Positions 1-32,000 of a stretch of 32,000 bases of DNA are shown in pieces. The position numbers and the translations under genes are program-made. This DNA is from Candidatus Saccharimonadota bacterium (GTDB lineage: Bacteria > Patescibacteriota > Saccharimonadia > Saccharimonadales > UBA4665). Location of the stretch: contig CP064992.1 in NCBI GenBank assembly GCA_016699935.1, forward strand, positions 510,001 through 542,000, in the 5' to 3' direction. Within the stretch, counting starts at the first letter, position 1. The number at the start of each line of letters is the position of its first letter. The notes under the pieces are model-generated. The model made no database searches. It saw only the letters and a list, made by a program, of their open reading frames with translations, and was not told the origin of the DNA.

Positions 1-281
1 GCAACACGAGTCATGATGTGTTCCAGAGCATTTTCACCCATGAGCAATACGCACTTTTTGATGTCGCCATTGGTTCGTTTGCCGTTGGTTTAACAAAGCC
101 CGACCCAGCGATGTTTGCCATTATGTGCCGCGAACTTGCGGTGGAACCTGAAGCTTGCATTATGGTTGACGATAAACAAGGGCATCTGATGGCGGCCGAA
201 ACTATGGGCATGCGAGGCGTGTTGTACCGGTCGGTCGAGCAGACCATACACGATATCAGAGAAATTATTGCTGATGATTAA
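1..281 (+). CDS. HAD-superfamily hydrolase, C-terminal fragment (5' end outside window)
   Basis: The frame is open from the window edge to TAA 279-281. The tail ..IMVDDKQGHLMAAETMGMRGVLY carries the HAD motif-IV DD. It is paralogous to the next ORF (..FTDDKPDFCDAAGRTGMRSIVY). Confidence 0.6.
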   Translation, partial: NTSHDVFQSIFTHEQYALFDVAIGSFAVGLTKPDPAMFAIMCRELAVEPEACIMVDDKQGHLMAAETMGMRGVLYRSVEQTIHDIREIIADD

Positions 282-858
282 GGCCATTATATTCGACTGT
301 TTTGGTGTTGTGCTCACCGACTCGCTTCAGGAGATGAGAGCCAAGCTTGTCCGCGAGGATCCTGTGGCTGCCCGTGAGGTAAAAGATATCGTTGCCGCGA
401 ACAATAGGGGATGGATACAGCCGCAAGAATCGAATGCAAAGATAGCTGCTATGCTTGGCATGAGTGTTGAGGCGTTTCGAACCCAGGTGCGAGCAGGAGA
501 AGTGCGTAACCAGGAGCTTTTGGACTATGTCTTCGAGCTGAGAGGGAATTATAAAACCGGCATGCTTTCGAACGTGGCTACGGGCAGCTTGGAAAGACGT
601 TTTCCAGATAATGAATTGAGCAAATATTTTGATGAAGTCGTTATATCTGCCGAGATAGGGTTTATAAAACCAGATCCGGAAGCCTACAAAATCGCAGCTG
701 AGCGACTTTGTGTGCTGCCAAGCGAATGTGTATTTACGGACGACAAACCGGATTTTTGCGATGCAGCTGGACGTACTGGCATGAGGTCAATAGTGTATAA
801 AGATTTTGTTCAATTTCGAGGTGACTTGGCAAGGTTATTAGACGACCCTGAAGACTAG
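274..858 (+). CDS. HAD-superfamily hydrolase/phosphatase
   Basis: The track ORF is 268..858, and the ATG at 274 gives MIKAIIFDCFGVVLTD (HAD motif I). Later motifs are GMLSN (motif II), KPDPEAY (motif III Lys) and FTDDK (motif IV). The start overlaps the upstream paralogue's stop. Confidence 0.7.
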   Translation: MIKAIIFDCFGVVLTDSLQEMRAKLVREDPVAAREVKDIVAANNRGWIQPQESNAKIAAMLGMSVEAFRTQVRAGEVRNQELLDYVFELRGNYKTGMLSNVATGSLERRFPDNELSKYFDEVVISAEIGFIKPDPEAYKIAAERLCVLPSECVFTDDKPDFCDAAGRTGMRSIVYKDFVQFRGDLARLLDDPED

Positions 859-1098
859 TTTCTTCTCTGTTGCGGCGTTTTTTTGAATAGCGGGAGCGTT
901 CAGGCGGAGTGTGCCAATGAGGGCAGCGCTACGTGCGGCAACGAGAATTGTACGTTGCTGCATTGTCACCGTGACTTCATGGTCGTAATGTCGGCGAACA
1001 TACTCTTTTATAGCCTGTACCTCGGAAGGGACATCAAAATCTCTCGCGCTCAATATATCTGCAAGATCGTCCATGGACGTATAAGTATCGATTATCAA
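838..1098 (-). CDS. small DUF721/DciA-like protein
   Basis: The 86-aa ORF has a TTG start, with an alternative ATG at 1074. The C-terminal pattern ..TILVAARSAALIGTLRLNAPAIQKNAATEKKLVFRV matches my recollection of DUF721 (..L.V.v.ssawa.eLr...p.i...N....v..i.frv). The call rests on motif recognition only. Confidence 0.4.
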   Translation of the reverse strand: MIIDTYTSMDDLADILSARDFDVPSEVQAIKEYVRRHYDHEVTVTMQQRTILVAARSAALIGTLRLNAPAIQKNAATEKKLVFRVV

Positions 1099-1131
1099 GC
1101 ATGAAATATCAAGTCCGGCTCACCCATTACC

Positions 1132-1177
1132 CTCTATTCCAATAACCAAGACGTACGTCTTGGTTATTGGAATAGAG
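1132..1177. repeat. 46-bp perfect palindrome in the divergent intergenic region (candidate operator or cruciform)
   Basis: The left arm ctctattccaataaccaagacgt is the exact reverse complement of the right arm acgtcttggttattggaatagag, verified base by base. It lies between the minus-strand start at 1098 and the mutM ATG at 1205. Confidence 0.9.
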
Positions 1178-1204
1178 AAAGAGGGGGTGGTGTACAATGG
1201 GAGG

Positions 1205-2081
1205 ATGCCGGAGCTGCCTGAGGTAGAGACGATACGAAGGGGTCTATCGACACTCGTAGTCGGGAAGACGGTTTGTGGTGTCCATAATTATGATAGTCCA
1301 AAGAGTTTTCCGAATGCACCCGAAGAAGTCTGGAAGTTTGTTGTTGGCTCACGCTTTTGCGCAGTTAAACGACGCGCGAAGGTGCTGCTCGTAGAGCTCT
1401 CAAGCGGATATACGCTCGTTGTTCACCTGAAAATGACCGGGCAAATAATCGTTATTTCTGATCATGAACGTTGGGGAGCAGGGCATCCGAACGATAGCTT
1501 TGTGCGGGAGCTTCCAGACAGTACGACTCGTGAACGCATTGACTTTAGCGATGGCACGCGACTGTATTTCAACGACCTCCGCAAGTTTGGTTGATGAAAC
1601 TGTACCCAACTGTCGAAGTGCCGAATATCAACTTTATGCGTACAGTTGGCCCAGAGCCACTTGAGGATGCGTTTACCGGTGCTGTTTTGTATGAACGTCT
1701 GCAGCGGCGTAAGAACACATCCATTAAAGCAGCAATTCTCGATCAGACTGTTTTGGCGGGAGTTGGTAATATTTACGCCGATGAATCACTATGGGCAGCG
1801 CGCATTCATCCTGCAACCTTGGTGAAAAATCTACTAGCATCTGACATCAAACGTCTGACATCTGAAATAAAAGCAGTTATGCTTTTGTCGATCGAAAAGG
1901 GCGGCAGCACCGATAAAAACTATGTGAATGCCGAAGGAAAAAGGGGAGCTATCTATCATTTGCAAAAGTGTTTCGGCGCGAGGGTGAACCCTGCCCGCAC
2001 TGCGGCACCGCTATCATCAAAACCCGCGTCGCCGGCCGCGGCACCCATGTTTGTGAAGAGTGCCAGATAATTGACAATTAA
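1205..2081 (+). CDS. mutM: formamidopyrimidine-DNA glycosylase (Fpg/MutM), two frame changes in this assembly
   Basis: The N-terminus is MPELPEVETIRRGL, the catalytic Pro2/Glu3 motif. The H2TH region is ILDQTVLAGVGNIYADESLWAARIHP. The zinc finger CPHCGTAIIKTRVAGRGTHVCEECQ is readable only after a second shift near 1950-1975, and the first shift is near 1590. Confidence 0.9.
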
Positions 2082-2133
2082 GCACAAGCATGCTAATATG
2101 TGTTCATTATAACTAACCTTAAATACAAATCAT

Positions 2134-4220
2134 ATGTCAGAAAAACCAAATCCAATTCCACTCTCGCTTCGTGCTGTTGCAGCTGTTGCTAGCCTGGGAA
2201 TACTATTTAGTGGTTGTTCAGAATCCAATTCTGACGTCTCGGCGTCTGGTACTCGGCCACAAGATGGGGTGGTTGCTGTTGTGGATGGTGCGGCTGCACT
2301 AACAGATACTCTAGCGAACCAGATTGCGTTGCTACAGGCAGCAAGAATAGAAGCACTTAAGCCGGAAGCAAGACTTGACGAAGTGGAGCAAAGAGCTAGA
2401 GCTTTGCCCTTGGGTGCATCTGCGCTGCAAACGACCATACAGTTCCGTCGTGCAGAACAGATTATGCCAATACCTGGGTCTACAACGGGTAAAAATGCGG
2501 TTACGCCAGAAAAATACCAAAAAGCAGTTAACCAGATTGCCGACCCAAAGGCTCGGAAGACGTATCAGGACGTCTTCAAGAGCGGCATACTCAAAGAAGT
2601 ACTGAACGGTGTTCGATTTAACGACATGGAACAGGATGAAGCACGCGGCTTACTAGATGTGGTTGAACCTGGTCTATCAGCAAAGTACTCCGATACACTT
2701 GATGAGCTAGACGTTTCCACTGCGGTTATAAAGGGCTACTTCGACCCAAAGACGATATTGGGGGATATTGGTGATGTTCGCAATACGGATCTGAAGCAAA
2801 AAGCCACGTTATACGCAAATACACCACCCTCATCTAGAAATAGTTGAAATACTACAGTGAACTAACGAAAATAGGTTTTGGTGCTAGAAAAATAGCCGAC
2901 GAGGCAAGTAATTCGTACTACACCGGAGCTTCCGATGAGGAGCAGCGCATAAAATCAGGGGCTTTGGTCGATGTAGCTGTACGCGAAGCCATCGTGCAAC
3001 ATAATAGCAACATTACCCCCTTACCGAGGTAACACTGGCGAGTCTGAAAGACCCGGCTCGGAACATTTCGCTAACAGGCGTTAAGGGGCCTAAGCAGTAC
3101 TACCCACTCAGGAAGGCACCTTCGAAACACCTCAACCAGTTCGCTGAGGTGTTTGTAAAAGATGGTAAGGTTTTTCTTCAGTTTGAAGAAGGAAGCAATG
3201 TTAGTGCTGAATCTGTAGCTCAAATTCAAAAAATTGTAGGCGATGTCACTCCACTCATGACTAATGCGTTTGCCGCAGGTGATTTGCTTAGCATACGTTT
3301 TATCATTGGAAATGAGTACAATCCGTACTTTGTTGGTCTAGAGAAAGAAGTACATATGCTGCTCGCAGACAATGACCCATTGAGTGAGGAACAATTGCGT
3401 CAGGGATTGGTGCATGAAGTTACTCATGCCATGGTGGACGCTGCTTTCAGGAAACTGCAATCAGTAAGGAAGACGCTGGTTTGGTCAAAATGCCTGCAGG
3501 CTGTTGTCTGACGAAACATATAAGCAGTATCAGGAGGCGTTGCATCTCGATATTGACGCGTTACAGCGGCTGATTGATAAATCTGACGGTGATGCAAAAG
3601 CTGTTTTCTTAAAGCTTAAGGAACTTGTGGACAGCAATGCACTCACAACTATAACGGGTGACTATCTAGCGATTGGCTTTATTGGAACAGAGAGAGACAT
3701 TAAGTGGACAGACTGTAACGATGCGAATTTCGCTGATTTGTTAGTTAAGATTGATATGAGGCAAAAGTCAAAGACCCTATCGAAACATTCAAACAAATAA
3801 AACAATCGTTTGGTGGCACACTACCGCAAAGCTCAAGCACGGCATCCGCAAGTTCAACTGCATCTTCCGAAGGAGATAAATATGATGCGGATTACGACAA
3901 GCTACTTGGGGAGTGGGTGAAAGTTATTCTTAAGCGTTCTCTCTTCAAGCGGCTAAACGAGTCTTCATTTACTCGTACTGGCTCTTGGACAAAGTATCTC
4001 GGACACACGCGATAACGCCCATGAACTTATGGCTACTGTTGTAGATGTGTCACTCAGCAATCCGAAAGAACTCGTTGCATTGATAAGGGCGCTTAGGGCA
4101 GATGGACGTAAAGCAGTTATCACGGCAATTGATGCCAGTTACAACATCTTTACCAAGATGCATCCTAATATTGCCCCCAATCTCACTACCTGGAAAAAAC
4201 AGTTTACAAATGTAGGATAA
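2134..4220 (+). pseudogene. large predicted lipoprotein with an HExxH metalloprotease-like motif, fragmented by at least 6 frame changes
   Basis: A signal peptide and lipobox are present (..SLGILFSGC|SES). ORF fragments 2134-2847, 2844-3032, 3008-3511, 3504-3800, an unlisted open frame about 3800-4015, and 4029-4220 abut or overlap and read on sensibly across each junction (for example the C5 run at 3016-3020). HEVTH lies at 3413-3427. Confidence 0.5.
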
Positions 4221-4264
4221 ATGATTGCCTGGTTCTTGCTTGCTGGAAATAAGGAAGTAATACC

Positions 4265-4294
4265 TTGACAATGAAGTAATACTTTTTGTATGAT
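4265..4294 (+). promoter_or_regulatory. sigma70-type promoter for vapBC (TTGACA-18-TATGAT)
   Basis: TTGACA lies at 4265-4270 and TATGAT at 4289-4294. Only 7 nt separate the -10 element from the ATG at 4302, so the transcript may be leaderless. Confidence 0.5.
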
Positions 4295-4541
4295 GGTAGG
4301 TATGATGTATTCAAACACACTTACAAGTAAAGGCCAAGTGACCATCCCGAAAGAGTTTCGGGATATGTTGGGTCTGCGGCCGGGGCAGAAGGTGCGGTTT
4401 ACAAAGACTAACCCTACAACTATCTCGATTTCTCGGCCACTCTCGGCGGCGGAGCTGCGCGCCAAGATTGGCCCGCCCAGCGGCAGCCAGCCTTTGACCG
4501 AGAAAGAAAAACAGCGGTTACGAGCAAGAGGCTTGTTGTAG
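4290..4541 (+). CDS. vapB: AbrB/SpoVT-fold antitoxin (VapB-like)
   Basis: The sequence ..TLTSKGQVTIPKEFRDMLGLRPGQKVRF is the classic swapped-hairpin motif. The stop TAG overlaps the GTG start of the PIN gene by 1 nt. The real start is probably the ATG at 4302 or 4305. Confidence 0.8.
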   Translation: MMVGMMYSNTLTSKGQVTIPKEFRDMLGLRPGQKVRFTKTNPTTISISRPLSAAELRAKIGPPSGSQPLTEKEKQRLRARGLL

Positions 4542-4927
4542 TGATTTTGGTAGACGCAAATCATGTCCTGCGATGGTTCTTGCAAGATGTGCCAGCTCAA
4601 GCGGCTCAGGTAGAGCGTTTACTCCAGTCGTCAGCACCAAATTGCTTAGAGCTGACGTCAGTCACTGTTGCCGAGCTGACGTACGTGTTGCGGACAATGG
4701 CATACGACCATGCGCAGATAGCGGGGGTTATGACTGGGTTGTGCTCGTTTGAATCAGTCAGGCAGTTTTCGCCGGTTGATGCTAGGGCGTTGGAGATTTT
4801 TAGCAACACCGTGCTGGATTACGAAGATTGTTTTCTCATAGCCCAAGCCCTGGTGGAAAACGGTGATATTGCTTCATTCGATAAAAAGCTACTCAAAACG
4901 TTTGAAAAGCTACAACTTGCGGAGTAG
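4541..4927 (+). CDS. vapC: PIN-domain toxin (VapC-like ribonuclease)
   Basis: The 128-aa product shows the acidic quartet spacing: D5 (ILVDAN), E in ..TVAELTYVL, D in LDYEDCFL and D in ASFDKKL. It is translationally coupled to the antitoxin. Confidence 0.8.
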   Translation: MILVDANHVLRWFLQDVPAQAAQVERLLQSSAPNCLELTSVTVAELTYVLRTMAYDHAQIAGVMTGLCSFESVRQFSPVDARALEIFSNTVLDYEDCFLIAQALVENGDIASFDKKLLKTFEKLQLAE

Positions 4928-7111
4928 TTGGTGGGCGGCGGAGGGGTTTGGGAGGCGGTAGTTGGCGAGCGTGCGGCCGCGGCCGACTTTGATGGTGTAC
5001 GAGGTGGGTGGAAGTGCGGCGAACATGTCTTCATCGGTGGTATCATCACCGATAGCCAAGATGAAATCGTGGTCGTGGAGGAGCCATTCCTGCGTAATGT
5101 GGCCTTTGCTGACATCAAGATGGTGGACTTCGAGCGCCATGTTACCATCGACAATCCCTAGGTTTTCCGCTTGCGCAATGGGCTTCAGGAGCTTTTTCAG
5201 AATAGTAAGATGTTTCTGGGCATAAAATGGCGATGCATTACGGTAGTGCCAGGCAATGCTCCATTCTTTGCGCTCGACAAAGGCGCCAGGAGTCTGTGCG
5301 GCGTAGTGTTCAAGTAGTTTTGTAACACTTTTTCCCAGGCAAGTGAATGTTGGTTTGTTTTGCGCCACGTTTGTGGTCGTGCAAGCGAATAAAGCCGCCA
5401 TGTTCTGCTACGAGGGTGACAGGAATAGCTCCAAGCCAGTCCATGAGATTTTTTCTATCCCGACCGCTGATGATTGCGACATGGTTGCGCGGGTCTTTCG
5501 CGAGGCGTTTGAGTGCCGCGAGTGTTGCCTGGGACGGCTTGGCGTCTTCTGGGCGCTTTTTGATTGGTTCGAGTGTGCCGTCATAGTCTAGAAGTATCAG
5601 CCGCTTGCGTGCCTGATGATAGTCAGCGATGAGTTCGGCGGATTGTATTTGTCCTAATCCTCTGGTGAGGCGGATTCTTGGGAGTGGAACGGGTGTTTCG
5701 AGTAGATCAATGAAACCAGATGCCCACTTGTCTATGGTGTTGCCACGGAGTATGCGCTGCATTTTGCGTGTGCGGCGGAGAAAGCTACTTGGGGTCATAT
5801 TTAGCGCATCGGTCAGGCCGGTTACGAGACTGCGCAACTTATATGGGTTAACAAGCACTGCGTCTTTTAGTTCTTCGGCGGCGCCGGCGGTTTCACTGAG
5901 GATAAGGATGCCGTCGCTTTTGGGGTGACTGGCCAAATACTCTTTGGCAACGAGGTTCATGCCATCACGAATGGGGGCGATGAATGCGACATCGGCCCGT
6001 TGATACAAGGCGGCATACTGAGCAAAAGGCAGCGGGGAAAAGATGGTTTCGACGGGCTGCCAGCGACTCGTGCCGAACTGGGAGTTAATCTGTTGAACAA
6101 GCTTTTCGACATCAATCCGGAGTTGCTGGTAGGTTGCAACTTCTGTTCGTGACGGCATTGCCTGCATGACCATGACGACCTTGCTGCGAAGGTTTGGATT
6201 TTCGGCGAGAAGCATGCGGTACGCTTTTAGTCGGCCTAGGAGTCCTTTGGATGGGTCAAGGCGGTCGATGGTAAGAATGACTTTTTTGCCGAAGTATTTC
6301 CACTGCAACTTTTTGTGTTCAATATTTACTTCGAGCGAACGGCTCGCATCGGCAAATTTTCGATAATCTATACCTATCGGCAAGTCGGTCACACGGACGA
6401 CGCGTTCAGGTAGTATGACTTTTCGGGGTGCCACGAGCCCAATCTGTAGTTCTCGACAGCTAGCAAGAAAGTTTTCTACGTACGCAGACGTGTGCATGCC
6501 AATGAGGTTTGCCCCGAGGAGGCCTTTTGTGAGCTCGGTAGCATGCTTTGAGTCAAGAAATATTGCGCTCGAGGGGAAAGGGATGTGGAGGAAGAAACCT
6601 ACGTGGCTTTTGGGGCGGGCGACACGGAGCATTTCGGGTAATAGCATGAGCTGGTAGTCGTGTAGCCAAAGTCGGTCGTTCTCACGGCTGAGTGTCAGTG
6701 TAGTATCGGCGTATAGTTTATTTACCTCTTTGTAGGTGCGCCAATTTGTCGCCGAATCTCCGGTGTCGATTTTCATATGGTGAAATAGTGGCCATAGCAC
6801 ACTGTTGCTGTAGCCATTGTAGAAGCCGTCGAGCTGTTTTTGGGTTAGGAATACGGGGTAGCAGTGATTTTTTTAAGTTCGGCTGTGATGTGTTTGCGCT
6901 CAATGTCACTTAGATCGTCGCTGGCGATACCCGGCCAGCCGATCCAGCGATTTGCGCCATTTGTTGCGTATGAAGACAAACCAGTCGCTAGCCCTCCGGC
7001 CGAAGGGTAGTATTCGAGCTTGCCATCCACCTTCTTTACACTCACTGGCAGCCGGTTTGAAACAATCACAACTCTCGGCATGTGAGTATAGTATCTCACA
7101 ACTTCGGCCAC
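4910..7111 (-). CDS. otsA: bifunctional trehalose-6-phosphate synthase / trehalose-phosphatase (OtsA-OtsB fusion), two frame changes
   Basis: The GT20 N-terminus reads MPRVVIVSNRLPV..GGLATGL and ..LWPLFHH..WLHDYQLMLLP. The HAD phosphatase C-terminus reads LILLDYDGTL..IISGR..AIGDDTTDEDMF. The fragments 6845-7111, 5310-6800 and 4910-5401 join across the T7 run at 6868-6874 and a shift near 5320-5330. Confidence 0.85.
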
Positions 7112-7151
7112 AGACTGTAATCACTCTCGATAAACGGGTATACTGTACCTG

Positions 7152-8080
7152 ATGATTACGACGCTGGCGGGGGAAAATGAGGTGGAGCGGCAGGCGGAGC
7201 TGCGGCGTGTCGTTGCTGTGTTTGAAAAAGAGTATAGCGATATGGGTGTGGAAAGGCTGGATGGTGAAGAGGCGTCATATGAGCGGATGGTAGCAGCGGG
7301 GCAGAGTTTGCCCTTTTTGGTACCCCGAAAGCTTGTTGTACTACGAGCGCCGGGAGCGAACAAAGAGTTCGTGGAGAAGTTCGAGGAGTTCATGTTGTCG
7401 GTTTCTGATACGAACGATGTCATTATCATTGAGCCAAAGTTAGACAAGCGCCTGAGTTACTACAAAACAACTAAAAAACAAACGGATTTCAAAGAGTTTG
7501 CGGTGCTAGATGCCAGTGGATTAGCGCGTTTTGCTACTGACTACGTCAAAGAGCTGGGTGGCAGTATTTCGAGCAATGATGCGCGGTTGCTTGTGGAACG
7601 CGTTGGGACGAATCAGCTTGGCTTGCAGCAGGAGCTCGATAAGTTGCTCGCTAATGAACTAATAATTACGCGGGAGTCCATAGAAAATCTGACCGAACAA
7701 ACACCCCAAAGTAATGTATTTGAGTTACTCGATGCCGCCTTTGCCGGTGACACCAAGCGTACCATGCGCCTCTACGACGAACAGCGGGCGCTGAAGGTCG
7801 AGCCACAGCAGGTTATCGCCATGCTCGCCTGGCAGCTCCATGTACTGGCGGTCGTGAAAACAGCAAAAGAACGGAGCGCCGACGACATCGCGCGGGAGGC
7901 GAAGCTAAACCCGTTTGTAGTTCGGAAGACGCAGAGCCTGGCGCGACACATTAGTCTCACTCGGCTCAAGCAACTTATTACCTCCTCCGTGAGTTTGATG
8001 TACGCACGAAGACCGAGAGCATCATCCCCGACGAAGCCGTCCGCTACTATTTGCTCGAACTTGCATCAGTTCATTCATAA
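7152..8080 (+). CDS. holA: DNA polymerase III delta subunit (HolA), one frame change near 7985
   Basis: The length and pattern fit (..GQSLPFLVPRKLVVLR.., ..NVFELLDAAFAGDTKRTMRLYDE..). After the shift the reading is ..LRELDVRTKTESIIPDEAVRYYLLELASVHS, ending at TAA 8078-8080. The listed 345-aa tail is out of frame. Confidence 0.75.
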
Positions 8081-8101
8081 AAACCGCCGCCCGTGGGCGG
8101 C
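8079..8101 (-). terminator. intrinsic terminator for rpsT
   Basis: The stem GCCGCC/GGCGGC lies at 8086-8091 and 8096-8101 with loop CGTG. On the minus strand it is followed by a T5 run (plus-strand A5 at 8079-8083). It sits about 15 nt beyond the extended rpsT stop at 8115. Confidence 0.6.
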
Positions 8102-8114
8102 TATACTGACTTAC

Positions 8115-8521
8115 CTATACTTTCGAGGGACTACTTTTCGCTGGAGCAGCTTTTTCACGACTGGTTTCTTGGCCGGAGCGGCCTTTTGACGGCCGGTTTC
8201 TTGACAACTGGTTTTTTAACAGGGGTGGCTTTCGCTTTGTCACTTTTGAGGCCTGCGGGTACACCGGCGGATTTGGCATTGCGTGCGGCCTGAGCTTTCT
8301 TGCGGGCAACTTTGTTTTATGCATGATGCCTTTTTGGCGGCTTTATCGAGCTCGCTTTGGACTTTATCGAGCGCCTTGACAGCTTTCTTTTTGTCGGTAG
8401 CGGTAAGGGCTTTACCGAAAGATTTTACGGCGGCTTTTAGGCTGCGCTTGGTTTTGCTATTACGAATGGTTGCTTTGGTAGCTACTTTTACACGTTTTTT
8501 AGCTGATTTGATGATGGGCAT
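8115..8521 (-). CDS. rpsT: 30S ribosomal protein S20 with a Lys/Ala/Pro-rich C-terminal extension, at least two frame changes
   Basis: The N-terminus MPIIKSAKKRVKVATKATIRNSKTKRSLK.. is canonical S20. After ..DKAAKK the S20 continuation (I)MHKTKLPARK / VARKKAQAARNAK.. and then KPVVKKPAVK..AAPAK.. is found in the other two frames, down to TAG at 8115. Confidence 0.8.
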
Positions 8522-8562
8522 ACAGTTCCTTTTACTCTAGAGTTAGTATTTGCTCGGAGTTA

Positions 8563-8590
8563 ACTATAACCCATACCATCTCTGTTGTAA
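8563..8590 (-). promoter_or_regulatory. candidate rpsT promoter (TTACAA-16-TATAGT on the minus strand)
   Basis: Plus-strand actata at 8563-8568 is the -10 element and ttgtaa at 8585-8590 is the -35 element. It lies about 40 nt upstream of the rpsT ATG, and an AAAGGAA Shine-Dalgarno lies between them. Confidence 0.4.
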
Positions 8591-8694
8591 AGGCGTAGAG
8601 ACGACCTTTCGTCAAAAAGTGATAAAAACACTCGACAGGTATTTACGCTGATGGTACCCTTTATAAGGACTTTCTAAATCCAAATAAAAACACC

Positions 8695-10518
8695 ATGGAC
8701 GAACAGCAAAAACAACTCGTCGCGAAGCTCAAAGACGCTCAAAACGTCTTAGTGACTGTCAGTAAAAATCCTTCAGTAGACCAGCTGGCGGCCGCTATCG
8801 GTTTAACGCTGGCGCTCAACAAACTCGACAAACACGCCACGGCTGTTTACAGCGGCCAGACTCCAAGTACCATCGAGTTTTTGAAGCCGGAAGAAACACT
8901 GGAATCGAACACCGATAGTCTCCGGGATTTCATCATTGCGCTCGATAAATCCAAGGCTGACAAGCTGCGCTATAAGGTTGAAGACCAAGTCGTTCGGATT
9001 TTTATAACACCATACCGGACGTCCATTTCCGAAAATGACCTAGAGTTTAGCCAGGGTGACTTTAACGTTGACGTCGTTATTGCATTAGGTGTGAAAGAAC
9101 AGACAGATCTTGACGAAGCAATTAGTGCTCATGGACGTATTTTGCATGACGCAACGGTATCGACTGTTTCTATAGACGGTCAGTCGGAGCTCGGCACACT
9201 AAACATCACCGATACGAACGCAAGTAGCTTGTGTGAATTGGCCACAAGGCTAGTGGCTGATCTTGGCAAAGATATTCTTGACGCCCAAATAGCAACAGCA
9301 TTACTGACCGGTATTGTTGCCATGACCGACCGGTTTAGCAATGACCGGACAACACCAGACACAATGAGCCTGAGCGCAACACTTATGTCGGCCGGGGCAA
9401 ACCAGCAGTTAATTGCAAACGAACTGGCTGAACCTCTTCGCGCTCCACAGTCCATCGATGCATCGCCTGCCGATGAAAGCACGGTACCGCAGAAAGACCC
9501 TGGTACTCTTGAAATTAATCATGTTCAAGATGCTTCCGAAGCTCTGTCTAAAGATGTAATACCGTCAGAGCTGCTAGAGTCCGACTTTGGTGTACAAGAT
9601 GAGGCCGGTACTGAACCGCAGGCACCTGAGTCGCCACAAATTCACGTGGACGAGAATGGTAAGATTGTATTTTCTCCAGAAACAGAAACAGAAACCGAAA
9701 CCGACACACGTATCGGCAAGGCTCGTGCAGTCGGCGAGGGGGGTATGCCAGAAGATAACGAAGACCCATTGGCTACAAGAGAACGTATGATTGAGCCTCC
9801 GTCTCGCTCGGGTGATTTAACGGCGAATACGAAGCGAGAAGAGCTTGATGCGTCAACCGAGGAGCTTACATTGCCGCCGCTTGATACACCAATGCTATCT
9901 CACGACGACACGGCAATAACGCTTCCAGAATTATCATCTCCGCCAGAGCCTGTGTTGCCCCCGACGTCTGAGATTATTACACCCCAGCTAAGTGCGGTTG
10001 AAACGCCAACCCCGGTTGTGGATGCCACTGCCACACCTTCAGATACGTTCGACGAACAGGTAATTGATACAGAGGAACAAACACTCACAGATATTGAAAA
10101 AGCAGTTGGAAGCTCGCATGCCCAAGAAAGTGTCTCTGTGCCTGACGACGGGAATAGCATCAATGATGCTCGCAGTGCTGTCGAGGCTGCCTTAGCTTCG
10201 GCCGGGTCTCAGGCACCGCTTTCCCCAATTACCGCCTTGAACGCGCAACCGCTTGGCGAGGATTTGCACACACCTCCTTCAGATCAGTCGCATTTTCAGC
10301 CAGCTCCAGGGTTTGCGGCACCACCGATATTAGCCGAGGCTCTTCCGGGTGATACGCCAGCCGACCAAACACTTGACATGCCTCTGCCAGCTTCATCTGA
10401 CACTGTCTTCCAGCCTCAAATGCCTGTGGGTTCTACAACTCAGCCACAGCAAAAGATACAGGGCTACCGGCTGCTCCGTCAGTTCCACCTCCCCAATTTT
10501 CCCCAACGTATAAACTAA
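8695..10518 (+). CDS. degenerate DHH/NrnA-like N-terminal domain fused to a long acidic Pro/Thr/Glu-rich tail
   Basis: The N-terminal 240 aa follow the NrnA layout (..NVLVTVSKNPSVDQLAAAIGLTLAL.., ..FNVDVVIALG.., ..SIDGQSELG..NASSLCELA..). However, the metal-binding His/Asp of motif I and the DHH triad (here DGQ) are replaced. Residues from about 250 to 607 are low-complexity (ETETETETDT, PPEPVLPP..). Confidence 0.45.
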   Translation: MDEQQKQLVAKLKDAQNVLVTVSKNPSVDQLAAAIGLTLALNKLDKHATAVYSGQTPSTIEFLKPEETLESNTDSLRDFIIALDKSKADKLRYKVEDQVVRIFITPYRTSISENDLEFSQGDFNVDVVIALGVKEQTDLDEAISAHGRILHDATVSTVSIDGQSELGTLNITDTNASSLCELATRLVADLGKDILDAQIATALLTGIVAMTDRFSNDRTTPDTMSLSATLMSAGANQQLIANELAEPLRAPQSIDASPADESTVPQKDPGTLEINHVQDASEALSKDVIPSELLESDFGVQDEAGTEPQAPESPQIHVDENGKIVFSPETETETETDTRIGKARAVGEGGMPEDNEDPLATRERMIEPPSRSGDLTANTKREELDASTEELTLPPLDTPMLSHDDTAITLPELSSPPEPVLPPTSEIITPQLSAVETPTPVVDATATPSDTFDEQVIDTEEQTLTDIEKAVGSSHAQESVSVPDDGNSINDARSAVEAALASAGSQAPLSPITALNAQPLGEDLHTPPSDQSHFQPAPGFAAPPILAEALPGDTPADQTLDMPLPASSDTVFQPQMPVGSTTQPQQKIQGYRLLRQFHLPNFPQRIN

Positions 10519-10551
10519 CCCGAAATCGACATAACATATCAAGTTCTTTAA

Positions 10552-10672
10552 ACCTGAGTCTCAAAACCGTCTCCACTTGTACTTGTGTCATTCCCATGAA
10601 GGCGGGAATCCATTTCATATATCTGGATCCCAGCCTTCGCTGGGATGACATCGTGGGGGTTTGAGATTCAGG
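10552..10672. mobile_element. 121-bp MITE-like element, copy 1 (double-hairpin core, imperfect terminal inverted repeats, 7-bp TSD)
   Basis: The terminal repeats are cctgagtctcaaaac and gtttgagattcagg. The core hairpins are gtcattcccatgaaggcgggaatcc (10587-10611) and ggatcccagccttcgctgggatgac (10625-10649). TCTTTAA flanks both sides at 10545-10551 and 10673-10679. The element is about 90% identical to copy 2. Confidence 0.8.
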
Positions 10673-10805
10673 TCTTTAAGGGAAGGGTTCCCAACCCCTA
10701 AAGGCAATGCTATCGCTTGCTAGCACCTTTGGTGCTTCACAATTCTGATAGTGTCGCTTAAATCGAGCTGGGGTTAAATAAATCGAACATGATACGCTAG
10801 GAGTC

Positions 10806-11489
10806 ATGCAGGGAATAATCCTTATTGACAAGCCGACTGGCTGGACGAGCTTTGACGTGGTTAATTATGTGCGGAAGATGGTAGCGCAGGCTGAAGGAAA
10901 AAAGCCAAAAAACTGCAAAGTTGGCCACACTGGTACGCTTGATCCTCTGGCGACGGGCCTGTTAGTGATTTTGGTTGGCAGAGACTACACACGTCGAGCC
11001 GCTGAACTGAGCAAGCACGATAAGACCTATGAGGTCTCGATAAAACTAGGAGAAGTATCAACCACTGGCGATAATGAAGGGGAGAAGACCTCTGTTAATT
11101 CTCGCGTCCCAAGTGAAAAAGAGGTTGCAGAAGCTCTTCGGAAATTTACTGGACAAATCATGCAAACGCCGCCAGCTTATTCGGCAATAAAAATTAACGG
11201 GCAGAAGTCATACGATTTGGCGCGGAAGGGCAAAGTGGTAAAACTCGAGCCACGCCCAGTGACTATCTATGCAATACGAAACATTGAATATGCATATCCA
11301 CACGTGAGCTTCACGTGCGATGTTAGCAGCGGCACGTATATTCGCTCACTCGCAGAAGATGTTGGCGCGCAACTTACCACGGGCGCGTATATGTCTAGTT
11401 TGCGACGAACGAGAGTTGGGCAATACGACCTTGCGCAAGCGGTGACAGTAACAACAGAAAACCTCGTTGCGCAATTGTTCGAAATCTGA
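10806..11489 (+). CDS. truB: tRNA pseudouridine(55) synthase TruB
   Basis: The sequence GIILIDKPTGWTSFDVV..KVGHTGTLDPLATGLLVILVG contains the catalytic Asp motif. The ..GTYIRSLAEDVG motif is also present. Confidence 0.9.
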   Translation: MQGIILIDKPTGWTSFDVVNYVRKMVAQAEGKKPKNCKVGHTGTLDPLATGLLVILVGRDYTRRAAELSKHDKTYEVSIKLGEVSTTGDNEGEKTSVNSRVPSEKEVAEALRKFTGQIMQTPPAYSAIKINGQKSYDLARKGKVVKLEPRPVTIYAIRNIEYAYPHVSFTCDVSSGTYIRSLAEDVGAQLTTGAYMSSLRRTRVGQYDLAQAVTVTTENLVAQLFEI

Positions 11490-11498
11490 GCATAAGCG

Positions 11499-11528
11499 TT
11501 GACATGATAGGCAATAGCGTTTTATGAT
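11499..11528 (+). promoter_or_regulatory. sigma70-type promoter of the tail-fibre-like operon (TTGACA-18-TATGAT)
   Basis: TTGACA lies at 11499-11504 and TATGAT at 11523-11528. It sits 10 nt after the truB stop. A leader of about 50 nt with an AGAGGGA Shine-Dalgarno precedes the ATG at 11587. Confidence 0.55.
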
Positions 11529-11586
11529 ACAGGTAACGTATTACGCGTGTAGGTACATAATTTAAAAGCAAAAGAGGGACGAGCAT

Positions 11587-12876
11587 ATGGCATCACGATT
11601 ACCAACACCAGGCGGAGACGATGGTACTTGGGGGGCAATCCTCAACGATTATCTTGCGCAAGCTCATAAAACCGACGGCACACTAAAAGACGATGTTGTC
11701 ACTGCGGCAGCATTAGCTCCAGGTGCTGTGACGGCTACAGGGGTTGCTGACGCAACTATTTCCGAGGCTAAGCTAGACGGGGCATTGCAGGCAAAGGTGA
11801 ATGGTTTGGGTGGTGGCGGTTCTCTAACCTTGTCTGGTGACGTCACTGGGCTAAGTACAGCAACAGTAGTCGCCAAGGTCAATGGAGTAACTGTATCTGG
11901 TACCCCAGCAGCTGGACAAGTTCTAAAAGCTACCAGTGCCTCAGCAGCAACCTGGCAAGCAGATGACACTGGCAGTGGTGCGGTCACGAGTGTTGCCGGT
12001 AGGACTGGTGCAGTTACACTTACGAAGACAGATGTTGGACTAGGTAATGTTGATAATACATCAGATGCGGCTAAGCCGGTTTCGACATTGGTTCAAACAG
12101 CCCTCAATTCAAAAGCAGACGATAGTGCAGCAGTGCACAACACTGGCGCTGAAACAGTTGCTGGTGTTAAGACCTTCTCAAGCTCTCCTGTTGTGCCAAC
12201 TCCTACGACGAACACTCAAGCGGCCAATAAATCATACGTTGACGGCGTAGCCGGTTCCGGTGCGCCAGATGCGTCAGCATCTACAAAGGGCATCGTACAG
12301 CTTACTGGTGATCTTGGTGGTAGCGCTACGGCGCCAACTGTACCGGGACTTGCTGGCAAGGCAAATACCAGCCATACCCACGCAGCAGCAGACATTACAT
12401 CTGGCACAATCGCGTCGGCTCGACTAGGTTCTGGCACAGCCAATGGTACAACGTACCTGCGCGGTGACGGCACCTGGGCAGCCGTATCAGGCGGCGTAGG
12501 TGGTGTCGCGGTTACTGGCACCCCGAGCGCTGGGCAAGTCCTAAAAGCGACGAGTCCAACCGATGCTACTTGGGCTGCTGATGCTACAGGAAGCGGGTAC
12601 ACATGGAATTTCCGAAGCATTTCAGCTGATGATACTGCAGCAGATGGCGACTACATGCTTGTTGATACTAGTGGATCTGGCGTTACGGTTACATTACCTG
12701 CACCTGTGAGTGGTGCTGCGGTACGTGTTAAACGAATGACTGCCGGTTCAAATAGTGTGCAAATAGTGCCCCAAAGTGGTCTAATTGACGGATCGGGTGT
12801 TGGATCTCATGTTCTCGGCAACCAATGGGATGCTATGGAATTTGTTAGCAATGGTACGAACTGGTACAGAGGATAA
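11587..12876 (+). CDS. phage tail-fibre / minor-tail-like repeat protein (429 aa)
   Basis: The motifs are LPTPGGDDGTWGAILNDYL (N-terminus), SVAGRTGAVTLTKTDVGLGNVDNTSDAAKPVS, KGIVQLTGDLGG, HTHAAADITSGTIASARLG and YLRGDGTWA. All of these are typical of phage fibre or minor-tail proteins. It is Gly/Thr/Ala-rich and has no signal peptide. The C-terminal 70 aa are paralogous to the C-terminus of the 603-aa ORF. Confidence 0.75.
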   Translation: MASRLPTPGGDDGTWGAILNDYLAQAHKTDGTLKDDVVTAAALAPGAVTATGVADATISEAKLDGALQAKVNGLGGGGSLTLSGDVTGLSTATVVAKVNGVTVSGTPAAGQVLKATSASAATWQADDTGSGAVTSVAGRTGAVTLTKTDVGLGNVDNTSDAAKPVSTLVQTALNSKADDSAAVHNTGAETVAGVKTFSSSPVVPTPTTNTQAANKSYVDGVAGSGAPDASASTKGIVQLTGDLGGSATAPTVPGLAGKANTSHTHAAADITSGTIASARLGSGTANGTTYLRGDGTWAAVSGGVGGVAVTGTPSAGQVLKATSPTDATWAADATGSGYTWNFRSISADDTAADGDYMLVDTSGSGVTVTLPAPVSGAAVRVKRMTAGSNSVQIVPQSGLIDGSGVGSHVLGNQWDAMEFVSNGTNWYRG

Positions 12877-12890
12877 AGGGGATATAGGAC

Positions 12891-13385
12891 ATGCCATTTA
12901 CATCAAACGGAGCCAACCTATACAACGCACAAGACGTATATATCACTAACGTCGCCCAAGACGAAATATTAAAATATAACGGTGGCACAGCCAAGTGGAA
13001 CAATATAAATCCTGTTGGTTTTGCGGCACTAGCAAACAAGGGCGGCCTAGAGAGCTCGTCAGCAACTTCCGGTTCAAATATTGCTGTTGATCTGAATAGC
13101 GGCAACGTGCACCATCGGACACTGACAGGTGCTGGGGCAACAGCTACTTTTACTATTAGTAATGTTCCGGCGGTGACATCAACAGCTGTGTCATTTACGC
13201 TTTATGTCGTTCAGGGAGCTACACTTAAAACTGTAAACTGGAATTCAAGCGTGACCGTTAAGTGGGCAGGCGGTACCGCACCGACATTGACACAAACGTC
13301 GGGCGCAACCGATGTGTTTGTTTTCGAAAAGATTGATGGTATTTCGGGGTGGTTTGGATCACTCGTGGGAAGTAATTTCTCATAG
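12891..13385 (+). CDS. small tail-associated-like protein (164 aa) sharing the N-terminal module of the next ORF
   Basis: MPFTSNGANLYNAQDVYITNVAQDEILKYNGGTAKWNN aligns with MPFTGSGTGIQNANDIYFTLLAQNHVLRYNGTTAKWNN in the next ORF. The C-terminal beta-rich part ..VNWNSSVTVKWAGGTAPTLTQTSGATDVFVFEKIDGISGWFG resembles a small domain common in phage proteins. Confidence 0.6.
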   Translation: MPFTSNGANLYNAQDVYITNVAQDEILKYNGGTAKWNNINPVGFAALANKGGLESSSATSGSNIAVDLNSGNVHHRTLTGAGATATFTISNVPAVTSTAVSFTLYVVQGATLKTVNWNSSVTVKWAGGTAPTLTQTSGATDVFVFEKIDGISGWFGSLVGSNFS

Positions 13386-13441
13386 ACAACTCATAGTAAT
13401 TAATCATTTTTTAAGCATCATCACGAGCAGAAGGAAGGTCC

Positions 13442-15253
13442 ATGCCATTTACGGGATCTGGAACGGGCATACAAAATGCAAATGATATTTACTTCACTTT
13501 GCTTGCACAAAATCATGTTCTTCGTTATAACGGAACAACCGCTAAATGGAATAACGTCTCGCTTGTTGTTGGTACTGCAGATCTTGCCAACGACTCAGTT
13601 ACTGAACCGAAACTAGCGATATCTAATAGCCCGACTTTAAACCAAGTGCTTCGCTGGAATGGCACCGATCTGGAGTGGGTGACTATTTCTTATGAACCAA
13701 CTATCTCTACCGGCACCATTGCGCAATACTGGCGTGGTGATAAATCCTGGCAAACACTCGATAAAACCGTTGTCGGACTTGCAAATGTTGACAATACTTC
13801 AGATAGTACCAAAAATGCTGCTACAGCCACTCTTACGAACAAGACAATATCTGGTGCAACAAACACACTGTCCAACATCCCACAATCAGCAGTTACCAGT
13901 CTGACGACCGATTTAGCTGCAAAAGTCCCTCTTTCTACTGCAACGACAAAAGGGGATATCCTAGTATCAACCGGCGCTGGTGCTCTTTCTCGATTGGGTG
14001 TTGGAGCGAATAATTTTGTACTTACAGCAGATAGCGCACAAGCAACAGGGGTAAAATGGGCTACAGTTTCTGGGGCATTTGAGCCAACCATCACCGCTGG
14101 CACGATTGCGCAATACTGGAGGGGTGATAAATCCTGGCAAACACTCGATAAAACCGCTGTTGGGCTTGCTAATGCCGATAATACCGCTGACATCTCTAAA
14201 AACGTTCTAAGTGCGACAAAACTTACTACGGCACGAACAATAAATGGAGTTAGTTTTGATGGCTCTGCCAACATTACGGTAGCCGATAACGCAAAACTAG
14301 CATTATCTACTGTGACAACTAAAGGTGACATTGTTGCGGCTACTGGGTCTTCGACTTTGACTAGACTTGGTGTTGGCACTGACGGACAAGTTCTTACTGC
14401 GGATAGTTTACAGGCATCTGGAATCAAATGGTCAACACCTGCAACTGCGCCTGTTACTAGTGTCGCTGGTAGAACGGGAATAGTATCGCTTACCAAGTCT
14501 GACGTTGGTCTTGGTAATGTTGACAATACTGCAGATGCAAGTAAACCTATTTCTACTGCAACTCAAACAGCGCTTGATCTTAAAGTTGATGAGACTATAT
14601 CTGTAAGTGGCGGTACTTCGCTTACAGGCGGAGGTGTTTTAACTGCAAATCGCACACTGACACTGCTAAACGATTCTGCAACGCCCGGAAATAGCATGTA
14701 CTACGGTACTAATGGCACAGGTACCAAAGGCTTTTACGCCATCCCAACAGGTGATCCTACTATGGGTGGTGATCTAAGCGGAACAGCTTCAAATGCCCAG
14801 CTTGGTACGGGAGTTGTTGGTACGACTGAGCTAGCGGCGACAGGAGTGACTACGGCAAAGATTGCCGATAGTGCTATTACAGAGCCAAAATTAGCTATGA
14901 ATAACAGCCCAGCCGCTGGAAAAGTCATCGGCTGGGATGGTTCGAGTATGACCTGGACAGTAGGTTATGCTTATACACGAGTAAATGTTACAGGAACCCC
15001 CGGGACTTACACAGCAAACATATTTGATTATATCTTTGCTGATGCGACATCTGGCGGTATAACAATCACGTTACCAGCCCCTCAACTCAATTCCTTTGTG
15101 CGAATAAAGAGGATTTCGAGCGGTTCAAACGGTGTCCAGGTAGTTGCGCCAAATGGTTCATTTATAGACGGTAGCGGCGTCGGCTCCGACGTACTCGGTA
15201 GTCAATACGATAGTCGCGAGTACTGGAGCGATGGTACGAACTGGTATCGCTAG
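13442..15253 (+). CDS. phage tail-fibre-like repeat protein (603 aa) with an internal duplication
   Basis: The module EPTI(S/T)xGTIAQYWRGDKSWQTLDKT(V/A)VGLAN(V/A)DNT(S/A)D occurs twice, with a 34-nt identical DNA core at about 13735 and 14123. It also has TTKGDI(L/V)..LxRLGVG..VLTADS twice, SVAGRTGIVSLTKSDVGLGNVDNTADASKPIS, and a C-terminal domain shared with the 429-aa ORF. Confidence 0.75.
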   Translation: MPFTGSGTGIQNANDIYFTLLAQNHVLRYNGTTAKWNNVSLVVGTADLANDSVTEPKLAISNSPTLNQVLRWNGTDLEWVTISYEPTISTGTIAQYWRGDKSWQTLDKTVVGLANVDNTSDSTKNAATATLTNKTISGATNTLSNIPQSAVTSLTTDLAAKVPLSTATTKGDILVSTGAGALSRLGVGANNFVLTADSAQATGVKWATVSGAFEPTITAGTIAQYWRGDKSWQTLDKTAVGLANADNTADISKNVLSATKLTTARTINGVSFDGSANITVADNAKLALSTVTTKGDIVAATGSSTLTRLGVGTDGQVLTADSLQASGIKWSTPATAPVTSVAGRTGIVSLTKSDVGLGNVDNTADASKPISTATQTALDLKVDETISVSGGTSLTGGGVLTANRTLTLLNDSATPGNSMYYGTNGTGTKGFYAIPTGDPTMGGDLSGTASNAQLGTGVVGTTELAATGVTTAKIADSAITEPKLAMNNSPAAGKVIGWDGSSMTWTVGYAYTRVNVTGTPGTYTANIFDYIFADATSGGITITLPAPQLNSFVRIKRISSGSNGVQVVAPNGSFIDGSGVGSDVLGSQYDSREYWSDGTNWYR

Positions 15254-15271
15254 GAAGAATAGGAGGTTCTA

Positions 15272-16444
15272 GTGAGTAGATATGCCAGCAGAGTACGACG
15301 GGCTATTCAGCAAACTAGCACCAGTGAGGGAACGATTTTTGGTTTCAACTCGTCGCAAACAGACCCAGATCGTGTTTTAAAAATGAACTGGTGGGGGCGC
15401 CAACCTTGCGGGCGGCAATACTACAGTACTTCGTCGCTTCCGTCTAACGGTAACGGTTTTTTGCCTGGTGGGCGCGAGTACAAGTGCGCCGGACTTGATG
15501 TTGCTGGCCTAGTTTCATCACGTCGAGTCAACTCTTGTTTCAAATTTGACCCGGGAACAATCACGACGACGAGCTCGCCAAAAGCGGTTGAGGTGTACGA
15601 TTATGTTCGTTCGATTCCAGCTGGCTGGCGCATTTATCTGACTTATCATGAGTACAACCCTGAAATCGTCGATGGAACATACACAGCGGCAGATTTTCGT
15701 AGGGCTTTTCAGATATTGGCGGCTCGGGCGTGGGATGCAACCCAGTTAAACAAGCAAGAGGGCAAAGGCGAAGGTATATTCGTCATAAATATTGCAGGTT
15801 CTGGCCTGGCCGGTAGCTCATGGGATGATTCGTATGCTCCAGCTGCGAGCACGATGCCGCCCAACTGCCAGTTTTGGTCTGACGCGTATGATAACCCTAG
15901 GGGTGTGCCGAGTAATTACAAAGGCTATGGCACTACATACGGCAATATTGGTCCGGTTATCCTTGATGATGTCTATGATACAGCCGAGCGTCTTGGTTAT
16001 CTCGATAATAGCGATGGCGGCACGCGAGGCTGGGGTATTGGTGAGTTTTGTTCACCGCGCCGCGTCGCACCAGCCCTCGCGACCCTCAATACTACGTTAG
16101 GCTGGGGCCCGCTTTCACCCAACGATATTTCTGGCGCTGGTCAAGCTCAGGCCATCACCAATTACGCGAACTACTGCTTGGGCACACCAGCTCGACCAAT
16201 TCCGGCAAAAGTCGTGCTGCTGTGGACTATAAGCTCGGGCAATAACTGGAATCAAGCCTTTACATCTGCCGGCACTCCTGAGTGGGACGCGTGGGTCGAT
16301 GGATCGAATGTGCTACAGACAACTAAACTAGACGATCTAGTGGGTTTGACACCACACCCAACGCTCCACCAGGGCTGGCCGATTACCGTTGATGAAACTT
16401 TACCTGTCGCTGCCTACCAAACATTTATTGATATGAGTGCCTAG
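15272..16444 (+). CDS. putative clan GH-A (GH26/GH5-like) glycoside hydrolase
   Basis: The gene has a GTG start 5 nt after an AGGAGG Shine-Dalgarno. ..IYLTYHEYNPE fits a candidate acid/base (GH26-style HE.N) and ..RGWGIGEFCS fits a candidate nucleophile (GEF), with about 130 aa between them. It is the last gene of the operon. The assignment is by motif only. Confidence 0.4.
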   Translation: MSRYASRVRRAIQQTSTSEGTIFGFNSSQTDPDRVLKMNWWGRQPCGRQYYSTSSLPSNGNGFLPGGREYKCAGLDVAGLVSSRRVNSCFKFDPGTITTTSSPKAVEVYDYVRSIPAGWRIYLTYHEYNPEIVDGTYTAADFRRAFQILAARAWDATQLNKQEGKGEGIFVINIAGSGLAGSSWDDSYAPAASTMPPNCQFWSDAYDNPRGVPSNYKGYGTTYGNIGPVILDDVYDTAERLGYLDNSDGGTRGWGIGEFCSPRRVAPALATLNTTLGWGPLSPNDISGAGQAQAITNYANYCLGTPARPIPAKVVLLWTISSGNNWNQAFTSAGTPEWDAWVDGSNVLQTTKLDDLVGLTPHPTLHQGWPITVDETLPVAAYQTFIDMSA

Positions 16445-16543
16445 CTTTATTGCATAAAAATCTATGGACCATCTTTGGTGAGTATATGTATTACAGTCGA
16501 GTGCTATTTGTACGTTTACAAGATTTGAGAAAAGACGGGCCTG

Positions 16544-16572
16544 TTGCAATAGAGGTGGAGATCTGATATACT
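16544..16572 (+). promoter_or_regulatory. rpsO promoter (TTGCAA-17-TATACT)
   Basis: TTGCAA lies at 16544-16549 and TATACT at 16567-16572. A leader of about 75 nt contains a GGAAGGA Shine-Dalgarno. Confidence 0.5.
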
Positions 16573-16653
16573 CTTTGTTAACGCCATCAGTAATCTCTAA
16601 GTAAACTAAGTTTGAGTTTTGGAAAACTAAGGAAGGAACAGTAGTAAACGCGC

Positions 16654-16920
16654 ATGATTTCAGCGGAGAAAAAGACGAAAATTGTCAAAGATTTACAAGC
16701 TAGCAAGGAAGATACGGGCAGTGCAACGGTGCAGGTCGGCATATTTACCGAGCGTATCAAGGAGCTAACAGGACATCTGCAGGTCAACAAGAAAGATTTT
16801 GCGGCTCGCCGCGGTCTATTACAGCTCGTTGGTAAGCGCAAGCGTTTACTCCAGTACATTGCTGCCCAAGATGGCCAAGCATATCTCGATTTGATTAAGA
16901 AGTTGGGGATCCGACGTTAG
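16654..16920 (+). CDS. rpsO: 30S ribosomal protein S15
   Basis: The 88-aa product shows ..DTGSATVQVGIFTERIKELTGHLQVNKKDFAARRGLLQLVGKRKRLLQY.., which is canonical S15. Confidence 0.95.
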   Translation: MISAEKKTKIVKDLQASKEDTGSATVQVGIFTERIKELTGHLQVNKKDFAARRGLLQLVGKRKRLLQYIAAQDGQAYLDLIKKLGIRR

Positions 16921-16936
16921 TTAGAATTTAGAACTT

Positions 16937-16959
16937 GGAATCTAGAACTTCTAGATTCC
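16937..16959 (+). promoter_or_regulatory. 23-nt perfect palindrome in the rpsO-pnp intergenic region (candidate processing or terminator hairpin)
   Basis: The sequence ggaatctagaa-c-ttctagattcc starts 17 nt after the rpsO stop. No T-run follows it. Confidence 0.4.
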
Positions 16960-17012
16960 ATCCTCTAGAATCAAACATTCTACGTTCTTCCTGCGCTAGT
17001 TTTGAAAAATAG

Positions 17013-17036
17013 ATTCCGGATCAAGTCCGGAATGAC
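17013..17036 (-). repeat. solo member of the GTCATTCC..GGAATC hairpin family
   Basis: Plus-strand gattccggatcaagtccggaatgac reads gtcattccggacttgatccggaatc on the minus strand. It has an 8-bp stem (attccgga/tccggaat) and the same GTCAT/GGAATC flanks as the family. Confidence 0.6.
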
Positions 17037-17158
17037 AAGTGGGGAGAGAATCGAAATTCTAGTTACATTAACTATCGGTGGGTGATAAAGAGCAGGTTTC
17101 CACTAGGCATATCAAACAGTGGATGCTTGAACCTTGTTGCTCACCAAAAGGAGGCTAC

Positions 17159-19307
17159 ATGAGCCAAATAACTACTAAAACAATTAACCCTTATGGCAAA
17201 GACCTTGTGGTTGTCGAAACAGAGTTTTGCGGTCGCAAACTGACACTAGAAGTAAACCGCGTTGGATTCCGTACTACGGCCAGTGTACTGGCACGCTACG
17301 GCGACACTGTGGTGCTTGGTACTGCCATGATGGGCAAACCAATCAAGGTATGGACTATTTCCCGCTTAGCATCGACTACGAAGAAAGTTTTATGCTGCAG
17401 GTAAGATCAGTGGCAGCCGTTTTATCAAGCGCGAAGGTCGTCCTAGCGACGATGCCATCCTTATCGGCCGACTTATCGACCGACCAATTCGTCCGCTTTT
17501 CCCAAAGGGTTATCGAAACGAAGTGCAGGGTGTTGCTAGTGTCCTCAGTATGGATCCGGCATTTCGCCCAGATATGATTGCCATGATCGCCATGAGCACA
17601 GCTCTAATGCTCACGGGTGCACCGTTTGACGGTCCAGTTGCCGGCGTCCGAGTCGGCATAAACGAAAAAGGCGATTACCAAGCATTCATGACTGCCGAAG
17701 AGCTAAATGCCAGCAAACTTGATCTAGTCGTCGCCGCTCGTGAAGGTGGTGTTATGATGGTCGAAGCCGGCGCCAATGAAGCTACCGAAGAAGAAGTCGT
17801 GGCAGCCTTGAAGTTTGCCGAGGAAGCAATTAAGCCCGCATTGGCAGCGCAAACCGAACTTGTCAAAAGGTCGGGGTGGAAGCCACCGAATATGAATTGG
17901 TGCTCCCAGACGAAAAATCCAAAAAGCCGTCGATGCTTGGGTTGAGGGAAAACTAGGTGAAGACCTACGAGCACCTTACCCAGAGCGAAACGAATTAGTC
18001 GTGACACTTCGCCAGCAAATGCACGATGCCTTTGCCGAAGAAATTGGGGCTGACGATTATGGCGTGTTACGTAGTGAATACGATGAGGCTTTTCAGATGG
18101 CGTTACACAAAGATGTGCGTAGAGGAATCGTCGAAGACGGCGTGCGACCAGATGGCCGCAAGCTCGACGAAATTCGTACGTTGAGCTCAGAAGTTGGTCT
18201 GCTGCCTCGTGCTCATGGCTCGAGCCTATTTACCAGGGGTATGACGCAGGGAATGAATATAGTTACCCTGGCGCCACTCAGTTATTCTCAAATGGTGGAC
18301 ACCATGGAGCGCAACGAAGAACGCCGCTACATGCACCACTACAATGCTCCCGGCTACACTGTCGGTGAAGTACGTCGACTGGGTTCACCTGGACGCCGCG
18401 AAATTGGCCATGGCTACTTGGCAGAGCGGGCACTGAGTGCCGTGCTGCCAGATGAGTCAGTCTTCCCCTACGCCATTCGCTCGGTTACCGAGATTATGAG
18501 TCAAAACGGATCAACTAGTATGGCAGCGACATGTTCTCGAGTTGTCTAGCTCTAATGGATGCTGGCGTACCACTCAAAGCGCCCGTTTCGGGTATTGCCA
18601 TGGGACTTATGGTGGACGGCGACAAGACTTACATATTGAGTGATATCGCTGACGCCGAAGATTTTGCCGGTGATATGGACTTCAAAGTAACCGGTACCAC
18701 CGTAGGCATCACAGCCTTGCAGATGGATATGAAAGTACACGGTTTGCCAGTAACAGTGCTAGCGGAAGCTTTAGCCCAAGGCAAAGACGGCCGAGCACAC
18801 ATATTGCGCCATATGCTAGAAACAATGCCAGAACCACGGGCAGAACTAAGCCCGTATGCCCCTCGGGTTGAAAGCATACAGATTAACCCTGACAAGATTC
18901 GCGAAATTATCGGTAAGGGTGGCGAGACTATTCAGAAAATTACCGGTGAAACTGGCACAGAAATCGACATCAAAGATGATGGTACGGTGATGATCGCTAG
19001 CCCAGATGGAGATAGCATACAGCGCGCCAAAGACTGGATTCTTTCTATCGTGGAAGATCCAGAAGTGGGCAAAATATATGTCGATAAGCCAGTAGTTTCT
19101 GTCCTGGACTTCGGTGCGTTCGTGCAGATTATGCCCGGCAAAGACGGTCTGGTGCATGTCAGCGAGATGAGCGAGGAACGGGTCAATAAACCGAGTGACG
19201 TTGTCAAAGAAGGCGACCTGGTCACCGTAAAACTCGTCGCCATAGACGACCGCGGTCGCCTGCAACTCAGCATGAAAGCCGCGCAACGGGAACTTGAAAA
19301 GAAATAG
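17159..19307 (+). CDS. pnp: polynucleotide phosphorylase (PNPase), at least four frame changes
   Basis: An AAAGGAGG Shine-Dalgarno precedes the start. Five ORF fragments read continuously: MSQITTKTINPYG.., ..MDYFPLSIDYEE.., ..FIKREGRPSDDAILIGRLIDRPIRPLFP.., ..DGRKLDEIR..HGSSLFTRG.., ..MDAGVPLKAPVSGIAMGL... KH (IIGKGGETIQKI) and S1 (GKIYVDKPVVSVLDFGAFVQI) domains follow. Confidence 0.95.
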
Positions 19308-19312
19308 AAGCA

Positions 19313-19786
19313 ATTTAGCAGGTAACAGAAAGACATTGAGCAGAAATTTGGCATATGGCAGGTAGCAGAGATTCCGCTAGCGACGACAGTCAAAAGAAAC
19401 GAGCACTTCTCGAACGTAGGATGTTGGTTTTGCGGCCGATGTGATACGAAAGCTCGAGAAAGCACCCCGTATACCTAATCGCTTAGTAGATCAACTTACG
19501 GGTTCGTCATCGAGTATTGGCGCAAATTACGCCGAAGCATGTAATGGCGTGTCTCGTATGGATTTTCGCAACAAAATCTATATAGCTAAAAAGGAAGCAG
19601 CGGAAACCCGTTTTTGGTTGGATTTGTGTATGGAAGTACAGCCAAAGGATGATGAATGGGTGCGTTTACGTCAAGAAGCCCATGAACTGCTCATAATATT
19701 ACAGGCAATAGTTAACGCATAAAAGCGGGTCTGCGAAATGAAAAATGCCAAATTTCTGCTAAATGCTCAATGTCTTTCTGCTAAAT
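19313..19786. mobile_element. inverted-repeat-bounded cassette carrying the four-helix-bundle gene
   Basis: The left arm atttagcag..aaagacattgagc..agaaatttggcat (19313-19354) is mirrored by the right arm atgccaaatttctgc..gctcaatgtcttt..ctgctaaat (19745-19786). The cassette fills the pnp-udg gap almost exactly, with 5 nt and 12 nt to spare. Confidence 0.6.
19355..19722 (+). CDS. four-helix-bundle protein (23S rRNA intervening-sequence protein family), one frame change near 19415-19440
   Basis: The family signature is ..QLTGSSSSIGANYAEACNGVSRMDFRNKIYIAKKEAAETRFWLDL... The N-terminal ..KKRALLER / ..GFAADVIRKL lies in an adjacent frame starting from the ATG at 19355. Confidence 0.75.
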
Positions 19787-19798
19787 CGAGGCTTGCTC

Positions 19799-20422
19799 AT
19801 GGCTAATCAAAAGAAATTAGATGTGCTAAAAGTTCGTTTAGAAGCATCTGGTATAACCCCAGAGCTTGCAACAGGGGCGACGCAGTTGGTTTTTGGCAGA
19901 AGGTAACCCGGACGCCGACATAGTCTTCATTGGCGAGGCACCGGGAAGCAGGAAGATTTACAGGGAAAGCCCTTTGTGGGGGCAAGTGGTAAGTTTCTGG
20001 ACGAAATGCTGGCGAGCATCGGCCTGAAGCGTCAGGATGTGTACATTACCAATATTGTTAAGTATCGACCGCCAGATAACCGCGACCCATTGCCGGAGGA
20101 AAAGAAAGCGTTTATGCCATACCTGCAACAGCAACTTGAGATTATTGAGCCGAAGATTGTTGTGACCCTAGGGCGGCATAGCGGAGGTTGCTTTATCCCA
20201 GATTTACATATCAGCACCGACCATGGCAAGCCGAAGAGGATTAGAGTTAAGAGGTATGAGTTAAGAGATAAGAATGAAAAAACAGAGAGCGGCGACACGA
20301 TGGAGCTAGTGATTGTACCCTTGTACCATCCTGCGGCCGCTTTGTATAACGGTGGAATGAGGCAGACGCTACTGGAGGATTTTGCCCTTATACCAGCAGT
20401 ATTGAAAAAGATTAAGATTTAA
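19799..20422 (+). CDS. family-4 uracil-DNA glycosylase, two frame changes near 19885-19950
   Basis: Across the shifts it reads ..[58 protein letters not shown]... These are the family-4 motifs GEAPG..ED..G.PFVG and the RPP.NR motif. Confidence 0.85.
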
Positions 20423-20604
20423 GGATAAATAGTTAAAGATTAATGGTAGATGATTAATTAATAAGGATAAATGGTTAAGAAAATAAGAATAATTTACTAA
20501 ATAATGTTGTCATCCCAGAAATAAACGGGGTCCAGAACAGAAAGAAACTAGATTTCAGCTCATGCAGAAATGACAACCCGAACATAATGTAACAAGGAGA
20601 AAAT

Positions 20605-22590
20605 ATGGATAATAAACCAGGAATGAAGAATGGAGAACGAAGAATGCAAAAACCACAAAATAGCCGAGGGGGTGGGAATCAGCGCCGGTCGGGGCAGAAG
20701 AATAGTCCACAGCAGAACGGTAGCTCACAACCGTCAGCAAATGGGAAACCGGCCGTGAGCCGTGGTGCTGCTGTGCGGGCGCAAAAGCGAACGCAGATGG
20801 ATGCTCAGCGCGTGGCAAACCAGTGGATGCCAGCGCAGGTTGACGAAAACCGACGAGCCAACTTCATAGACGATACACCACGTCTAAAGATTATCGGCCT
20901 CGGTGGTATGGACGGCGGTGGTAGCAAGAACATGATGCTTGTGGAGTATGTGAACGATGCGGTTGTCATTGACGCCGGAAACGACCTCAGTGTCGACCTG
21001 CCAGGCATAAACTACGGTATTGCCGACACGGCATACATGGAAAACATCCGGCACAAGCTTCGTGCCTATATCATCACGCACGGACACCTCGACCATATTG
21101 GTGGCTTGCCGCACATTGTACCGAAGTTCCCGGCGCCAGTGTATGGCAGCAAATTTACCATTGGCCGCGTCCATGAGATTTTTGAGAATTTTGGTTTGCC
21201 TATGCCCGAAGGTTTTGAACTCAAAACAGTTGAGATGAACGAAGATACACACGAACGGCTCAAAATTGGCGAATTCTACGTCGAGCTAGTGCGGGTGACG
21301 CACTCGATCCCTGGGAGCACCATTGTGGTACTCGATACACCAGTCGGGCGTATCATTAACACTGGTGACTTCCGGTTCGATCCTAACCCGCTAGACCATG
21401 AACGTACCGATATGGAGCGGCTGATTGAGCTTGGCAATGAAGGCGTACTGGCGCTTCTGAGCGAAAGCACTACTGTGGAGCGTCTGGGACGAACGCCTTC
21501 TGAAAGTACTATCGAAAAAAGCTATGTCGACATAATGCAGCAAGCGCCTGGGCGTATCTTCGTTGGCGTGTTCAGCACGAACATGAACCGTATACAGATG
21601 ATTGTGAATGCTGCTGTCCACCACGGGCGCAAAGTCGCCATAGATGGTCGCAGCATGGTCAGTACCCTCGAGATGGCAGTGCGCCACGGGTTTATGAAGA
21701 TTCCTAAGGGCACATTCATACCGATTGCCCAGGTTGGCACCATGACAGATGGCCAAGTCGTTGTGATTTGTACCGGAAGCCAGGGCGAGCCATCTTCGGC
21801 ACTCCAGCGTATGGCCAACGGCGAACATCGCCATATTAAACTCAAAGAGCAGGACACGGTTATTCTTTCGAGTACACCAATCCCAGAGAGCGGCAACGAC
21901 GCGCTTATTGGTCAGATGGTCGATGACCTCGTAAAAAACCACGTACATGTGTTTGAACACCGCAATCACGACCTCGATAAGGTTGGCCCACTGCACGTAT
22001 CTGGTCATGCTAGTCAGGACGAATACGCCGAAATGATTCAGATGACAAAACCTAAGTTTTTCATCCCAATTTACGGCGCTTTCCGTGTCAAACAGCGTCA
22101 TATAGACCTCGCTATAGAGCAGGGTATACCACGCGCAAACTGTCTGAATGCACTGAACGGAGAAGTAATTGCCCTCACACCAGATAAGATGGAAATCATA
22201 GGTGAAGTACCCTCCGGTACTATCCTTGTCGACCAAACGGGAGCTATCGTGAGTAATGTGGTGGTGAAGGACCGCGTACTTCTGGCAGAGGAAGGCCTCG
22301 TCGCTGTTGTACTCACGGTCGACAAAAAGACAGGAAACTTGCTCACGAGCCCCGACATCATCAGTCGTGGATTCATATACATGCGTGAGCAAGAGGAAAT
22401 TATGAATGGTCTCAGGGGCGAAGTGCGCCGGGCTGTCACGCAGCGTTACAAGCGCATAGACATAGACCGCTTTAAGGCAGAGTTAAAAGACCACATTACC
22501 CACTACTTGTTTGAGCAGACCGGCCGTAGTCCCATAGTCATACCGGTGATAAACATCATCGGTGGCAAGAGCGAAGATACTGCAGCGTAA
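20605..22590 (+). CDS. rnj: ribonuclease J with an N-terminal basic extension of about 85 aa
   Basis: The metallo-beta-lactamase motif is YIITHGHLDHIGG. The beta-CASP and C-terminal regions are present, and the 661-aa ORF is intact. The first 85 aa or so are Gly/Gln/Arg/Asn-rich. Confidence 0.9.
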   Translation: MDNKPGMKNGERRMQKPQNSRGGGNQRRSGQKNSPQQNGSSQPSANGKPAVSRGAAVRAQKRTQMDAQRVANQWMPAQVDENRRANFIDDTPRLKIIGLGGMDGGGSKNMMLVEYVNDAVVIDAGNDLSVDLPGINYGIADTAYMENIRHKLRAYIITHGHLDHIGGLPHIVPKFPAPVYGSKFTIGRVHEIFENFGLPMPEGFELKTVEMNEDTHERLKIGEFYVELVRVTHSIPGSTIVVLDTPVGRIINTGDFRFDPNPLDHERTDMERLIELGNEGVLALLSESTTVERLGRTPSESTIEKSYVDIMQQAPGRIFVGVFSTNMNRIQMIVNAAVHHGRKVAIDGRSMVSTLEMAVRHGFMKIPKGTFIPIAQVGTMTDGQVVVICTGSQGEPSSALQRMANGEHRHIKLKEQDTVILSSTPIPESGNDALIGQMVDDLVKNHVHVFEHRNHDLDKVGPLHVSGHASQDEYAEMIQMTKPKFFIPIYGAFRVKQRHIDLAIEQGIPRANCLNALNGEVIALTPDKMEIIGEVPSGTILVDQTGAIVSNVVVKDRVLLAEEGLVAVVLTVDKKTGNLLTSPDIISRGFIYMREQEEIMNGLRGEVRRAVTQRYKRIDIDRFKAELKDHITHYLFEQTGRSPIVIPVINIIGGKSEDTAA

Positions 22591-22721
22591 AAAACTGCTA
22601 TAGGGTAAACAACAAGCCCGCCGAGTTGCAAAAAACACAGAAGGAAATCGCTGCCGAACAGCAAGCTCGTTTTCAGGCTATGCGCGAACGCCTCCTCAAC
22701 CAAGACCCCCGCGTTGATTAA
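22575..22721 (+). repeat. direct repeat, left copy (147 bp), spanning the last 16 nt of rnj and its 3' flank
   Basis: It is identical to 24251-24396 except for one extra C in a C-run (gaccccc versus gacccc). This was verified by eye along its whole length. Confidence 0.95.
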
Positions 22722-22835
22722 GTACGCAGCATCTCTTTCGTGAATAGCAGAATGAATAAATTAACCAGCCGTGAAGCATAGCAGCTTATCTGACTAGTAA
22801 ACGGTCGCCGTTGCATACTATCCCTCGTATAATAG

Positions 22836-22864
22836 TTGACCATATAACAAAAATGTGCTATTAT
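22836..22864 (+). promoter_or_regulatory. cassette promoter (TTGACC-17-TGcTATTAT, extended -10)
   Basis: TTGACC lies at 22836-22841 and TATTAT at 22859-22864, preceded by TGC. It sits in an AT-rich stretch just inside the left repeat. Confidence 0.5.
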
Positions 22865-22897
22865 GCAGTAACGTTATAGAAAATAAAAAAATAAAAT

Positions 22898-23509
22898 ATG
22901 CAATGTGAAAAACTAGGCGACGGCCATATTACAAATGGCGATTTTTCTACGGCTCCTCCTACTGCAGGGGTGAGTCGGTTATCGCAGACTTTTGAGAGAC
23001 TGTGTGAGTCAGAAATCACGAATGACGCATTACTACCAAAAGAGGTCATCGCAACGGGCAGCAATATAGTACGTGATGGGCAAATCGGCGTTATTAAAAG
23101 TAATACGGGTTTTGAAGTATCATTTAAGTTGACGGACGAGGCATATGCTGATTTAGAGAGTCGTGTAGATTTGCCGCCGAGCGATGGAACGATCCGGCGT
23201 AAACAGCCGTATAAGTTTCTAGTGGCCTACGACAGTGAGGAGCAAAAAGTTATAAGCAGCGAAAGAGTTGTAGAGACGGGAACTGCTGAGAGGTATACGA
23301 TTAATGGTATTACGGCAGATATCTCCCATTATGATCCAAACTGGCAGGCACTCAACGGCTTAGTTACCATTATGGTTCCCAATGAAGCTGCTGGCGCTGA
23401 AGCGGGGGAATTAGCTAGTAATGTAGATGGAATCTGTCGTACACTTTTCGGGTGTAGCGATGTATTTCAACCTCCTGACGAAGCCGCAGAAGCATTGCAA
23501 AAAAACTAG
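22898..23509 (+). CDS. hypothetical protein (203 aa), possibly the N-terminal half of one 456-aa cassette protein
   Basis: I recognise no family. The stop lies right after the A7 run at 23499-23505. With one more A the frame reads ..AEALQKKLAYLKHHRLEESPETAYVPELVRQE.. straight into the next ORF. Confidence 0.5.
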   Translation: MQCEKLGDGHITNGDFSTAPPTAGVSRLSQTFERLCESEITNDALLPKEVIATGSNIVRDGQIGVIKSNTGFEVSFKLTDEAYADLESRVDLPPSDGTIRRKQPYKFLVAYDSEEQKVISSERVVETGTAERYTINGITADISHYDPNWQALNGLVTIMVPNEAAGAEAGELASNVDGICRTLFGCSDVFQPPDEAAEALQKN

Positions 23510-23556
23510 CGTACTTAAAGCATCACCGTCTAGAAGAATCACCCGAGACAGCATAT

Positions 23557-24266
23557 GTGCCAGAGCTTGTTCGTCAAGAGGTATTTCCGGGTCATTTGGC
23601 TTATGTTGACCCAAACAAGCACAAGAAATATGAAGAGGAATTTGGCCAAATACTCATATTTCATAACGTTGCGCTCGAAGAAGATATCGTAAGCATCGTG
23701 AAGAATGGCCTACTTGCAGCCCGCGAAAGGACAGAACGTGGCATATTAGCGGGTGGCTTATCAGTATTGAGTGATTTGAAGGCAGGTGGTGCCGATAGCG
23801 CATACGTGCGCATGGTGACCTCAGAGAGCATAAAAATGGAAAAACAACTGATGATTATGGAGGAATGGCGGTTTTGTTAAGGCCATCCCTTCTAGATCGA
23901 ACGGATTGGTACGCGTACCCTAATGATAGCTATGGATCGACAACGCCAGAGGATATAGCCACTAGCTTACCACCGGCAGGACTCTTTCGTCACATTAACG
24001 AATGCGGCTTAGATAATGTTGAGCAATATAATGAATCAATGTTTGCTACCGGCATCTCCCCAAATGAAATTGCTGGCATCGTTGTTAGTGATGAAGAATC
24101 CCAGCGGCGTATAATAACAAGATTGAAAGCCAGCGGAGTTACAGTAGTGTATGGTATTGAACTTGAAGATTTTGTGCAAGTAGCCACAACCTATACGCAA
24201 ATGAACGCCATTTCTCATGGAATAAACGGCGTCCGACAGCAGAAATTAGTAGATACTGCAGCGTAA
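23557..24266 (+). CDS. putative ADP-ribosyltransferase/Tpt1-fold-like protein, one frame change at the A5 run 23840-23844
   Basis: Fragments 23557-23880 and 23865-24266 join as ..SESIKMEKTTDDYGGMAVLLRPS... The motif order resembles H-Y/R-E ART-fold enzymes: ILIFHNVALEEDIVSIVKNGLL, then AYVRMV, then VLLRPSLLDRTDWYAYPNDSYGS, then QYNESMFATGISPNEIAGIVV. The last five codons (DTAA-stop) lie inside the right direct repeat. Confidence 0.35.
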
Positions 24267-24396
24267 AAAACTGCTATAGGGTAAACAACAAGCCCGCCGA
24301 GTTGCAAAAAACACAGAAGGAAATCGCTGCCGAACAGCAAGCTCGTTTTCAGGCTATGCGCGAACGCCTCCTCAACCAAGACCCCGCGTTGATTAA
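24251..24396 (+). repeat. direct repeat, right copy (146 bp)
   Basis: See the left copy at 22575-22721. The two copies enclose 1529 bp (22722-24250). Confidence 0.95.
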
Positions 24397-24417
24397 CTTT
24401 CCCTAAGCAGATAGGCA

Positions 24418-24538
24418 CCTGAGTCTCAAAACAGTTTCCACTTGTACTTGTGTCATTCCCGCGAAGGCGGGAATCCATTTCATATATCTGGATCCCAGCC
24501 TTCGCTGGGATGACAACCTGGGGTTTTGAGACCCAGAT
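24418..24538. mobile_element. 121-bp MITE-like element, copy 2 (7-bp TSD ATAGGCA)
   Basis: The terminal repeats are cctgagtctcaaaac and gttttgagacccag(at). The hairpins are gtcattcccgcgaaggcgggaatcc (24452-24476) and ggatcccagccttcgctgggatgac (24490-24514). ATAGGCA lies at 24411-24417 and again at 24539-24545. Confidence 0.8.
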
Positions 24539-24547
24539 ATAGGCATA

Positions 24548-24576
24548 TTGACACAAGTTGTAAAATAAGCTATAAT
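24548..24576 (+). promoter_or_regulatory. consensus sigma70 promoter (TTGACA-17-TATAAT)
   Basis: TTGACA lies at 24548-24553 and TATAAT at 24571-24576. The ATG at 24586 lies 9 nt past the -10 element and has no Shine-Dalgarno, so the transcript is leaderless or nearly so. Confidence 0.6.
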
Positions 24577-24585
24577 AAAGTTATA

Positions 24586-24873
24586 ATGCCAAAAATAAAC
24601 AAAGTTCGTCCTTCTGAAGAATGGCTTGCTGTCGAAGCACATAACGATAAAGATTTGTTATACCTCTTAACCTTGAAAGAAGATGTGATTGAGGAAAGAC
24701 TTGCATATAGGCGAGGCGATAAGCCAGGCGACGATGAAGGTTATGACGTCGCAGTTAGCGGGTTAAATAATCTCATCGCAAGCGCCAGGCAGAACTTAAT
24801 ATCGATCCAAACATTGGTCCACTTGATTACATCAAGAACAAGGAATAGACTACCGCAATCAATAATTGTATAA
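24586..24873 (+). CDS. small hypothetical protein (95 aa)
   Basis: The product is MPKINKVRPSEEWLAVEAHNDKDLLYLLTLKEDVIEERLAYRRGDKPGDDEGYD... The listed ORF start at 24526 lies inside the MITE and upstream of the promoter, so I prefer the ATG at 24586. I recognise no family. Confidence 0.45.
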   Translation: MPKINKVRPSEEWLAVEAHNDKDLLYLLTLKEDVIEERLAYRRGDKPGDDEGYDVAVSGLNNLIASARQNLISIQTLVHLITSRTRNRLPQSIIV

Positions 24874-24884
24874 TCAAAAGCATT

Positions 24885-27141
24885 ATGGCGAAAAAGAAAA
24901 GCAAGCTAAAAAGAAAGTGGCAGCACCAGTCGAGCGAGAACCGTCGCCCGTTGTGGGCTATGTGCTTGCGGTCGTGTTCATACTGACGGCTATCTTCATA
25001 TTTTTAGGCGGTTTTCACGCCGGTGGTACGCTACCCAAAGGCCTTTTTGGGGCTATGAGCTGGCTGTTTGGCTGGGGCGCGTGGCTCGTGCCGATTAGTC
25101 TGCTGTACTGGGGGTATTACAAATTTACTAATGACGATCACCGTGTGCCGCGTGGACGTGTTTTCAGTATGTATATGTTCCTAGTGCTTATGTCGGCATG
25201 GTTTTTCACCGCATTCGCACGTTCCAGCGATGAGCCAGGGGTAGCAACACAAATCGTAGGCGGCAGCGGCGGTGAAGTTGGCGGTGCGGTAGGTGACGCG
25301 GTACTGTCGGCACTCGATAAAGTACCGGCGAGTCTGTTGTTTTTCACCTTTGGTCTGCTGACATTCTTCTTTGCCTTTGGCATATCACCAAAGGTTATAC
25401 TGAGCCTTGGCAATCTCTTCCACCGCCGTAACAGTGAGCCAGAAGGTGAACTAGCAGCATTGAAAGCCAAAGCGGCTGAGAGTGGCTTCCAGCTGAATGA
25501 AGGTGTACCGGTCGTGAAGCACAGTGAAGGTTCCCTTGCGAAAGAACAAGTCCATCACTCCAATTTCCGGAATACTGCACAAAAATTGAGCACAAACGAA
25601 ACTCACGAAGCGCTGACGACTGCGAGCGACCCAGATTGGAAACTGCCAGGCGTCGACTTACTCGATCAGCGCCAAGATAAGGCCGATGCAGGCAATGTTG
25701 AGGGCAATGCCCGGATTATTAAAGAAACTTTTGCCAACTTTGCTATAGATGTGGAGATGGAGGGGGCAAATATCGGTCCACGCGTCACACAGTATACACT
25801 GCGGCCACCGACTGGAGTGAAACTTACGAAAATAACGGCACTCGAAAACAACCTCGCTCTGGACCTCGCGGCGACGACCATTCGTATGGAAGCGCCTATA
25901 CCGGGAAAGAGGGCGGTTGGTATAGAAGTGCCAAACGTAAAGGGTGCTACTGTGCGATTAAGCTCTATTTTCCAGTCGCGCGAGTGGGCAGAGTCGGAGG
26001 GAGCGCTCACATTTGCTATTGGTAAGGACATCGTCGGACATAGCGTAGTTGCGGATCTGGCACGTATGCCGCACATCCTAGTTGCTGGTCAGACCGGCTC
26101 TGGTAAATCTGTCATGATAAACGACATTTTAACAAGCTTGCTGTATCGCAACAGTCCAAGTGATCTCAAACTTATCCTTGTCGACCCCAAACAGGTGGAG
26201 CTTACGCCGTACAATGATCTTCCGCACTTGCTGACACCCGTGATTCACGAGCCAGAAAAGTGCATTAGTGCGCTCAAATGGGCAGTGGCTGAAATGGAGC
26301 GACGTCTGCGCACTATGGCAGAGGTGAGTAAGCGCAATATTGAGGAGTACAATCTCATAAAGCCCGAGGAAAAAATGCCGTACGTCGTTATTGTCATAGA
26401 TGAGCTCAGTGACCTCATGATGATGGCTGCTCGTGATGTCGAGGCGCTTATCGTTCGTGTGGCGCAAAAAGCTCGAGCAGCCGGAATACATCTCATTCTT
26501 GCGACGCAGCGACCGAGTGTGAACGTCATCACGGGGCTCATTAAAGCCAACGTACCGGCTCGGATTGCCTTTACCACTGTGAGCCAAGTAGATAGCCGTA
26601 CCATCATAGACCAAATGGGCGCAGAGAAACTGCTGGGGCGAGGAGATATGCTGTACCAAACCTCTGAAATGCCCGCACCAAAGCGTGTTCAAGCTGCGTT
26701 TGTGAGCGACGGCGAAACGGTGAAGGTGAATGATTTTATACGCGAGCAGCGGGCACAGACTACAACGACGAAGTCGTCAGCCAACCAGTACAAATTGGTA
26801 AGGGTGGCGTAGTCGTGACCGATACATCGCATGACAATGCCGACGAAGACATGTTCCACGATGCCGTACGCGTGGTCATAGAAAGTCGCAAGGCCTCCAC
26901 GTCACTACTGCAGCGGCGGCTACGGATCGGTTATGGGCGTGCAGCGCGGCTCATGGAGGAAATGGAAGAGCAGGGTATTATAGGCGCAGCTGACGGCAGT
27001 CGACCCGCGATGTATTGGTTAGTTCACTCGACCAAGTCTTTGGTGGCGGTGGGGTTCAGGGGCGATGACGCAGGAGTCGATCTTGACGAATATGGCGTTC
27101 CTACCGAACCAAATGATAGTAGCGAATACCTTGCTCGCTAA
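24885..27141 (+). CDS. ftsK: DNA translocase FtsK, at least two or three frame changes
   Basis: N-terminal transmembrane helices are present. The motor domain has Walker A (VAGQTGSGKS), Walker B (VVIVIDELSDLMM) and ..ILATQRPSVNVITG... The gamma winged helix reads ASTSLLQRRLRIGYGRAARLMEEMEEQGIIG and lies in the 26815-27141 fragment. The likely start is ATG 24885 (MAKKKSKLKRK) in an adjacent frame, and the track ORF starts at TTG 24866. Confidence 0.9.
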
Positions 27142-27320
27142 TTTATTCAAGGACGCTAGATTATAAATAATTGTTCCAAAAAATGTGTTCAATTTTAGAT
27201 TTTGAAGAACGATTTTTGTTGCACTGCGTACAACGAATGATTTTGAATAACAGATTGGGATTGACATTATTACTACAGATTTTGCTTGCATTATGGTTTT
27301 TGCAGGATTACCATGGAGTT

Positions 27321-27446
27321 AAAACAAACAAGCCAAATGGAGCGAGATGGTGGCACCGCCGCAAGTGTATTGAGAGACTACACCAGGGCAGCCATCATCT
27401 TACTCCAGGCTCAGATGAAAATCGTAACTGCCTCAGGCAGTTTTTT
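27321..27446 (+). ncRNA. candidate small structured RNA of unknown class ending in an intrinsic terminator
   Basis: A 16-bp helix pairs ggagcgagatggtggc (27339-27354) with gccatcatcttactcc (27381-27396), with 1 mismatch and 2 G-U pairs. It encloses a gtgta/tacac hairpin, and a terminator follows. A weak promoter TTGCAT-17-TACCAT lies at 27286-27314. The 5' end is uncertain. Confidence 0.3.
27426..27446 (+). terminator. intrinsic terminator
   Basis: The hairpin aactgcc-tca-ggcagtt is followed by a T6 run at 27441-27446. Confidence 0.7.
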
Positions 27447-27447
27447 A

Positions 27448-27476
27448 TTGCTTTTGTGCCATAATTACGCTATAAT
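27448..27476 (+). promoter_or_regulatory. rpsF-rpsR promoter (TTGCTT-17-TATAAT)
   Basis: TTGCTT lies at 27448-27453 and TATAAT at 27471-27476. A leader of about 60 nt ends in an AGGAG Shine-Dalgarno before the GTG at 27542. Confidence 0.55.
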
Positions 27477-27541
27477 TTTGCTTACAATTAACTCAGCTTG
27501 CGGCCGTATGGGCGCGTAGGCTTTAACCGTAGGAGTCACTC

Positions 27542-27925
27542 GTGAACAATTACGAAATTGCAATTTTGTTTGATCCGGGTCTGAAGTAGATCTTGAGCAG
27601 GCAACAAAAAGTTGAGAAGCTATTTGTTGACAACGGTAGCACTATTACCAACGTCGAGAACTGGGGCAAGAAAAAGCTTGCCTATCAAATCAAGAAGCAT
27701 GATAGTGCTTTGTACGTTTTTATACACTCGACATTCCGGGTGAAAACGTGCGCAAAATTGAATCTGTGCTGAACATTACAGACGAAGTCATTCGCTTTCT
27801 CATTGTCCGTCCCGACCTACGTGCAATAGCAAAAGCTGAGGCTGAAAAAAAAAACTCGCAAGGCCGAGCAAGCAGCGAAGCGCGGCGATCGTGAAAGCAA
27901 TGATACAGAAGAGGAAGAGGAGTAA
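27542..27925 (+). CDS. rpsF: 30S ribosomal protein S6, at least four frame changes
   Basis: Across the frames it reads VNNYEIAILFDPGLK / VDLEQATKK / VEKLFVDNGSTITNVENWGKKKLAYQIKKHDSALYVF / YTLDIPGENVRKIESVLNITDEVIRFLIVRPDL.. The acidic tail ..NDTEEEEE ends at TAA 27923-27925. At least three of the four shifts fall at homopolymers (A and T runs, for example the A10 run at 27845-27854). Confidence 0.85.
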
Positions 27926-27931
27926 ACAGAT

Positions 27932-28135
27932 ATGGCAAAGATTTTTAAACACCGAACAGACGTTGCGTATTTTGACTACAAAGATTTTAAAACGCTTCAG
28001 CGGTATGTTGACCAGTATGGTCGGATAGAATCCCGCAAAAAAACTGGACTGACTGAGTCTGAACAGCGGCACCTTGCAGTCGCCATAAAGCGGGCACGGC
28101 ATATTGCATTGTTGCCATTCGTTGCAACAGCGTAA
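27932..28135 (+). CDS. rpsR: 30S ribosomal protein S18
   Basis: The 67-aa product shows ..[51 protein letters not shown], which is canonical S18. Confidence 0.95.
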
Positions 28136-28142
28136 AACTATA

Positions 28143-28250
28143 ATTTAGCAGAGAACAGGTAGCAGGTGGCAGAAATTTTGCAGGTTTCATTTAGCAGAGA
28201 CCCAAAGGGCTGCGACCTGGCAAATGCCACAAATTTCTGTTACCTGTTCT
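28143..28250. mobile_element. cargo-less derivative (about 108 bp) of the four-helix-bundle cassette
   Basis: It shares atttagcag.., ..gcagaaattt.., ..gggctgcga.. and ..aaatgccacaaatttctg.. with the ends of 19313-19786. It has its own inverted repeat agaacaggta../..tacctgttct. It lies between rpsR and ssb. Confidence 0.55.
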
Positions 28251-28348
28251 TGTTTGTCTATAAAAAAAACTTGACTGTCTTGTTAAGTCAGCGTAGGGTG
28301 GGTAGTACAAACTAATGGTACGGACGTAGTTCCTACAAGGAGGACGAG

Positions 28349-28809
28349 ATGGCTCGATCATTCAACCAAGTAATCTTAATGGGGAATCTCACGCGAGATC
28401 CTGAGCTGCGGCAAACGCCGAACGGCCAGAACGTGTGTAGTTTTTCACTGGCGCTCAACCGTGCCTACAAGGGTGCCGATGGCCAGTGGCAGGAAGCGAC
28501 TGACTATGTCGATATCGTGGCCTGGGGCCGCTTGGCGAGCGTGTGGCGCAGTATCTAAATAAAGGCAGTCAATGCCTCGTAAACGGGCGTTTGCAATCGC
28601 GAAGCTGGGAGCAGGACGGCCAAAAACGTAACAAAGTTGAAGTGAATGCCCAGGATGTCACATTCCTAGGCGGACGCGGCAGTGATGGCGGTAGCAATGG
28701 TGGCAGCTCAGAAAGTAGCTCGGCTCGCCCAGCACCTAAGAAAAAGGACGATGTTGTCATAGAAGACGTGGGCGACGAGCCCATCAACCTAGATGACATC
28801 CCGTTTTAG
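28349..28809 (+). CDS. ssb: single-stranded DNA-binding protein, one frame change near 28545
   Basis: The OB fold reads MARSFNQVILMGNLTRDPELRQTPNGQNVCSFSLALNR... It continues as ..VAQYLNKGSQCLVNGRLQSRSWEQDG.. in the 28543-28809 fragment. A Gly/Ser-rich linker and the C-terminal tip DDIPF follow. Confidence 0.9.
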
Positions 28810-29016
28810 TACGGTCGTGGGTGTGCATTCTGGGAGAGAACCTACACCAATTCCACTATTTGCCGAAAAGACTCCGATGTGGTGGCTGGTTTTTGCTCAA
28901 GATTGGACTATATAATGAACCGAAAAGTCTTATGAACAGGGGAAAGTTTGCATAGTTTGACAGGAACAGTGCGGCAGTTTGAGCGGAAGGTGCGGGTGGC
29001 TCTCCGTGGTATAGAC

Positions 29017-29267
29017 ATGGAGACCTTGTCGAAACACGAAAAAAAGATGTATCGCAACTGCTGCTCGCCATCAGTGAAGTAAGATTAGATATTCGGGATT
29101 ACGAGTATGCGCAAACAAGAGACGAGCAAATAAAGTGGGCCAAGATAGCACGCCATAATCTGGGGGCTGCGGAGGCCTTGGTGCTACGAAGTGACACAGT
29201 ATTTGGTGCCGCAGACGTGGCAGAGCTGGGAGCAGTACTGAGTCAATTGCACGACTCGTTGGCATAG
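29017..29267 (+). CDS. small helical hypothetical protein (about 83 aa), one frame change at the A7 run 29039-29045
   Basis: It reads METLSKHEKK / DVSQLLLAISEVRLDIRDYEYAQTRDEQIKWAKIARHNLGAAEALVLRSDTVFGAADVAELGAVLSQLHDSLA. I prefer this over the two antisense ORFs (28856-29071 and 29071-29265), whose translations look like shadow frames. Confidence 0.3.
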
Positions 29268-29274
29268 AAAATGC

Positions 29275-29303
29275 TTGAAAAGTCAGAATAATTGTTTTAT
29301 ATT
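29275..29303 (+). promoter_or_regulatory. promoter (TTGAAA-17-TATATT) for a leaderless ORF
   Basis: TTGAAA lies at 29275-29280 and TATATT at 29298-29303. The ATG at 29311 lies 7 nt past the -10 element. Confidence 0.5.
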
Positions 29304-29310
29304 ACGGTTT

Positions 29311-29577
29311 ATGACCGAATCACTTAAGCCAGAAGCACATGTCCCCAAAAATTCCGACGTTATTCAAGGGTTAGTCAGACATGCTATGCAAACGCCTAGT
29401 CCTGGTAGCACGCAAGTCCTGAAGTCACTTGCAGCTGTAGATCCGGATAGGGCAACAACTAAATTGTATTTGCAAATGTTCGGGTGGCCTAGACTGCCGG
29501 AGAAAGAGCTAGGGGGTAGACCCGCCATCCGCCGAGCCTTCGTAAATAGGGGTGATATACTGAATCTTAGCGTATAG
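29311..29577 (+). CDS. hypothetical protein (88 aa)
   Basis: The product is MTESLKPEAHVPKNSDVIQGLVRHAM... The track start at 29275 coincides with the -35 box, so I prefer the ATG at 29311. I recognise no family. Confidence 0.4.
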   Translation: MTESLKPEAHVPKNSDVIQGLVRHAMQTPSPGSTQVLKSLAAVDPDRATTKLYLQMFGWPRLPEKELGGRPAIRRAFVNRGDILNLSV

Positions 29578-29674
29578 AGAGGCACAAAGATGGTGGAGTT
29601 TGGGCAGACGCTTGAGTTATTGCGAAATGAGCGTAAACAACATGGCACGTCTGAATAATAAATAGGAGATTAGC

Positions 29675-30241
29675 ATGGGATTAAGCATAACGAATTTGAA
29701 AAAAGGGGTGGTGTTTCAGCTGGACGGTGAACCGTTTCGGGTGGTGGAATATAACCAAAAGGTGATGGGGCGCGGCGGTAGTATTGTGAATGTACGGGTG
29801 CGCAGTTTGCTAGATGGTAAAGTGCTAGAAAAGACTTTTAAAGGGAATGAAACGCTCGAAACGGCCGATGTGACGAACCAGACGGTGCAGTATCTGTACA
29901 GCGACGGTAGCGTGTTTCACTTTATGAATCAGGAAAGTTTTGAGCAATTTGAGGTGAGCGATGAGCTGATGGGCGACGGCGCCGGCTACCTAAAAGAAGG
30001 TGACATGGTCAGCCTGCAATTTTTCAACGGTGTACCCATAAACGTTGAGCTGCCAAAAAACGTGCCACTCCTGGTGACGTATACCGAAAATGCAGTAAAA
30101 GGCGATACCAGTAGCTCAATTACAAAAGAGGCAACTCTAGAAACGGGCATTACTGTGCGTGTGCCGGCGTTTATTAAGCAAGGTGATGTCATATCTGTAG
30201 ACACAAGCAACGGCGCCTACCGTGAAAGAGTCAAAGAATAG
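29675..30241 (+). CDS. efp: elongation factor P (Arg at the modified-loop position)
   Basis: The 188-aa product has the typical three-domain length. LDGEPFRVVEYNQKVMGRGGSIVNVRVRSLLDG aligns residue for residue with E. coli [33 protein letters not shown]. This places Arg where E. coli has Lys34. Confidence 0.9.
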   Translation: MGLSITNLKKGVVFQLDGEPFRVVEYNQKVMGRGGSIVNVRVRSLLDGKVLEKTFKGNETLETADVTNQTVQYLYSDGSVFHFMNQESFEQFEVSDELMGDGAGYLKEGDMVSLQFFNGVPINVELPKNVPLLVTYTENAVKGDTSSSITKEATLETGITVRVPAFIKQGDVISVDTSNGAYRERVKE

Positions 30242-30244
30242 CCA

Positions 30245-30274
30245 CTGTCATTCCCGCGCAGGCGGGAATCCATC
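30245..30274 (+). repeat. left 30-bp inverted repeat / hairpin flanking the GIY-YIG gene
   Basis: The sequence ctgtcattcccgcgcaggcgggaatccatc is the exact reverse complement of 30561-30590. It has an internal 8-bp stem attcccgc/gcgggaat. Confidence 0.95.
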
Positions 30275-30276
30275 TT

Positions 30277-30615
30277 ATGAATACATACTACGTCTACATA
30301 TTAGCAAGTAAGCCAAACGGAACGCTCTATATTGGCGTGACGAATAATCTCGAGCGTCGGCTGTATGAGCACAAGAATACTCTAGCTGATGGTTTTACGA
30401 AAAAATATGGCGTAAAACAACTTGTTTATTATGAAGAATATAATAGCGTAGAGGCGGCCATTATTCGGGAAAAACAACTCAAGAAATGGGAGCGTGCGTG
30501 GAAGGTTCGACTTATAGAAGAGCGAAACTCGTATTGGAACGATTTGAGTTTAGAGTGGGGGATGGATTCCCGCCTGCGCGGGAATGACAGCGAAACTGTC
30601 AGGATTCAGTCATGA
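30277..30615 (+). CDS. GIY-YIG nuclease family protein (small stand-alone URI-domain type)
   Basis: The motifs YYVYILAS..GTLYIGVTNNLERRLYEH.. give GIY/YIG, then Arg, then Glu. ..IIREKQLKKW.. follows. The last 17 codons or so (..MDSRLRGNDSE..) are translated from the right hairpin repeat. The stop overlaps the tlyA start. Confidence 0.85.
   Translation: MNTYYVYILASKPNGTLYIGVTNNLERRLYEHKNTLADGFTKKYGVKQLVYYEEYNSVEAAIIREKQLKKWERAWKVRLIEERNSYWNDLSLEWGMDSRLRGNDSETVRIQS
30561..30590 (-). repeat. right 30-bp inverted repeat / hairpin flanking the GIY-YIG gene
   Basis: The sequence is gatggattcccgcctgcgcgggaatgacag, a perfect inverted copy of 30245-30274. Confidence 0.95.
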
Positions 30616-31387
30616 AAGAACGTTTGGATATAACTGTAGCGAAACGGGGGTTGGTGGCCAGCAGGAGCCAGGCAGAAAGCTATGTGCGACTCGGAAAGGT
30701 ACTGGTGAATGGTAAGCCCGCGGTGAAAAGTGGACAATTGGTATCTGAGGCCGACAAAATTGAGGTGAAAACAGACGTGCAGTATGTGAGCCGGGCGGCA
30801 CTAAAACTTGAGAGTGCCGATGCGACATTTCACATTGACTGGCAGGGAAAAACTGTTCTGGATGTAGGGAGTAGTACGGGTGGGTTTACGCAGTACACGC
30901 TCGCTCACGGGGCGAAAAAGGTAATCGCCGTAGATGTCGGTACCGAGCAGTTACACCCGAGTCTGCGCAGTGATCCGCGGATTGAACTGCATGAAAAAAC
31001 TGACATACGTGATGTTTGGCTTCGCCAAACAGAACCAAGTTACGAGTCATGACTCAAGAAAGAAAGCAGTTTTCATAGAAGGAAAAATAGATATTGTTGT
31101 CGGTGACGTCAGTTTTATATCACTCCGAGAAATCTTACCTCATGTGGCTAAACTTATGTCACGTGGTTCTCTGCTTATCGCTATGGTTAAGCCGCAGTTT
31201 GAAGCAGGGCATAGTAGACTCAAGCACAAGGGGTCATCAAAAATGACCGGATGCGCCGCGATATATTGCAGGACTTCGAAGCCTGGGCGCGCGCGTTTTT
31301 CATCGTCGTCGACAAAAAGACTCTGAAGTGGCTGGCAGCAAGGGCAATGTAGAGCGCTTCTACCTCCTCCGCAAACTCCAACACTGA
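30612..31387 (+). CDS. tlyA: TlyA-family rRNA 2'-O-methyltransferase (S4 domain + FtsJ-like MTase), at least three frame changes
   Basis: The S4-like N-terminus reads RLDITVAKRGLVASRSQAESYVRLGKVLVNGK. The SAM motif is VLDVGSSTGGFTQ. ..DVSFISLREILPHVAKL..AMVKPQFEAG.. follows, and the tail ..GSKGNVERFYLLRKLQH ends at TGA 31385-31387. All of this is spread over three frames. Confidence 0.85.
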
Positions 31388-31414
31388 CACGAGCTTCGCA
31401 CCAGCCAGCCTGCT

Positions 31415-31475
31415 CAGATGCGGAGCATCTGACACCACTGGCTTACTATCACCCCACGAAACCAGTTTCGTGGGG
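31415..31475 (+). terminator. two hairpins downstream of tlyA (candidate terminator region)
   Basis: The hairpins are cagatgc-gga-gcatctg (31415-31431) and ccccacgaaac-ca-gtttcgtgggg (31452-31475). Only a weak T-rich tract follows (cccgttcttt). Confidence 0.35.
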
Positions 31476-31766
31476 ATCCCGTTCTTTATGCTCCTGCACA
31501 TTTTCCTCTCTAGTACTATCTTCACCGTACTTAAGACCTCCCCGCAAAATAACTCCGTAGTCCATAACGCGCCCTTTGTGTCCCAAATAGAGCAATAACC
31601 TTCGCATCGTAACAGCAGTTACGATTTGTCGGCTATTGCCAATTTGAAACAAAAATCATCACGTTCTGGGTATACGGATTATTCTGCAAGAGGTCTTTAT
31701 AGTGCAACTCGTTCCGTTCTTCGAGAAGAAATGCTTTATTAGTATGAGAGTGTGAAACTCGTGTAT

Positions 31767-32000
31767 GAGCGAACAAGCGAACCGGTGCGTAAGCGCCGGC
31801 TTTAGGAGAGGGAGGAGAGTCGTTTCGGATTCATTCCGAAACAACGAGGAGGGACGGTAGTCCCTCCTGAGCGTACTAAAGCGTACCGGTGCGTAAGCGC
31901 CGGCTTTAGGAGGAGGAGGAGAGTCGTTTCGGATTCATTCCGAAACAACGAGGAGGGACGGTAGTCCCTCCTGAATATGGACGGTAGTCCCTCCTGAATA
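31767..32000. repeat. tandem repeat of a three-hairpin unit, 104-nt period, 2.2 copies or more, running off the window
   Basis: Unit starts lie at 31781 and 31885, and a partial third copy lies at 31979-31997. Each unit contains ccggtgc-gtaa-gcgccgg (GNRA-type loop), gtttcgg-attcatt-ccgaaac and aggaggga-cggtag-tccctcct. The copies differ by 1-2 nt. Confidence 0.85.

Follow-up and report, generated by a model that had tools for sequence, protein, structure and literature searches.

Fibre-like and glycosidase-like genes of phage type between truB and rpsO on a Saccharimonadales chromosome

In branched phage receptor-binding complexes such as those of CBA120 (TSP1–4) and G7C, tailspikes and fibres dock onto one another through N-terminal adaptor domains. 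In tailocins (R- and F-type pyocins) and in extracellular contractile injection systems, phage-derived receptor-binding proteins are kept on the chromosome for the use of the cell, together with genes for the tube, the sheath or tape-measure, the baseplate and lysis. Domesticated phage receptor-binding genes are an already known kind of module. Cultivated Saccharibacteria grow on Actinobacteria and need envelope proteins that bind or degrade glycans (PMC10633639). Their interaction with the host involves type IV pili, a type IV secretion system and glycan-binding adhesins (PMC10633639, PMC12206443), and the same phages target Saccharibacteria and their actinobacterial hosts (PMC10746230; PMC13578794). 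The literature on host interaction of Saccharibacteria yielded no account of proteins resembling phage tail fibres, or of the glycoside hydrolase-like family reported here. The locus analysed here lies in a 32-kb stretch of DNA (the window) from a CPR bacterium of the order Saccharimonadales, a placement that agrees with the CPR membership on which the original prediction had made its host-attachment reading conditional.

Organization of the module and its expression signals

The module consists of four intact genes on the same strand, located between truB and rpsO. The tight spacing originally noted for them is confirmed, with gaps of 14, 56 and 18 nucleotides between consecutive genes. All four (IPL68_03430–03445) are annotated as hypothetical. 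The features of the locus are:

10806–11489, + strand: truB, left edge of the slot, 81% identical to relatives in Saccharimonadales MAGs
11499–11528, + strand: module promoter of the sigma-70 type, TTGACA-18-TATGAT
11529–11586, + strand: conserved 5′ leader with the Shine–Dalgarno sequence AAGAGGG and long invariant runs
11587–12876, + strand: ORF1, 429 residues (IPL68_03430, QQS19263.1), predicted long fibre protein
12891–13385, + strand: ORF2, 164 residues (IPL68_03435, QQS19070.1), predicted short fibre-tip protein
13442–15253, + strand: ORF3, 603 residues, predicted long fibre protein
15272–16444, + strand: ORF4, 390 residues, GTG start (IPL68_03445, QQS19071.1), predicted clan GH-A-like (beta/alpha)8 enzyme
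16544–16572, + strand: rpsO's own promoter, TTGCAA-17-TATACT with TG, from the promoter search
16654–16920, + strand: rpsO, right edge of the slot, 88–91% identical to relatives

Orthologues of truB contain the Pfam domain TruB_N. The remaining genes of the window are housekeeping genes, and Rfam and tRNA scans of the 32 kb were both empty. A lone Avd-like ORF (PF05635) is located at 19441–19722.

Promoter-like sites as a class occur in the region at chance level (9 found versus 8.9 expected). The real support for the module promoter, which had been proposed 10 nucleotides past the truB stop codon and agrees with the consensus at 11 of 12 positions, comes from the near-invariance of promoter and leader across six orthologous loci. 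The −10 hexamer is identical in all six and the −35 hexamer in five; the aligned stretch of the sixth (L074) begins downstream of the −35 position. The invariant runs of the leader (TAACGT, CGTGTAG and TAAAAGCAAAA) are retained in genomes whose truB proteins are 65–80% identical. A search for RNA structure in the leader gave a weak 5-bp hairpin, for which covariation support was absent. Each of the four ORFs is preceded by its own purine-rich Shine–Dalgarno sequence, as predicted: AAGAGGG, AAAGGGGA, GAAGGAAGG and TAGGAGG for ORF1 to ORF4, respectively. The element TTGCAA-17-TATACT recurs ahead of rpsO in L059, L011 and L033, and also in L010, where the slot is empty.

The genes neighbouring the module contain approximately 12 frameshifts, mostly near homopolymers, in this long-read assembly. 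Runs of at least five bases are present at 1.85 per kb in the module versus approximately 5.2 per kb in the flanks, and the intactness of the module therefore says little about anything. The original observation of four intact ORFs beside frame-broken neighbours is correct as to the facts, but the significance attached to it is weakened, because the difference is largely a homopolymer effect. The GC3 of ORF1–ORF3 is 0.34–0.41 in this genome versus 0.46–0.59 in the neighbouring genes. However, the GC3 of the module is not deviant in the orthologous loci, and an argument for recent transfer based on it was dropped for this reason.

Fibre proteins and the glycosidase-like enzyme

Judged from their sequences, ORF1–ORF3 are phage-type fibre proteins; the fibre and minor-tail motifs noted previously are borne out by matches to PHROGs tail families (1e-15 to 3e-44). 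ORF1 begins with an N-terminal module (residues 1–80, MxRLPTPGGDDGxWGxxLNxxL), continues with fibre repeats (SVAGRTG..GLGNVDNTSD, HTHAAADITSG and YLRGDGTW) and ends in a C-terminal tip domain (residues 320–429) common to ORF3. It matches minor tail and tail fibre families of PHROGs at 1e-14 to 1e-21. In ORF3, an N-module of the ORF2 kind (residues 1–84) is followed by repeats and by the tip domain of ORF1 (residues 455–603), and the PHROGs matches are at 3e-44 and below. ORF3 contains an internal duplication of 129 residues (DNA 13693–13815 and 14080–14202, 80% identical), and one of its repeat units is missing from the orthologues. The central part of ORF3 matched 661 GenBank phage records, approximately 82% of them actinophages, a bias that is partly one of the database because the SEA-PHAGES programme over-samples actinophages; most of the records among the matches listed are annotated as 'minor tail protein'.

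ORF2 combines the MPFT..KWNN N-module (residues 1–50) with a beta-sandwich C-domain; its matches in PHROGs are to families of tail fibres (1e-15 and 9e-13). Its AF2 model (pLDDT 81.8) has 227 viral matches in BFVD at E ≤ 0.001, which are fibre ends; the best 50 of the 227 are all from Caudovirales, and several are named fibre or tail fibre. Homologues of ORF2 carry PF26209. The model has no significant match among PDB folds, and that to the N-terminal region of CBA120 TSP4 (7rfo) is weak and not significant (E 8.6e-3). Matches of the fibre ORFs to Pfam DUF5907 and BppL_N fall just under the gathering cut-offs. Searches of PDB sequences with ORF1 and ORF3 gave only spurious or insignificant results; the hits, including those of the ORF4 profile, were designed 'Pizza' propellers, FtbO (E 0.47) and alphaRep.

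The N-modules are far more conserved than the remainder of each fibre protein. That of ORF1 is 79–90% identical in four orthologues, and in the sister genome the C-domain of ORF1 is 37% identical compared with 85% for the N-module. The ORF1 N-module is also present in 18 IMG/VR contigs and in the Streptomyces phages BRock, LuckySocke and Alone3. In L275 it heads the second large gene after a 2027-residue gene with weak similarity to tape-measure proteins, and in L272 a mini-fibre composed of an ORF1-type N-module and C-domain is directly followed by a GH5 mannanase-like enzyme. An alignment-based viral scan thus ruled out that the ORF1-type N-module and C-domain are confined to Saccharibacteria. 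For the MPFT-type N-module, carried by ORF2 and ORF3, the restriction stands, apart from a single weak match in IMG/VR. By analogy with tail-tip proteins of phages, the ORF1-type N-module suggests docking on a hub; no hub or anchor gene is encoded near the module.

ORF4 is a predicted TIM-barrel enzyme of the clan GH-A-like type; it is divergent, and its family is very rare. In its AF2 model (pLDDT 88.8), eight strands alternate with helices. A Foldseek search returned 28 PDB matches at E ≤ 1e-3, with TM-scores of only approximately 0.4 and identities of approximately 10%, and all 28 belong to clan GH-A (families GH1, 2, 5/26, 17, 51, 53, 72, 79 and 86). The elements of ORF4 are:

15272–15331, + strand: short basic N-terminal tag MSRYASRVRRAIQ
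15647–15658, + strand: HEYN (residues 126–129) with the putative acid/base Glu127, just after strand 4 (residues 120–124)
16043–16045, + strand: putative nucleophile Glu258 of the GEF motif, within strand 7 (residues 253–259)

The HEYN motif and Glu258 are invariant in 18 ORF4 homologues, and the positions of the two glutamates in the sequence and the model would fit those of the acid/base and nucleophile of clan GH-A, to which the original prediction had assigned the HE.N and GEF motifs. The His–Glu pair ahead of the acid/base presumably resembles that of GH26. The basic tag is also found on four unrelated proteins of the L075 island.

ORF4 has no Pfam match at E ≤ 1 and no family in NCBIfam or PHROGs, its family profile has no relative among PDB sequences, and hhalign gives a probability of 0.3% for its alignment with a GH5-like phage enzyme. 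The family is tiny, with 51 cluster representatives among 1.84 billion, and is absent from 50,697 GenBank phage records. It is also present in tail modules of actinophage-like siphoviruses: homologues in siphovirus contigs are placed after Dit, Tal and minor tail genes, and for the Tal of L009 all relatives come from phages that infect Actinobacteria. The phage copies have an N-terminal adaptor and a poly-proline linker, which the Saccharibacteria copies lack. ORF4 has moved horizontally between distant Saccharibacteria. A 577-residue gene adjoining ORF4 in L001, considered as a fibre, proved to be a DHH/NrnA-like housekeeping gene. Distant relatives of ORF4 are fused to GH6, CBM96, fn3, PTR and GDSL domains. 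Cellular homologues from other phyla have hydrophobic N-termini that appear, by eye, Tat-like, lipoprotein-like or transmembrane, and one of them lies on a Bacteroidota contig in a cluster of type IX-secreted peptidoglycan or cell-wall hydrolases.

This last context would suit proteins that serve the cell's own surface, by remodelling its exopolysaccharide or wall or by contributing to a fibrous coat, aggregation or biofilm. S. epibionticum requires its own EPS genes (PMC10633639), and the patchy distribution of a dispensable module (see below) would also be compatible with such a role. However, every component is nearest to receptor-binding or tail-tip genes of phages, mostly phages of Actinobacteria, and the mosaic tip of ORF1 is typical of proteins that track a foreign receptor. 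A role at the cell's own surface is distinctly unlikely.

The four proteins lack signal peptides, as predicted, and transmembrane segments (maximum Kyte–Doolittle score over 19 residues ≤1.33), and no recognisable wall anchor, lipobox or sorting signal was found in them. Therefore, their exposure on the surface would need a route that is not evident from sequence.

The truB–rpsO slot and the search for phage machinery

At least six other loci, from five genomes, have the module in this slot, with a promoter and leader that are nearly the same:

L059 and L240: four-gene module
L011 and L074: three-gene module
L075: expanded module
L029: one fibre

Together with the present locus, these seven represent six genomes and independent assemblies, L240 being a duplicate of L059. 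In the complete genome CP064993, the island is longer, with approximately ten additional orphans and another two fibres of the MPFT type.

Comparison of the truB–rpsO interval across relatives, suggested by the original prediction, showed that the module recurs in the slot, is absent from many members and is replaced by other cargo elsewhere: AbrB/PIN toxin–antitoxin pairs, an ABC-F protein, lipoproteins and orphans. The gap is a general variable slot in Saccharimonadales. The module does separate truB from rpsO, but the special status claimed for this, as the splitting of a conserved block, is not supported: of 56 related loci, only 10 have the two genes side by side. The other cargo does not consist of diverged fibres, as none of 44 gap proteins has a PHROGs tail match. 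Carriers of the module are a minority of the clade, those that could be placed fall in one sub-clade of a quick tree, and the module is missing from L010, the nearest relative as judged by truB. It is therefore dispensable. Fibre-like genes also stand alone in other housekeeping contexts (rpsG–fusA, murB–folD and parA–parB).

The dN/dS of the ORF1 N-module is approximately 0.04. In the rest of the module dS is saturated, so that dN/dS is not computable for most pairs; dN is 0.11–0.42, far below dS. These comparisons indicate purifying selection on the module. Because it stands alone, occupies the same place in at least six loci and appears to be under purifying selection, the module is best described as domesticated, as originally proposed, and not as a prophage fragment. 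A collapsed assembly join is countered by the same gene order and promoter in independent assemblies. A neutral leftover of a decaying prophage tail, or an artefact, would account for phage-like content in a variable slot, for the low GC3 of ORF1–ORF3 and for the many indel errors of the assembly. It is largely refuted by intact genes in at least seven loci, by the selection and by the normal GC3 elsewhere, and no integrase or flanking direct or att-like repeats were found at the locus; it is hardly credible.

Profile scans agree with the earlier statement that the window contains no capsid, terminase, portal, tape-measure, integrase or lysis genes. Sheath, tube, tape-measure, baseplate and lysis genes are likewise absent from the window and, in the five orthologous loci whose flanks extend far enough, from the 10 kb on either side; L240, the remaining locus, spans only 4.4 kb. 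Only housekeeping genes surround the module in the window and the orthologous loci, in place of a phage tail module, and the 32 kb holds no prophage, tailocin or contractile injection system. The fibres and the enzyme could nevertheless be accessories of a larger phage-like particle encoded elsewhere, such as a tailocin, a gene-transfer-agent-like particle or a resident prophage. The N-modules would attach them to the baseplate or hub of this particle, and release by lysis would explain the missing export signals, which are also missing from proteins assembled in the cytoplasm. The superior conservation of the N-modules, the position of the ORF1-type N-module in the tail-tip region of phage contigs and the additional genes of the CP064993 island are consistent with such a particle. 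It is made quite unlikely by the lack of particle genes around the loci, by the extra genes of L075, which have no PHROGs structural match, by the size of Saccharibacterial genomes (approximately 1.2 Mb) and by the lone fibre-like genes in housekeeping contexts.

None of the four proteins matches any of the 5027 defence models of PADLOC-DB, and a known anti-phage defence system is not supported. Nor is a target of a diversity-generating retroelement, as the scanned ORFs of the window include no reverse transcriptase and the window contains no template-like repeat of tip-domain DNA. The module might act on phages in other ways: by poisoning or competing in their assembly, as a decoy in superinfection exclusion, or by being lent to a phage or satellite to extend host range. 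The proteins would be cytoplasmic, their N-modules are common to real phage proteins, the toxin–antitoxin pairs of the slot recall variable or defence islands, and phages of the actinobacterial hosts bind Saccharibacteria (PMC13578794). However, besides the lack of PADLOC matches, satellite integrase, packaging and replication genes are absent, it is not obvious what a glycosidase would do in a cytoplasmic decoy, and tip domains conserved under purifying selection would not be needed in a mere assembly poison. Action on phages is accordingly rated improbable.

Proposed function and comparison with known systems

The module may consist of genes for receptor binding and glycan cutting that derive from phages of Actinobacteria and have become fixed in the chromosome, where a sub-clade of Saccharimonadales keeps them and probably transcribes them from a conserved sigma-70 promoter of their own. 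ORF1 and ORF3 would be long modular fibres, presumably trimeric, in which a conserved docking module at the N-terminus is followed by repeats, whose number varies and sets the length, and by a C-terminal tip. ORF2 would be a minimal fibre that joins the docking module of ORF3 to a different tip domain, and ORF4 a putative retaining clan GH-A-type glycosidase. The four proteins would jointly recognise a polysaccharide in the cell envelope of the episymbiont's actinobacterial host and cut it locally, just as such parts act at the tip of a phage tail. Binding and cutting of glycans on this host is the most likely role that we infer, and by analogy the module may be a tool of host recognition; the actinophage affinity of all parts gives this reading circumstantial support. 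Against it count the missing export signals, the lack of a nearby hub for the N-modules, the occurrence of the module in only a minority of the clade and the partial database bias towards actinophages. The explanation as a whole, a phage-derived set kept by the sub-clade for recognising and cutting host glycans, is put forward tentatively, as having slightly less than an even chance of being right.

A broader and unlikely version is that some CPR episymbionts own a tail-less kit for host recognition and envelope breaching, taken from the receptor-binding tips of their hosts' phages. It would comprise interchangeable fibres, tip domains and depolymerases, each with one of three N-terminal tags (MxRLPTPGGDDGxWG, MPFTGxGTGIQNA..KWNN or MSRFxRRLQR). 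The tags would serve mutual docking, or non-Sec export through unusual type IV secretion or pilus machinery, and the genes would be traded between lineages by natural transformation into slots such as truB–rpsO. If so, the kit would help to determine which Actinobacteria a Saccharibacterium can parasitise.

In host recognition by CPR bacteria (Patescibacteria), the factors implicated so far are type IV pili and a small number of generic proteins that bind glycans (PMC10633639, PMC12206443). The locus offers concrete, cloneable candidates, because its fibre tip domains could be bound to candidate hosts as labelled proteins, and the substrate of ORF4, from an unclassified and very rare GH-A-like family, could identify the receptor glycan of the host. 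It is also a record of genes passing from the tail tips of actinophages to Saccharibacteria and between distant Saccharibacteria, and marks truB–rpsO as a recombination slot in Saccharimonadales. A module directed at phages, or one belonging to a hidden particle, would likewise be new biology for CPR bacteria.

The nearest described proteins are the DUF5907/PTR-type fibres of actinophages, for example Arthrobacter phage Qui gp37, minor tail proteins of Mycobacterium and Gordonia phages, and Streptomyces phage BRock gp186. They share with the module the central repeats (VxSVxGxTGxVxL, GLGNVDNTSDxxKP and YxRGDxxW; 36–58% identity among the matches listed), the ORF1-type N-module and the succession of N-module, repeats and C-terminal tip. 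By contrast, the module lies in a bacterial housekeeping region without tape-measure, Dit, Tal or baseplate genes, behind a conserved bacterial-type promoter, and the MPFT-type N-module is nearly absent from IMG/VR. ORF4 resembles the clan GH-A depolymerases of phage tails (GH5, GH26 and GH53-like) in its predicted barrel, with glutamates following strand 4 and within strand 7, in the occurrence of its homologues in siphovirus tail modules and in the analogous order of fibre and GH5 enzyme in L272; it differs from them in belonging to no Pfam GH family and having no relative among PDB sequences. As in the branched complexes of CBA120 and G7C, a few N-terminal tags recur on proteins that differ in their distal domains, whereas the module has no baseplate, the structural match to 7rfo is not significant and docking is hypothetical. 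The module and its orthologous loci have none of the particle and lysis genes that tailocins and contractile injection systems keep. Unlike the known host-interaction machinery of Saccharibacteria, the proteins of the module carry no recognisable export signal; the proposed target, glycans on the host surface, is the same, as are the group of organisms and their lifestyle.

A four-gene module in a variable slot

The interval between the end of truB (position 11489) and the start of rpsO (16654) contains four genes, the coordinates, strand, and sizes of which agree exactly with those originally predicted. They are separated by spacers of 14, 56, and 18 nucleotides, and each is preceded by a purine-rich Shine–Dalgarno sequence, as had also been proposed.

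11499–11528, module promoter TTGACA-18-TATGAT, matching 11 of 12 consensus positions
11587–12876, forward strand, ORF1, 429 residues
12891–13385, forward strand, ORF2, 164 residues
13442–15253, forward strand, ORF3, 603 residues
15272–16444, forward strand, ORF4, 390 residues, GTG start

All four genes are annotated as hypothetical. ORF1 (QQS19263.1, IPL68_03430), ORF2 (QQS19070.1, IPL68_03435), and ORF4 (QQS19071.1, IPL68_03445) are identical to database entries from a 1,226,308-bp contig of a Candidatus Saccharibacteria bacterium. The other genes of the window are housekeeping ones (HAD hydrolase, fpg, otsAB, holA, rpsT, a DHH/NrnA-like gene, truB, rpsO, pnp, UDG, RNase J, ftsK, efp, and tlyA), and the window contains no tRNA genes or Rfam matches. 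The closest relatives of truB, up to 81% identical, belong to metagenome-assembled genomes of Candidatus Saccharimonadales, several of which are from activated sludge or membrane bioreactors.

The module was initially regarded as splitting a conserved truB–rpsO–pnp block. It does lie between truB and rpsO; however, of the 56 compared loci that have both, only 10 place them side by side (gap <120 bp), and the remainder hold 0.4–5 kb of unrelated cargo: AbrB/PIN toxin–antitoxin pairs, an ABC-F ATPase, a polysaccharide deacetylase, putative lipoproteins or membrane proteins, and orphans. The truB–rpsO gap is a general variable slot in the order Saccharimonadales. The gaps of three relatives (L012, L016, and L033) share a conserved pair of genes that looks like a toxin–antitoxin module, encoding an AbrB/SpoVT-like protein of 89–116 residues, named from its N-terminal motif only, and a 125-residue protein that is probably a PIN-domain match. 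The following relatives carry parts or all of the fibre module in the slot.

L059 and L240, all four genes, with identical ORF1 indicating the same population
L011 and L074, ORF1–ORF3 only
L075 (complete genome CP064993), ORF1–ORF3 and about ten further genes, two of which encode fibres of the MPFT type defined below
L029, a single short ORF3-like gene

The recurrence of the module in seven loci, two of which (L059 and L240) represent the same population, excludes the collapsed assembly join that the original prediction had considered. Its distribution is patchy. A quick neighbor-joining tree built on DHH, truB, and rpsO could place five bearers (window, L059, L011, L074, and L029), which belong to one sub-clade and are interspersed there with non-bearers; L059 is the sister of the window. 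A prophage, tailocin, or injection system was rejected within the available sequence, that is, the window and its orthologous loci, which contain no phage structural genes; in the window, no direct repeats flank the module.

Promoter-like sites occur in the region at the rate expected by chance (9 found, 8.9 expected), and the case for TTGACA-18-TATGAT therefore rests on conservation. The promoter and its leader of about 60 nucleotides are nearly invariant in six loci, the truB proteins of which are only 65–80% identical to that of the window. The promoter of rpsO itself, TTGCAA-17-TATACT, is kept in bearers and non-bearers. The interval between ORF4 and rpsO has no predicted intrinsic terminator, and therefore transcriptional read-through from the module into rpsO is possible.

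The intactness of the module next to broken housekeeping genes had been pointed out, but it does not provide evidence of selection. About 12 frameshifts interrupt the neighboring genes.

1160–2070, fpg, one frameshift
4913–7081, otsAB, two
7152–8068, holA, one
8230–8521, rpsT, one
17159–19304, pnp, four
20635–22718, rnj (RNase J), one
24890–27117, ftsK, one

The majority of the frameshifts adjoin homopolymers, and homopolymers of at least five bases occur at 1.85 per kb in the module versus about 5.2 per kb in the flanks. The genome series is presumably Nanopore-based, and the frameshifts are probably long-read assembly errors rather than pseudogenes. Because the module has fewer homopolymers, its intactness is largely expected from indel errors of this kind.

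The window contains several other elements outside the module.

22575–22709 and 24251–24385, perfect 135-nucleotide direct repeat, a duplicated 3′ end of the RNase J gene
10552–10671 and 24417–24536, 120-nucleotide MITE-like element in two copies 93% identical, one just upstream of truB
31775–31870 and 31879–31974, two 96-nucleotide copies, 97% identical, 104 nucleotides apart, hairpin-rich by eye
19441–19722, 93-residue ORF between pnp and UDG, PF05635 (23S rRNA-intervening-sequence protein, Avd-like four-helix bundle)

The 135-nucleotide repeat flanks a 1.5-kb insert with three orphan ORFs (22898–23509, 23557–23880, and 23865–24266). The duplication also occurs in relatives L010 and L033, and the end of rnj appears to be a further hot spot at which insertions duplicate the target. 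The MITE-like element has terminal inverted repeats (CCTGAGTCTCAAAAC ... GTTTTGAGAyyCAGG) and internal hairpins; it has relatives in L033, L030, L026, and L021, and no match in Rfam. The PF05635 gene is absent from the pnp–UDG interval of L074. The module was rejected as a target of a diversity-generating retroelement, since the window contains neither a reverse transcriptase nor a template repeat, only this lone Avd-like ORF.

Three fibre-type proteins and a predicted glycosidase

ORF1–ORF3 are modular proteins rich in glycine, threonine, serine, and alanine, and devoid of cysteine. They match tail-fibre and minor-tail families of PHROGs (1e-15 to 3e-44); the Pfam matches of ORF1 to DUF5907, BppL_N, and PTR are all sub-threshold. 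ORF1 consists of an N-terminal module (residues 1–80, MASRLPTPGGDDGTWGAILNDYL...), fibre repeats, and a C-terminal domain of about 110 residues. ORF3 has an N-terminal module unlike that of ORF1 (MPFTGSGTGIQNANDIYF...KWNN, the MPFT type), followed by repeats that include a 129-residue internal duplication (DNA 13693–13815 and 14080–14202, 80% identical) and a C-terminal domain of the ORF1 type. ORF2 combines the N-terminal module of ORF3 with a distinct domain of about 110 residues. The AlphaFold2 model of ORF2 is a beta-sandwich (pLDDT 81.8) without a significant match among PDB structures; among predicted viral structures, it has 227 matches at E ≤ 0.001. The best of these (E about 1e-11, TM about 0.6) are proteins of Caudovirales, most of them far longer than ORF2, and several bear fibre or tail fibre annotations. 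PF26209 (Phage_phiTE_241_C) is present in ORF2 homologues.

Fibre-like genes with the ORF1-type N-terminal module also stand alone among other housekeeping genes in comparison loci: between rpsG and fusA (L076, 10001–11815), between murB and folD and adjoining a type IV pilin-like gene (L253, 9469–10747), and between parA and parB, where genes for small MPFT-like proteins and a PKD-domain protein accompany it (L263, 5821–11314).

ORF4 has no family match in Pfam, PHROGs, NCBIfam, or PADLOC. Its family comprises 20 proteins among 5.8 billion clusters, and 51 representatives among 1.84 billion in an exhaustive profile search. The AlphaFold2 model is an eight-stranded beta/alpha barrel (pLDDT 88.8), and every one of the 28 PDB structures matched by Foldseek at E ≤ 1e-3 is a clan GH-A hydrolase, among them GH1, GH2, GH17, GH26, GH53, GH72, GH79, and GH86 (E about 1e-5, TM about 0.4, about 10% identity). 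The residues H126-E127-Y128-N129 and E258 are invariant in an 18-sequence alignment. In the model, E127 follows the strand 120–124 and E258 lies within the strand 253–259, positions that fit those of the acid/base and nucleophile residues of clan GH-A, and they are the putative catalytic pair of ORF4. We read the predicted fold as that of a divergent clan GH-A member outside every described GH family. Distant relatives of ORF4 are fused to GH6, CBM96, fn3, PTR plus fn3, or GDSL esterase domains. In L004 (2318–11188), a homologue bearing a lipoprotein signal comes after four enzymes secreted by the type IX system (Amidase_3, SpoIID, Peptidase_M23, and DUF5696), in what looks like a gene cluster for a secreted attack on cell walls; the type IX sorting domains lead us to take this contig to be from Bacteroidota.

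ORF1–ORF4 all lack a hydrophobic N-terminus and transmembrane segments, and they are predicted not to be exported by Sec or Tat. Cellular copies of ORF4 from other phyla have a Tat-like signal, a lipoprotein signal, or a transmembrane anchor, as read by eye from their sequences, and phage copies begin with a peptide of about 25 residues and have a poly-proline linker. In place of these N-termini, the Saccharibacteria copies have a short basic tag. The tag, MS[RSI][FT]xRR[LI]QR, is shared by ORF4 (15272–15331) and four otherwise unrelated proteins of 190, 146, 303, and 298 residues from the L075 island (CP064993; L075 11340–17371), and it may be a docking or export signal. Three more proteins of that island have transmembrane or signal-like N-termini.

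Phage relatives, selection, and transfer

The central repeats of ORF3 (residues 85–385) have matches in 661 phage records of GenBank, of which about 82% are from actinobacterial phages (hosts Mycobacterium 232, Gordonia 196, Arthrobacter 95, Microbacterium 13, and Rhodococcus 8), a host bias that is only suggestive because the collection over-represents actinophages. Most of the 25 records listed of the 661 are annotated as minor tail protein, and hundreds of IMG/VR contigs match the repeats as well. The ORF1-type N-terminal module is found in 18 IMG/VR contigs and four Streptomyces phage records, and the MPFT type has one weak viral match only. In contig L275 (GC 0.70), the ORF1-type module heads a 1069-residue protein, encoded by the second large gene after a 2027-residue one with weak tape-measure similarity. 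Contig L272 (GC 0.67) encodes a mini-fibre of about 123 residues, composed of the ORF1-type module and a C-terminal domain of the ORF1/ORF3 type, directly followed by a GH5 mannanase-like enzyme (PDB 9m20, E 9.5e-12); the large ORF after that may encode a terminase. L272 is a phage prototype of the order in which a fibre precedes a clan GH-A enzyme. In the 112–115-kb genomes of the Streptomyces phages BRock (L282) and LuckySocke (L283), the proteins with this module, gp186 (a collagen-repeat protein) and gp41 (hypothetical), respectively, are encoded in a tRNA-rich region outside the tail operon.

ORF4 has no match in 50,697 GenBank phage records. Its relatives occur in one IMG/VR contig and in three siphovirus contigs (L007, L008, and L009), where they lie downstream of tape-measure, Dit, Sipho_Gp37 Tal, and two minor tail genes. 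Relatives of the L009 Tal are limited to phages of Streptomyces, Microbacterium, Curtobacterium, Micrococcus, and Arthrobacter. A plausible route for gene acquisition is offered by two published findings: Actinobacteria co-target seven of nine putative Saccharibacteria phages (PMC10746230), and TM7x is bound by a prophage of its host Schaalia (PMC13578794). That the role of the module is directed at phages is quite unlikely. A known defence system was rejected, as PADLOC gives no match.

The module genes are under purifying selection, because the ORF1 N-terminal module (79–90% identity between genomes) has dN of 0.084, dS of 2.1, and omega of about 0.04, and because dN is 0.11–0.42 in ORF2, the ORF3 C-terminal domain, and ORF4 despite saturated dS. 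It is highly improbable that the module is a neutral remnant. The middle parts of the fibres vary by gain or loss of whole repeat units, and the ORF1 tip domains of the window and its sister L059 are only 37% identical, which is the mosaic pattern usual for receptor-binding proteins. The ORF4 copies of L001 (10001–11176) and L059 (6721–7893) are 87% identical, whereas truB and rpsO of the same two genomes are 51% and 49% identical; therefore, ORF4 has been transferred horizontally between distant Saccharibacteria. In L001, the gene stands alone upstream of truB, on the side opposite to the module slot.

Proposed function and comparison with known systems

We tentatively propose, with close to an even chance of being right, that the module derives from actinophage tail tips and has been kept for action on the surface of the bacterium's actinobacterial host. 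In this scheme, the long fibres would be ORF1 and ORF3, ORF2 would provide a short alternative tip, and ORF4 would be a glycanase cutting a receptor or envelope polysaccharide. The proposal fits the requirement of S. epibionticum for envelope proteins with polysaccharide-binding or -degrading domains and for a type IV secretion system with a possible role in protein export (PMC10633639). Its weak points are that ORF1–ORF4 contain no export signal or anchor and that the module occurs patchily. Furthermore, N-terminal modules of the phage type probably need a hub, and none is encoded at the module locus. The proteins could instead be parts of a particle encoded elsewhere in the genome, which is rather unlikely. 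A role at the bacterium's own surface is unlikely as well.

Tailocins and injection systems are known to include domesticated phage receptor-binding proteins, and genomes commonly contain ORFs that resemble tail fibres. The searchable literature was found to contain no description of a tail-less fibre operon, of the ORF4 family, or of the shared tags. Compared with the known systems, three features are unusual: a conserved and selected operon of fibres and a glycosidase, without a tail, in a CPR episymbiont, every part of which points to phages infecting the host phylum; an undescribed, extremely rare family of GH-A-like enzymes; and the sharing of a few N-terminal tags across unrelated distal domains.

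Follow-up and report, generated by a model that had tools for sequence, protein, structure and literature searches.

Among the closest described systems is the C-terminal displacement known from Rhs, CdiA and T6SS genes, for which a model that rests on homology-facilitated illegitimate recombination was presented for T6SS and Rhs arrays (PMC5361080). There, new DNA is placed beside a conserved gene that is used as homology anchor, and the old 3' end is pushed downstream with a short conserved piece forming a direct repeat. Repeated events lead to orphan arrays in which decay is further advanced in the older, distal copies. The process works without an integrase, and the cargo genes are of the conflict type (PMC5361080). 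The same traits would hold at the 3' end of rnj, the RNase J gene, in the 32,000-nt stretch of DNA studied here (in the following, the window), which is part of a long-read assembly of a Saccharimonadales (Saccharibacteria) genome. The locus differs in that its anchor gene codes for a housekeeping ribonuclease, what is displaced is the conserved tail of this gene instead of a variable toxin tip, the genes form independent transcription units instead of extensions of the anchor gene, and the arrays are short (one or two units).

Integrase-encoding islands and prophages at gene 3' ends, including their integrase-less derivatives (CIMEs, satellites), also show the target's 3' end duplicated as direct repeats, an identity block that stops at the gene end and a target gene that is intact in relatives. 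In contrast, the rnj units are without integrase or excisionase, measure 0.8-1.5 kb, carry one gene each and have an identity block varying from 30 to 147 nt, while their target lacks nucleotide-level conservation beyond coding and no attP was found on viral contigs. An integrase-type integrative element (prophage, ICE, IME, CIME) is thus disfavoured: flanking repeats are present, but neither a recombinase (in the cassette, the ORFs tested across the window or the annotated flanks of the L001 species) nor a conserved attB core or attP was found. Integron cassettes are likewise compact single-gene units followed by a 50-150 nt repeat, form tandem arrays at one fixed site and are non-replicating circles when excised, as the rnj cassettes would be. 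At rnj, however, the repeat is coding sequence of the neighbouring gene without inverse-core/core symmetry or an attC-like hairpin, and the cassettes have their own promoter-like site where an integron cassette has a promoterless ORF. No intI with attI was found beside any array, every locus being flanked by udg, rnj and ftsK; an integron gene cassette was therefore rejected as well. Finally, the microcin H47 island of E. coli (PMC3191183, PMC5426353) is small, bounded by direct repeats, without site-specific recombinase and lost by recombination between its repeats. It is larger than the rnj units, however, resides in another host, and has repeats that do not derive from a housekeeping-gene tail.

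The repeat copies and the end of rnj

The preliminary description of the window reported near-identical direct repeats of 146/147 bp around 1529 bp, which is confirmed by aligning 22575-22721 with 24251-24396. Copy A (22575-22721, 147 nt; forward strand, as are all genes and repeat copies below) comprises the rnj linker and the sequence that ancestrally coded for the C-terminal tail, its final codon being the ancestral stop of rnj (22719-22721). Copy B (24251-24396, 146 nt) is a displaced copy of the rnj 3' end. Their alignment shows 0 mismatches, the sole difference being one C fewer in the C5 run of copy B. The copies start 1676 nt apart, i.e., 1529 nt lie between them. A perfect match of 146 nt cannot be a product of chance, and the whole 32-kb window holds no second gene-bracketing repeat of similar length and identity.

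As assembled, the rnj ORF (20605-22590) encodes 661 aa (Pfam RNase_J_b_CASP, RNase_J_C and Lactamase_B) and ends on GGKSEDTAA, about 45 codons shorter than every relative. The 120 nearest RNase J homologues are 685-732 aa long and all end on RFQxMRERLLxQDxRxD. In 120/120 of them the frame is read through the repeat region (…AAEQQARFQAMRERLLNQDPRVD, then stop), i.e., the early stop is only found in this assembly. The frame is unbroken through the tail in L001, L002, L003, L005, L014, L027, L037 and L067 (L numbers denote loci of related genomes), and tblastn locates the conserved tail at the rnj end in at least 70 loci. That is, the repeat in its entirety is coding sequence from the 3' end of the ancestral rnj and covers the last ~49 codons. 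Within the window, three-frame translation, tblastn and linker alignment place a remnant of this tail (NNKPAELQKTQKEIAAEQQARFQAMRERLLNQDPRVD, then stop) at 22608-22721 (forward strand). It is out of frame with rnj, which is due to in-frame TAA codons at 22588 and 22606 and a 1-nt deletion compared to the linker of L003/L096. The stops and the frameshift are common to both copies and could be consensus errors instead of products of gene conversion.

Copy A begins 13 nt ahead of the TAA closing the present rnj ORF (22588-22590), and the first 16 nt of copy B hold the four final codons of the accessory gene together with its stop, such that the last ORF of the cassette and the rnj ORF share the ending DTAA plus stop. 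This was described before as a repeat starting 16 nt before the rnj stop with a shared ending, which still holds, while nearly the whole repeat has turned out to be former rnj coding sequence. It is ambiguous where the initial ~30 nt of the repeat belong. They could be native linker of rnj, given that they align to the rnj linker of L003, or the accessory gene could natively end with them, given that the C-terminus of its protein matches that of the L001 orthologue in length. If they are accessory-gene sequence, an extra illegitimate junction is needed.

We also screened the repeat for features of a recombination site. Folded as single-stranded DNA, it shows no hairpin potential (z-scores +1.1 and +1.25), and neither does its 49-nt core (-0.13 and 0.02). 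Synonymous codon entropy is 0.87 both in the rnj tail and gene-wide. Synonymous sites of the tail are thus as free as the rest of the gene, and no conserved core site is evident. Neither a tRNA nor a known RNA was found within the window. An IMEX, i.e., a Xer/dif-exploiting element whose mark is a dif-like 28-bp site present twice at the replication terminus, was rejected: the repeat is rnj coding sequence, and cumulative GC skew climbs monotonically across 19-28 kb without a switch.

The accessory gene between the copies

The composition profile and a promoter scan outline an AT-rich leader at 22722-22897 (forward strand) with a sigma-70-like promoter. Both the AT-rich start of the insert and its own extended -10 promoter had been proposed before and are recovered here: GC content is 0.39-0.42, and the predicted site TTGACC-17-TGnTATTAT with extended -10 spans 22836-22864 (scan score 10/12 with TG), being a consensus match only.

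The leader is followed by an accessory gene of about 455 codons in three frames (22898-24266), colinear with an intact L001 orthologue of 471 aa. Its pieces (22898-23509, 23557-23880 and 23865-24266) show amino acid identities of 59%, 66% and 55% to this orthologue, and the frameshifts fall on an A7 run (23497-23503) and on A5 runs (~23833-23845). The 'one or two proteins' formerly assigned to the insert are therefore one gene that is split by two homopolymer frameshifts. Its pN/pS is 0.37.

Here, no match to Pfam, PHROG or PADLOC was found for the accessory protein. An AlphaFold model of the L001 orthologue (pLDDT 73.8, pTM 0.75) was compared with the PDB using Foldseek, where DarT structures are hit with probability 1.0 (7omu, E-value 2.6e-5; 8baq, 4.8e-4) and target-normalised TM-scores of 0.29-0.53. 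The C-terminal half is thus predicted to adopt an ADP-ribosyltransferase fold nearest to DarT of the DarTG system, whose structures are the best matches of this half. Beyond that, the protein differs from DarT by an extra N-terminal domain of ~230 aa and unknown fold, only 12-18% sequence identity, no Pfam or PADLOC DarT match and the lack of a DarG-like macrodomain partner, for which the ORF list of the cassette provides no gene. A distant homologue of the accessory protein adjoins an ADP-ribosylglycohydrolase gene.

The rnj–ftsK spacer in the window and in related genomes

The gene order udg-rnj-[variable]-ftsK is conserved in 80 loci. Between rnj and ftsK, a spacer of 0.3-5 kb contains different and mostly unrelated accessory genes per species, i.e., it is a hypervariable hot spot of gene swapping. 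Within the window, the conserved right flank ftsK covers 24866-27141 (Pfam FtsK_SpoIIIE, FtsK_alpha and FtsK_4TM) and is broken by one frameshift near 26745, leaving two frames in tblastn. It is preceded, within the hypervariable spacer, by a small lineage-specific ORF (24586-24873) with a homologue in none of the fetched loci. A MITE/REP-like interspersed element of 120 nt with two hairpins (24417-24536, no strand assigned) is found 21 nt downstream of copy B. It shares 93% identity with 10552-10671, and partial copies occupy 20506-20536 and 30245-30590. The same element adjoins rnj in L037 and L001.

The preliminary description suggested comparing the rnj 3' flank among relatives, and this comparison uncovered the layout around mostly unrelated cargo in other species, always at rnj. 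In total, a partial copy of the rnj tail is found behind eight inserts from seven genomes or species (the window, L001 with two, L014, L037, L067/L161, L150 and L158). Since the layout recurs in other species, it is a genuine biological pattern instead of an isolated case. The copies cover 30-147 nt, and their right end is the stop codon in all eight arrays. Each array encloses exactly one gene, whose stop is located 0-10 nt before the distal copy in 6/8, and the distal-copy lengths cluster (49, 49, 57, 60, 60). The enclosed genes are mostly unrelated and none is a recombinase, while two cargo families each occupy this site in two species with differing repeat lengths. L001 has two different cassettes in tandem; its second cassette and L150 are decayed older arrays.

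Next, we compared the copies within each array. For four arrays, all differences are synonymous (19/19 codons; synonymous/non-synonymous 4/0 in L014, 5/0 in L037, 1/0 in L067 and 9/0 in L158). In L158, the distal copy matches its own rnj tail at only 17/27 positions (63%) versus 25-26/27 for tails of other lineages (96%, another clade). Taken together, the exclusively synonymous differences and the foreign L158 copy suggest that the copies come from different functional rnj alleles, apparently joined by horizontal recombination. This evidence is from the relatives, the window copies being identical. The PurM-like gene enclosed in L158 is the ancestral rnj neighbour, which its relatives L169-L171 have without a distal copy. 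Judged by these comparisons, it is the distal copy of L158 that is foreign and the gene that is resident, i.e., the enclosed gene is not necessarily the newcomer.

Regarding the age of the arrays, L014 copies are still 95% identical although their cassette predates ~20% nucleotide divergence, which is consistent with gene conversion. In L001, the orthologous cassette is found at the same locus with a repeat of only 49 nt and 94% identity. All of the 12-15 contigs that were recovered for this species carry it, and no alternative context of the locus is found among them. Such a retained arrangement with diverged repeats had been named beforehand as an outcome that speaks against recent mobility. 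Synonymous sites are saturated between the window genome and the other cassette-bearing lineage, and the identity of the window repeat is thus better explained by recent gene conversion or very recent recombination.

Probable origin of the second rnj-tail copy

The insert was proposed to be an integrated mobile circle of ~1.7 kb. We find no support for this: the rnj-tail motif has no match among the 2.9 million viral contigs of IMG/VR, and no unit of cassette plus repeat was found beyond the rnj locus. Families of recombinases are absent from the cassette, as had been stated for the insert, and also from the ORFs tested across the window and the annotated flanks of the L001 species. The proposed excisability stands, since 146 nt of identity suffice for RecA to excise the insert as a 1.68-kb circle.

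We consider it most likely that the repeat-flanked gene was left behind as a scar by ordinary recombination, rather than being a new integrase-free mobile element. For the specific course of events, i.e., transformation-type recombination at the rnj–ftsK hot spot with later gene conversion, leaving a cassette that RecA can delete, we see an even chance. In cultivated Saccharibacteria, DNA is taken up via ComEC and becomes integrated through homologous recombination (PMC10633639). Given this natural transformability, recombination between haplotypes after DNA uptake is the most likely origin. Here, two haplotypes of the hot spot would recombine: homology to a conserved flank (rnj or ftsK) would anchor the incoming DNA at one end, and an illegitimate join within the rnj tail would connect its other end, such that a partial tail copy is displaced. 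The common right boundary at the stop codon would be the point at which the homology of the haplotypes ends. Both copies could then serve as substrates for the host's RecA. Gene conversion would hold them alike, may have made them identical in this genome, and probably also copied the decayed linker (two stops and a frameshift) into rnj itself. An unequal or intramolecular crossover would delete the cassette as a non-replicating 1.68-kb circle, and on transfer to another strain the distal copy would be usable as right-hand homology arm. A dedicated integrase would be unnecessary. We infer both the illegitimate join after transformation and the gene conversion; what is found of a displacement is the conserved anchor with a variable downstream region (80 loci) and, in the relatives, a displaced 3' fragment that appears to stem from another allele. 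A donor haplotype was recovered for none of the eight arrays, and the direction of transfer is thus directly indicated in L158 only.

The tidiness of the arrays (one gene, 0-10 nt gap, clustered lengths) is not predicted by one-sided illegitimate joining and counts against such a displacement, while a cassette system that recombines at a defined site would predict it. For instance, in a site-specific form of what the preliminary description proposed, the arrays could hold non-autonomous gene cassettes (promoter, one gene, and the rnj-tail copy as attC or attP) that a recombinase encoded elsewhere in the genome excises as small circles and inserts at the rnj end. This is in accordance with eight out of eight arrays being compact and single-gene, but no such recombinase is encoded in the window or the annotated flanks. 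A defined site would also fit the right boundary fixed at the rnj stop codon, the gap of 0-10 nt in six of eight arrays and the lengths near 49 and 60 nt that recur among distal copies of 30-147 nt; however, synonymous sites of the tail are unconstrained with no evident core site, and the repeat has no attC-like hairpin. The cargo resembles cassette or defence genes (DarT-like ART, PDC-S01, PLD nuclease), although the cassettes carry their own (predicted) promoters and the gene enclosed in L158 is an ancestral resident. While such cassettes would also fit the two different cassettes in tandem in L001 and the two cargo families that each share this site in two species with unlike repeat lengths, the cassette is found in all 12-15 contigs of the L001 species, no unit off the rnj locus was found and the tail motif is missing from the viral contigs. 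We therefore rate a dedicated recombinase as unlikely.

An improbable alternative is a duplication of the rnj 3' end in place during gene insertion (template switching or staggered-break repair), without horizontal transfer and with the distal copy as a neutral relic. Distal copies of L001, L014 and L037 rank 1-3 out of 76 in similarity to their own rnj tail, those of the window and L067 equal the proximal copy or nearly so, and decayed relics are seen in L001 (second cassette) and L150. Yet 19/19 synonymous codon differences in four arrays are unexpected of a neutral relic, the L158 copy resembles another clade's tail (96%) and not its own (63%), and a staggered cut leaves the exact stop-codon boundary of all eight arrays unexplained. 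We give even less credence to an artefact of assembly or polishing that created or homogenised the duplication, e.g., by flattening a mixture of strains, some carrying and some lacking the gene, into one path. The consensus is indeed error-prone (at least 8 homopolymer frameshifts in 32 kb), a homopolymer length is the only difference between the copies, these share unusual stop codons, and the searched collections contain no second assembly of the source species. But the same architecture is found in six other genomes from independent short-read assemblies, where the copies are diverged and thus cannot be collapse artefacts. Furthermore, the L001 layout with the cassette orthologue at the same locus is reproduced across 12-15 separate assemblies, and the contig of 1.23 Mb implies reads much longer than 1.7 kb.

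Next to the preferred reading as a recombination scar, a broader interpretation is rather doubtful: an integrase-free (or recombinase-independent) cassette system of Saccharimonadales, in which the duplicated RNase J tail acts as portable recombination site or homology arm. If true, single defence or toxin genes would be captured, stacked, swapped between species and excised at the rnj–ftsK junction, i.e., the locus would functionally resemble an integron that is built on host recombination.

The repeat pair, its insert and the surrounding sequence

The repeat at the end of rnj (copy A, 22575-22721, 147 nt) and its counterpart after the accessory gene (copy B, 24251-24396, 146 nt) differ solely by one C in a C-run. 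The copies are spaced 1676 nt from start to start and enclose 1529 nt, the 5' part of which is AT-rich (GC 0.39-0.42), with a promoter-like site (extended -10) at 22836-22864. The rnj ORF of the assembly stops at 22590, i.e., 16 nt inside copy A, and the last ORF of the insert terminates in DTAA-stop, as does the truncated rnj. The preliminary description is accurate in all these points (coordinates, one-C difference, AT-rich start, promoter, shared DTAA end). Scans for tRNAs and Rfam families gave no match in the window, so a tRNA, tmRNA or other known RNA is absent as a target, and single-stranded folding of the repeat gave no attC-like hairpin. A dif/Xer reading, prompted by the neighbouring ftsK, was rejected, as the repeat is protein-coding and the skew does not switch.

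The ORFs of the insert are identical to the NCBI proteins IPL68_03490, 03495 and 03500 of a Candidatus Saccharibacteria MAG (1,226,308-bp contig). Exact-protein look-ups with the window's rnj and cassette ORF returned no record, and a window-specific 36-mer pattern had no match among metagenome contigs. The closest rnj genes are all from Saccharimonadales; since the best match among 5.8 billion proteins is just 91% identical, a same-species genome that could reveal an empty site is not available. At least 8 short-homopolymer frameshifts are present in the window, namely three in pnp (17078-19307), two in the accessory gene (22898-24266) and one each in ftsK (24866-27141), an FtsJ-like methyltransferase gene (30612-31378) and the rnj linker. 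They look like long-read consensus errors, not pseudogenisation. Given this error profile, the C5/C4 length difference between copies A and B is probably not real.

The three ORF pieces of the insert line up in order along a single intact ORF of 471 aa in L001, one of the related rnj loci fetched for comparison (L numbers), and both frame changes are located in A-runs. With a pN/pS of 0.37 against L001 (synonymous sites are saturated), the gene has been under purifying selection, such that its frameshifts are probably errors. It has no match in Pfam, PHROG or PADLOC. The best structural matches of the modelled L001 orthologue (pLDDT 73.8, pTM 0.75) are DarT ADP-ribosyltransferases (7omu, E 2.6e-5; 8baq, E 4.8e-4). 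Other CPR lineages have distant homologues (550-750 aa) that are not near rnj, which rules out that the gene itself targets rnj. One of them adjoins an ADP-ribosylglycohydrolase gene; the homologues and their neighbours suggest toxin-antidote pairs. In five of their loci (L164-L168; proteins P0005, P0008, P0010), each gene is followed by a small 114-127-aa ORF, which overlaps the homologue's stop in L164-L167 and starts 13 nt past it in L168. This CPR-wide family of DarT-like ADP-ribosyltransferases, for which Pfam has no model, is a by-product that may be of use to specialists.

The window also holds other repeats and small genes. An interspersed MITE/REP-like element of 120 nt, with two GC-rich hairpins (including GTCATTCCCGCGAAGGCGGGAATCC), is found at 10552-10671, 24417-24536, 20506-20536, 30245-30274 and 30561-30590, with one copy 21 nt past copy B. 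In two relatives the element adjoins rnj as well, i.e., directly after the rnj stop in L037 and between udg and rnj in L001. Within 30245-30590, a perfect 30-nt inverted pair of its hairpin arms brackets a gene for a 112-aa GIY-YIG endonuclease (30277-30615). The layout resembles a REPtron, and by this analogy the interspersed elements may have this endonuclease as their autonomous partner. A protein of the 23S-rRNA-intervening-sequence family is encoded at 19441-19722, between 36-nt inverted repeats of 81% complementarity (19334-19765), and a 96-nt unit with internal hairpins occurs twice in tandem at 31775-31974 (97% identical). The large ORFs 11587-12876 and 13442-15253 have internal 61-123-nt repeats in common; the former weakly matches DUF5907 and BppL_N (phage baseplate/fibre-like), the latter nothing in Pfam. 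A PIN-domain ORF (4541-4927) with small unannotated ORFs nearby may encode the toxin component of a toxin-antitoxin system.

The RNase J tail and the rnj-ftsK interval in related genomes

The repeat translates as an open frame ending in NNKPAELQKTQKEIAAEQQARFQAMRERLLNQDPRVD and a stop codon. This tail peptide is encoded directly 3' of rnj in 80 related loci and is in frame with rnj in every relative examined, where RNase J ends in VNIIGGK, a variable linker and KTPEEIAAEQQxRFQxMRERLLxQDxRxD. The same C-terminal ending is found in 120/120 nearest RNase J proteins (685-732 aa). That is, the repeat comprises the last ~49 codons of an ancestral rnj up to the ancestral stop codon. Among the rnj genes compared, only that of the window stops early, its genome being the sole one seen without the tail in frame. 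Synonymous codon entropy is 0.87 for the tail and 0.87 for the rest of the gene, i.e., the tail shows no extra conservation that would be a sign of a hidden DNA site or RNA structure. Given this equality and the unfolded repeat, a dedicated DNA site or attC-like structure is unsupported. The conserved ~30-aa tail of these Saccharimonadales proteins lies beyond the Pfam RNase_J_C domain (e.g., L003 9850-9965; proteins P0017-P0136), and its presence in all close homologues is another by-product for specialists.

Compared with the closest linkers (L003, L096), that of the window shows two TAA at expected Lys codons and a 1-nt deletion in an A-run, all of which are common to copies A and B. The first ~30 nt of the repeat can be read in two ways. 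They may be native rnj linker, as supported by the alignment with the L003/L096 linkers, or they may belong natively to the cassette gene as its 3' end, a reading based on its C-terminus being as long as that of the L001 orthologue. The latter reading would need one more illegitimate junction.

The gene order udg, rnj, variable interval, ftsK is kept in 80 species-level genomes, with rnj-ftsK distances of about 0.3 to 5 kb and mostly unrelated gene content. In eight arrays including the window, a single gene is followed by another, incomplete rnj tail (the distal copy, the proximal one being at rnj) that always terminates at the stop codon. Beside the window, the distal copies measure 49 nt (94% identity to the proximal copy) and 60 nt (87%) for the first and second cassette of L001, 86 nt (95%) in L014, 49 nt (88%) in L037, 60 nt (100%) in L067 (= L161), 57 nt (79%) in L150 and 30 nt (63%) in L158; i.e., lengths cluster at 49, 49, 57, 60 and 60 nt. 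One gene is enclosed in 8/8 arrays, and its stop codon is 0-10 nt from the distal copy in 6/8. The enclosed gene is DarT-like in the window and L001, which also holds a PDC-S01 AAA_14/DUF4143 candidate defence ATPase, while L014 and L150 enclose a PLD-like protein, L158 a PurM-like protein, and L037 and L067 two unknowns. Cargo GC3 differs from rnj GC3 in every array; it is lower except in L067, and just 0.05 apart in L158.

In three arrays (L037 11210-11270, L067 10730-10807, L158 4130-4171), the displaced tail continues the reading frame of the gene before it, past the stop of that gene and 0-4 codons, such that stop-codon readthrough would append an RNase J tail to the enclosed protein. We rejected this placement as meaningful, as it is seen in three or four of 8 arrays, which is not above chance. 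No tail copy was detected in the largest spacer (L051 9908-14992, 5 kb), which codes for a Replic_Relax (plasmid replication-relaxation) protein and a transposase of the IS1595 family. For small ORFs directly upstream of ftsK, considered as a marker of the 'empty' site, conservation was not detectable.

The preliminary description had proposed a search for the tail sequence beside other cargo. A degenerate rnj-tail motif matched 67 loci in metagenome contigs, with L150 and L158 as the only new arrays, and the five matches without rnj upstream are chance hits in unrelated DNA. Such cargo away from rnj was not found: matches in these contigs are rnj ends, arrays or chance hits, and the motif is absent from IMG/VR viral contigs.

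Age and origin of the repeats

The cassettes of L014 and L150 are orthologous and have diverged to a nucleotide identity of 82% (rnj) and 77% (cargo), so the arrangement is old. That the L014 copies are still 95% identical suggests gene conversion. In the L001 species, rnj, cassette 1, cassette 2 and ftsK are present in all 12-15 contigs, which were assembled independently, and no empty or alternative site was seen among them. This speaks against the recent mobility assumed earlier, as this relative holds an orthologous cassette with a diverged repeat (94%). The window, L001 and L003/L096 are roughly equidistant (rnj nucleotide identity 79-82%, pS about 0.7) and L003 and L096 have no cassette, so the cassette was either gained once and lost once, or gained twice. 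Under either history, a perfect 146-nt repeat could not have survived unaltered for so long. We also considered the L001 spacer between cassette gene and 49-nt repeat as a decayed form of the longer window repeat, but the similarity is no better than for shuffles and gives no support to a shared 147-nt ancestor of the two repeats.

We see an even chance that the window repeat is a displacement scar from recombination at the rnj-ftsK slot. Here, two haplotypes of the slot would recombine following DNA uptake, with one end anchored through homology in a conserved flank and the other completed by an illegitimate join within the rnj tail. The right boundary (the stop codon) would then be the end of inter-haplotype homology and the left boundary the illegitimate junction. 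Afterwards, host recombination could act on the copies with three outcomes. Gene conversion would produce the copy identity seen in the window, with the relic's defects probably copied into rnj; deletion between the copies would yield the 1.68-kb circle of the preliminary description, unable to replicate; and the distal copy could be used as a homology arm in later transfers. The displacement model fits the natural transformability shown for the phylum Saccharibacteria (PMC10633639), and its logic is that put forward for the orphan arrays of T6SS, Rhs and CDI loci (PMC5361080).

The most informative array for the mechanism is L158. Here, the distal copy agrees with the rnj tail of its own genome at 17/27 positions vs. 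25-26/27 for the tails of another clade, and the enclosed PurM-like gene is the ancestral rnj neighbour in the related L169-L171, genomes without a distal copy. To judge from these sequences, it is the distal copy that is foreign, alone or together with the DNA on its right, rather than the enclosed gene. Between the proximal and distal copies of L014, L037, L067 and L158, 19 codons differ, all of them synonymously (19/19), so the copies appear to derive from different functional rnj alleles. A neutral relic would not behave in this way, which makes an in-place duplication of the rnj 3' end improbable, and less likely than a cassette recombinase acting in trans.

Such a recombinase, which would make the single-gene units, is itself rather unlikely. 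It would account for the one gene per array, the nearby stop codons and the clustered lengths, a tidiness that the displacement scar leaves unexplained. However, no recombinase is encoded in the cassette, the window ORFs tested or the annotated flanks of the L001 species, and the repeat has neither a conserved core nor a hairpin. An assembly artefact falls even further behind the recombinase and is very improbable, since reads far exceeding 1.7 kb probably span the rnj-cassette structure. The feature is real and recurrent; the preliminary description is confirmed in its observation and supported in part in its interpretation.

Relation to known systems and implications

In its working, the rnj locus most resembles C-terminal displacement arrays, from which it differs in that the anchor is a housekeeping gene, the displaced piece is its conserved tail and the host is a CPR lineage. 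The layout is like that of att-site duplications at gene 3' ends, but there is neither an integrase nor a conserved core; it is also like that of integron cassettes, but without intI and without a hairpin. A limited literature search found no published account of insertions at rnj.

The genomes of Saccharibacteria and other CPR bacteria are tiny and contain few recognisable mobile elements, and to our knowledge little is known about how they acquire accessory and defence genes. The rnj-ftsK locus is a concrete and recurrent acquisition route, i.e., a hypervariable slot that takes new genes and keeps displaced rnj-tail copies as scars that can be dated. Should a dedicated mechanism lie behind the tidy single-gene units, it would constitute a new cassette system; otherwise, the scars still serve as useful markers for transformation-driven gene flow in an uncultivated phylum.

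Follow-up and report, generated by a model that had tools for sequence, protein, structure and literature searches.

A cassette of reduced GC content between RNase J and FtsK

The window analysed here is a stretch of 32,000 nucleotides from a Candidatus Saccharimonadota genome (contig CP064992.1, positions 510,001 to 542,000). Between the genes for RNase J and FtsK, it holds a cassette with a GC content of 0.44, as against 0.51 for the flanks, that is bounded by 135-nt direct repeats and contains one gene, with no phage genes seen near it in the window. The gene appears as three ORFs, at 22898-23509, 23557-23880 and 23865-24266, which lie in coordinate frames 2, 1 and 0, respectively (Table 1). 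The candidate promoter sits 34 nt 5' of the start codon. The left repeat copy is perfect over the 135 nt from 22575 to 22709, continues to about 22722 with a C5/C4 indel, and takes in the final 16 nt of the RNase J ORF. The orthologous RNase J, of 704 aa, has a C-terminal tail to which positions 22614-22721 of this copy are homologous; by tblastn, its residues 670-704 map to 22614-22718. Candidate origins for the repeat are the duplication of an att site, a tandem duplication plus deletion, or an assembly artefact.

Table 1. Coordinates of the cassette gene, its predicted domains and residues, and the surrounding elements (positions in the window)
Feature	Position	Strand	Basis or detail
Direct repeat, left copy, cassette boundary	22575..22722	.	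Repeat search and sequence reading
Candidate sigma-70-like promoter, TTGACC-17-TATTAT, extended TG	22836..22864	+	Consensus scan, 10/12, pattern match only
Single gene, 456-aa protein (N-terminal domain, helical linker, DarT-like ART domain)	22898..24266	+	Two single-base gaps bridged
N-terminal alpha/beta domain, ~aa 23-185	22964..23452	+	AlphaFold2 model
Linker helix with conserved K-x3-Y-x2-H-H, across frameshift site 1	23480..23526	+	
Frameshift site 1, A7 run, one missing A, frame 2 to 1	23499..23505	+	
DarT-like ADP-ribosyltransferase (ART)-fold domain, ~aa 225-430	23569..24185	+	Foldseek; Pfam DarT on relatives; secondary structure
H256, strand-1 His in ILIFHNV, followed by helix ..IVKNGLL	23662..23664	+	Paired with DarT H13 by hhalign
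R278	23728..23730	+	Invariant in family, 56/56
Y303-V-R305, [FY]-x-R strand	23803..23811	+	Aromatic in 60/60 members, Arg in 58/60
Frameshift site 2, A5 run, one missing A, frame 1 to 0	23840..23844	+	
R335-T-D-W-Y-A-Y-x2-D344-x2-G347	23898..23936	+	Most conserved block of family
N379-E380, candidate catalytic Glu, strand start	24030..24035	+	E in 57/58
Direct repeat, right copy, including final 16 nt of gene (..DTAA and stop)	24251..24397	.	

One gene in three reading frames

The first-pass annotation of this DNA had proposed that the three ORFs encode a single protein and would join if an A were added at each of two A-runs, and both proposals held. With one A inserted after the A7 run and one after the A5 run, an unbroken ORF of 456 codons results, the junctions of which read ..AEALQKKLAYLKHH.. 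and ..IKMEKTTDDYGGMAVLL.., identical to those first quoted, and all four motifs on which that annotation had drawn are found in the corrected protein. At site 1, the corrected reading CAA AAA AAA CTA GCG TAC gives QKKLAY where the orthologue has QKTQAY, and at site 2, GAA AAA ACA ACT GAT GAT TAT gives EKTTDDY where the orthologue has GKTLDQY. This orthologue, P0001, likewise lies between RNase J and FtsK, in the genome of a related member of the Saccharibacteria, where one unbroken ORF encodes its 471 aa (59% identity, 97% coverage), and in tblastn searches its residues 29-218, 218-333 and 328-471 map in order onto the three window frames. Because one intact protein spans all three pieces, the join cannot be put down to chance. 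Furthermore, the stretches between the ORFs of the window encode the family-invariant Y..HH and D..YGG, the codons of which precede the start codons assigned to ORF2 (GTG) and ORF3 (ATG).

The most likely reading of the sequence is that one gene has been split by indel errors in the assembly, since PNPase (4 shifts), FtsK, SSB and RNase J in the same window carry similar one-base shifts relative to their orthologues. The shifts fall at or near short homopolymers, and 9 of 10 are single-base deletions. Two independent frameshifts in 1.4 kb could also mark a genuine pseudogene, in which an orphan toxin gene is decaying after loss of its immunity partner. Inactivation is common among orphan toxin genes, and the clade to which the window copy belongs has no partner gene, no ADP-ribosylglycohydrolase (ARH) gene, and has lost two conserved arginines. 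Decay of this kind is nonetheless quite unlikely, as the same one-base deletions in the essential genes for PNPase (four times), FtsK, SSB and RNase J would be biologically implausible, the gene has no stop codons besides those created by the two shifts, all other conserved residues are retained, and P0001 is unbroken in at least 15 contigs. A third possibility is that programmed -1 ribosomal frameshifting, or transcriptional slippage, at the A-runs sets the level of full-length toxin. Site 1 has the appropriate form, A_AAA_AAC being a classical -1 slippery heptamer, with a TAG stop directly after it; site 2, however, is the non-canonical heptamer GAA AAA C, and the deletion pattern across the window accounts more simply for both sites. 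Programmed frameshifting was rejected as highly improbable because P0001 is a plain ORF with no A-run, and hence no slippery sequence, at either junction.

A domain with no structural match joined to a predicted DarT-like fold

The protein predicted from the corrected frame has two domains connected by a helical linker (conserved residues K202, Y206, H209 and H210 in the window copy), and the two domains are conserved together across the family, with profile matches covering both. In the AlphaFold2 model, the N-terminal domain has about seven strands in an antiparallel sheet, together with helices, one of them long. The model of window ORF1, built on an alignment of 38 sequences, is confident (pLDDT 86.9, pTM 0.81) and has no match among solved structures (Foldseek against PDB, best E 0.047, TM 0.28-0.39), in agreement with the earlier description of an unknown 200-aa N-terminal domain; CYTH-like, Med18/20 and NEAT-like matches in the same search were dismissed as noise.

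The C-terminal half is predicted to fold like DarT, a DNA-modifying toxin. The fold was modelled by AlphaFold2 on the orthologue P0001 in place of the window protein (pLDDT 85.5, pTM 0.86), and the Foldseek comparison that the first-pass annotation had asked for was made with this model. Its best eight PDB matches are all DarT (7omu at E 4.8e-5; 8baq at E 4.3e-4, with a TM-score of 0.55 over DarT1; probabilities 0.91-1.00), followed by CteC and Tpt1, and by structure comparison the orthologue model falls in the ART fold superfamily. The TM-scores are moderate, at 0.42-0.55 over stand-alone DarT chains of about 200 aa and 0.30 for the 376-aa DarTG fusion 7omu, and the rmsd of the fold matches is high (7-8 A). 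In a viral library, the fold matches are to uncharacterised phage and giant-virus proteins, a phage 'minor capsid protein', and baculovirus ORF32/ORF30 proteins.

Sequence comparison gives a fainter signal in the same direction. Pfam DarT (PF14487) is the sole family that matches more than one of 60 relatives, with four weak matches of 40 residues in the region of the catalytic Glu, one of them barely over the cut-off (P0049, residues 449-488 against profile positions 151-190, 23.4 bits, cut-off 22.5). The window protein and P0001 have no match to this profile even at E 10, and the NCBIfam toxin_DarT model (NF048013) reaches 13 bits against a cut-off of 150. When the corrected window protein was searched as a single sequence, nothing was found in Pfam, PADLOC, PDB sequences or PHROGs, and matches in NCBIfam were sub-threshold (E 0.06-0.1). 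A locally built DarT HMM finds only weak matches among 192 family members (best E 2.4e-4). Alignments by hhalign to DarT profiles of 3 and 120 sequences fall short of significance, with E 0.069 and 0.0088 (E 0.46 in global mode), and serve here as a guide to residue pairing only. The family profile, run against PDB sequences, matched only J-domain and helical proteins, and these were set aside as spurious. Taken together, the P0001 model, the Foldseek matches and the PF14487 matches of relatives support the ART fold of DarT/Tpt1 kind that had been proposed from motifs. Tpt1/KptA, an RNA 2'-phosphotransferase of the same ART superfamily, is a far weaker fold match than DarT (7yw4, E 0.22, probability 0.44), its R-H-R-H tetrad was not identified, and an RNA-repair gene context is absent.

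Candidate catalytic residues

Conserved family-wide are R278, [FY]303-x-R305, R335-T-D-W-Y-A-Y, D344, G347 and N379-E380. In DarT (PF14487/DUF4433), the ssDNA ADP-ribosyltransferase toxin of DarTG and the best structural match, the elements come in the same order: the strand-1 His leads into an ..IL..G.LL helix, and after these come an Arg, an aromatic strand, a loop that contains TD, and a Glu with which a late strand opens. In DarT, the catalytic Arg (R51/R52) and Glu (E160/E152) have been described (PMC9967889, PMC13621843). From its position in the sequence, R278 is a candidate counterpart of R51, the role of which as catalytic Arg is given in PMC9967889, as both fall after strand 1 and before the aromatic strand, in a region where hhalign is unreliable. 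The non-significant hhalign alignments pair E380 with DarT E160, and D344..G347 with D117..G120 of DarT, the TDRH119 base-locking loop; E380 also lies inside the region that PF14487 matches in relatives.

The first-pass annotation had read an H-Y-E order in the protein, and H256, Y303-x-R305 and N379-E380 do follow in that order. The His is not a family-wide residue, being retained in CPR members and replaced by A, S, T, N or C in Firmicutes members, so the motif is nearer to the Arg/Glu chemistry of DarT than to a strict H-Y-E triad; in contrast to DarT, part of the family does without this His. The window protein retains R278 and E380, and at S357 and A384 it departs from nearly all relatives, which carry Arg at these positions.

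Family distribution and neighbouring genes

The family is large, with 2,442 clusters when grouped at 50% identity, and is missing from Pfam, NCBIfam, PHROGs and PADLOC. Its members occur mainly in Candidatus Saccharibacteria and other CPR bacteria, with a concentration in human-oral and environmental Saccharibacteria, and also in prophage-like loci of Firmicutes and in some phages. Immediately downstream, a conserved gene for a protein of 114-126 aa is present at 49 of the 56 GTDB loci that have downstream room and at 6/6 metagenome loci; its profile has no match in Pfam or PDB. An ARH gene (PF03747) adjoins about 24 loci, or about a third, in at least three arrangements. This set of neighbours differs from that of DarTG, where DarT reversal falls to macrodomain or NADAR enzymes (PMC9503650): the window and the nine homologue neighbourhoods examined show neither a DarG macrodomain, the kind of antidote that the first-pass annotation suggested looking for, nor a NADAR antitoxin, and relatives have instead the unrelated 114-126-aa protein, with or without ARH. 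A further difference from DarT is the obligatory N-terminal domain of about 200 aa with its linker.

Standing alone, as in the earlier description of single-gene cargo, is atypical of a family that is normally accompanied by the downstream partner and often by ARH. A partner HMM run against six-frame translations of the window and of locus L001 found nothing, and no ARH gene was found at the window locus. Judged from its sequence, the window copy is thus atypical in having neither partner nor hydrolase and in missing two otherwise conserved arginines, and because of these losses it may be inactive.

Several members are tied to phage heads, in the manner of the MuF polymorphic toxins and of the ARTs that phages package in their heads (Jamet et al. 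2017, PMC5576092; Iyer et al. 2022, PMC9503650). P0139 and P0149 are fused to the C-terminal side of a Phage_Mu_F domain, the copy at locus L015 directly follows MuF in a terminase-portal-MuF head module and is itself followed by a small gene placed where an immunity gene would be, and the 'head morphogenesis protein' of Pseudanabaena phage Pan1 holds the N-terminal plus ART module. The family's ART domain is not among the MuF-fusion ARTs named in PMC9503650 (Alt/VIP2, N4-ART), and it has no Pfam match to them. In tblastn searches of 50,697 GenBank phages, P0055 matched one phage and P0001 none. The window copy differs from the MuF toxins in that it stands alone on the chromosome, lacks a Phage_Mu_F domain, and has around it neither a phage head module nor an immunity-like gene.

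Proposed activity and alternatives

The reading that best accommodates these observations, with a probability of roughly two in three, is that the cassette holds one gene of a family of DarT-like ART effectors, the window copy possibly being an attenuated or re-targeted orphan. The 456-aa protein would be cytoplasmic, and by analogy its ART domain would bind NAD+ through H256 and the Y303-x-R305 strand and, with R278 and E380, transfer ADP-ribose to a macromolecule. Because of the affinity to DarT, a nucleic-acid base would be the most likely target, with a protein target possible. The N-terminal domain packs on the ART domain and would probably serve in substrate recognition or regulation, the downstream protein found with most relatives is a likely immunity or antidote factor, and the ARH-type enzyme often present in the module would undo the modification. 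In phages, the two-domain module is carried fused to, or after, the head protein MuF, an arrangement known for effectors that are packaged in the capsid and injected.

The identity of the presumed eraser leaves some room, albeit limited, for a mono-ART that modifies proteins, like CteC or Tre1, as opposed to nucleic acids. ARH-type hydrolases such as DraG and Tri1 classically undo Arg-ADP-ribosylation of proteins, as distinct from the macrodomain or NADAR enzymes that reverse DarT, and CteC (8ux2, 8htc) is among the fold matches. However, DarT accounts for all of the top eight fold matches and is the one family that Pfam matches recurrently, and the CteC matches have probabilities of 0.44-0.51 as against 0.91-1.00 for DarT. 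A protein-directed activity is therefore on the unlikely side. The adjacency of ART and PF03747 genes recalls DraT-DraG and the T6SS pair Tre1-Tri1. The family differs from those pairs in its additional conserved small partner, and no kinship with DraT or Tre1, in sequence or in fold, was detected.

An improbable alternative is that the domain is no transferase at all, and is either an NAD-depleting toxin (an NAD+ glycohydrolase) or a catalytically inert, domesticated protein. ART-fold NADase toxins exist, such as the Tne5 family (PMC13285283), and JCVI-syn3.0 is reported to have a DarT-like protein that is inactive (PMC13621843). The bare state of the window clade, together with its R-to-S and R-to-A changes at conserved and possibly substrate-binding positions, would fit such a protein. 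Against this, the recurrence of ARH genes next to relatives argues that the family makes removable ADP-ribose conjugates, and the window protein keeps both R278 and E380, its candidate catalytic residues.

DarT-like transfer of ADP-ribose by the family, with this copy as a derivative, can be extended into a broader proposal, which is speculative and probably does not hold in full. The family would form an undescribed three-part ADP-ribosylation conflict system, made up of a two-domain DarT-like transferase, a novel immunity protein of about 120 aa and an ARH-type eraser, that Saccharibacteria and other CPR episymbionts, and phages by way of MuF capsid packaging, use to modify nucleic acids in competing or host cells. 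On this view, the window copy would be a derivative that has no partner and has had arginines replaced, captured in an array of cassettes with repeats at their bounds. The array would grow as the 3' end of RNase J is duplicated, and would be an integron-like site of gene capture in Saccharibacteria.

Implications

For the window itself, the outcome is a gene that is intact in principle and was most likely mis-called through assembly indels, and a local copy that is an atypical orphan of its family. ART-fold toxins that modify DNA or RNA, among them DarT, the pierisins and RhsP2, form a rapidly expanding subject in the study of phage defence and of conflict between bacteria, and the accessory set found here, consisting of the N-terminal domain, the partner of about 120 aa and ARH, sets this family apart from DarTG. 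Characterisation of the family would bring in a new system of ADP-ribosylation, together with a candidate effector in interactions that are poorly understood, those of episymbionts with their hosts and of CPR bacteria with phages.

A single coding sequence in three frames

The first-pass annotation had joined three ORFs into one coding sequence, and all three have the positions it gave and occupy coordinate frames 2, 1 and 0. If the A7 run (23499-23505) and the A5 run (23840-23844) are each lengthened by one A, a 456-aa ORF results, whose junctions and motifs are exactly those previously quoted. A word-indexed search of ~5.8 billion proteins yielded P0001, an intact 471-aa orthologue that spans all three pieces (59% identity, 97% query coverage), and tblastn maps its residues 29-218, 218-333 and 328-471 consecutively onto the three frames of the target. 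In alignments, family-invariant residues are encoded between the listed ORFs, K..Y..HH upstream of the nominal GTG of ORF2 and D..YGG upstream of the ATG of ORF3. The joining of the three ORFs is confirmed, and a chance join is ruled out.

The gene order around P0001 in ENA metagenome contigs is PNPase, IVP, UDG, RNase J, P0001, AAA_14, a 100-aa gene, FtsK, S6, S18 and SSB; the contigs and the window are collinear and share 74-78% DNA identity. Against orthologue probes, frame breaks are found in PNPase (four), in FtsK, SSB and RNase J (one each), and in the target (two); nine of ten shifts in the window consist of one missing base at or near a short homopolymer, and a C5/C4 indel distinguishes the two copies of the repeat that flanks the target. 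Because serial frameshifts are not expected in essential genes, the simplest explanation of the breaks is an indel-prone assembly that under-called homopolymers. The whole window looks like such an assembly, probably a long-read one, and care is therefore needed with all of its ORF calls. Conserved programmed frameshifting at the A-runs might also be considered, since A_AAA_AAC happens to precede a TAG at site 1, but the junction codons of P0001 (CAG AAA ACA CAA and AAT GGG AAG ACA) are without an A-run at both positions, which argues against it. It is possible that the target is a true pseudogene.

Structural relationship to DarT

Searches with single sequences found nothing significant in Pfam, PADLOC, PHROGs, NCBIfam or PDB sequences. 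An AlphaFold2 model of P0001 from a 60-sequence alignment (pLDDT 85.5, pTM 0.86) has DarT structures as its eight best Foldseek matches in the PDB: Thermosipho DarTG (7omu, E 4.8e-5), E. coli DarT1 (8baq, E 4.3e-4, TM 0.55 over the target), two chains of M. tuberculosis DarT (7yk3), and four Thermus DarT entries (7omv, 7omw, 7omx and 7omy), followed by CteC and Tpt1. Among predicted viral structures, the matches are uncharacterised proteins of phages and giant viruses, one 'minor capsid protein', and the ORF32/ORF30 proteins of baculoviruses, which may or may not belong to the baculoviral 'ORF28 family' of DarT-related ADP-ribosyltransferases (ARTs) (PMC9503650). No solved structure significantly matches the N-terminal domain, which is confidently modelled from window ORF1 itself (pLDDT 86.9, pTM 0.81), in keeping with its earlier listing as a domain of unknown kind.

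A statistically weak hhalign alignment of the family with DarT sequences taken from the PDB pairs H271 with H13, the ..ILK.G.L helix, D359..G362 with D117..G120, and E395 with E160 (P0001 numbering). In window numbering, the residues conserved family-wide are R278, G282, D293, G297-G-x-D300, [FY]303-x-R305, R335-T-D-W-Y-A-Y341, D344, G347 and N379-E380, while H256 (H271 of P0001) is kept in CPR members and replaced by A, S, T, N or C in Firmicutes members. DarT catalysis relies on R51 and E160, with H13, Y71 and H119 in supporting roles (PMC9967889). Judged from sequence, the conserved set appears compatible with this chemistry, in which R278 may correspond to R51, and Y303/R305 to Y71.

With a profile of the C-terminal half, 59 relatives were recovered; none has a name, and most come from CPR bacteria. 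Searching 1.84 billion representatives exhaustively by profile gave 2,442 clusters at E <= 1e-3 (662 at E <= 1e-30), nearly all matches covering both halves of the protein and many having N-terminal extensions of 300-700 aa. PF14487 (DarT) is the sole Pfam family matched by more than one member (4 of 60, best E 5.5e-5); the matches lie over the catalytic-Glu strand and the part that follows it (profile positions 151-190), and one relative, P0049, scores 23.4 bits against a cut-off of 22.5 bits. An Azambacteria relative, P0002, has an additional N-terminal region of ~300 aa (residues ~80-300 were noted) that has no Pfam match, and its motifs ..ADTYLANWDVVGLVFDNIM.. and ..RVDNGG.. resemble by eye a PI3K/PI4K-like or atypical kinase catalytic loop.

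Genomic neighbours of the family

In each of six loci that were retrieved independently, a gene for a protein of 114-126 aa lies directly 3' of the ART-like gene, often with overlapping stop and start, and the six proteins are homologous to each other (blastp E 1e-28 to 2e-2, most pairs < 1e-4). Among GTDB species representatives there are 70 family loci, mostly in Candidatus Saccharibacteria, including oral Nanosynbacter and Nanosyncoccus, with others in Yanofsky-, Azam-, Uhr- and Shapirobacteria and in Oscillospiraceae and other Firmicutes; the partner is directly downstream in 49 of the 56 with room for it. This conserved, unannotated partner, whose family has no match in Pfam, PHROG or PDB sequences, is a candidate for a new immunity or antidote protein. 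An ARH-type ADP-ribosylglycohydrolase adjoins the family gene in ~24 loci (PF03747 was identified in two inspected loci), and at least three layouts occur: downstream and convergent, upstream and divergent, or on the same strand.

Two relatives, P0139 and P0149, are Phage_Mu_F fusions, and in locus L015 the order is terminase, portal, MuF, ART-like gene, partner gene and prohead protease. Among 50,697 GenBank phages there is a single match, in Pseudanabaena phage Pan1, whose 927-aa 'head morphogenesis protein' has both family domains in its C-terminal half. MuF fusion is documented as the hallmark both of effectors that are packaged in the capsid and injected and of MuF polymorphic toxins (PMC5576092, PMC9503650).

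Repeats and surroundings of the window copy

The target lies in a 1.5-kb segment of GC 0.44 versus 0.51, with no phage genes and no integrase nearby in the window, among core genes for trehalose-P synthase, Pol III delta subunit, TruB, PNPase, RNase J, FtsK, S6/S18, SSB and EF-P. Elsewhere in the window, two large ORFs of 429 and 603 aa encode tail-fibre-like repeat proteins amid otherwise core chromosomal genes; they contain several ..VGLGNVDNTSD..K.. units (families D2 and D4 of direct repeats) and weakly match two Pfam entries, the BppL_N domain of phage baseplates and the DUF5907 repeat.

A perfect direct repeat bounds the target segment, and most of it is homologous to the C-terminal tail (3' end) of the related genome's 704-aa RNase J; in that genome, three copies of this tail bound the P0001 cassette and an AAA_14/DUF4143 cassette. 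The left repeat of the window also holds 41 nt apparently derived from the ART gene 3' end (..DTAA*), and the window RNase J is for this reason 43 aa short, with its tail out of frame. Att-site duplication, tandem duplication plus deletion, and assembly artefact are all candidate origins of the repeat. There are hints that repeat-bounded cassettes are common downstream of RNase J; in another Saccharibacteria locus at this position, L011, a direct repeat lies on both sides of the gene that immediately precedes the ART homologue P0025. An intergenic repeat with GC-rich hairpins TGTCATTCCCGCGAAGGCGGGAATCC, one copy of which is just downstream of the cassette, recurs as its core hairpin and forms a MITE- or REP-like pattern, and a GC-rich tandem unit has internal hairpins ..GTCGTTTCGGATTCATTCCGAAACAACGA.. 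and GGAGGGACGGTAGTCCCTCC.

Coordinates of features in the window and in related loci
Feature	Sequence	Coordinates	Details
Target ORFs 1, 2, 3	window (+)	22898-23509, 23557-23880, 23865-24266
Promoter-like site	window	22836-22864	of target gene
Direct repeat, 135 nt	window	22575-22709, 24251-24385	perfect
Same, extended to ~147 nt	window	22575-22722, 24251-24397
RNase J-tail copies	L001 (related genome)	5894-5953, 7473-7532, 8860-8919
Core-gene breaks against L001 orthologues	window	17148-19306, 22575-22614, 26734-26755, 28525-28537	PNPase, four sites; RNase J, FtsK, SSB, one each
Partner genes	L007, L009, L011	7415-7786, 7885-8256, 7695-8057	respectively
Partner genes	L013, L014, L015	6527-6907, 7234-7578, 6478-6825	respectively
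P0002 gene	L014	5001-7241
Direct repeat, ~105 nt	L011	3841-3946, 5858-5946	88-93% identical
Intergenic repeat, ~120 nt	window	10552-10671, 24417-24536	93% identical
Core hairpin	window	30246-30278, 30561-30590
Inverted pair, 30 nt	window	30245-30590	perfect, 286 nt apart
Tandem unit, 96 nt	window	31775-31974	two copies, 97% identical, 104-nt spacing
ORFs of 429 and 603 aa	window	11587-15253

An orphan member of a new DarT-like family

Neither the partner nor an ARH gene is present in the window or in the related loci L001 and L016. The window/P0001 clade alone has Ser and Ala at P0001 positions 372 and 399, versus Arg in almost all relatives, and is unique among the loci in having Tyr versus Phe at position 318. 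The loss of antidote genes and of two conserved arginines suggests that the enzyme of the window copy may be attenuated or re-targeted. The assembly reports this copy, an atypical orphan, as broken.

The earlier proposal of one protein, with an ART fold of the DarT/Tpt1 kind in the C-terminal half and an N-terminal domain of unknown kind, is supported by structure prediction and fold search, by the weak but specific Pfam DarT matches in relatives, and by gene neighbourhoods that include ARH, the small partner and MuF. The target falls outside DarT, whether that family is defined by its sequence model or by its antitoxin, and is best regarded as belonging to a new, uncharacterised family of DarT-like ARTs with putative enzyme activity.

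Follow-up and report, generated by a model that had tools for sequence, protein, structure and literature searches.

Why should a gene for a small GIY-YIG nuclease lie between two perfect inverted copies of a hairpin, inside an efp-tlyA operon, and does the enzyme act on the hairpins that enclose it? We addressed this question in a 32-kb stretch of Saccharibacteria DNA (hereafter the window, meaning the whole stretch that was analysed). A sequence-only reading of the same DNA had proposed that the nuclease is the cognate enzyme of a dispersed hairpin family, organized like REP/RAYT, and had been aware of no formal description of such a system. Our analysis indicates that the locus very probably represents, in Saccharibacteria, the Ssn/SRM system that is known from Neisseria as SsnA/NTS. 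The Ssn family has in fact already been defined: Chenal et al. (Nat Commun 2025; PMC11893778) described GIY-YIG nucleases of a single domain, which cleave single-stranded DNA immediately 5' of the NTS/SRM hairpin and whose genes are typically hairpin-flanked, and the Discussion of that paper already draws the analogy with IS and REP/RAYT elements.

Organization of the cassette

The two arms of the cassette (Table 1) are 30 nt each, 100% complementary and separated by 286 nt, and in single-stranded DNA each forms a hairpin whose 8-bp stem (ATTCCCGC/GCGGGAAT) is closed by a 4-nt loop (-8.9 kcal/mol); both the perfect inverted repeat around a 112-aa GIY-YIG ORF and the hairpin form of its arms were thus reproduced as the sequence-only reading had described them. 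The unit fills the space between efp, which ends at 30241, and the tlyA-like gene, which begins at 30612, with 4 nt between the efp stop codon and the left arm. The stop codon of ssn, the GIY-YIG gene, overlaps the tlyA-like start as ATGA; the cassette lies inside the efp-tlyA operon, and ssn is translationally coupled to tlyA. The cassette has neither a promoter nor a terminator of its own, as the arms showed nothing resembling either kind of site. A single copy of ssn was found in the 32-kb window. Because the assembly is rich in frameshifts, and the tlyA-like gene itself is disrupted by at least three frame changes, fine details of the locus could be affected. The architecture is identical in the related loci L001 and L007, which also have an ATGA-type overlap and in which TlyA is intact at 258-259 aa; this speaks against an effect of assembly errors on such details.

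Table 1. Coordinates of the cassette, its neighbours and the dispersed hairpin elements in the window
Feature	Coordinates	Strand	Description
MITE copy A	10553..10672	+	120 bp; terminal inverted repeats CCTGAGTCTCAAAAC / GGTTTGAGATTCAGG; two inward-facing SRM hairpins
Solo SRM variant	17010..17038	-	TGTCATTCCGGACTTGATCCGGAATCTAT; 8-bp stem, 5-nt loop; intergenic
MITE copy B	24418..24537	+	120 bp; terminal repeats as copy A; two intact inward-facing SRM hairpins
efp (elongation factor P), upstream neighbour	29675..30241	+	EFP_N, EFP and Elong-fact-P_C matches
Left arm	30245..30274	+	NTS-type SRM hairpin, TGTCATTCCCGCGCAGGCGGGAATCCAT at 30246-30273; 2 nt 5' of ssn ATG
ssn	30277..30615	+	single-domain GIY-YIG nuclease, 112 aa; Pfam PF01541
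Right arm	30561..30590	-	NTS-type SRM hairpin as left arm, inward-facing, within 3' end of ssn ORF
tlyA-like rRNA methyltransferase (S4 + FtsJ), downstream neighbour	30612..31378	+	

Relationship of the protein to SsnA

The product of ssn is identical to an NCBI protein of 'Candidatus Saccharibacteria bacterium', which NCBI names 'GIY-YIG nuclease family protein'. It matched Pfam GIY-YIG (PF01541) over residues 4-76 (E 1.3e-17, 64.3 bits; cut-off 22.6), the sole other match being the overlapping T5orf172, and Pfam revealed no accessory DNA-binding domain or extension in the protein. A core of ~95 aa is followed by a 17-aa tail translated through the right arm, residues 96-104 (MDSRLRGND) being read from the arm itself, as had been noticed before; homologues with a stop codon ahead of the arm are 95 aa long, and the N- or C-terminal peptides of many database homologues are translated from such hairpins.

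The published definition of the family combines a size of less than 150 aa and a single domain without accessory domains, both of which apply here, with a BLASTP match to Neisseria SsnA at E < 1e-10 and at least 75% coverage; in CDD the family corresponds to cd10448 (GIY-YIG_unchar_3). As reference we used the N. gonorrhoeae orthologue, taken from the chromosome in PLSDB, in place of N. meningitidis (Nm) SsnA CAX49033.1. The gonococcal ORF has 94 aa with Y6, Y17 and E64, in numbering and length as Nm SsnA in PMC11893778, and the Ssn protein matched it with 60% identity over 85/94 residues without gaps (E 3e-37), within the family limits when set against this orthologue. The Pfam match and this alignment suffice to assign the fold. 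A tblastn search of the gonococcal chromosome (2.17 Mb) returned a single place, at 60% identity (E 2e-26). Residues Y7, Y18 and E65 align to Y6, Y17 and E64 of SsnA, mutation of which abolished cleavage by the Nm enzyme (PMC11893778). Among 27 homologues Y7, Y18, H32, E65 and N84 are invariant and R28 is nearly so. A search of the PDB found distant UPF0213, UvrC and SLX1 relatives only, including 1zg2 (E 4.7e-5) and 1ywl (E 0.013), both UPF0213, and no structure of an Ssn protein.

The hairpin family in the window

The arms agree with the published NTS consensus CGTCATTCCCGCGMAVGCGGGAATCYRG at 26/28 positions and retain both GTC before the palindrome and C after it. In the tested enzymes, binding depends most on this C, and cleavage is determined mainly by the three nucleotides ahead of the palindrome (PMC11893778). 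The published SRM pattern matched five times in the window, against 0.14 matches expected from shuffling, and its matches at the cassette (30246-30273 on the plus strand and 30562-30589 on the minus strand) give the gene an SRM hairpin less than 500 bp away both upstream and downstream, as in the family definition. A 25-mer search allowing up to 3 mismatches gave four matches in the window and none in shuffles, and an anchored hairpin scan identified seven true members (10587+, 10627-, 17013-, 24452+, 24492-, 30247+ and 30566-), in keeping with the 7 or 8 counted previously. Three stem types (CCCGCG, CCCAGC and CCGGA) occur among them. The related solo hairpin that had been noted at 17013-17036 is present as an SRM variant on the minus strand; its stem type recurs in other Ssn proteins from Patescibacteria, whose tails (IPDQVGND) are read from it.

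No Rfam family was matched at gathering thresholds. Sub-threshold matches to FtrB, a Francisella small-RNA model, and to CRISPR-DR28 reflect the shared hairpin only, and a CRISPR array or a known regulatory RNA was rejected; a terminator or attenuator reading was rejected because the arms have no T-run.

The hairpins might instead be chiefly cis-acting RNA or DNA structures that control the transcription or translation of ssn and tlyA or stabilize mRNA, with the link to the nuclease being secondary. The distance from the end of the left hairpin to the ssn start codon is 7-20 nt in every locus examined, and the sole purine-rich stretch in that region is masked by its 3' stem (GGGAAT); moreover, the right hairpin lies 22 nt upstream of the tlyA start, and the same hairpin occurs within the FtrB model that was matched below threshold. 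We nevertheless regard this explanation as improbable, because neither arm is followed by a U-tract or coincides with a terminator-like site, no Rfam family reached threshold, and the dispersed copies do not consistently adjoin start codons. In addition, the hairpin is conserved across phyla together with the unpaired flanks important for protein binding, and RNA of the same sequence did not interact with SsnA (PMC11893778).

Hairpin doublets within 120-bp MITEs

Two elements of the window carry the hairpin as inward-facing doublets, at 10586-10613 (+, with a decayed stem) and 10623-10650 (-) in copy A and at 24451-24478 (+) and 24488-24515 (-) in copy B. The sequence-only reading had seen the same hairpin in two elements flanked by target-site duplications; the hairpins and the flanking 8-bp direct repeats, which match at 7/8 positions (TCTTTAAA/TCTTTAAG and GATAGGCA/TATAGGCA), are indeed there, but the elements are 120 rather than 121 bp long and contain two hairpins each instead of one. 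Likewise, the agreement of 24 of 25 nt that it gave holds for the copy at 24452 only, whereas the copy at 10587 agrees at 22/25 and has a broken stem. The two elements are ~92% identical over 120 bp (counted from the alignment), have terminal repeats of 14-15 nt, and copy B folds as a whole into one long hairpin (-30.7 kcal/mol, z = -6.9). Being non-coding, bounded by terminal inverted repeats, flanked by a duplication and present in several copies, they show the features of MITEs. In a metagenome scan, the exact MITE core had no match and a degenerate core found one related contig; the terminal repeats occur in another Saccharibacteria contig, and the terminal repeat alone matched once in L014, without an SRM doublet.

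Correia elements and NIMEs of Neisseria are short intergenic MITE-like repeats, terminal-repeat-bounded or mosaic, that carry dRS3, and they share an ATTCCC-N8-GGGAAT hairpin with the elements of the window. The terminal repeats of the 120-bp element (CCTGAGTCTCAAAAC) are, however, unrelated to theirs, and a duplication of 8 bp accompanies it.

The placement of two doublets in terminal-repeat, duplication-flanked MITEs would suit a reading in which the hairpins are REP-like or MITE repeats of an unrelated transposase (a Y1 RAYT or a DDE enzyme) and a free-standing GIY-YIG homing endonuclease or repair nuclease came to lie between two copies by chance. Homing endonucleases often contain GIY-YIG domains, and the protein has a weak match to an NCBIfam group I intron endonuclease (32 bits against a 56-bit cut-off). 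Such a coincidence appears extremely unlikely, since flanking by hairpins is universal among the homologues examined, the stems co-vary with protein lineage, the protein has no DNA-binding extension, a search of 50,697 phage genomes gave no homologue, and no Y1 (Y1_Tnp) or DDE transposase domain was found among the 30 further ORFs of the window. Furthermore, it is this very hairpin for which homologues have been shown to be specific (PMC11893778).

Distribution of the cassette among Saccharibacteria

The cassette is an accessory insertion missing from most relatives. In most Saccharibacteria relatives efp directly abuts tlyA, an empty junction of the kind for which the sequence-only reading had proposed a comparison, and one filled/empty pair (L028/L023) was found. 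The cassette lies upstream of tlyA in the window, L001, L007, L015, L053, L081 and L093, upstream of efp in L018 and L028 (with a decayed copy in L016), between the RNase III gene and rpsP in L006, and it is also present in the IMG/VR contig L098. The suggestion that most efp-tlyA gaps of ~430-500 bp hold PF05635 genes was rejected, as this is true for L014 and L020 only. Each of the 10 intact ssn genes examined in Saccharibacteria loci is flanked left and right by a hairpin of the form TGTCAT-stem-loop-stem-(A)TCC that faces inward; such flanking was one of the checks that had been proposed. Taken with the homology to SsnA (60%) and the likeness of the hairpin to the Neisseria NTS, this supports the earlier suggestion that the GIY-YIG protein is the probable cognate nuclease of the hairpin family. 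The stems differ among lineages yet remain complementary, and many different complementary stems adjoin ssn genes, although these hairpins were gathered by requiring a perfect stem.

Comparing hairpin number with gene presence had been proposed as well. In a census of the 32-kb window and ~12-kb neighbourhoods, loci with ssn contained 10 SRMs away from the gene in 149 kb, and those without it 3 in 801 kb, a difference in density of ~18-fold (binomial P 1.7e-6; 2.6e-4 when the window is left out); one of the 10 (L018 4614-4636) is the right-hand flanking hairpin of the gene, leaving nine, and the P values were computed with 10.

Is the cassette a mobile element?

These distributions raise the possibility that SRM-ssn-SRM moves autonomously and that the doublets without a gene are its non-autonomous derivatives, forming a GIY-YIG counterpart of REPIN/RAYT or of a single-strand transposon in which Ssn, by nicking outside the arms, would help the unit to be excised, copied or integrated. 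The cassette occupies at least four positions in Saccharibacteria, and its arms travel with the gene: Ssn is 82% identical and the stems are the same in L015 and L028 at different positions, while L007 and L028 share 94% identity in EF-P, against 66% in Ssn, and have different stems. The EF-P tree shows a patchy distribution discordant with host phylogeny, the comparison of L028 (filled) with L023 (empty) delimits a discrete block of ~385 bp between flanks of ~86% identity, and gene-less inward doublets recur (the MITEs of the window, L006 9487/9609, L051 4481/4546 and L098). The same idea was raised as a hypothesis by the Ssn authors (PMC11893778).

We consider mobility of this kind unlikely, though less so than the other alternatives. 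A direct repeat abutting the cassette arms was looked for at its ends and was absent, and the L028/L023 indel includes ~17 and ~22 extra nt beyond the hairpins, so that it is not bounded precisely by them. There is one copy of the gene in the window and one place in the whole gonococcal chromosome, where an insertion sequence would show several copies per genome and a target-site duplication. The position and the ATGA coupling to tlyA are kept down to 69% protein identity, which looks like stable inheritance, and the nicks predicted for inward-facing sites fall on opposite strands, unfit for peel-and-paste excision. The doublets of the window end in terminal repeats of their own with 8-bp duplications, at a distance of 21-33 nt from any expected Ssn cut, and these boundaries point to a conventional transposase. 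Finally, patchiness at one junction could equally arise from transformation and homologous recombination through the conserved efp and tlyA flanks, or from repeated loss. Thus, with no target-site duplication, a single copy in the window and synteny across diverged relatives, the 'REPtron-like' mobilization or maintenance of the hairpins that had been proposed is not borne out.

Comparison with known systems

An Ssn/SRM system is the reading that we prefer. The SsnA/NTS system shares with the locus a single-domain GIY-YIG protein of ~94 aa in which the catalytic Tyr/Tyr/Glu are the same, the flanking of the gene by sites of its own enzyme and further intergenic hairpin copies nearby. The host here is a Saccharibacterium (Patescibacteria), a group unmentioned in the main text of PMC11893778. 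In addition, the arms form a perfect inward-facing 30-nt pair that hugs the ORF, which reads through one of them, unlike the gonococcal ssnA locus, where the downstream NTS is on the coding strand; the cassette is embedded in the efp-tlyA operon and coupled translationally to tlyA; hairpin copies number a few per 32 kb, in contrast to hundreds per genome in pathogenic Neisseria; and some copies are doublets within a MITE.

The REP/RAYT systems (REPtrons, REPINs and BIMEs) resemble the locus in having a single-copy nuclease gene between inverted copies of a short dispersed palindromic repeat, repeats that often form inverted doublets folding into a long hairpin, and an enzyme that recognizes the hairpin in single-stranded DNA (for Ssn here, as homology would suggest). 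However, the fold here is GIY-YIG rather than HUH/Y1, the gene does not encode a Y1 transposase, and multiplication of the repeat by the enzyme is a REP/RAYT trait not evidenced for Ssn; to our knowledge, strand transfer through a covalent intermediate is not described for any GIY-YIG enzyme. The TnpA proteins of IS200/IS605 also recognize subterminal hairpins in single-stranded form and cleave a few nucleotides away, but they belong to another enzyme family and cut both ends on the same strand, whereas the sites here are on opposite strands and the cassette is single-copy. Enzymes of the I-TevI type and UPF0213/YhbQ proteins share the GIY-YIG catalytic core; Ssn differs from the former in that no DNA-binding domain is linked to it and its gene is not set in an intron, intein or phage, and UPF0213 proteins are only distant relatives.

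Proposed role and significance

SsnA binds the NTS and cuts beside it in vitro, and hairpin binding and cleavage restricted to single-stranded DNA has been shown for four homologues, from Nm, N. elongata, N. wadsworthii and Wolbachia (PMC11893778). By homology to these tested enzymes, the ~95-aa single-domain Ssn would bind its own hairpin only in single-stranded DNA, recognizing the stem, the C that follows it and the conserved GTC on its 5' side, and would nick the same strand a few nucleotides ahead of the hairpin, on its 5' side. As the gene lies between two inward-facing sites of its own, the nicks are predicted just outside the cassette and on opposite strands. The dispersed hairpins with the CCCGCG stem are likely to be further Ssn sites, and it is uncertain whether the variant-stem hairpins are too. 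In Neisseria, alteration of the stem sequence with the structure kept abolished activity (PMC11893778), and, with three stem types in the window, one enzyme may miss some of the seven copies.

The sole demonstrated biological role of an Ssn is the cutting of incoming single-stranded DNA in natural transformation (PMC11893778). By analogy, the enzyme may trim or restrict SRM-carrying single-stranded DNA, either transforming DNA or intermediates of replication and recombination, and would in this way modulate recombination, an effect demonstrated in Neisseria. Saccharibacteria have been reported to be competent (PMC10633639), and a transformation role for Ssn here would be an extrapolation from one genus.

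What is new here is the empty efp-tlyA junctions, the patchy multi-position cassettes, the lineage-specific stems, the filled/empty pair and the MITE doublets. Empty junctions, co-travelling arms, a decayed copy and MITE doublets are the type of evidence that bears on whether the system is domesticated or mobile; if the mobile reading were true, the cassette and doublets would represent a GIY-YIG analogue of REPIN/RAYT or a new class of single-strand mobile element. Each lineage-specific pair of stem and enzyme could provide a new specificity for tools that cut single-stranded DNA, and the near identity of the hairpin between Neisseria and Saccharibacteria suggests that the enzyme strongly constrains its own site. 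The Ssn/SRM system would extend into the Saccharibacteria, ultrasmall and naturally competent epibionts with genomes of ~1 Mb, in which any retained accessory gene is notable and for which the control of incoming single-stranded DNA is plausibly important.

Results

Two 30-nt arms (CTGTCATTCCCGCGCAGGCGGGAATCCATC at the left), 100% complementary and separated by 286 nt, enclose the ssn ORF of the window, and folding gives either arm as single-stranded DNA an 8-bp stem and a 4-nt loop (-8.9 kcal/mol). The ORF starts 2 nt past the left arm, its final 17 codons are read through the right arm (…MDSRLRGNDSETVRIQS), and its stop codon shares an ATGA with the start codon of the downstream gene. The architecture outlined by the sequence-only reading, with arms, hairpins and a GIY-YIG ORF between the EF-P gene and tlyA, was thereby reproduced. 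Several housekeeping genes, including tlyA with at least three frame changes, are split by frameshifts or stops, which suggests that the assembly is rich in indels, and possibly built from long reads alone, and that these are not genuine pseudogenes.

Features of the window (window-relative positions)
Feature	Position	Strand	Remarks
Left arm	30245-30274	+	
Right arm	30561-30590	-	
ssn ORF	30277-30615	+	112 aa; Pfam GIY-YIG, E 1.3e-17
EF-P gene (efp)			upstream neighbour of ssn; Pfam
S4+FtsJ methyltransferase gene, TlyA-like (tlyA)	30612-31378		downstream neighbour of ssn; Pfam; split
fpg	1160-2070		split
otsA/otsB	4910-6800		split
pnp	17523-19307		split
ftsK	24866-27141		split
MITE copy A	10553-10672		120 bp; left SRM stem broken
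MITE copy B	24418-24537		120 bp; whole element folds as one long hairpin, z = -6.9
Solo SRM	17013-17036	-	stem variant, of a type found beside other Patescibacteria ssn genes
PF05635 gene	19441-19722	+	within 19323-19783
Repeats around PF05635 gene	19323-19369 / 19730-19783		long, imperfect, inverted
FtrB match	30234-30302	+	sub-threshold
FtrB match	30545-30613	-	sub-threshold
104-bp repeat unit and 23-bp repeat	31775-32000		104-bp unit: 1.9 copies, 96% identity

Such a system, of which the sequence-only reading knew no formal description, is already described: Chenal et al. (Nat Commun 2025; PMC11893778) defined the 28-nt Neisseria Transformation Sequence (NTS), CGTCATTCCCGCGMAVGCGGGAATCYRG, together with a degenerate motif, the Ssn-related motif (SRM). 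In different phyla these hairpins associate spatially with ssnA (CDD cd10448), a small gene for a single-domain GIY-YIG protein; an SRM lies near 71% of homologues and on both sides of 42% (PMC11893778). Purified SsnA binds the hairpin solely when the DNA is single-stranded and makes its cut a few nucleotides to the 5' side; double-stranded DNA, RNA and the complementary strand are not substrates, and Y6A, Y17A and E64A abolish cutting (PMC11893778). The C after the palindrome is most crucial for binding, the three upstream nucleotides are the main determinant of cleavage, and in N. meningitidis the enzyme reduces transformation by SRM-bearing DNA (PMC11893778).

The window hairpin is identical in kind to the NTS: the arm agrees with the consensus at 26 of 28 positions, mismatching at the first and last base only, and retains GTC ahead of the palindrome and C behind it. 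Sub-threshold matches to the Rfam FtrB model (Francisella sRNA B, RF02748) occur at both arms because the model consensus contains the NTS hairpin GUCAUUCCCGCGuAGGCGGGAAUC, and part of the annotated FtrB small RNA may be an SRM repeat. The protein, in turn, is an SsnA homologue with an intact catalytic set. A tblastn search of PLSDB matched two N. gonorrhoeae chromosomes at one place each (60% identity, E 2e-26); both are complete yet filed there as plasmids and barely annotated, with no feature under the match in either and, in one (L101, NZ_CP119140.1, 2.17 Mb), 12 features in the whole record. The gonococcal ORF has 94 aa, Y6, Y17 and E64 as in Chenal et al. (PMC11893778), and an NTS 4 nt beyond its stop codon; BLASTP aligned it with the window protein without gaps (51/85 identities, E 3e-37), Y7, Y18 and E65 of the latter falling on those three residues. 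Across an alignment of 27 homologues Y7, G15, Y18, G20, H32, E65 and N84 are invariant and R28 nearly so; solved structures come from distant UPF0213 relatives only. An NCBI protein of 'Candidatus Saccharibacteria bacterium' matches the window ORF exactly, and homologues number in thousands, many with hairpin-derived N- or C-terminal peptides (VIPAHAGIQ, SFPRKRES, IPAFAGMT, DSRLRGND, IPDQVGND), which independently shows that the juxtaposition of gene and hairpin is general. On account of the hairpin match, SsnA homology, conserved residues and flanking SRMs, the window protein is, as judged from sequence, a member of the Ssn family.

Hairpins of this family are far more frequent in the window than chance allows. 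The hairpin 25-mer found four matches at up to three mismatches (none in shuffles), the published SRM pattern matched both arms and three more sites (0.14 expected from 200 dinucleotide shuffles), and a scan anchored on GTCAT followed by a perfect stem recovered seven true members (10587+, 10627-, 17013-, 24452+, 24492-, 30247+ and 30566-), all seven reported as intergenic. Four of these belong to copies A and B, two MITEs that are ~92% identical to each other, end in terminal inverted repeats CCTGAGTCTCAAAAC, lie between 8-bp direct repeats that agree at 7 of 8 positions, and each contain two inward-facing SRMs with an 11-13-nt spacer. The same terminal repeats surround two SRMs with different stems in a soil Saccharibacteria contig carrying efp-ssn-tlyA, and inward doublets without a gene and without CCTGAGTCTCAAAAC repeats occur in L006, L051 and an IMG/VR contig (L098); because of this recurrence, the SRM doublet is a REPIN-like arrangement, whose vehicle in the window looks like an ordinary MITE. 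The 104-bp unit, with its own hairpins GTTTCGGATTCATTCCGAAAC and GGAGGGACGGTAGTCCCTCC, and the 23-bp repeat after it at the window end are unrelated to the SRM family.

Flanking hairpins are universal in the relatives, and their stem changes are compensatory. Every intact ssn in the Saccharibacteria loci has inward-facing hairpins of a single design on both sides: (T/C)GTCAT, a 7-9-bp stem, a 4-5-nt loop, the complementary stem and C, with lineage-specific yet complementary stems (ATTCCCGC/GCGGGAAT, ATCCTGAA/TTCAGGAT, ATGCCGGG/CCCGGCAT, ATCCCCAG/CTGGGGAT). Hairpins away from the gene were ~18 times denser in ssn-bearing loci (10 in 149 kb vs 3 in 801 kb, P 1.7e-6, or P 2.6e-4 once the window is excluded), counted in local neighbourhoods rather than whole genomes and with one of the 10 actually a flanking copy. 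The exact 28-nt arm also occurs in six viral-classed IMG/VR contigs (L095-L100), among them L098, with a complete hairpin-ssn-hairpin cassette and several doublets, and L096, with eight SRM-like hairpins, all on the same strand. Among 50,697 curated phage genomes, none yielded an ssn homologue.

The cassette itself is accessory. A TlyA-anchored scan of species-representative genomes gave 80 Saccharibacteria loci; ssn homologues lie within 6 kb in only seven of them, one being decayed (L016); in ~30 of the 80, EF-P and TlyA are only 2-53 bp apart, which supplies the empty sites that the sequence-only reading had proposed to seek, and in L027, for example, a single T separates the efp stop TAA from the tlyA ATG. 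Other efp-tlyA junctions contain different small genes: L014 and L020, for example, placed by EF-P among the closest relatives of the window, have one from family PF05635. This gene (23S rRNA intervening-sequence protein/four-helix-bundle) occupies the gap where the window has ssn (L014 5575-5992, flanked by a 26-nt inverted repeat; L020 ~5585-5962); the window has its own repeat-bracketed copy elsewhere, and PF05635 represents a second kind of hairpin-enclosed small gene at the junction.

We consider it unlikely that Ssn drives mobility of the cassettes or doublets, the live question here. Several observations favour movement of the cassette as a unit. Its presence is patchy on the EF-P tree, itself built from a single short protein with low resolution. 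Loci L007 and L028 have EF-P proteins 94% identical and Ssn proteins only 66% identical, with different stems and positions, whereas L015 and L028 share stems and 82% identical Ssn proteins, with the cassette before tlyA in one and before efp in the other. In L006, a homologue at 75% identity has the same arms and is located between an RNase III gene and rpsP. Two Saccharibacteria genomes with ~86% identical flanks, L028 (4770-5174) and L023 (5139-5174), provide a filled and an empty allele upstream of efp: in L023 the upstream stop codon abuts the efp ATG, and in L028 a ~385-bp block at that junction comprises hairpin-ssn-hairpin and, beyond the hairpins, a further 17 and 22 nt. The 22 nt past the right hairpin supply efp with a new Shine-Dalgarno-like GGAGAG. 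In L016 the left hairpin is retained ahead of the decayed ssn; the remnant (4486-4720) aligns over residues 7-69 at 49% identity, its GIY and YIG motifs are disrupted, and its SRM hairpin reads as VIPAKAGI in translation. In favour of stability, the position and translational coupling of ssn to tlyA are kept down to 69% identity: orthologues in L001 (83%) and L007 (69%) immediately precede an intact tlyA, with a 4-nt overlap of Ssn stop and TlyA start, and their arms are identical or nearly so to the window 28-nt core (two differences in one L001 arm), although the non-coding DNA around them is not conserved. In addition, the window and Neisseria each have one copy of ssn, the cassette has no target-site duplication, and no promoter-like or terminator-like site was found at the window arms. 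The predicted Ssn nicks would fall on opposite strands outside the cassette, matching no known single-strand transposition scheme, and the MITE ends lie 21-33 nt from the expected Ssn cut. Together, these data show that the cassette has been repeatedly gained, lost or replaced, and they show no mechanism; transformation followed by homologous recombination in the conserved flanking genes would account for the recurrent use of one junction no less well than transposition.

Discussion

Our data suggest that the window locus works like the Ssn/SRM system, and the earlier proposal that its enzyme is the cognate nuclease of the hairpin family is probably right, given the SsnA homology, the NTS match and the flanking hairpins in relatives. 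The layout is similar to REP/RAYT, but the defining Y1/HUH enzyme is missing from the locus, and the protein is not an I-TevI-type homing endonuclease; Chenal et al. likewise noted that 'NTS-ssnA-NTS' resembles an insertion sequence and compared it with IS200/IS605 and REP/RAYT (PMC11893778). Whether a single enzyme acts on the three stem types of the window is uncertain, because the Neisseria enzyme is stem-sequence-specific (PMC11893778).

Patescibacteria are absent from the main text of that study (PMC11893778), and what is new here is the Ssn/SRM system in Saccharibacteria, the empty-site and relocation evidence, and SRM doublets inside a MITE. Homologues combine hairpin-directed nicking specific to single strands with an effect on transformation (PMC11893778), and natural competence is known in Saccharibacteria (PMC10633639). 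By analogy, the window Ssn would nick single-stranded DNA 5' of its own hairpins, and in a naturally competent Saccharibacterium it may trim SRM-bearing single strands and thereby modulate recombination.
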